This document shows, in pieces, positions 1 to 27,737 of a DNA stretch of 27,737 nt. A model generated the notes under the pieces. The model was not told where the DNA came from, did not search any database, and saw only the letters and a list, made by a program, of their open reading frames with translations. Source of the DNA: a virus (lineage: Duplodnaviria > Heunggongvirae > Uroviricota > Caudoviricetes); the IMG/VR virus record IMGVR_UViG_3300031951_000072, positions 64,001 to 91,737 of that record. The stretch is one strand, 5' to 3'. Both the position numbers and the translations under genes were made by a program. Every line of letters starts with the position of its first letter. The first letter of the stretch is position 1.

Positions 1-158
1 TTGAAATATTCAAATTTATTTTCAAATTCAGCTCTAAAGGTGAAATTTGCGGTAGGAACTCTAGGACCGATTCCGCCGGTGAAACAAACATATTTATTAG
101 ATTGTGAATAACCAAAAATTGGTAAAAAAATTAGAAATACTTTAAAAAAAATTTTCAT
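1..158 (-). CDS. Secreted/envelope protein, N-terminal part only (runs off the left edge)
   Basis: Not in the ORF track. Manual translation from ATG at 158 gives MKIFFKVFLIFLPIFGYSQSNKYVCFTGGIGPRVPTANFTFRAEFENKFEYF..., open to base 1, with a Sec-type signal peptide ending GYS|Q. Confidence 0.7.
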   Translation of the reverse strand, partial: MKIFFKVFLIFLPIFGYSQSNKYVCFTGGIGPRVPTANFTFRAEFENKFEYF

Positions 159-227
159 GCTTTTATATTGTGTTTTATGTGTAAATGACATTTTTTTTAA
201 TTTTTAACAACACAAAAAATATTATAT

Positions 228-872
228 ATGGATAAAAAATACTCTGTAGTTGTTTTTAAAAACAAAAAACTAAGAAAAATATTAAAAAGGTTTAAGACTA
301 AAGATGGTGCGAATAAATTTTATGAAAAGAAACTATCTGATAGCAATTCTATTATTTTTGATAAAAAAATAGAAAATGGAAGAGCGGTTTATTTTGAATT
401 GGCATTAATTTCAAATGAAAAAAGTGATGACATTATATATAAATCAGATGACTTAGGTCGAAATATTCCTGTCATATCTGAAAATGACAATTTTTCTATA
501 AAAAAAATTGCTGACTTTAAATTAATTGAAAAAATCCAAAAAATAAATAGCCAGGAAAAATTAACTCTAGTCCAAATTGTTAATTCATACCTCAAAGGTA
601 ATTCAATTAAATTAATTTCCAAACTAAATAATAAAATTATTATCCAGGATGATGATTCTTTTATTCTATTTAGCTGTAAATCAAATGATGATGCTGATCG
701 TTTTATTTCTACACTTGAAGATTACTTACTAAATACCAATAAAAAAAATGCAATACTAGTACGAGATACTGATATTGCACAAAAAAAATATTTGTATGAT
801 ATGTTTGAAAAACTAGGATATAGTAGAGATATGTTGTATAGAGTATCAACTACTCATTTAAAACAAAAATGA
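228..872 (+). CDS. Hypothetical protein (214 aa, basic N-terminus)
   Basis: Long ORF with Lys/Ile/Asn-rich composition like its neighbours; no recognised motif. Confidence 0.75.
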   Translation: MDKKYSVVVFKNKKLRKILKRFKTKDGANKFYEKKLSDSNSIIFDKKIENGRAVYFELALISNEKSDDIIYKSDDLGRNIPVISENDNFSIKKIADFKLIEKIQKINSQEKLTLVQIVNSYLKGNSIKLISKLNNKIIIQDDDSFILFSCKSNDDADRFISTLEDYLLNTNKKNAILVRDTDIAQKKYLYDMFEKLGYSRDMLYRVSTTHLKQK

Positions 873-1074
873 ATTCAATGTTAGATATAACAATTTTAAA
901 CATTTTATCTTCATTACCAATAACATTGGTAAGTTCATTAATAGTTGAATTAAAATCATCCTTTGACACTTCAAAAACAACTGTTTTATTACCGGTATAT
1001 AGCTGATCCAGTCCTTCTGAGATTAAAGCTAATTTACCTAAAATCCCATCAAAACTTTTTTTATCTTTGTCCAT
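850..1074 (-). CDS. Hypothetical protein (74 aa)
   Basis: ORF in a chain of overlapping minus-strand genes; its 3' end overlaps the convergent 228..872 gene by 23 bp. Confidence 0.65.
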   Translation of the reverse strand: MDKDKKSFDGILGKLALISEGLDQLYTGNKTVVFEVSKDDFNSTINELTNVIGNEDKMFKIVISNIEFIFVLNE

Positions 1075-1226
1075 AAGGTATGTTGTTTAGGTTCTTCGTC
1101 CAAAATTTGTGATTTCTTCAATCCAGCCAAAGATTTTGCAAATTCTTGCTTTTCTTTTTCAAGCTCGGCTTGGTCTTTTTGTTTTTCACTGTTCAGCCAG
1201 TTCTGTAGTTTCTGTAATCTGCTCAT
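1038..1226 (-). CDS. Hypothetical helical protein (62 aa)
   Basis: Charged heptad-like sequence; overlaps both neighbours. Confidence 0.65.
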   Translation of the reverse strand: MSRLQKLQNWLNSEKQKDQAELEKEKQEFAKSLAGLKKSQILDEEPKQHTLWTKIKKVLMGF

Positions 1227-1611
1227 TGTTTATTTTTGTAGTATCTTTCTTTATATCAAAAGTTAGATTGTATAAATCGCTTATTGGGTATTTACTGAAA
1301 AAGGTATCCAGCTCATTTTTTTTCTGCACCAATAACAATTCTTTTGCTTCATTTTCCTTATTATATTGAATAAGACCTTTAATATTGTCAAATTGTGATT
1401 CCATTGATAAATCATTTAATTCACAAAAAAAAGAAAAAGTCCTGTAGCCTTCAGAAATTTGTTTCTGTTCTGCAACTGTTTCTTTGTCAACAAATTTCTT
1501 AATGAGTTTCCATTTTTCCGGGAAAGAGACATCTATGCTCAAAAACTTATCCAATTTCCTTATAGAAATTAAATAAGGTAAAATTTGCTCTAAATTTTCA
1601 TATAATTTCAT
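1186..1611 (-). CDS. Hypothetical protein (141 aa)
   Basis: ORF with typical composition, part of the minus-strand operon. Confidence 0.75.
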   Translation of the reverse strand: MKLYENLEQILPYLISIRKLDKFLSIDVSFPEKWKLIKKFVDKETVAEQKQISEGYRTFSFFCELNDLSMESQFDNIKGLIQYNKENEAKELLLVQKKNELDTFFSKYPISDLYNLTFDIKKDTTKINNEQITETTELAEQ

Positions 1612-1613
1612 TG

Positions 1614-1793
1614 CTAGTAAATAACGTAGGTTATTATGTATGATAACATCATACCATAGAAAATTAATTCTGTGTTTGTTAACTTAACATGTTTCGCCGG
1701 TGTACTAAGTATTGAAAATATAATGATAGCAAACAATCTTATAATTGCCAATATCGAAAAAACAAGTATGTAAAACAAACAAAGATTAATCAT
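1614..1793 (-). CDS. Small two-TM membrane protein (59 aa), below the ORF-track cutoff
   Basis: Manual translation MINLCLFYILVFSILAIIRLFAIIIFSILSTPAKHVKLTNTELIFYGMMLSYIITYVIY*. ATG at 1793 overlaps the end of the Hc1-like gene, TAG is at 1614-1616, and the ORF fills the gap exactly. Confidence 0.7.
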   Translation of the reverse strand: MINLCLFYILVFSILAIIRLFAIIIFSILSTPAKHVKLTNTELIFYGMMLSYIITYVIY

Positions 1794-1968
1794 TTTTATT
1801 CTTTCTTTCTTCTAAGATTGTTTTTCTTAATGCTAACATATCTTCCTTAATTTCAAGGGCAAGCTTCCTAGCTCTGGTTCCAGCACTATCATTACCTTGA
1901 CTAAACTTACGAAGTTCCATTGATATAGTCTCAGTTTTAGCTTTTAATTCATTAATAAATTTTTCCAT
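1786..1968 (-). CDS. Histone H1-like (Hc1 family) small DNA-binding protein
   Basis: Motif GNDSAGTRARKLALEI matches the GNKAAGTRARKxxLE signature of Hc1-family proteins of Bacteroidota/Chlamydia (recalled). Confidence 0.8.
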   Translation of the reverse strand: MEKFINELKAKTETISMELRKFSQGNDSAGTRARKLALEIKEDMLALRKTILEERKNKND

Positions 1969-2005
1969 AATTAATTCTATTTAAATTTATGTTTATTGTA
2001 AAGAT

Positions 2006-2452
2006 TTATCTTATAATATTTTTGTCCAACAATTTATAAAATCTCAAACATAAGTCTAATTCATATTTGGTATGAGGCTTGTAGTGATCAAAAATGCCTG
2101 AGAAATACCGAATTATTTCATTTTTTAACTTGGCTTCATCATGAGAATAATAAATCTCTAAGAAAAGAGTTTTAAAATATTCATAATGCTCACCTTCTTC
2201 TCTGAAATAGATGTTTTCTTTCTTAAAATTTTGAATGGTATTGTTCCAGCACCATTTAAAATGGTTAATGTTATCGTTTAATGATGTCGTGATCCTTGTC
2301 TCAACAGGAACAGAGGTTCCTCCAAGATATGTTTTTTTTATTAGATTAGTAAGAGAGATTAAAAAATCTAAAAAAAGTTCACTTTTTTCTGGTATTAAGT
2401 TATTAACGCTTAACCAGGTTTCGATATCTTCTTTAGTTATGTTTTTCGCCAT
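2006..2452 (-). CDS. Hypothetical protein (148 aa)
   Basis: Clean ORF, no recognised motif. Confidence 0.75.
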   Translation of the reverse strand: MAKNITKEDIETWLSVNNLIPEKSELFLDFLISLTNLIKKTYLGGTSVPVETRITTSLNDNINHFKWCWNNTIQNFKKENIYFREEGEHYEYFKTLFLEIYYSHDEAKLKNEIIRYFSGIFDHYKPHTKYELDLCLRFYKLLDKNIIR

Positions 2453-2454
2453 TT

Positions 2455-2487
2455 AAAAAAAAATTCCATAGATAAGTCTATGGAATT
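2455..2487 (-). terminator. Intrinsic terminator-like hairpin
   Basis: Perfect 11-bp stem AATTCCATAGA (2462-2472) / TCTATGGAATT (2477-2487) with a 4-nt loop, followed on the minus strand by a U-tract (A-run starting at 2455). Confidence 0.65.
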
Positions 2488-2518
2488 AATATAATAAAAA
2501 AAATAATTAAATTAAATA

Positions 2519-3556
2519 CTATTGTGTTGGTTTTGTGTAATTTGTTAAAACATTAATTCTATTGAACTCTTCATGTAATATTGTCTTTTCAGACTCATTT
2601 TTAGATTCTAACTTAGCTAATATATCCTGAGATGTCTTTTTAGTTTTAGCTTTACCTAAAGCACCCTTAGGCCCTAATTTACTACCAGCATAATCTATAG
2701 GTGTAGGATATCTTTTATATGACGCATTTTTTTGTTCCTGGCCGTAATAGTTGTTTTTATAATTTTTCATCATTCTCTCACCCAATTCACTTTCAACCGC
2801 ATTTGCATATTTTTGAGAATTACCTGATTTAGCATCACCTTTTAAATATCTCGCTATTCTCTCATCATCAAAATGTATTTCATCTGGTATTAAATTTGTC
2901 ATACCAGGATGTGAAAATGCGTCAACATATTCATCAACAGCATCTGAAGGGATATAGGCTTTCTTATCCATTTTAGCTAATTCACCATTACCCTTTGGAA
3001 ATCCTTTAGGGTTTGGATCAAATTTACCTTTAGATCCATCTTTAAGGTACTCATTCATTTTTTTAGCAACATCCTTAATAGCCTGGTTGTTTTCCTGCTT
3101 AGATTTTTTTAAAACTTTCTCTGTCTCAGCTAAACCTTTTGCTTTTTTTTGCTCAGAAACAATATTATATATCAAAAATCTAAGTTCAGATTCTGTCATT
3201 TTCATCGTCTTTTTCTTTGATTTTTTACCTCTATTTCTAAGCATTTCAAAATCTTCTCGATCTAATTTGTTATTACGATTTAAATCTATCTTATGCTGAC
3301 GGCCTTTTAATTCGTCATTTATATTATGTTTTTTATTTTTTGACTTTTTATTCCTTAACCTTTTAAAATCATCCCTATCCAATTTACCATTTTTATTCAT
3401 GTCTAGCTCCCGCTGACGGCCATGAAGCTCATCATTAATTATACTATCGTCAGTTTGCTCATTATTTAATCTTTCCTTTAAACGGGAAACTAGAGAGTTT
3501 GCTTTATCTTCCAAAGCCTCATTTATAATTTGTTGTGCTATTCTATCGTATCTCAT
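2519..3556 (-). CDS. Putative internal head/core protein with two EF-hand-like loops
   Basis: Duplicated segment containing DMNKNGKLDRDD and DLNRNNKLDRED; highly charged; many I/L-x-E motifs. ATG at 3556 is preferred over the TTG at 3559. Confidence 0.7.
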   Translation of the reverse strand: MRYDRIAQQIINEALEDKANSLVSRLKERLNNEQTDDSIINDELHGRQRELDMNKNGKLDRDDFKRLRNKKSKNKKHNINDELKGRQHKIDLNRNNKLDREDFEMLRNRGKKSKKKTMKMTESELRFLIYNIVSEQKKAKGLAETEKVLKKSKQENNQAIKDVAKKMNEYLKDGSKGKFDPNPKGFPKGNGELAKMDKKAYIPSDAVDEYVDAFSHPGMTNLIPDEIHFDDERIARYLKGDAKSGNSQKYANAVESELGERMMKNYKNNYYGQEQKNASYKRYPTPIDYAGSKLGPKGALGKAKTKKTSQDILAKLESKNESEKTILHEEFNRINVLTNYTKPTQ

Positions 3557-3573
3557 CAATTAATTATTTATAT

Positions 3574-3580
3574 ATAAATA
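3574..3580 (-). promoter_or_regulatory. TATTTAT motif, putative late promoter element (within perfect 16-bp palindrome 3565-3580)
   Basis: Intergenic TATTTAT just upstream of ATG 3556; the same motif precedes three other operon-leading genes. Confidence 0.45.
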
Positions 3581-3582
3581 GT

Positions 3583-4143
3583 TTATAGATATATTTTATT
3601 CAAATTTTTCTCTACTAATTTATACAGTTGAAAAAAATTAATCTGATTTTCTTCTGAAATTCGATTCAAAATATTAACTAATTGTTTTCTTTCTGTTAGT
3701 TTTAATGCGTTAATATCTCCTTGATTACAGTATGGATATTTTTTACATTTCTTTTTAACCGTAACAAATTTACCCCCAGGATATAAAGGTTTCTTAGCCC
3801 CCCTCCAATCTTTTTTACTGGTAGATTTAGCCCACATTGCCGGTGTTTCATATGAACCAGAGGATGACGCCCCTACAGCTTCTTTCGCTTCAGTTTTTTT
3901 CGATTCAAAATTTATAGGCGCAGAATATTGGCCAGAACCCCCACTAGCGGTAGCTTCTTTACTTTCTAACTTTTTCTTAGCACAGGCTTTTTTATTCTTA
4001 GGATCTTTACAGTCTAATTTTCTTTCAGATAGATTAGATGTTATTGAGTTATACATTCCGGCTCCCTCAGGCGTGGATAACGCCCCAGAATTAGATATTT
4101 TCTCCCTTAACGTATCACTAAATGTTTGTAGTAAATTTGACAT
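3583..4143 (-). CDS. Hypothetical protein, probable head-associated, with repeated E-A-x-x-x-S-x-G-x-Y-x-x-P motif
   Basis: EATASGGSGQYSAP and EAVGASSSGSYETP. The likely start is ATG 4143, which overlaps the upstream TAA (TAATG), rather than the TTG at 4170. Confidence 0.7.
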   Translation of the reverse strand: MSNLLQTFSDTLREKISNSGALSTPEGAGMYNSITSNLSERKLDCKDPKNKKACAKKKLESKEATASGGSGQYSAPINFESKKTEAKEAVGASSSGSYETPAMWAKSTSKKDWRGAKKPLYPGGKFVTVKKKCKKYPYCNQGDINALKLTERKQLVNILNRISEENQINFFQLYKLVEKNLNKIYL

Positions 4144-4388
4144 TACGCATTTTTTAATCTTGGCTCCCATTGACCTCTATTAGCCCACATTTGGTAGTAG
4201 AACTCACGAAAAACTTTTATTATGATGTCTTTGACATCCCCCTCCAGTTTCCCATCACGAATTTCTTTTGAGATGGTATCCAAAAGCCTATCCTCATATT
4301 GCTTAATAGTATTCTGCCCTAAGAAATCTTTAACTTCTTTGCGGACGATCACTTCAATATCTTTTATGTCACTATTTGTTAATGCCAT
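4143..4388 (-). CDS. Hypothetical protein (81 aa)
   Basis: Compact ORF tightly packed between neighbours. Confidence 0.75.
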   Translation of the reverse strand: MALTNSDIKDIEVIVRKEVKDFLGQNTIKQYEDRLLDTISKEIRDGKLEGDVKDIIIKVFREFYYQMWANRGQWEPRLKNA

Positions 4389-4389
4389 A

Positions 4390-4794
4390 TTATTTTATAA
4401 TTAAAATCACAAATGTACTAACCACGTTAAAAAAAGCTGAAAGCCGGTACCAAAACATATTCTTTTTTTGTTGCTCTAGCTGATTAAATGCGATTTCATT
4501 TATTTCTTTATACTGAGCCATTTGTGCCTTATTATTTGTTATAACTTTTAAATAGTTTGTATTAATACTATCCATCATGAATATAACACTATCTTTCAAA
4601 CCGATAATTTCTTGCTGAACTAAAATCTTATCTTCATATTTACCTAATATTTTCTCGGTAGAATCTTTCTCGATCAGTTCTTTAATTATTAATTTTGCTG
4701 TCTGCTCATTTATTTTTATCGTATTCGTATCTGGTTGAGAAAAACATATAAATGTCTGAATTATTAAAACTATCGATAGAATTAATTTTTTCAC
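4390..4794 (-). CDS. Exported coiled-coil protein with C-terminal TM (spanin-like candidate)
   Basis: GTG start, signal peptide MKKLILSIVLIIQTFICFS|Q, helical middle, hydrophobic C-terminus FWYRLSAFFNVVSTFVILII. Confidence 0.6.
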   Translation of the reverse strand: MKKLILSIVLIIQTFICFSQPDTNTIKINEQTAKLIIKELIEKDSTEKILGKYEDKILVQQEIIGLKDSVIFMMDSINTNYLKVITNNKAQMAQYKEINEIAFNQLEQQKKNMFWYRLSAFFNVVSTFVILIIK

Positions 4795-5092
4795 TTGTGT
4801 TTGTTTTTATTGTTGATATATCTTTGTTTATTATGTCGATTTTAGAATATGTACTAACAATTTTGTTATTTATCTCTGTAATTTCAGAATTATAAGTTTC
4901 AATCTTAGTTAGTAAGTGCTTGTTCTCAGAATGAATTGAATCCAATTCTGTCTTGATTCTTTTTATTTCATCAGCACTGTCAACACTATCGTTATTCATT
5001 TTGCGTAGCAGATACACAGTATATAAAAGGCTCAAAATAACAACAGTATATATTATTATATTTAGCAGATTGCTAGCAGATTTTAATTTCAT
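4706..5092 (-). CDS. N-terminal TM plus coiled-coil protein (i-spanin-like candidate)
   Basis: TM LLNIIIYTVVILSLLYTVYLL followed by a heptad-rich region; ATGA-coupled to the upstream gene. Confidence 0.6.
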   Translation of the reverse strand: MKLKSASNLLNIIIYTVVILSLLYTVYLLRKMNNDSVDSADEIKRIKTELDSIHSENKHLLTKIETYNSEITEINNKIVSTYSKIDIINKDISTIKTNTSEKINSIDSFNNSDIYMFFSTRYEYDKNK

Positions 5093-5703
5093 ACTCCCAT
5101 ATTTTTAGGCGATGTTCTTTTTCTAGCAGCAGTTACTTTTGACCACTTAGCTTTAAATTTTTCATAGTAAGATTGTAAGTCATTTATCATACCTAAGAAC
5201 TCTTCATCAATTTTGATCATATCTCCATTTATGTAAATTCCATTATTTTCCCCTATCGTAAAATAGAAATCTAAATCAAAATCAATAATCTTACCCCCCC
5301 ATTCTACATCATTCTGATAAATATGTAAGGCATCAAAATTAACTAATGATGAAACGTCTTCTATAAATTCATCCATTGTCTCCTGGAACGCAATTTTCTC
5401 GTCTGTTGTAAGTTCCAACTGCGAACGATCAGTTCCATGCATAGTTAATATACCACCAGAAATTCTGTAGGATTGCTGTTTGTCTCCTTTTTTATCTTCA
5501 GTATCTTCATCACCTTTTTCCTTTTTAAAGCTTTTTTTTATGCTTTTTAAAGGATTAATTCTTTGTCTTAAATCTGAAGAGTCTTGCTCTGTCAATAAGT
5601 AATTACTAAGAATTTCATTACTTTCGCTTACTCTGTCTTTACCTAATAATCTTTTTGATGCAGATAAAAGACCGCGTATTTCTTCATACCTTGAGTCGCT
5701 CAT
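5089..5703 (-). CDS. Hypothetical protein (204 aa)
   Basis: ORF coupled by ATGA overlaps at both ends; no recognised family. Confidence 0.75.
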   Translation of the reverse strand: MSDSRYEEIRGLLSASKRLLGKDRVSESNEILSNYLLTEQDSSDLRQRINPLKSIKKSFKKEKGDEDTEDKKGDKQQSYRISGGILTMHGTDRSQLELTTDEKIAFQETMDEFIEDVSSLVNFDALHIYQNDVEWGGKIIDFDLDFYFTIGENNGIYINGDMIKIDEEFLGMINDLQSYYEKFKAKWSKVTAARKRTSPKNMGV

Positions 5704-6293
5704 TTTTCTAATTGGTTTTTTAAAAATTTAAAATCAAAAGCAGGGCTTAAACTTGTAACTTCCATACTAAAATTACTATACGTTATAACCCCCTCATATT
5801 TTTCGGCATAATCTATTTTTGTATTATGGCCTATAAATTTTTGGTTTATGTTTAAACTATTTGTTACTTCTCTTATGACATCTATGCAAGAATTAATTTG
5901 ATCTTGTGTGTATGGCTGCCAATAAAAGTAGTCACGCCATTTTTTCTCATAAATGTCTCCATTATAAATATCTCCAATCCAATTAACAAATCCTGTTTCT
6001 ATGGGAATTTTTTCAAGCCACCCTAAATTTTCTAGAGTTATTATAACAGAGTTTTTATTCATATCCGTTTTTTTAAAAAAATTGGTATATGCATTATCGG
6101 GTAATAACTTGTATACATCACCATTCCTTGATATAACAAAATTCGGTACCTTATCGTAATCGCCATTATTACGATAAAGTACCGAATTGAGATAATCCGT
6201 AATATTCCTGGAGGTGTGTGTTAATATGATCTGTTTCTTAGTTTTACTCTTTTGGTAATTGTTAGAAACGTAGTTTTCAACGATATTAGCCAT
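5700..6293 (-). CDS. N-acetylmuramoyl-L-alanine amidase family (Amidase_2/PGRP fold) protein
   Basis: IILTHT, NFVISRNGDVYKLLP, SVIITLEN, YTQDQINS, IGHN and SPAFDF follow the AmpD/T7-lysozyme motif order. Confidence 0.75.
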   Translation of the reverse strand: MANIVENYVSNNYQKSKTKKQIILTHTSRNITDYLNSVLYRNNGDYDKVPNFVISRNGDVYKLLPDNAYTNFFKKTDMNKNSVIITLENLGWLEKIPIETGFVNWIGDIYNGDIYEKKWRDYFYWQPYTQDQINSCIDVIREVTNSLNINQKFIGHNTKIDYAEKYEGVITYSNFSMEVTSLSPAFDFKFLKNQLEK

Positions 6294-7068
6294 TCCTCCT
6301 AGTATAACTTAAACGCTTTATTTTTGGTATAAGAGGATCCTCTTTAGGGACCTCTAATTCCTGTTGTGTAACTTCAGGTGTTGTTTCGGATGTATATGGT
6401 ATATCATCAACTACGGATACCTGTTCAGTTTCTGTTGGAGTCGGCTCTGGTGTTGGCTCTGGCGTTGGTTCTGGTTTAATTTCGGGTTCTGTTGGGTTTG
6501 GGACTCGTTTCAACTCAGATAATTTTTTTTCTAGCTCTTTAATTTTATCAATTAACCCAGATACATCATCGTTTTGTTTTTCTTCAACAACTTCTGCTGG
6601 CTCCATTTTACTAGATCTAAATTTAACCAACATATGTAGGAATGACAACGATATCAAAGGTAGCATTCCACCTGAGAACATAGAAAGTATTCTTTTATGA
6701 CCAACAATATCTGTTTTTTCAATATTAAATAACTCCGCAATAGGGGTTATTAGGTCAATCCAGTCTTTAAATTCTTTACTCTCTATATTAATGTATGTGT
6801 ATGAGTAGAAGATATTTCCTACGAATTGGATTATTGTTACAATAGCAAACGGAAAATATACCTTACTACCCATCTCAGCAGAAATTGCTGCCAAAGCAGC
6901 TAAGGCAGCAATTTCTACAGCAACAGATAAATAGATTGACCAACTAGCCGGATTGGTTACACCATACCAATTTGTGACATGTGATATTGAAACCAAAGCT
7001 ACCAGGATTATTGGTACTATGAACGAAAAATATATTATTGATTTAAAATTTCTTTTAATCCAACTCAT
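6286..7068 (-). CDS. Multi-pass membrane protein with coiled coil and Pro/Glu/Thr-rich tail
   Basis: About four hydrophobic segments in the N-terminal 150 aa, then PEPTPEPTPEPTPTE repeats. Confidence 0.75.
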   Translation of the reverse strand: MSWIKRNFKSIIYFSFIVPIILVALVSISHVTNWYGVTNPASWSIYLSVAVEIAALAALAAISAEMGSKVYFPFAIVTIIQFVGNIFYSYTYINIESKEFKDWIDLITPIAELFNIEKTDIVGHKRILSMFSGGMLPLISLSFLHMLVKFRSSKMEPAEVVEEKQNDDVSGLIDKIKELEKKLSELKRVPNPTEPEIKPEPTPEPTPEPTPTETEQVSVVDDIPYTSETTPEVTQQELEVPKEDPLIPKIKRLSYTRRNG

Positions 7069-7070
7069 AA

Positions 7071-7346
7071 TTACTTTAGTTTTTTTAACTCTTCGTCAAT
7101 CGCGTTTTGACGAGAAACATCTAGAAGTGTTCTATCTGTTGCTTGGATCATTCTTTTTTCAGATTCAAGGCCCATTATGGTCAATTTTTTATCCAGTTCA
7201 ACTTTAGTGTAAGTTGAGTCTTTTATCCTGCCAATATCTTTATTTATTTTAGATATTTGACCTTTCGTCGAACAAACACTAAGCAGTGTCATAATCATAA
7301 ACGCAAGCACAATCTCTGTAAAATAGTTTTTAATGAATTGCCTCAT
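7071..7346 (-). CDS. Single-TM (possibly lipo-) protein
   Basis: Hydrophobic IVLAFMIMTLLSVC followed by a charged helical domain; lipobox is weak. Confidence 0.65.
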   Translation of the reverse strand: MRQFIKNYFTEIVLAFMIMTLLSVCSTKGQISKINKDIGRIKDSTYTKVELDKKLTIMGLESEKRMIQATDRTLLDVSRQNAIDEELKKLK

Positions 7347-7387
7347 TTTTTTTAAAGTTTTAGTTTAGAAAATTATTAGACTATCAC

Positions 7388-7394
7388 ATAAATA
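7388..7394 (-). promoter_or_regulatory. TATTTAT motif, putative late promoter element (inside 8-bp hairpin 7377-7399)
   Basis: Intergenic, upstream of the operon starting at 7346; stem TAGACTAT/ATAGTCTA. Confidence 0.4.
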
Positions 7395-7409
7395 GTCTAT
7401 TTTTTATTT

Positions 7410-8210
7410 TTATATATAGTCAAAAAGAATTGCCGTACCATTCCTAAGTTTACGCAATCCTTTCTCCTTAATCTGACGAATACGCTCTTTTGTTAGATCA
7501 AAGTCTTGTCCAATCTCTTCAAGAGTTCTACATGAACCTGTTAGTCCGTAATAATCTTCAATTATGGTTCTTTCCCTGTCATCCAAGCTACCGAGAAGCT
7601 CAAAAAGTTTATCCCTGAGAACCTTGGTACTATTGAATGATTCATCCGGTCTACTAGCATCATTATTATAAATGACATCAACCAGAGTATCACCATCTTC
7701 ATTTATTGGCTTATCAAGCCAAATCATGCTAGGTAAGTTAGCATATTTATCAGATTTAAATCCAGTACCGTTCTCTATTGCTTTTTTTTCTTTCTGAACA
7801 TCTTGTACGACATTTACAGGAAGCCTTATCGTTCTAGCATTTTCATTGAGAGAGTAAAGGATTGACTGGCGAATCCACCAAACAGCATAAGAAATAAATT
7901 TAAGGTTTTTATTCCAGTCAAAATTTTGAGCTGCTTTCATTAGACCTATATTGCCTTCAGCGATCAAATCTGGAAGATCAAGACCTTGGTTCTGATATTG
8001 CTTAGCAATTGTAATAACAAATCTAAGATTACCACGAACAAGCTCTTCGTTAATCTTTGAAACCTGGCTAGGCGTAAGTGTACCTGAACGCATCAAATCT
8101 GCAATTTCTTTTTCACGCTCAGTTGTCATAACTTCGATCTTTCTAAGATCTTTAAGATATGAGGAAATTTCAGCTTGATTAAATGGAATTGTTGTTTTCT
8201 TTTCTTTCAT
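7410..8210 (-). CDS. rpoD: RNA polymerase sigma70 factor, Bacteroidota RpoD-like (phage-encoded)
   Basis: Region 1.2 SSYLKDL; region 2 NLRFVITIAKQYQNQG...DLIAEGNIGLMKAA..FD...KFISYAVWWIRQSI; region 4 TLEEIGQDFDLTKERIRQIKEKGLRKLR; no region 1.1. Confidence 0.93.
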   Translation of the reverse strand: MKEKKTTIPFNQAEISSYLKDLRKIEVMTTEREKEIADLMRSGTLTPSQVSKINEELVRGNLRFVITIAKQYQNQGLDLPDLIAEGNIGLMKAAQNFDWNKNLKFISYAVWWIRQSILYSLNENARTIRLPVNVVQDVQKEKKAIENGTGFKSDKYANLPSMIWLDKPINEDGDTLVDVIYNNDASRPDESFNSTKVLRDKLFELLGSLDDRERTIIEDYYGLTGSCRTLEEIGQDFDLTKERIRQIKEKGLRKLRNGTAILFDYI

Positions 8211-8695
8211 ATTTGTTCCAAAAATTTTTTTTCTTCATTTGTGAGAGAGGATATGCCTTGTTCATTTATCTTGTCCAAGATAGTATCCATATTGAACACA
8301 CCATCGGTAAAATTGTTGTTACAAATGGTATTATACTCATAATCCTCATCATCTTCATCATCATAATAATCAAAGATTGTTGGATTAGTTATATTGATAA
8401 ATAATTCATATTCTTCTTTATCACGGAAGCTTAACACAGATGAATCATCTACAACAGTCAAAAAATAAACATTATAAATAGAATTTAGAGGCTCACGTAG
8501 TTTACTATCAATATGTTGACAATTCATCTCGCTCATAAAATGAAACATGATTGAATCTCTAGTCCTATAGAACGTAATATCTTGTTTTGTAATATCAAAT
8601 TTTGGTGCAATAATCTCAACAATTTCACCAAATGTTTGCATGATTTCATTTTGCGTAATGCCAGTCTTATTACAAATTAAGTAGTATCTAGTCAT
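8207..8695 (-). CDS. Hypothetical protein with acidic tract and C-terminal DUF6576-like motif
   Basis: C-terminus MDTILDKINEQGISSLTNEEKKFL resembles the DUF6576 tail of Bacteroidota rhomboids (recalled). ATG 8695 is preferred because the TTG at 8707 lies inside the promoter element. ATGA-coupled to the sigma gene. Confidence 0.65.
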   Translation of the reverse strand: MTRYYLICNKTGITQNEIMQTFGEIVEIIAPKFDITKQDITFYRTRDSIMFHFMSEMNCQHIDSKLREPLNSIYNVYFLTVVDDSSVLSFRDKEEYELFINITNPTIFDYYDDEDDEDYEYNTICNNNFTDGVFNMDTILDKINEQGISSLTNEEKKFLEQI

Positions 8696-8704
8696 ATCGT
8701 TCTG

Positions 8705-8712
8705 CAAAGGTA
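8705..8712 (-). promoter_or_regulatory. Bacteroidota sigmaA -7 element (TACCTTTG)
   Basis: Matches TAnnTTTG, 9 nt upstream of ATG 8695; shares ATTACCTTTG with the primase promoter. Confidence 0.65.
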
Positions 8713-8730
8713 ATATTTTTTTTTTGATAA

Positions 8731-11067
8731 TTAAATTAATTCACTAATATTTTCAGATTTTTTAATCTGGCAGATATTGTCTGCCCAATTGTCTATCATT
8801 GGGTTATGCGAGATAACAAATATTTTTTCAAAATATTCTCTAATCTTGAAGAAAAAATTGCCAACTAATTCTAAATTGTCATTTGATATTTTACCAAACA
8901 CCTCATCCATTACTATAATGTTTGGTTTTGGAAGCGAACATATTTTAGACAAAACGGATCTTATGGCTAGAGATGAAATTGTCTTTTCGTATCCAGACCC
9001 GCTATTAAGCAATTTTTCAATTCCCGTAGAATTGTCTATCATGTAGAACTCAACATCATTCTTATCTGAAATCTTGATTTCAACTTTGAATGGTGCACTA
9101 TCTTTTAACAATCTTTGAAGCTCATTGTTTATTATTGGTAACATAGTTTTCATTATATACTTACTAATACCATGTTTGCCAAACAACTCTAGATATATTT
9201 TATATATTTTTTCTTTCTCAGCTTCCTCTTCTATTTGCCGGATAAAATTGTAATTAGAGTCTATTTTATCATGATGATTTTTAATTTGCACTATTGCAAA
9301 TGTTATTTTTTCATCAAGTTTCCTTTTAGCTTGCGTAAGTTCTTCTAAACGATATTTAGCTTTCAAAAGTTTTGACTCTATCTCATTATTTTTGTTAATT
9401 TTTTCCTGGATTTCAAGGTAATCCGAAATTTTTTCTTTAGCTGAATTTATTTTTAGCTCTAAAGATTCTTTTGTTATCTCATATTTTGAATAAATTAATG
9501 AATTTTTTTCATAAAGATCAAACTTTTCTCTTAATACAATAAGAGCTTTTTTTTCTTTTTTACATGTTTCAAGTTCAAGAACTAAAGAGTTTTTCTTCTG
9601 ATAGAGTTTTTCCAAATCCATCAATTTGTTTTTAACAAGAATGGCATTAATAATATCAATACCGCAATGTTCACACTTTATACCACCATCAACAGAGTTT
9701 TTTAACTCCTCTAACTCTGATATCTTAGAATCAATAGTTGTCAACTCAACATATATATCATTACACGCATCATTCAATTTATCGTAAACCTGTTCATCAT
9801 AAAACTGATCAGGTTTAACAAGGTAAAGATTAGACATTTCTTTAATTGTATTGCTATATTGGATATTTAGTTTTTCTAACTCAGAATTTAATGTATCCAA
9901 ATTTGTTGCAGCCAAAACCGAATCAATGTCTGTGTGTTTAGAAGCCATCAACTCCTCCCTATATGATGTCCCTATTTTAATCTTTTCCTCAATTTCAGAT
10001 AAAGCATTTTTGTCTATTTCTAGACATTCTTGAAATGTATCGATAAACTCTAAGTTTTTTTCAATATCCTGTTTTAGAGTTTCTTTGTTATATATATTGG
10101 AGATTAATCCCTTAGAGAATGTAGAGTATATTTCTTTGGCGATTTCTTCTTTTCTTTTTAAGAATTCTAACCCTAAAAACTTACTTAAAATTTGTCCTCT
10201 GGCTGTTGGTTTAGACTCAATCAAATCTTCTAGATTTGATCCTGTCGTAAGGATTGTCATCAAAAAGTCCTCTTGTTCTCCAATCGATGATTTTATGAAT
10301 TTTTCTGTTTCACGACGTTGCTCACCTGTTAAACTTTGCAAAGATCCGTCTTTATTTTTCTTTATAAAATCTAATTCCGCTTTTACTGAATAATCCCCAC
10401 TCTTGTTCTTTTTACGCTCAAGAGTCCTAATAATAAAATAATCATCGCCATCAATAGTAACCTCACCTTTAACAACTACTTTGTTTTTGTCTGTAAACTT
10501 ATTGAATATATCCTCATTTTTTGTCGTTTTAGTTGTCGTATTGAAGAATAGAAAAAGCAGAAGATCTACCGCCAGGACTGTTTTACCCCCAAAGTTAGGT
10601 GGATTCGAGGTTATAACTGTAATACCATTGTATTTGGTAAAGTCAATAACTTGATTCTCACCGAAGGACATAAAATTAGAAAATTCAATTCTTTTTAATG
10701 ACCATTTTTTAAATGCGGAGATGTCTTCATACCTAGAAATGAGTAGATCTTCTACTTGTTTATCCAATAAGTAAACGTCAGCAGCGAAATCATTGTATGA
10801 TTTAGAGTCCAAATACATATCAATTAACGACTTCTGATAATTCTTATCCATGATATTGTATGATACATCAATTGTTTGCATGGTCATCTCATCGTCCTGA
10901 CTAGAGTCCACTGTGATAACATTTATATTTGTTGTACCATACTTTTTAGAAAAGTATTGCTTAACGCTTTTTATGCGTTCTTGTGTGAAGTTATGTGGTT
11001 CATCTTCCCAAATAACTTGTACGTTAGGTGTATATTTTTCCTCAATATCAGTTACTTCGCTGCTCAT
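8731..11067 (-). CDS. sbcC: SbcC/Rad50/gp46-like SMC ATPase (recombination nuclease subunit)
   Basis: Walker A PPNFGGKT, zinc hook CEHC between coiled coils, signature SGSGYE, Walker B IIVMDE, H-loop VISHN; about 120-aa N-terminal extension. Confidence 0.9.
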   Translation of the reverse strand: MSSEVTDIEEKYTPNVQVIWEDEPHNFTQERIKSVKQYFSKKYGTTNINVITVDSSQDDEMTMQTIDVSYNIMDKNYQKSLIDMYLDSKSYNDFAADVYLLDKQVEDLLISRYEDISAFKKWSLKRIEFSNFMSFGENQVIDFTKYNGITVITSNPPNFGGKTVLAVDLLLFLFFNTTTKTTKNEDIFNKFTDKNKVVVKGEVTIDGDDYFIIRTLERKKNKSGDYSVKAELDFIKKNKDGSLQSLTGEQRRETEKFIKSSIGEQEDFLMTILTTGSNLEDLIESKPTARGQILSKFLGLEFLKRKEEIAKEIYSTFSKGLISNIYNKETLKQDIEKNLEFIDTFQECLEIDKNALSEIEEKIKIGTSYREELMASKHTDIDSVLAATNLDTLNSELEKLNIQYSNTIKEMSNLYLVKPDQFYDEQVYDKLNDACNDIYVELTTIDSKISELEELKNSVDGGIKCEHCGIDIINAILVKNKLMDLEKLYQKKNSLVLELETCKKEKKALIVLREKFDLYEKNSLIYSKYEITKESLELKINSAKEKISDYLEIQEKINKNNEIESKLLKAKYRLEELTQAKRKLDEKITFAIVQIKNHHDKIDSNYNFIRQIEEEAEKEKIYKIYLELFGKHGISKYIMKTMLPIINNELQRLLKDSAPFKVEIKISDKNDVEFYMIDNSTGIEKLLNSGSGYEKTISSLAIRSVLSKICSLPKPNIIVMDEVFGKISNDNLELVGNFFFKIREYFEKIFVISHNPMIDNWADNICQIKKSENISELI

Positions 11068-11076
11068 TTTTCTTAA

Positions 11077-11283
11077 TTAAAGGTTTTGCTGGACGTTTAT
11101 TTGGGGTGAGGGTTGTTCCTCAACTTCTGAAGTTAGCTCTGTTTCAGCCGAGGCTTTATTCTTTTCAATTGACTCTAGAAGAGTTTTAAATGCCTTACGC
11201 TGCCGATTAATATCCTCTGAAATTCTTTGGTTCCTACTTTGAACACGTTGTTTGTGACCTTTTCTGTTTTTTGATTTTGCCAT
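11077..11283 (-). CDS. Small basic/disordered hypothetical protein
   Basis: Arg/Lys-rich N-terminus MAKSKNRKGHKQRVQSRNQR. Confidence 0.7.
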   Translation of the reverse strand: MAKSKNRKGHKQRVQSRNQRISEDINRQRKAFKTLLESIEKNKASAETELTSEVEEQPSPQINVQQNL

Positions 11284-11297
11284 AGTTTTAGTTTTTT

Positions 11298-11666
11298 TTA
11301 TTTTTTATTTTCTTCGAACCATTCGATTACACTGTTTAATGCCCAAACGCTTCCTGAGGCGAATAAGCCATCAACAAAGACGACAAGGCTTTCTTTCAGT
11401 ATAGAATCGATTCCACTACCAAAATGTCTGTATTCATCAATATAAGAAATATATGGTGAGAACAATACGAATGATAAGAAGAACCCAACCCATGTTGATG
11501 TACACATAACACAGCTTAGTAGCTGAAGCACAAAGGTACTAATATTTGATATAACAGGTATCCTATTTTCCCTTAAAAAGTTTTTAAATCCATTAAAAAT
11601 GGAACCGTATACCAAAATGTTTGTACAACCGTATGCGATAAAAATCCAAATAAGTAATTTAATCAT
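11298..11666 (-). CDS. DUF1360-like membrane protein with CxxC
   Basis: Three hydrophobic segments and LLSCVMCTSTWVG, which resembles the DUF1360 LLSCPWCxxxW motif. Confidence 0.65.
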   Translation of the reverse strand: MIKLLIWIFIAYGCTNILVYGSIFNGFKNFLRENRIPVISNISTFVLQLLSCVMCTSTWVGFFLSFVLFSPYISYIDEYRHFGSGIDSILKESLVVFVDGLFASGSVWALNSVIEWFEENKK

Positions 11667-12097
11667 AATTGATCTTTTAAATTTGTTGTTCTCAAAAACG
11701 TTGCTGATTGAGATATTGATTTAGTTTTTATTGCCGATAGCTCATCTTCTTTAGCTTGCAATTCAGATCTCAGGGTTTGTAATGTATTTGACAACTTAGA
11801 CATTTTATCTCGTAAGTCTAACGTTTCTTTTTCGACAAGCTCACTACAATCTTTATCTTGAATCACCGACACCTCTTTAATAATTTCCCTGTCTACATAT
11901 TTAATAACCTCCTTTTCTATTATCTCGATTTGTTTTTCAGGCTCTGATCCACCTAATAATCCATATTTTTTAATATCAAAACCTTGTTTTAAACATTGAA
12001 GTAAAAACTTTTCAATATCAGATATTGAATTTAAGTGACAATATTCCTGAATTGTAGAATACAATTCATTATGAATTGATAAGTTTTTCATCTCCAT
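11663..12097 (-). CDS. Hypothetical coiled-coil protein
   Basis: Heptad-rich C-terminal half; ATGA-coupled to the downstream gene. Confidence 0.7.
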   Translation of the reverse strand: MEMKNLSIHNELYSTIQEYCHLNSISDIEKFLLQCLKQGFDIKKYGLLGGSEPEKQIEIIEKEVIKYVDREIIKEVSVIQDKDCSELVEKETLDLRDKMSKLSNTLQTLRSELQAKEDELSAIKTKSISQSATFLRTTNLKDQL

Positions 12098-12848
12098 TAA
12101 TTATATCATCAATACTAGTAATTTTAAAAGAAAGATAAGACCTGGGGTTTTTAATGTCAAAAAACGTATATTCATCAATTTCTAGATCATAAAGGCCATA
12201 GCCATGATAACTAACTGACTCACCATAATCTTGCTGAATAAAAGAGCCAACCATATATGCTTTCTTATTATTAGGAATATTAAAAACTTGTCTTTTGTGT
12301 ATATCGCCACATAATACTACGTCGCAGCCTGAAAATTTATTAGTATCATAACCTTCAGTAAAAACGTGGCCAACATCTGTTTTTAACCCATGAACCGCAC
12401 CGTGAAATATACCTATGTTTTTTTTATCTGAAAAAACAAAGTCAGGTGGTATATTATGGTCCATTAATGAATATACACACCAATTAACATTGGAATCTTC
12501 ATAGATGCCTCTATTTTTGTAGTAAACAATATTTTTATTATTTAAAGATTCAACAACAGGAGTTATAGCGTCTAGTCGACCCATATTTGCCTCCAAAAAG
12601 TCATGATTACCTGGTATGATAATTGTTTTACATATTTTAGAACATTCCACCAATACCCAAGCAATCATGTCTATCAATTCTGGTGACATTTGGTTTTTAG
12701 AATGAACCAAGTCACCAGAAAAAACAATTCTATCAGGATTATGTCCACGCCACTCAGAAAAGGCTTTATTTAATAATAAACGATATAATTCGTGATCTTT
12801 ATATATTTTAAGGTGTAAGTCCGAGAAGTGAATTATTTTCTTTATCAT
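12069..12848 (-). CDS. sbcD: SbcD/Mre11/gp47-like metallophosphoesterase nuclease subunit
   Basis: Motifs SDLH, GDLVH, PGNHD, FHG and GDIH in canonical order; start probably MIKK at 12848. Confidence 0.88.
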   Translation of the reverse strand: MIKKIIHFSDLHLKIYKDHELYRLLLNKAFSEWRGHNPDRIVFSGDLVHSKNQMSPELIDMIAWVLVECSKICKTIIIPGNHDFLEANMGRLDAITPVVESLNNKNIVYYKNRGIYEDSNVNWCVYSLMDHNIPPDFVFSDKKNIGIFHGAVHGLKTDVGHVFTEGYDTNKFSGCDVVLCGDIHKRQVFNIPNNKKAYMVGSFIQQDYGESVSYHGYGLYDLEIDEYTFFDIKNPRSYLSFKITSIDDIINGDEKLINS

Positions 12849-13059
12849 TAGATTCTTGTGTGTCAAAAATATTAAATTCTTTATTTATGTGGTTGCATTG
12901 ATTACAACAATAAACGCTAATAGGTGCAATAGCATCTTGACTCTCCCCAAGCATAATCCTAGACACTTTTTTCAGTATAAAAGCTTCTTTGAAGAGTTTC
13001 GATCCGCATTTTTCGCAAGATATATTAGGTTGTGATCTTAAATCAATTTTTGAATCCAT
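12808..13059 (-). CDS. Zinc-ribbon protein
   Basis: CEKC...CNQC pair. Confidence 0.75.
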   Translation of the reverse strand: MDSKIDLRSQPNISCEKCGSKLFKEAFILKKVSRIMLGESQDAIAPISVYCCNQCNHINKEFNIFDTQESNDKENNSLLGLTP

Positions 13060-13088
13060 AGTAATTTTAATTTATTTTTAGTTTATTG

Positions 13089-13946
13089 TCAAATTTTGTG
13101 TAATTTAAAATCGTATTGTAAAACACGATTTGTTATGTTTTGAGGAACCCTATACTCAGAATACATTGAGTCCTCATTCAAATGAACCACAATGCAACCT
13201 AATAATTTTGTATTTTCAAATTCAGTTCCTTCAAGCATTTTTAGAAGCAATTTCCCATATAATGGCAACTGTAAATAATAGTGCCCTAAAGCAGTATCGT
13301 CTATATCGTCAAAAGGTGGTTTTAACTTTTTAGTATATTTGTTAGGAACAAAATTCTTAGATTGATTCGTTTTCCAGTCTGTGATAGCAATTCCAATTTC
13401 ACCTCTAGATTTAGATTCAAATAACCATACTTTATCTGGTTGACCAACGTACCCCAATTCAGGATGACCTATTACCATCTCAGTATCCAATAATATACCA
13501 CCACGTTCTTTCATAAGTTTAAGATATTTGTTACCGGCGGATATCATTTTATCACTAGCTAATAACTGGTATCTATCACATTCAAAAACAGGTTCTCTAA
13601 GAGTTTTTCTTAAATTAAAAAGATCTACAGAAGTTTGCTCTAAAAAATAATGTACACGATTACCAAGATTGACAGCTTTATCTCCTGATTCTTTCCATTT
13701 AAGTAATAGTTCATTCTTTTTCTGTGTATTACCTTTTGATATTTGTTCAGAAATTTGTTCGGCATCAAACTCGTCATAAAATTTTTTAATAACTTTAGTA
13801 ACGGAAGGATAATTATCACGTATATTACCATTAGAATCTATCATATGGTAGATGTGTGTATCTTCAAAAAACTTTAGTGAAAGTTCCTCTCTTTTTGTTT
13901 CAAAAACTTTTCTAAGCTCATTAGCCGTGTCATTTATATTCATCAT
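13089..13946 (-). CDS. PD-(D/E)XK exonuclease (RecB-like)
   Basis: HIY..YPSVT, VH..LE, TEMVI, GQPD, TDWKTN and YLQLPLY motifs. Confidence 0.85.
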   Translation of the reverse strand: MMNINDTANELRKVFETKREELSLKFFEDTHIYHMIDSNGNIRDNYPSVTKVIKKFYDEFDAEQISEQISKGNTQKKNELLLKWKESGDKAVNLGNRVHYFLEQTSVDLFNLRKTLREPVFECDRYQLLASDKMISAGNKYLKLMKERGGILLDTEMVIGHPELGYVGQPDKVWLFESKSRGEIGIAITDWKTNQSKNFVPNKYTKKLKPPFDDIDDTALGHYYLQLPLYGKLLLKMLEGTEFENTKLLGCIVVHLNEDSMYSEYRVPQNITNRVLQYDFKLHKI

Positions 13947-14861
13947 TTATTTTATTTCATAATAATATTCGTTTATTTTTCCCCTCAAATCGCAGACATC
14001 TTTATCTGCCGGTAGTTTTAAAACCCTAATCTTACCGTATAATACCCCCCCATTTAGCTCATGATATAGTTTTAGTGCGTTATCAAAAGCATCTCCATCG
14101 AGGCATATAGTAATATTACCCTTTGCCTTGTTATATAATGCTTCAAAAAGAATATTTGGTAAATGTTTACCTAACAAGGGAATGCTATTGTTTAGAAAAA
14201 AAGAGTCGAACACCCCCTCAACTAAAAAAATATCATCGGACCAATTAATAAGGTGTTCATTAAAAATAATCAACTCCTTTTCAGCCTCAGGATTTTTATA
14301 TTTTGCTCGTGATTTTGTGTTCCAAGATCTTCCAATATAATAATTTAATTCATTGTTACTATCGTATGACGGTACTATAATTCTACCTTTGTAATCTCCT
14401 TTGGCCGCAAAACCTATTTTATATTTGTTTATTATTTCTTCTGTAATACCTCTAGACTTCAAATAATTTATAGCCTCAAGATACGGAGGATACCGTTTAT
14501 TTGATTCACTTAATAACACGAAATCTTCAGGTAGTTTTATTTTCTTCCTAAAATGCGTAACTTGTTCCGAATCTTTCGGTCTTATTAAATTGTAAAGTTT
14601 TTTTAGCCTTTTATCACCATATAATTCAAATAGCTTACCCAGAGGACCATGCATTTTGCTATAATCCCCACAAGACCAGCAGTGAAATAAATGTTTAGAA
14701 TACGATATTTCTAGGTTGCCTTTCCCATCCCCAGATTCTAATCCTTTTAATTCTGAACAATTTGGACAATCATATGATATCTGGGATTTGTTGGGATAGT
14801 GAGCTTTATGCTGACCCAACAGATCATCCAACAAGGTTATTATTACATCATGCTCTTCCAT
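13947..14861 (-). CDS. dnaG: DNA primase (zinc finger + TOPRIM)
   Basis: CPNC...HCWSC zinc finger, GRIIVP, YKNP, LVEGVFD, LDGDA, KDVCD. ATG 14861 (MEEHDV) is preferred because the 14900 start spans the promoter. Confidence 0.9.
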   Translation of the reverse strand: MEEHDVIITLLDDLLGQHKAHYPNKSQISYDCPNCSELKGLESGDGKGNLEISYSKHLFHCWSCGDYSKMHGPLGKLFELYGDKRLKKLYNLIRPKDSEQVTHFRKKIKLPEDFVLLSESNKRYPPYLEAINYLKSRGITEEIINKYKIGFAAKGDYKGRIIVPSYDSNNELNYYIGRSWNTKSRAKYKNPEAEKELIIFNEHLINWSDDIFLVEGVFDSFFLNNSIPLLGKHLPNILFEALYNKAKGNITICLDGDAFDNALKLYHELNGGVLYGKIRVLKLPADKDVCDLRGKINEYYYEIK

Positions 14862-14865
14862 AGAA

Positions 14866-14873
14866 CAAAGGTA
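14866..14873 (-). promoter_or_regulatory. Bacteroidota sigmaA -7 element (TACCTTTG)
   Basis: TAnnTTTG located 4 nt upstream of the primase ATG. Confidence 0.65.
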
Positions 14874-14909
14874 ATAAATTAATTTCAATAAAAAAAACAA
14901 GAAATAAAT

Positions 14910-15512
14910 TTAACTCCAAATGCCTTCCTTTTTTAGGAACCCTAACGCACAACAATACGCATCAGTACTATCGAAATTTTCTTTTTTCAACGTATTATTT
15001 TTAGTAAATAACCATTGAATTTGCGGTTCACGTTTAGAGACTAATTCCCATATTACCATTTTTTTATCAACATCCTTTGGATACCCACCAAACAAGACAT
15101 TTTTACCCTTATCATTTTTCTGTAAAAGTTCAGGAAAGGCATTTTTCCTGGATTCATATGTTGTGATAAAATCAGGAACAATACCTAATACTTCATAAAC
15201 CTCTCTAAATATTAGAGTGTTAAACCTAAGTAGCGTACCTATTGTATATGCATTATTAGAGTTCAATAACGGCTCTTCAATAACAACATGTGTGATATTT
15301 AAACTAGAATACGCTTCTAACTTTGATCTAAACATATTAGATTTTAATATTAGTTCTTCCAGTTTATTTCCAACTTCAGGTTTTGGCCTGGGGGATACAT
15401 GCGTTAATTCTAATAATTCTTTAGTCGCAATATCAAATAATGCGATCCCAATAGTTTTAGTTGAAACGTCCAATCCTAGAATTTTTGGGTTATTTACAAT
15501 AGTTTCACTCAT
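14910..15512 (-). CDS. RuvC-like Holliday junction resolvase
   Basis: ILGLDVSTKTIGIA, VVIEEP and DSTDAYCCA acidic catalytic motifs of the RNase H-like RuvC fold. Confidence 0.82.
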   Translation of the reverse strand: MSETIVNNPKILGLDVSTKTIGIALFDIATKELLELTHVSPRPKPEVGNKLEELILKSNMFRSKLEAYSSLNITHVVIEEPLLNSNNAYTIGTLLRFNTLIFREVYEVLGIVPDFITTYESRKNAFPELLQKNDKGKNVLFGGYPKDVDKKMVIWELVSKREPQIQWLFTKNNTLKKENFDSTDAYCCALGFLKKEGIWS

Positions 15513-15563
15513 ATAATAAATTATTGATACAATAATAGTTAAATATGTTGTAATTGTGAATTA

Positions 15564-17771
15564 TTAAAAATCCAATCTTACTGCAAATTGCTGAGTACCT
15601 TGCCTTTGTATAGGTGACTGCAACTTTGTTATTACAACCAAATCTTTATCGACATCAAACAAACCAACTTCAGTTATAAAACTATTTGTTCCTGGAACCC
15701 ATGTTGGGTTAGTTGTGTTTGTAAATTGTGTTGAAACTAAATTACATAAAAACCTCATTTCATAAATAGTTGCCTCAATATCTGTCTCGATATTTCCATA
15801 AAAAAAATACTCCTCACCAAAATTCAAAAGATCTTCTTGCCCTGATGGTTCTGGTAAAGGTAAATAATCTGCTAAATCATATGTATCGGCATTATTATAC
15901 ATATCGTAGCTAATAATGAATGTATTTGATGTCATAGCAGAAGGCGAAATTGCTCCATTGCAAGTATCACCGCTCACCCTATAAGTAAAATCAATTTTTT
16001 TCCAAGCTCCAGGCGAAGGTTGTGTTGTAGAACCAGAAACCAACTGAGCTAATACCATAAATTCATTCGCATTAAATCCACTAAAACAAGTGCAACCAGA
16101 ATTCATAAAAGGAAATTCCTCACCAAATTTAATAGCAACGTTTTGCCTGTCTTGATTACACTCATCACTAGGACCTTGCACTTTAGAATAATAATTACAA
16201 TGCAATGAGTCAGTAAATCCAAATGTTGAATTAAATCTATACGTAATATACATGTACTCTTGGTTATTACCTATAACACCAAAGTCATCAACGTCAGCAT
16301 CACACAAATTGGGGGCAACCAAAGACAAAGATGGTGCAGGTAATGTCCAGTTTCTATTTGATTTATACGATAAGGCTGCTACGATTTCGTCATCGTCAAA
16401 CACAATAGTTTTTATATCAGGAAATACTTTTCCTACTCTATTTGGTGTACCTAAGTTATTTACATGTGTATCCCACAAATGATAGTATCTTAGCCCTGGA
16501 TTATTCATATCATTATCCACAGCAGATTTCATATATTTGACTTGGAATAATCCCTGAACCCCAACATCCGGATCAACATAAAAAGTCTCCCCCATTTGAC
16601 CGGTAGATGACTTATGCCACATTAGCCAAGGTATTGAAACTTTAAAGTTTCTAGCAAAACCAGTCGTCTCTAAACTTTGCGGATCGAATGGTCTTAACGC
16701 AAATTTTTCACCATAAAAACTATCAATAGCATTGTTTGTATAATGAACTATAGCAATAGCCTTTTGCTCATTAGGATTTTGATAAACAGGTTTTTGATAT
16801 GAATTAAAATAATAAGTATCTGTTGTTTCAGCAGTTAATGCAGGTGAAACCCAAAATGTTTGACCGCTTAGTTCTTGATAGCCAAAATATTCTTTACTAC
16901 CAAGATATGTTCGTGAATTATATTTTGTGAAATCTTCATTCAAAGTAGAAACCACACCTGCCGGACTTACTGACCAAGGAATATTCATATTCCAAATTTT
17001 AACATCGGTGTTACCTAAATCACAAATAGATTCAAAGTTAATAACATCAGGTGGCCAGTATCCTTCAGGCGTATTGTAATCATATAACTCAGTCATACCT
17101 GAAGGGTATATTAATACTCTAGCCGTTCCACAACAACCCGACTCAGAATAATTAGGTATATTCCTATCCAAAGTTAGTGTATTACCTGATACTGATTGTA
17201 TTTTATAAGTTAAAATTGGAAAGTTTGCAGTTAACCCACTATTACATGAACCAACCCCATCATAATAAATCGTAGCAAAATGACCGGAAAATGTTACTCC
17301 TGTTGTTGTAGAACAAAAATCGTCTGTTAATGTTATAGTATTACCACTATTTGAACAAAGGTCCAAAATGTAATTAGAACTAATAGTGTATGCTGAAGAA
17401 GTTTTTGCCGTCCATGAATTAGCCGAACCACTAAAAAAGCCTCTTGGTGCTGCTGTGTTGAATACCGAATAAATTTGTGAGTCCTCAAACGCTAAACCAT
17501 ATGTATTGCCAGATGAACCAGATACATAATATGGATATTTTATATGCATTTTATTTGTCTCTGGATTCTGACTAGAATTTTGAGCATTATATGCGGCCTC
17601 TATTATATTATTGTTTGTTTGATTATAACCTGGTATCTGATTATATAGCACTTCACTATCCCCAATTTGGAAATAACGAATATCTAGTTTACCTTTAGAT
17701 AGCTTTAATCTACCGGTATCTGTAAACCTTGTATTTAATAGACCTGATGTATTTTTTATTATATATGCCAT
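15564..17771 (-). CDS. Putative baseplate/tail-associated structural protein (735 aa)
   Basis: N-terminus FTDTGRLKLSKGKLDIRYFQIGDSEV and C-terminus ITEVGLFD..KDLVVITKL...VRLDF resemble tail-fibre attachment (DUF3751-like) motifs; Ser/Thr/Gly/Asn-rich beta composition. Confidence 0.6.
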   Translation of the reverse strand: MAYIIKNTSGLLNTRFTDTGRLKLSKGKLDIRYFQIGDSEVLYNQIPGYNQTNNNIIEAAYNAQNSSQNPETNKMHIKYPYYVSGSSGNTYGLAFEDSQIYSVFNTAAPRGFFSGSANSWTAKTSSAYTISSNYILDLCSNSGNTITLTDDFCSTTTGVTFSGHFATIYYDGVGSCNSGLTANFPILTYKIQSVSGNTLTLDRNIPNYSESGCCGTARVLIYPSGMTELYDYNTPEGYWPPDVINFESICDLGNTDVKIWNMNIPWSVSPAGVVSTLNEDFTKYNSRTYLGSKEYFGYQELSGQTFWVSPALTAETTDTYYFNSYQKPVYQNPNEQKAIAIVHYTNNAIDSFYGEKFALRPFDPQSLETTGFARNFKVSIPWLMWHKSSTGQMGETFYVDPDVGVQGLFQVKYMKSAVDNDMNNPGLRYYHLWDTHVNNLGTPNRVGKVFPDIKTIVFDDDEIVAALSYKSNRNWTLPAPSLSLVAPNLCDADVDDFGVIGNNQEYMYITYRFNSTFGFTDSLHCNYYSKVQGPSDECNQDRQNVAIKFGEEFPFMNSGCTCFSGFNANEFMVLAQLVSGSTTQPSPGAWKKIDFTYRVSGDTCNGAISPSAMTSNTFIISYDMYNNADTYDLADYLPLPEPSGQEDLLNFGEEYFFYGNIETDIEATIYEMRFLCNLVSTQFTNTTNPTWVPGTNSFITEVGLFDVDKDLVVITKLQSPIQRQGTQQFAVRLDF

Positions 17772-17775
17772 AACG

Positions 17776-17782
17776 ATAAATA
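17776..17782 (-). promoter_or_regulatory. TATTTAT motif, putative late promoter element
   Basis: GATATTTATCGTTATG: motif 4 nt before ATG 17771. Confidence 0.45.
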
Positions 17783-17801
17783 TCCTATTTAATGTAAATT
17801 A

Positions 17802-19178
17802 TTAGCCACTAGGTGGGTTATTAGGGTCTTGCTGCGGTATTTGTTGAGGTATTTGCGTGGTACTCTCAATTATTGTTGTTGGTTGAATTATAACACAATC
17901 ATTATCCACCGTAATATTTGACAAATAAGCATTTATCCCAACCGTACCTCTTGTATAACATAATGGATCGAATGTGAAGCCAGGATCAATATCTATTGTA
18001 TATTCAATGTAACCAACAATATTTGATGTGTTATTACCTGTTATGGCTGTAGCAGAATATATATCATATGCAGCATATACATCATGTATCGGATTACATT
18101 GTGACGTAGATATATTGATGAATGGCCCACTATCTATTATTGACATTGTTTTTTGAATATTATTCACACTAATACTATGCCCTGTTGTTATAAAACTAAC
18201 TGTTCCAGGCTCAGAATAGGTTTTAGTGTATGTTACAACATAATCAAACTCAATATTAACACCTACAGGCAATAATGATGTATCAATAGTAAAGTCGATT
18301 TTGTATTTTGTTAAGTCATTTATAGTTGTACCAACTCTATCCGGGCCAGCAGTAACAACCATCGGTAATTCATAAGTTTTTGGTTGAGATGGTGATAGTG
18401 TAACGTCACAACTAGTTGTATTACCTGATGAATCTTTAGCATAGACTGTATATGCCCCAGAAAATAACCCATTAAATATCCCAACATTAATAAAATTAAC
18501 ATTATCTAAAGAATATTGCCAAGGAGGATTACCACCAGTTGCCACCGAAGTTATTGACCCATCATTTTCGTTTACACATGATGGACTATTAAAATTACAC
18601 TTTATACTATATGTCTTATCTGCACTTTGACATTGACCCTCTGTTGATTTACAACTAAAAAATTGAGCGTTATTACCAAAGACAAACCATCCTGTCAATG
18701 GGGTATCTTTCGGGTCTGAGCTTCGTATAATTAAGCTAGGATAATCAGGTATTGGGTCTAGCTCCCAATATTGATTTATAAAATTCCATCTGGCATAATA
18801 GTTTATCAGATTTATTGTCGTAAAATACTCAGGTTTACCATTATAAGAGTTGCCGTTATAACAAAATGTATATCTTTTAAGCGTATTTGTTCTTGAATTT
18901 GTAATTGATAAACAAAAACAAGGATATGTTTTAATTGGATCTGAAATGTTTATTGTATTATACAAGCCACATAAATTGTTATATAATAATATTTTTTTAC
19001 TTGTATCTGGGACTACAACTAAAACCCCTGTTATTAACTCCGAAAAAGTTAATCCTGTAGCAAATTCTGTTGTTAAATATTTAGTAGCCAAACTACTAGA
19101 TGATATATTATCATAATACACCGAAAAAGTTCCGTCAGGAGTTCCTGCTGTTATTGTTATATTAAATATCCTATTCAT
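17802..19178 (-). CDS. Putative virion structural protein with SprB-like repeat (458 aa)
   Basis: True start is ATG 19178 (MNRIFNI), just after the upstream TAA. Contains CVNENDGSITSVATGGNPPWQYSLD...FNGLFSGAYTVYAKDSSG. Confidence 0.7.
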   Translation of the reverse strand: MNRIFNITITAGTPDGTFSVYYDNISSSSLATKYLTTEFATGLTFSELITGVLVVVPDTSKKILLYNNLCGLYNTINISDPIKTYPCFCLSITNSRTNTLKRYTFCYNGNSYNGKPEYFTTINLINYYARWNFINQYWELDPIPDYPSLIIRSSDPKDTPLTGWFVFGNNAQFFSCKSTEGQCQSADKTYSIKCNFNSPSCVNENDGSITSVATGGNPPWQYSLDNVNFINVGIFNGLFSGAYTVYAKDSSGNTTSCDVTLSPSQPKTYELPMVVTAGPDRVGTTINDLTKYKIDFTIDTSLLPVGVNIEFDYVVTYTKTYSEPGTVSFITTGHSISVNNIQKTMSIIDSGPFINISTSQCNPIHDVYAAYDIYSATAITGNNTSNIVGYIEYTIDIDPGFTFDPLCYTRGTVGINAYLSNITVDNDCVIIQPTTIIESTTQIPQQIPQQDPNNPPSG

Positions 19179-19179
19179 A

Positions 19180-20094
19180 TTATGGTGTCGGAGTTGGCGT
19201 AGGTGTTGGTGTTGATGTCGGAGTAGGACTAACTGTAGGTGTTGGTGTTGATGTTGGTGTCGGGCTAGGAGATATTGTTGGTATTGAACAAGTGCCAATA
19301 TTTAAAACAGACCCCAAAGAATTTGTTTGTATCCAATAAATACCGTTTGAATAATACCCTTCAACTACAGGCATTGTTAATTCATAATCATAATAAATGA
19401 TATCCCCACTTTGCATTTCAAATATTTGTGAAACTGTTGACCAGTATTCTTTTGTTTCACCAGAACATGATGACAAGATAGTTGTTCCGCTACCTAATAA
19501 CAAATAGTTAAGTTCACTAACAGAGCCAGAAAAAATACAATCTAATGGTTCTATTAATTCGCAGCTAACGGTTGTTATAAAGTCATAATATTTATCAGTA
19601 ATTGTGGCATTATATGTACCTGCACTCAAGTTATATATTGTTGTACCAGTAGCTGTGGTATTATTAGGTAATGACCATACAACATAATATGGTGCTGTAC
19701 CCCCAGTTATTGCTAAAGATAATATTCCACTATTAGGACTATTAACGTCAGGATTTATTGCAATACACTGAGCACCTAATGGAAATAATGTTATTGGTTC
19801 ACATTCGTTATATGAAACCCCTGGTATCGGAGGTGGAGGTAATGGCGTTGGCTCTGGCCCTGGACATGGCAAGCATCCTGAATATGAACATGTCATACCA
19901 GATCCAGCATCAACCAAAGGTATATCATCATTTAGAATGGTAAAATATACCTTAATATCTGGCTCTTCAATAACTTTGTAACAAAAATTAATTGGCTTGC
20001 TGATTAATAAATTACCAACAGTGTATTTTGTTCCTGATTTTATTTTATATATTTGATTATCACAGCATCCTGTAACATAGCTACTTAAATTCAT
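19180..20094 (-). CDS. Cys-rich putative virion protein with SprB-like repeat and Pro-Thr tail (304 aa)
   Basis: Start ATG 20094 (MNLSSY). GILSLAITGGTAPYYVVW...NLSAGTYNATITD; C-terminal PTPTSTPTPT tract. Confidence 0.7.
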   Translation of the reverse strand: MNLSSYVTGCCDNQIYKIKSGTKYTVGNLLISKPINFCYKVIEEPDIKVYFTILNDDIPLVDAGSGMTCSYSGCLPCPGPEPTPLPPPPIPGVSYNECEPITLFPLGAQCIAINPDVNSPNSGILSLAITGGTAPYYVVWSLPNNTTATGTTIYNLSAGTYNATITDKYYDFITTVSCELIEPLDCIFSGSVSELNYLLLGSGTTILSSCSGETKEYWSTVSQIFEMQSGDIIYYDYELTMPVVEGYYSNGIYWIQTNSLGSVLNIGTCSIPTISPSPTPTSTPTPTVSPTPTSTPTPTPTPTP

Positions 20095-20099
20095 ATAAT

Positions 20100-20318
20100 T
20101 TATATTACAATTAAAGATTTTATCACACAATTATTCCCATCTAATACCCGGATACCAACTTCACTTAAATTATTGTATGGTTCTGGAACTAAAAAAGAAT
20201 ATGGTATGTCAGCATCATTTATTGTTGTAACGTATGCACACATGTTATATGTATTGTCACAAATATATACTGTGTATGGTTGTGTTCCGATTAAGTCTGT
20301 AATAGTTATCTCTTTCAT
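20100..20318 (-). CDS. Small beta-rich putative structural protein (72 aa)
   Basis: GTQPYTVYIC...VLDGNNC, resembling a degenerate SprB/Ig-like module. Confidence 0.65.
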   Translation of the reverse strand: MKEITITDLIGTQPYTVYICDNTYNMCAYVTTINDADIPYSFLVPEPYNNLSEVGIRVLDGNNCVIKSLIVI

Positions 20319-20324
20319 ATTATT

Positions 20325-22115
20325 TTAACTTACACATGTTCCCCAAACTATTGTCACAACAGTAGATCCTATTAATATTGTTGACCCACTAGACGGTATG
20401 GATGTTCCATTTATTTTTACATTATATAATGTGTATCTAATCGGAGTGCCTCCTCCTCCTGAATTCCAATAACCTGTTTTAGTGTCTGGAGTTAAAGATA
20501 CTATCCCAGAATTACCAGTGTTAAATGTTACTAGACTGCTCAGATTATTATATTGAGCACCAGCAACACCTGATGTACAACCTATATCATCATAACCATC
20601 ACCAAAAACTGTTGAAACTGTTAAGTTACCTGTTATAGGTGTATTTAGTTCCGCAACAAATATTGGGAACGATGAACTAGATATATTGTCCATTGTTAAA
20701 TATAATGTTGGGATAACGTCTGTCGGTGTTGGTGTTGGTGTTGAAGTCGGTGTATTCGTAGGAGTGCTTGTTGGTGCCGGAGCAGGTGTCGAAGTTGGGC
20801 CTGTTGCCGTTGGAGATAATGTAGGTGTTGGTGATATCGTGCTTGTTGGTGTTATTGTCGGTGTAGGTGTTGGCGTTGGAGTTATTGAACAGTTATCACA
20901 ACCTGGACCTAAAACCCATATTATGTCATTGAGGATAGCATTTGACGAATTACTTGATAATGACTCGTATGTTACACATTTTGAAACGCCATTTATTACA
21001 CAATTAAATGTAACTCCAGTCTCAATTGATAATCCTGAAAATACCAATGAGTCAACAACATAGTATGTGTCTCCTGATATACAATCAACTAGTTTTTTTG
21101 TTTTAGTATCTGTAAATGTATCATCAACTAAAGTATATGTTACATCACCACTAAAGCAAACGCTATAACCCGTTATTGGTGTTGCCGTAGGTGTCGCACT
21201 AGGTGTTGGTGTAGGTAATGTTGTAGCACTTAAAGAAATACTAGATAACGAACAATCAGATGTCGGCGTTGGTGTCGGTGTTGGTGTTGGAGTAGATGTC
21301 GGTGTAGGGCTTATTGTTGCTGTTGGTGTTGGTGTTATTATCTCACAATTAAAATACGCATTAAAATCAAAATCGTCGCATATTGCAGGTGTTGGCGTTG
21401 GTGTTACAACACAAACTCCTTCTGTTAATTCAGATAATGAAATGTCTGGGCAATTTTCGTAACAAGGAACTTTACCAAATAAAAAACAATCTCCACCCAA
21501 ACTATCAGATAAACACCATTTATACCCTGTATTATATAAATACCCTATTTGATCTGTACCCCCAGTATAATACGCATATCCATTATAGTTACCAACTTTA
21601 TTATAGGTCCCATCATTATCAAAATAATTATTAGTATCTAAGCAATATTGGTTAATCGGACATTCAGGCCCTATATACGTAGGTGTCGGTGTTGGTGATG
21701 GTGTAGGTGTAGGCGTTTGTGTTGGTGTAGGTGTAGGGCATGTTATGCAGCCTTCACAACTAACTTGCTGGACAAATATACCTGTTGTCCCATCATATAC
21801 TGTTCCTCCACCTAAATTATCTATATAGGTGCAACCAGTATATCCTGAAACAGTAACGTGATAAAAGTTAGAAACTAATTGTGCCGGAATACCACTAACT
21901 GTAAATGTTATGCCACTATCACAACAATCCGTAAAATTGTATTGATAACTAGCACAGGCTGGACTACAACTCATGTCAGTTAATGTTATTCCAGAATATG
22001 AGTAATCGTCATTTAAACAAATTGGTGTACCAATAGTAGATCCGCTTTGGAAATAACCGCAACAATCTGTATATTGCCAGGAGCTAGAATTAGTTACACC
22101 AGATAGACAAGCCAT
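20325..22115 (-). CDS. Cys-rich, mucin-like Pro-Thr repeat putative virion fibre protein (596 aa)
   Basis: About 30 Cys in globular segments separated by five PT-rich tracts. Confidence 0.75.
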   Translation of the reverse strand: MACLSGVTNSSSWQYTDCCGYFQSGSTIGTPICLNDDYSYSGITLTDMSCSPACASYQYNFTDCCDSGITFTVSGIPAQLVSNFYHVTVSGYTGCTYIDNLGGGTVYDGTTGIFVQQVSCEGCITCPTPTPTQTPTPTPSPTPTPTYIGPECPINQYCLDTNNYFDNDGTYNKVGNYNGYAYYTGGTDQIGYLYNTGYKWCLSDSLGGDCFLFGKVPCYENCPDISLSELTEGVCVVTPTPTPAICDDFDFNAYFNCEIITPTPTATISPTPTSTPTPTPTPTPTSDCSLSSISLSATTLPTPTPSATPTATPITGYSVCFSGDVTYTLVDDTFTDTKTKKLVDCISGDTYYVVDSLVFSGLSIETGVTFNCVINGVSKCVTYESLSSNSSNAILNDIIWVLGPGCDNCSITPTPTPTPTITPTSTISPTPTLSPTATGPTSTPAPAPTSTPTNTPTSTPTPTPTDVIPTLYLTMDNISSSSFPIFVAELNTPITGNLTVSTVFGDGYDDIGCTSGVAGAQYNNLSSLVTFNTGNSGIVSLTPDTKTGYWNSGGGGTPIRYTLYNVKINGTSIPSSGSTILIGSTVVTIVWGTCVS

Positions 22116-22132
22116 GAATAATGTTTTATACT

Positions 22133-22139
22133 ATAAATA
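22133..22139 (-). promoter_or_regulatory. TATTTAT motif, putative late promoter element
   Basis: Intergenic, 17 nt upstream of ATG 22115, at the head of the structural operon. Confidence 0.45.
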
Positions 22140-22193
22140 ACTAGAATTTAATTTTTTTGATAAAATCAATGAAAAATAATAAGCTAATTTATT

Positions 22194-22201
22194 TAATTTT
22201 G
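22194..22201 (+). promoter_or_regulatory. Bacteroidota sigmaA-type -7 element (TAATTTTG) for the glycosyltransferase operon
   Basis: TAnnTTTG match 30 nt upstream of ATG 22232 in the divergent intergenic region; no clear -33 element; AT-rich context weakens it. Confidence 0.4.
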
Positions 22202-22231
22202 AATTAAAAAACATTATTTTTTTAACAAAAA

Positions 22232-23173
22232 ATGAAAAAAGTATTCCTAGATTTATCCGAAGCAAAAGGCTTAGGTGATACGCTATCAGCAACCCCTGTT
22301 ATTAGGAAATTAAAAGAATCATATGGTTCCAAAATATATGTCATAACGAATTATCCTGAGTTATTCCATAATAACAGAAATGTTGAAAAAGCTTATTATG
22401 TAAATGCAATTAATATAGAAAATGTAAAATCAACACAGATATATCATTCATCATTCAATAATGTTGGTAAGAAAAATGAGTTTGGTGTTGAATTTAAAAG
22501 TAATGTATGTGATATAAGACAATATCATGCTATGACGCTTGGCTTTCAATTATCTGAAGATGATTTGTATACAGAATATGAACCCGATGAATATATACCA
22601 ATTGATGGACTACCAGAAAAATTCGTTTTAATCCATCCCGCAGAAAATTGGCCCTCAAGAACCTGGGATAAAGACAAATGGGCCGATCTTGTTAATTTAT
22701 TATGCGGAAATAATATAAATGTTGTTATTACAGGTAAAAACACCGAGGAATATGGATTTTTTCACATTACAAAAAAAATATTTAGCATAAAACAAGACTT
22801 GGTTTTAGATTTATCAAACAAAAGTAATATATCGCAAACCTGGCACTTAATTGATAAATCTTCTTGTTTTGTAACAATGGATTCAGGACTGCTGCATTTA
22901 GCAGGAACAACAGATGCCGAAATAATTCAACTCGGAAGCTCCATAAATAACGAATTTAGAGCCCCATATAGATATATGTCACAAGATTACAAATACCATT
23001 ATATCTCAGGTCCTTGTGGAATATTTTGTGCTTCAGACATGAAATATGGTGTTAGAGAATGGGGTACAATACATGGTGTTCCCCCATTAATTGGCTGCTT
23101 AGAAAATAAACCTGAATTTGAATGCCACCCATCGGTAATTGATGTTTACGAAACAATTATGAAAATCATATGA
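22232..23173 (+). CDS. GT9-family (heptosyltransferase-like) glycosyltransferase
   Basis: GLGDTLSATP, LIHP..WPSRTW..DKW and FVTMDSGLLHLA are GT9 signatures; four-Cys C-terminal motif. Confidence 0.85.
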   Translation: MKKVFLDLSEAKGLGDTLSATPVIRKLKESYGSKIYVITNYPELFHNNRNVEKAYYVNAINIENVKSTQIYHSSFNNVGKKNEFGVEFKSNVCDIRQYHAMTLGFQLSEDDLYTEYEPDEYIPIDGLPEKFVLIHPAENWPSRTWDKDKWADLVNLLCGNNINVVITGKNTEEYGFFHITKKIFSIKQDLVLDLSNKSNISQTWHLIDKSSCFVTMDSGLLHLAGTTDAEIIQLGSSINNEFRAPYRYMSQDYKYHYISGPCGIFCASDMKYGVREWGTIHGVPPLIGCLENKPEFECHPSVIDVYETIMKII

Positions 23174-26100
23174 ATAATAAACTTAAATTTGATAAAGCGT
23201 ATATTTTGTATGCAACCGAAAATTATTTTCCAGTAATAGAATGTACTATAACTAGTATTAGGAAGTTCTCTAAATTACCGATAATAGTTTATTCTATAAA
23301 TAAAAAATTTGAAACATCTAATAATGACGTATATTGTGAAGTAATGTATAATATACATTTAAGGCATAAAAATAATGATGATTTATACATTAAAGGATTG
23401 GATGAATCTAATTTTTATATTAAAAGAGAAAACCCTCACATATATTCAATATTAATCCAAAAACCATTTATAACAATACATGCCTTAGAAAATTATGCTA
23501 AAACAGTATTCTTTATTGATGCCGACTCAGTTATATTCAACAATATTGACATTTTTTTTGATTTATATCCAGAAAATGAAAATATTCCTTATTTTACCAA
23601 AGGCATTTATGATTTTTTAGCATATAACGAAATTGGTCATGAAGACGGTTTAGAAAATACCGTTGAACACAAATTATGCGAATTATTGAATATTGATCAA
23701 TCATTTAGGCTAAATACAAGTTATAGGCAATCTGGTTATTATATATCAGGCCAGAAGAGTATACCATTTTTAAATGAATGGTATATTACTTGCGGAATGG
23801 ATATAATATTTAGGAACCATGCAATTTATGCCCCTTATAACGAAGAAACCGTATTAAACTGCTTATTATGGAAATATAAAATAGATAAGGGTTTGCCTTT
23901 AATATATGTTAACGGATCGTTAGATAGAATTGATATTATCAATGATAACAAAAATTATTTAGGTATTGAAAACGAAATACAAGAATGGTTTAAACTACCT
24001 CCCCAGAAAAATTCTGTGTATTTTATACATGGTGAAAAAAGACCAAATATTATTATGGATATGATAAATAAAATTGATGAAATAAAAAACCGAGATAGCG
24101 GAAAAAAAACAAATATATTGTATTTAGCCCCTCATTTATCAACAGGTGGTATGCCAGCTTTTCTACTAAAAAGAATTGAGGCCATAAAAAAATACTATAA
24201 TGACGAATTTAATATTTTTGTTGTTGAATATACAAATTATGGCGATGCATTTTCAGTGCAAAAAGATATGATAAAAACTATGATCGATTCTGATAAGTTT
24301 TATTCCTTAGGATATTTAGGTGAACCTATTGATAATAAATACAAGTTATTGGATATTATTAAATATAATAATATAGACGTAGTACATATTGATGAACCAA
24401 TTGAAGGCTTTGACTCATTTAATCCTGTGCCAAGAGATTTAATTAACCTACTATATTCTGAGGACAGATCTTGGAATATTGTCGAAACATGCCATAATGT
24501 TGTATTTAATCCTAAACAATCAAAAGAATTTCATCCTGACGCATATGCTTTATGCTCAAAATATCATAAAAATGTAACTTTTGCTGATGAAAAAGAAATT
24601 TTAGAGTTAATTGAATATCCGATTGAAAATTTCAAAAAAACAAAAGCTGAAAAATTAAAAGCGCAATTAAGTTTAAATTTAGATCCTGAAGTAAGACACG
24701 TATTAAATGTCGGTATTTGGACACCAGGTAAAAATCAAAAAGAATTCGTAGAAATTGCAAAATTGTTTGAAAACAATAACAATTTACATTTTCATGCTAT
24801 TGGTTCCTTAGCACCTAATTTTGAAGACTATTGGGGCCCAATTGTTGAAAATTTACCTAAGAACATAACTGTATGGGGTGAAAGAAATGACGTTCATGCA
24901 TTTATGGCAGCTTCTGATGTTTTAATATTTAACTCAACATTTGAGTGTAACCCAATAACTCTAAAAGAAGCTATATCTTTTGGATTGAAAATATTAGCAA
25001 GAGATCTAAATGTTTATTTAGACACATACTCACAATATATTATACCAATAGATGATAATATTTTAGACACAAAAAATAAATTAGAAAAAATTGTAAATTC
25101 AAAATTATTTTCATATACAGCAACTAATGAACAGAATTCTTTTGCGGAAAAACATGTTAATTTATATCTAAATTTAAAAAACAAAGAATCCAAATATAAA
25201 TTAGATATAGCTCAATCATTTGTTGGTCAACCTTATTTTGAAATAAAAGGAAAGGATAATAACACATATCACGTAGAATTTATTGATGAAAATAACACAC
25301 TTGTTTATTCTGAAAATATCACCACAAATACTTGGATAAGACTTAACCGAAAATATTATACAAAATGGAAAACTAATGTATCTATTGATGATAAAATTAT
25401 ATATTCAAAAACATTATCATTAAAAAATGAAAGAGTTTATATCGCATTCGATAGTAACTCGTTAGGCGATACAATTGCTTGGATGCCATATTGCTTAGAA
25501 TTTAAGAAAAAACACAATTGTTATTTGATTGTATCAACATTTTGGAATAAATTATTTGTTGATGTTTACCCTGAAATTGAGTTCGTAACTCCTGGTGATA
25601 TTGTTTATGACTTATACGCGATGTATAACATAGGATATTATTATGATAATAATAGTGCCCCAGAAAACCCTCAAATAATACCCTTGCAAAAGGTGGCAAC
25701 AAACATTTTAGGATTAAATTACCATGAAATTTCTCCAAGGATTAAATTTAATCCGGGGAAAAGACCTATTGAATCTAGATACGTTACCATAGCAACAGAT
25801 TCTACAGCCCAACTAAAATATTGGAATTATCCTAGAGGTTGGGAAATACTTTGTGAGTATCTTCAAAATTGCGGATATAAAGTTATCTCTGTCTCAAAAG
25901 AAGCGTCTAAAATTAATGGGGTTATAAACTTATCCGATACATCAATAGAAAATACTATGAATGTGATTCATCATAGTGAGTTTTTAATCGGTTTATCTAG
26001 CGGTCTATCATGGCTTGCTTGGGCATTAGATAAACATGTTGTTATGATCGCTAATTTCACGGATGAGGACCAAGAATTTAAATCAAATTGTACTAGAATT

Positions 26101-26280
26101 ATTAATAAATCAGTATGTAACAGTTGTTGGAATAACCCATTATTTAAATTCGACAAATCAGATTGGAACTGGTGTCCAGAACATAAAAATACTCCTAGGC
26201 AATTTGAATGCCATAAATCTATAACGCCAGATATGGTGTTTCAAAGAATAAAAAAAGACATATTTAAGTATGAAAATTGA
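23170..26280 (+). CDS. Three-domain glycosyltransferase: GT-A (DxD) + GT4 + TibC/Aah-type protein O-heptosyltransferase
   Basis: aa ~1-300: FIDADS DxD, PYNEETVLN. aa ~314-665: PHLSTGG, KNQ, ECNPITLKE (ExxxxxxxE). aa ~677-1036: SLGDTIAW, IATDSTAQLKYWN, IGLSSGLSWLAWA, CNSCW..WCPEHKNTPRQFEC. Confidence 0.88.
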   Translation: MNNKLKFDKAYILYATENYFPVIECTITSIRKFSKLPIIVYSINKKFETSNNDVYCEVMYNIHLRHKNNDDLYIKGLDESNFYIKRENPHIYSILIQKPFITIHALENYAKTVFFIDADSVIFNNIDIFFDLYPENENIPYFTKGIYDFLAYNEIGHEDGLENTVEHKLCELLNIDQSFRLNTSYRQSGYYISGQKSIPFLNEWYITCGMDIIFRNHAIYAPYNEETVLNCLLWKYKIDKGLPLIYVNGSLDRIDIINDNKNYLGIENEIQEWFKLPPQKNSVYFIHGEKRPNIIMDMINKIDEIKNRDSGKKTNILYLAPHLSTGGMPAFLLKRIEAIKKYYNDEFNIFVVEYTNYGDAFSVQKDMIKTMIDSDKFYSLGYLGEPIDNKYKLLDIIKYNNIDVVHIDEPIEGFDSFNPVPRDLINLLYSEDRSWNIVETCHNVVFNPKQSKEFHPDAYALCSKYHKNVTFADEKEILELIEYPIENFKKTKAEKLKAQLSLNLDPEVRHVLNVGIWTPGKNQKEFVEIAKLFENNNNLHFHAIGSLAPNFEDYWGPIVENLPKNITVWGERNDVHAFMAASDVLIFNSTFECNPITLKEAISFGLKILARDLNVYLDTYSQYIIPIDDNILDTKNKLEKIVNSKLFSYTATNEQNSFAEKHVNLYLNLKNKESKYKLDIAQSFVGQPYFEIKGKDNNTYHVEFIDENNTLVYSENITTNTWIRLNRKYYTKWKTNVSIDDKIIYSKTLSLKNERVYIAFDSNSLGDTIAWMPYCLEFKKKHNCYLIVSTFWNKLFVDVYPEIEFVTPGDIVYDLYAMYNIGYYYDNNSAPENPQIIPLQKVATNILGLNYHEISPRIKFNPGKRPIESRYVTIATDSTAQLKYWNYPRGWEILCEYLQNCGYKVISVSKEASKINGVINLSDTSIENTMNVIHHSEFLIGLSSGLSWLAWALDKHVVMIANFTDEDQEFKSNCTRIINKSVCNSCWNNPLFKFDKSDWNWCPEHKNTPRQFECHKSITPDMVFQRIKKDIFKYEN

Positions 26281-26635
26281 GGTATCAATTGGAGAAATTG
26301 TAGATAAGTTATCTATTTTACAAATAAAAAAAGAAAATATATCCGATGTTAATAAATTGTATAACGTAAATAATGAATTTAGTTATTTACATGATATTGT
26401 ATTCAATGAGCTTAAAATCAGTGATGACGATTATTATAATCTTTTAATTATTAATAAAAGCTTGTGGGATATTGAAGATCATATACGAAAAAAAGAAATC
26501 GATAAATCATTCGATGATGAGTTTATCGATTTAGCTAGAAAAGTTTATATTACAAACGACAAAAGATCCGTTATAAAAAAAGAAATAAATATAAAATATA
26601 ACTCATTATTTGTTGAAGAAAAATCTTACAAATAA
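26270..26635 (+). CDS. DUF6165-like protein
   Basis: VSIGEIVDKLSILQIK...LWDIED.IR...FIDLARKVYITNDKR..IKKEIN...EEKSY matches the DUF6165 pattern as recalled. Confidence 0.75.
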   Translation: MKIEVSIGEIVDKLSILQIKKENISDVNKLYNVNNEFSYLHDIVFNELKISDDDYYNLLIINKSLWDIEDHIRKKEIDKSFDDEFIDLARKVYITNDKRSVIKKEINIKYNSLFVEEKSYK

Positions 26636-26672
26636 AAAAAAATGTGGCAGAATTAACTGCCACATTTTTTTT
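26634..26672. terminator. Bidirectional intrinsic terminator between convergent genes
   Basis: A9-TGTGGCAG-AATTAA-CTGCCACA-T8, spanning the gap between the two convergent stop codons. Confidence 0.9.
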
Positions 26673-27737
26673 ATGATAATATAGTGAAAACTAATTGTGG
26701 ATGGAAATATAATGTATATTCACTTAAAGCTACGCCAATTATCTGTACTACGTCATCTTTGGCTGATGGCGGTGTTGTAGTTATATTTCCTGCTGTAGTA
26801 CTTAAATACCAAATAGTATTAGGACCACCATATGCTCCAACACCTGAAGACACTTTTGTTACAAACCCGTGCATCAAAAAGTTTCCTGCTGCACCACTAC
26901 TTAAGCTTGTTTCAAGACATAAAGCTATTGCAGGAGCTGTAGAGCCCGTATCTGCGTCAGCTTTTTTAAATTGACCAAGTGTTGCGTCAATATATACAAC
27001 ATCACCAAACGCTAATGATTCACCAGCAGTAAATCTGGTTATCATACCCCAACCCGCAGAGCCTGTTGTTCCTGTTGAAATTGGGTATATTGAGGTTATA
27101 CCTGTAAGTGCTGGTGATGTTCCCGAAGTGCCAGATGTTCCACTCGAACCTGATGATCCGCTTGAGCCAGAAGACCCTGATGAACCACTTGAACCTGAAG
27201 AGCCAGAAGATCCTGATGTACCAGAAGATCCCGACCTACCGGATGTACCTGATGTTCCACTCGAACCTGATGATCCGCTTGAGCCAGAAGACCCTGATGA
27301 ACCACTTGAACCTGAAGAGCCAGAAGATCCTGATGTACCAGAAGATCCTGACCTACCGGATGTGCCTGATGTACCACTCGAACCTGATGATCCGCTTGAG
27401 CCAGAAGACCCTGATGAACCACTTGAACCTGAAGAGCCAGAAGATCCTGATGTACCAGAAGATCCTGACCTACCGGATGTGCCAGAAGTACCAGAAGAGC
27501 CTGACGAACCGCTCGAACCAGATGAGCCAGAAGAGCCTGATGACCCGCTTGAACCACTCGAACCAGATGAGCCAGATGTACCAGAAGAGCCTGATGACCC
27601 GCTTGAACCACTCGAACCAGATGAGCCAGATGTGCCAGAAGAGCCTGATGACCCGCTTGAACCACTCGAACCAGATGAGCCAGATGTACCAGAAGAGCCT
27701 GATGACCCGCTTGAACCGCTCGAACCAGATGAGCCAG
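26671..27737 (-). CDS. Gly-Ser-Ser/Gly-Thr-Ser repeat protein with C-terminal capsid-cement/decoration-like domain (5' end outside window)
   Basis: The frame of 26671..27045 stays open to the window edge: ...GSSGTSGTSGTSPALTGITSIYPISTGTTGSAGWGMITRFTAGESLAFGDVVY... About 68 uninterrupted G-X-S triplets in 27121-27735. Confidence 0.85.
   Translation of the reverse strand, partial: GSSGSSGSSGSSGSSGTSGSSGSSGSSGSSGSSGTSGSSGSSGSSGSSGSSGTSGSSGSSGSSGSSGSSGSSGSSGSSGSSGTSGTSGRSGSSGTSGSSGSSGSSGSSGSSGSSGSSGSSGTSGTSGRSGSSGTSGSSGSSGSSGSSGSSGSSGSSGSSGTSGTSGRSGSSGTSGSSGSSGSSGSSGSSGSSGSSGSSGTSGTSGTSPALTGITSIYPISTGTTGSAGWGMITRFTAGESLAFGDVVYIDATLGQFKKADADTGSTAPAIALCLETSLSSGAAGNFLMHGFVTKVSSGVGAYGGPNTIWYLSTTAGNITTTPPSAKDDVVQIIGVALSEYTLYFHPQLVFTILS
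27136..27483. repeat. 117-bp tandem repeat, 3 near-identical copies (coding)
   Basis: CACTCGAACCTGATGATCCG recurs at 27141, 27258 and 27375. Confidence 0.9.
27527..27737. repeat. 54-bp tandem repeat, at least 4 copies (coding, last copy truncated by window)
   Basis: CCAGAAGAGCCTGATGACCC recurs at 27527, 27581, 27635 and 27689. Confidence 0.9.

Follow-up and report, generated by a model that had tools for sequence, protein, structure and literature searches.

The window, that is, the whole stretch of DNA analysed here (27,737 nucleotides), forms the final 27.7 kb of an IMG/VR contig (91.7 kb) from an uncultured large phage, with an estimated completeness of 31%. ORF calls and translations placed every feature named by an earlier sequence-only reading where that reading had put it. 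A glycosyltransferase cassette (22232-26635, plus strand) and a collagen-like gene, referred to as the GSS gene, are convergent and lie tail-to-tail, with a bidirectional terminator between them. Because the window closes the contig, the GSS gene is truncated by the contig end. The features are as follows.

19180-22115, minus strand: two Cys-rich proteins with Pro-Thr (PT) linkers (316 and 596 aa), divergent from the cassette
19180-20130, minus strand: ORF of the 316-aa Cys-rich protein, with a C-terminal PT tail
20325-22115, minus strand: ORF of the 596-aa Cys-rich protein, with PT linkers
22232-23173, plus strand: ORF of P0002, a GT9-fold glycosyltransferase of 313 aa (Pfam Glyco_transf_9, E 9.8e-15)
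23170-26280, plus strand: ORF of P0001, a three-domain transferase of 1036 aa
23170-24099, plus strand: P0001 residues 1-310, probable GT-A/GT8-like nucleotide-sugar transferase domain with a DAD (DxD) motif (Atlas lead)
24100-25236, plus strand: P0001 residues 311-689, GT4 (GT-B) glycosyltransferase domain (Pfam)
25237-26280, plus strand: P0001 residues 690-1036, TibC/Aah-type (BAHT) domain, predicted protein O-glycosyltransferase (TIGR04414, 4rap, AF2 model)
26270-26635, plus strand: ORF of P0003, a small helical DUF6165 accessory protein of 121 aa (Pfam DUF6165, E 6.5e-8)
26635-26672, no strand assigned: bidirectional intrinsic terminator lying between the convergent stop codons, its 16-pair hairpin bordered by an A-run and a T-run
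26671-27737, minus strand: GSS collagen-like ORF, open-ended
26671-27114, minus strand: C-terminal non-repeat part of the GSS protein, continuing the repeat frame with a linker and a roughly 125-aa globular domain
27115-27737, minus strand: collagen-like repeat region of 69 Gly-X-Y triplets (Pfam Collagen, E 1.5e-30)

The C-terminal domain of P0001 is a genuine member of the BAHT family by sequence, motifs and fold. Residues 698-1029 matched model positions 27-373 of 374 of TIGR04414 with 307.2 bits (E 1.4e-91), and a genome-wide profile search gave 308 bits for the domain, where the curated NCBIfam cut-off is 200 bits. Sequence comparison with TibC (4rap) gave an E value of 1.3e-54. The domain comprises a beta-barrel, a GT-B core, a four-Cys iron finger and a shortened thumb hairpin, and its AF2 model (pLDDT 84) was aligned by VIA-align to TibC residues 34-392 with a Z score of 31.9 and an rmsd of 2.8 Å over 337 of 347 residues. 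The second-best GT9 structure reached Z 20.1, and the LPS heptosyltransferases scored about 20 or less, with 18-19 for WaaC and WaaF. The profile search and the model thus bear out the TibC/Aah-type assignment of the sequence-only reading. More than 4,700 metagenome protein clusters match the domain at E 1e-10 or better.

The SLGD, QLKYWN and GLSSGLSWLAWA motifs and the four cysteines were all found in the P0001 translation. The cysteines (C983, C986, C1002 and C1014) have the same x2/x15/x11 spacing as Cys339/342/358/370 of TibC, which identifies an iron finger by sequence, and they are invariant in 178 phage-type sequences. Equally invariant in this set are D767, which lies in SLGD and aligns with the catalytic base Asp110 of TibC, and T879, K883 and W948, the counterparts of Thr226, Lys230 and Trp305, which contact the donor phosphate and heptose (TibC Cys numbering and residue roles from PMC4358343). 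The thumb region, with Phe265/Val266 at its tip in TibC, shows about 10 gap positions in the alignment and no long hairpin in the AF2 model. Because the BAHT domain is fused to two other domains, a TibC-like dodecameric ring is doubtful.

Arg286 of TibC, which contacts adenine N1 and underlies ADP specificity, aligns with Thr929 of P0001. The equivalent residue is Thr in 172 of the 178 phage-type sequences, Ala in three, Val in three and Arg in none, and neither Arg nor Lys occurs in the SIENTMNVIHH stretch around Thr929. Owing to this replacement, ADP-heptose is not assured as the donor in the phage clade. GmhA was not found in five phage records (the window's contig and four complete related phages), and RfaE-domain-II-like matches appeared in two of the five, at sub-threshold level only. 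With Arg286 replaced and GmhA not found in these records, the heptose considered by the sequence-only reading is not established as the transferred sugar and can be carried only as an assumption.

The remaining cassette members are also predicted sugar-transfer or accessory proteins. P0002 has no beta-barrel; its sequence includes a BAHT-like motif, GLGD, and its C-terminal Cys tetrad follows a spacing of its own. Its best profile matches were LPS heptosyltransferase models, below their cut-offs, while TIGR04414 gave 25.9 bits and an hhalign comparison with the BAHT profile gave a probability of 94%. Homologues with 49-63% identity to P0002 occur in many BAHT loci. Residues 1-310 of P0001, probably a GT-A/GT8-like domain, had no Pfam match, even at E 5; an Atlas feature search pointed toward viral GT8/Nucleotid_trans clusters and provides a lead only. 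More than 40 related loci retain this domain in fused or split form, and nearly all related loci retain the GT4 domain (Pfam Glycos_transf_1, E 1.2e-8; Glyco_trans_1_4, E 8e-8). DUF6165 adjoins the BAHT cassette in more than 40 loci; its Atlas clusters are mostly viral, and DUF6165-GT9 fusions exist in bacteria. Relatives conserve the cassette as a group of several transferases in varying arrangement, accompanied by sugar methyltransferases, as expected for the building of an oligosaccharide.

On the other side of the terminator, the GSS gene encodes 69 unbroken Gly-X-Y triplets, close to the roughly 68 G-S-S/G-T-S triplets counted earlier, and continues past the contig end, beyond which its N-terminus lies. 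Ser/Thr fill 98% of the X and Y positions; Pro does not occur there, Arg occurs only three times, and the known triple-helix stabilizers (Pro/Hyp and Lys-Asp/Glu pairs) are absent. Pfam Collagen (PF01391) matched the gene in four stretches (E 1.5e-30). The repeat is composed of tandem units of 117 bp (3.4 copies) and 54 bp (4.1 copies) that are 94-96% identical. Unit lengths are multiples of 9 bp, and where the repeat is interrupted in relatives the triplet register holds (ATS or QTS replacing GTS). Uninterrupted Gly-X-Y runs reach 919 triplets in relatives, and ORF length reaches 3192 aa.

Matches of the GSS gene to PHROG tail-fibre families involved the collagen repeats only. The C-terminal part has homologues at the C-terminal ends of other phage proteins with collagen-like repeats and matched Pfam Phage_cement_2 weakly (E 0.099; AF2 pLDDT 62). 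Most BFVD structure matches of the C-terminal domain at E ≤ 0.001 were phage proteins without a name, and tail-fibre-like names appeared from rank 6 onward; no PDB match was as good as E 0.001, and those obtained were mostly capsid decoration proteins and also included the phi29 head-fibre base. In-frame globular domains are likewise present in the fibres of relatives, and at one related locus (L051) the fibre end resembles, as judged by eye, the intramolecular-chaperone domain of tail fibres.

The two genes on the far side of the cassette had been described as Pro-Thr mucin-like virion genes. The PT runs exist, as several linkers in the 596-aa protein and as the C-terminal tail of the 316-aa protein, but these stretches are short linkers between Cys-rich modules rather than mucin-like bulk, and a virion location for these proteins is without support. 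PT-run ORFs are rare in related BAHT loci, and only three to four loci have a homologue of the window's PT proteins in the vicinity of a BAHT gene. The proposed linkage of the transferase with PT-repeat genes is not supported, and the Pro-Thr genes are neighbours, not conserved partners, of the cassette.

Co-occurrence with the GSS-type gene was analysed in both directions. In the forward direction, 80 viral loci with a BAHT homologue, including the window and one MAG contig, were grouped into 44 clusters at 90% identity. Most of the clusters with enough downstream flank had a collagen-like ORF downstream (74-98% Ser/Thr at X/Y, no Pro), which was almost always convergent with the cassette; no collagen-like ORF was found in some clusters with full 10-kb flanks (L025, L031, L059, L015 and L064). 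When whole records were scanned, all collagen genes lay within about 11 kb of BAHT in 9 of 10 records. In the converse direction, 72 viral records picked solely by a (G-S/T-S/T)10 DNA pattern were set against 72 control records with proline-type collagen. BAHT was carried by 27 of the former and none of the latter (Fisher p = 7e-10), a comparison between samples of related, non-independent phages in which the control contigs are smaller (median 24 kb versus 39 kb) and from other phage types. Six of the eight Ser/Thr-pattern records of at least 90% completeness carried BAHT; it was not found in 45 of the 72, two near-complete records among them. Near-complete genomes with the pair (CheckV completeness of at least 90%) measure 66 kb, 69 kb, 108-117 kb, 170 kb, 249-322 kb and 548 kb, and the cultured Microcystis phage Mel-JY01 has it as well. 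BAHT is statistically linked with Ser/Thr-only collagen-like genes, and the co-occurrence anticipated for the GSS gene was strongly positive both ways.

The recurrence of this pairing across many phages suggests that the phage probably sugar-coats its own fibre. Based on the sequence evidence, we assign a probability of roughly 65% to the reading that the cassette O-glycosylates the phage's own collagen-like fibre; adjacency is no proof of substrate. The GT9-like enzyme, the GT-A-like/GT4/BAHT fusion and the DUF6165 protein would constitute a cytoplasmic, phage-encoded protein O-glycosylation system, with the convergently transcribed, proline-free Gly-Ser/Thr-Ser/Thr fibre protein as its presumed substrate. 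The BAHT domain would attach the first sugar to Ser/Thr hydroxyls in the repeat, much as TibC and Aah modify serines of their adhesins, and the GT4, GT-A-like and GT9-like enzymes would then extend the glycan. The outcome would be a trimeric, densely sugar-coated fibre, probably borne on the virion, and the sugars may also stabilize a triple helix in which both proline and charged pairs are lacking. The earlier proposal of glycans built on the phage's own Ser/Thr-dense fibres thus gains from the BAHT identity and the GSS-gene linkage and loses the PT genes as partners.

Alternatively, the cassette could act on the surface of the infected host cell, altering LPS (core or O-chain), capsule or some other glycan and thereby blocking superinfection or changing receptors, and its position beside the fibre gene would merely reflect a shared variable host-recognition region. 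GT9 is primarily an LPS heptosyltransferase family, in line with the sub-cut-off profile matches of P0002. Glycosyltransferases are common in the host-recognition regions of phages, and those that cluster with tail fibres in pelagimyophages have been read as host LPS modifiers (PMC7029224). However, the BAHT domain passes the BAHT cut-off and resembles TibC, which glycosylates proteins, much more closely than it does WaaC or WaaF, and the association is specific to Ser/Thr-only collagen, which mere co-location would not predict. We therefore regard a host-surface role as unlikely.

The cassette might instead act on other phage proteins, such as the capsid, the tail tube or the neighbouring Pro-Thr-linker proteins, with the GSS fibre not its main target. 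PT linkers are classic O-glycosylation sites, and the PT genes lie directly upstream of the cassette. Mycobacteriophages encode glycosyltransferases that O-glycosylate their own structural proteins (Freeman et al. 2023, Cell Host Microbe, cited in PMC12619734); according to these secondary accounts, the targets are the C-terminal tails of capsid and tail-tube subunits, whereas a collagen-like fibre is presumed here, and no BAHT enzyme and no collagen-like substrate are named in these accounts. Given the scarcity of PT-run ORFs and PT homologues in related loci, where the sole conserved neighbour is the Ser/Thr collagen-like gene, we consider such targets quite improbable. We consider it very improbable that the Gly-Ser-Ser region serves as a flexible spacer, without structure or modification, next to unrelated transferase cargo: Gly/Ser-rich sequences are typical flexible linkers and the near-identical units mark a recent tandem expansion, but Gly occupies each third position without a break here and over far longer runs in relatives, the 9-bp-multiple units and the interruptions keep register, and the linkage with BAHT runs both ways.

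Under the fibre-glycosylation reading, the presumed substrate is a collagen-like Gly-Ser/Thr-Ser/Thr rod, whereas the known substrate of TibC is a beta-helix; no AIDA-type autotransporter with strand-loop-strand repeats, the BAHT substrate type, was found in the window. The TibC-TibA and Aah-AIDA-I systems of E. coli (BAHT; TIGR04414; PDB 4rap/4rb4; PMC4358343) share family, fold, beta-barrel and GT-B core with the phage domain, which keeps the iron-finger spacing, the catalytic Asp and the Thr/Lys/Trp donor contacts. In those systems, a cytoplasmic enzyme is encoded beside a Ser-rich, repetitive surface protein that it hyperglycosylates, and the phage gene pair is similar, with fibre modification presumed. 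The phage enzyme differs in being phage-encoded, in forming the last domain of a three-transferase fusion, in its shortened dodecamer-building thumb hairpin and in having Thr at the adenine-contact Arg286.

A second likeness is BclA of the Bacillus anthracis exosporium, described as a collagen-like protein of prokaryotic origin that is free of hydroxyproline, has Gly-X-Y repeats rich in Thr and forms hair-like trimeric filaments on the particle surface. BclA is a bacterial spore protein with mostly Gly-Pro-Thr repeats, whereas the phage protein is without any proline and its relatives exceed 3000 residues. The BclA repeats are O-glycosylated with oligosaccharides that contain methylated sugars (Daubenspeck et al. 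2004, cited in PMC11923368), and no BAHT-type enzyme was reported in the literature consulted on BclA. Glycosylated Thr can take over the triple-helix-stabilizing role of hydroxyproline (PMC11923368), as in Riftia cuticle collagen and the Ac-(Gly-Pro-Thr)10 peptide (Bann et al. 2000, cited in PMC11923368). These are an animal collagen and a model peptide, both with proline, and in that account neither is tied to the BAHT family.

Such stabilization by sugars on Thr offers a reason why a collagen of the Ser/Thr-only type should be linked to a transferase. A bolder version, which we put forward only tentatively and think may well fail, is a sugar-dependent phage collagen: a dodecamer-free TibC-type enzyme fused to extending transferases would hyperglycosylate a proline-free, charge-free (Gly-Ser/Thr-Ser/Thr)n chain, and the glycans would permit triple-helix folding, a third stabilizing way besides hydroxyproline and salt bridges that would be widespread in aquatic phages and whose donor need not be ADP-heptose. 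If triple-helical, the 919-triplet run would make a glycan-coated rod of about a quarter of a micrometre, estimated from the usual triple-helix rise per residue.

To our knowledge, the BAHT family is known only from a few pathogen adhesin systems, and our literature search found no published description of a phage BAHT system; O-glycosylation of a phage collagen-like fibre would give a known enzyme family a new substrate in a new setting. If the reading is correct, BAHT would be a widespread phage tool for sugar-coating virion fibres, relevant to host recognition, to protection against proteases and defences and to the stability of very long proline-free collagen helices. Many phage glycosyltransferases now read as LPS or DNA modifiers would then be reassigned. 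Because the cultured phage Mel-JY01 has the pair, fibre glycosylation is directly testable. The reading would also flag a systematic annotation gap: fibre genes have frequently been split or annotated on the wrong strand, and GenBank PP395634 and JGI gene calls provide examples.

The window makes up the terminal 27.7 kb of its parent contig (91.7 kb, classified as viral in IMG/VR), which was estimated by CheckV to be 31% complete and so indicates a large phage. The window has a G+C content of about 30%, and the minus strand of its left two-thirds carries replication and recombination genes encoding a primase, an exonuclease, an SbcCD-like nuclease, a RuvC-like resolvase, and a sigma factor. 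The features that concern us here are the following.

15564-17771, minus strand: 735-aa ORF without matches
17802-19298, minus strand: 498-aa ORF with one SprB repeat
19180-20130, minus strand: 316-aa ORF, Cys-rich modules and Pro-Thr linkers
20325-22115, minus strand: 596-aa ORF, Cys-rich modules and Pro-Thr linkers
22232-23173, plus strand: 313-aa GT9-fold transferase
23170-26280, plus strand: 1036-aa three-part transferase
26270-26635, plus strand: 121-aa DUF6165 protein (Pfam)
26635-26672: 16-pair hairpin, A run on one side and T run on the other
26671-27737, minus strand: collagen-like fiber ORF, stop at 26671, open at the contig end

The three plus-strand genes, referred to here as the cassette, overlap by 4 and 11 bases and therefore probably form one operon. 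The hairpin looks like a bidirectional terminator. A promoter scan returned matches no more common than in shuffled sequence (40 versus 37). As listed, the 498-aa ORF (TTG start, 19298) overlaps the Pro-Thr tail of the 316-aa ORF in a different frame (19180-19298); translation probably begins instead at an ATG near 19178 (MNRIFNIT), immediately past the upstream stop codon.

None of the three cassette proteins had a match in PHROGs. The 313-aa protein has a GT9 fold (Pfam E value of 9.8e-15) without a beta-barrel, and its GLGD motif aligned with the catalytic motif of the profile for the BAHT family, the TibC/Aah-type protein O-glycosyltransferases (hhalign probability of 94%). Its C terminus carries four cysteines (C-x3-C-x21-C-x8-C) followed by FECHPS, an echo of FECHKS in the BAHT domain of the neighboring protein, and this distinctively spaced tetrad may form another metal finger. 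The 121-aa protein belongs to DUF6165, whose clusters are mainly viral and for which bacterial fusions to GT9 exist; DUF6165 is therefore functionally tied to this enzyme class.

For residues 1 to 310 of the 1036-aa protein, a Pfam search was empty even at an E value of 5. This region contains a DAD motif, and a language-model search placed it near viral GT8/Nucleotid_trans (nucleotide-diphospho-sugar transferase) clusters, an assignment that we treat as a lead only. Residues ~311 to 689 form a GT4 domain (Pfam). The sequence-only reading had assigned the C-terminal domain to the TibC/Aah type, and this was borne out: residues 690 to 1036 scored 307 bits against TIGR04414 (curated cutoff of 200) and matched the TibC crystal structure with an E value of 1.3e-54. 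An AlphaFold model of the domain (42-sequence alignment, pLDDT of 84) superimposed on TibC with a Z score of 31.9 and an rmsd of 2.8 Å over 337 of 347 residues, the beta-barrel included, compared with Z scores of at most 18 to 20 for LPS heptosyltransferases.

The residues needed in TibC have been reported (PMC4358343), and we located their counterparts in the alignment and in 178 phage-type homologues. The catalytic Asp110, Thr226, Lys230, Trp305, and the four iron-finger cysteines (TibC numbering) were invariant in all 178, and the spacing of the iron-finger cysteines in the phage domain was identical to that in TibC. At the stereoselectivity position, Pro300 of TibC is replaced by Ser, as it also is in Aah. 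The phage domain is thus a true member of the BAHT family. The thumb hairpin, which in TibC joins dimers into a dodecamer (PMC4358343), is about 10 residues shorter in the phage domain, which probably does not form a TibC-type ring. Arg286 of TibC touches adenine N1, stated as the basis of ADP-sugar use (PMC4358343); the corresponding residue is Thr in 172 of the 178 homologues and Arg in none. In a search for a phage-encoded ADP-heptose pathway, GmhA (TIGR00441) had no match either in the parent contig of the window or in four related phages with complete genomes, and RfaE-domain-II-like matches, all below the cutoff, were present in two of these records; the result says nothing on host supply.

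The fiber ORF that converges on the cassette contains 69 contiguous Gly-X-Y triplets in which 98% of the X and Y positions are Ser or Thr; three positions are Arg, and Pro is absent. The repeats are followed by a linker and then by a globular domain of ~125 aa. The repeat includes tandem units of 117 bp and 54 bp, each a multiple of 9, and its repeats are recent tandem expansions. Counting both strands, four or more of the six reading frames lack stops across the repeat (27096-27737), and one of them, on the plus strand (27128-27736), encodes an acidic Pro/Glu/Asp repeat. We take the Gly-Ser-Ser (GSS) frame to be the real one because it alone runs on into a nonrepeat domain ending at the terminator, because this end domain is homologous to the C termini of other collagen-like phage proteins, and because the same type of frame extends over more than 3000 codons, across several globular domains, in relatives. 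On a 140-kb contig from JGI 3300045505 (L086), two minus-strand collagen-like Ser/Thr ORFs of 1261 and 805 aa, separated by an N run, occupy 15516-21186; over them, the source gene calls place genes for 810-aa and 723-aa proteins on the plus strand, which suggests that gene callers tend toward the wrong strand over such repeats.

A word-based homologue search returned two matches to the C-terminal domain of the fiber, and its AF2 model was mediocre and of low confidence (pLDDT of 62). Matches of this model in the PDB were all weaker than an E value of 0.001, and nearly all were capsid decoration proteins, together with the base of the phi29 head fiber; Pfam Phage_cement_2 matched below threshold, and matches in BFVD were mainly unnamed phage proteins, with tail-fiber-like names among the others. 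In one relative (L051), the fiber end resembles by eye the intramolecular-chaperone domain of tail fibers. In L233, a control contig without BAHT, a collagen-like protein of the proline type ends in a stretch (13114-13362) that matched the C-terminal domain of the window fiber (30% identity over 86 aa, E value of 0.002), and the end domain is therefore common to fibers of both collagen types.

Scanning IMG/VR for the BAHT domain yielded 161 contigs, from which 80 loci were kept; at 90% identity these formed 44 clusters, a figure to which the window and a single MAG contig contribute. Where the downstream flank was long enough, most clusters carried a collagen-like ORF with 74 to 98% Ser/Thr at X and Y and no proline, located downstream of the BAHT gene, nearly always convergent, and reaching up to 3192 aa and 919 contiguous triplets. 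In five clusters with full flanks, a collagen-like ORF was absent. When whole records were scanned, all collagen matches lay at most ~11 kb from the BAHT gene in 9 of 10 records, and in the tenth (322 kb), which had three collagen genes, one lay less than 5 kb from it. A 299-kb complete viral record (G047:C1) has a 5316-aa open frame (~16 kb) with collagen matches at about 152000-154600, within ~17 kb of its BAHT gene and among the longest seen.

For the converse test, viral contigs were chosen, blind to the enzyme, with a DNA pattern encoding ten Gly-(Ser/Thr)-(Ser/Thr) triplets. A TIGR04414 match was present in 27 of 72 wholly searched records (26 above the cutoff) and in 6 of the 8 that were at least 90% complete. 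Control contigs were chosen by a proline-containing collagen pattern and had a median Ser/Thr fraction at X and Y of 0.18, versus 0.87 in the test set; BAHT was found in 0 of 72 control records, 12 of them at least 90% complete. The difference is significant by Fisher's test (27/72 versus 0/72, P = 7e-10), with the provisos that related phages are nonindependent samples and that the control contigs were smaller (2.2 versus 4.5 Mb in total) and came from other phage types. The linkage between the transferase and GSS genes that the sequence-only reading proposed thus holds across relatives in both directions. The triplet DNA pattern also matched IMG/VR contigs labeled as giant-virus MAGs (L094 and L141).

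The pairing recurs in near-complete genomes (CheckV, at least 90%) of 66, 69, 108 to 117, 170, 249 to 322, and 548 kb. Cassette order varies by lineage: BAHT may be a separate protein or part of a fusion with one, two, or more further domains, GT9 and DUF6165 occur on either side of it, and one relative's cassette has two extra GT2 enzymes and two methyltransferases. The range of genome sizes and this reshuffling argue against a purely ancestral explanation. A GTDB scan with exact-word patterns for this BAHT subtype, which covered 185,579 prokaryote species through their representative genomes, found only two loci, in Sediminibacterium sp. (L083) and an uncultured Bacteroides sp. (L084), both Bacteroidota MAGs. 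Both could be phage contigs that were binned with bacterial ones, and they give a hint, though no proof, of the host phylum. In L084, Ser/Thr collagen-like ORFs lie 0.6 and 7 kb downstream.

The Pro-Thr genes, also proposed as glycosylation targets, did not show such linkage. ORFs with Pro-Thr runs were rare in the 80 related loci, and we rejected these genes as conserved partners; homologues of the 596-, 316-, and 498-aa proteins were found near BAHT in only 3 to 4 loci, and none of the 735-aa protein in any of the 80. We treat the Pro-Thr genes as neighbors of the cassette. Judging from the SprB repeat, their products are possibly adhesin-like.

On the reading that the evidence supports best, the fiber protein encoded next to the cassette would be O-glycosylated by the cassette enzymes in the host cytoplasm. 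Modification would take place before or during assembly, with the BAHT domain priming Ser/Thr residues of the fiber and the remaining cassette transferases lengthening the glycan. A Gly-Ser-Ser polymer lacks every known triple-helix stabilizer. Glycosylated Thr is a documented stand-in for hydroxyproline: (Gly-Pro-Thr)10 folds only if galactosylated, and BclA and the cuticle collagen of a vent worm are natural cases (as cited in PMC11923368). The sugars may therefore have a structural role in the fiber besides a protective one.

It is possible that the capsid, the tail tube, or the Pro-Thr linkers are glycosylated in addition. Phage glycosyltransferases beside fibers are usually interpreted as modifiers of host LPS or the host surface (PMC7029224), yet we consider this improbable for the cassette, since it would leave unexplained both the restriction of the link to Ser/Thr-type collagen and the much greater similarity of the enzyme to TibC, which modifies protein, than to WaaC. 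That the GSS region is a plain flexible spacer is unlikely because its triplet register is strict.

In literature searches on TibC/BAHT in phages and on collagen-like fibers with glycosyltransferases, we found no description of a system such as fiber glycosylation by this cassette, in agreement with the initial view that no characterized BAHT-based virion glycosylation system is known. A 2025 study of large freshwater Bacteroidota phages ("moraphages") lists glycosyltransferases in four core groups, assigns them no role, and mentions neither collagen nor heptosyltransferases (PMC12619734). The components are each known, namely BAHT enzymes, glycosylated collagen-like proteins (BclA), and mycobacteriophage virion glycosylation; what would be new here is therefore the substrate class and the setting of a known enzyme family.

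The cultured Microcystis phage Mel-JY01 (PP395634) carries the same pair and so provides an experimental handle. A protein of 1226 aa that its record labels an FkbM methyltransferase ends in a BAHT domain (41% identity), and ~1.7 kb upstream of this gene lies a collagen-like Gly-Thr/Ser-Ser ORF (2-3049, plus strand) of at least 1016 aa and ~200 triplets that is already open where the linear record starts. Over this ORF, the annotation has two hypothetical proteins on the minus strand (1-651 and 739-2298), and only the 3' end (2519-3052) is assigned to the plus strand. The fiber gene of Mel-JY01 is probably misannotated and truncated by the start of the record.
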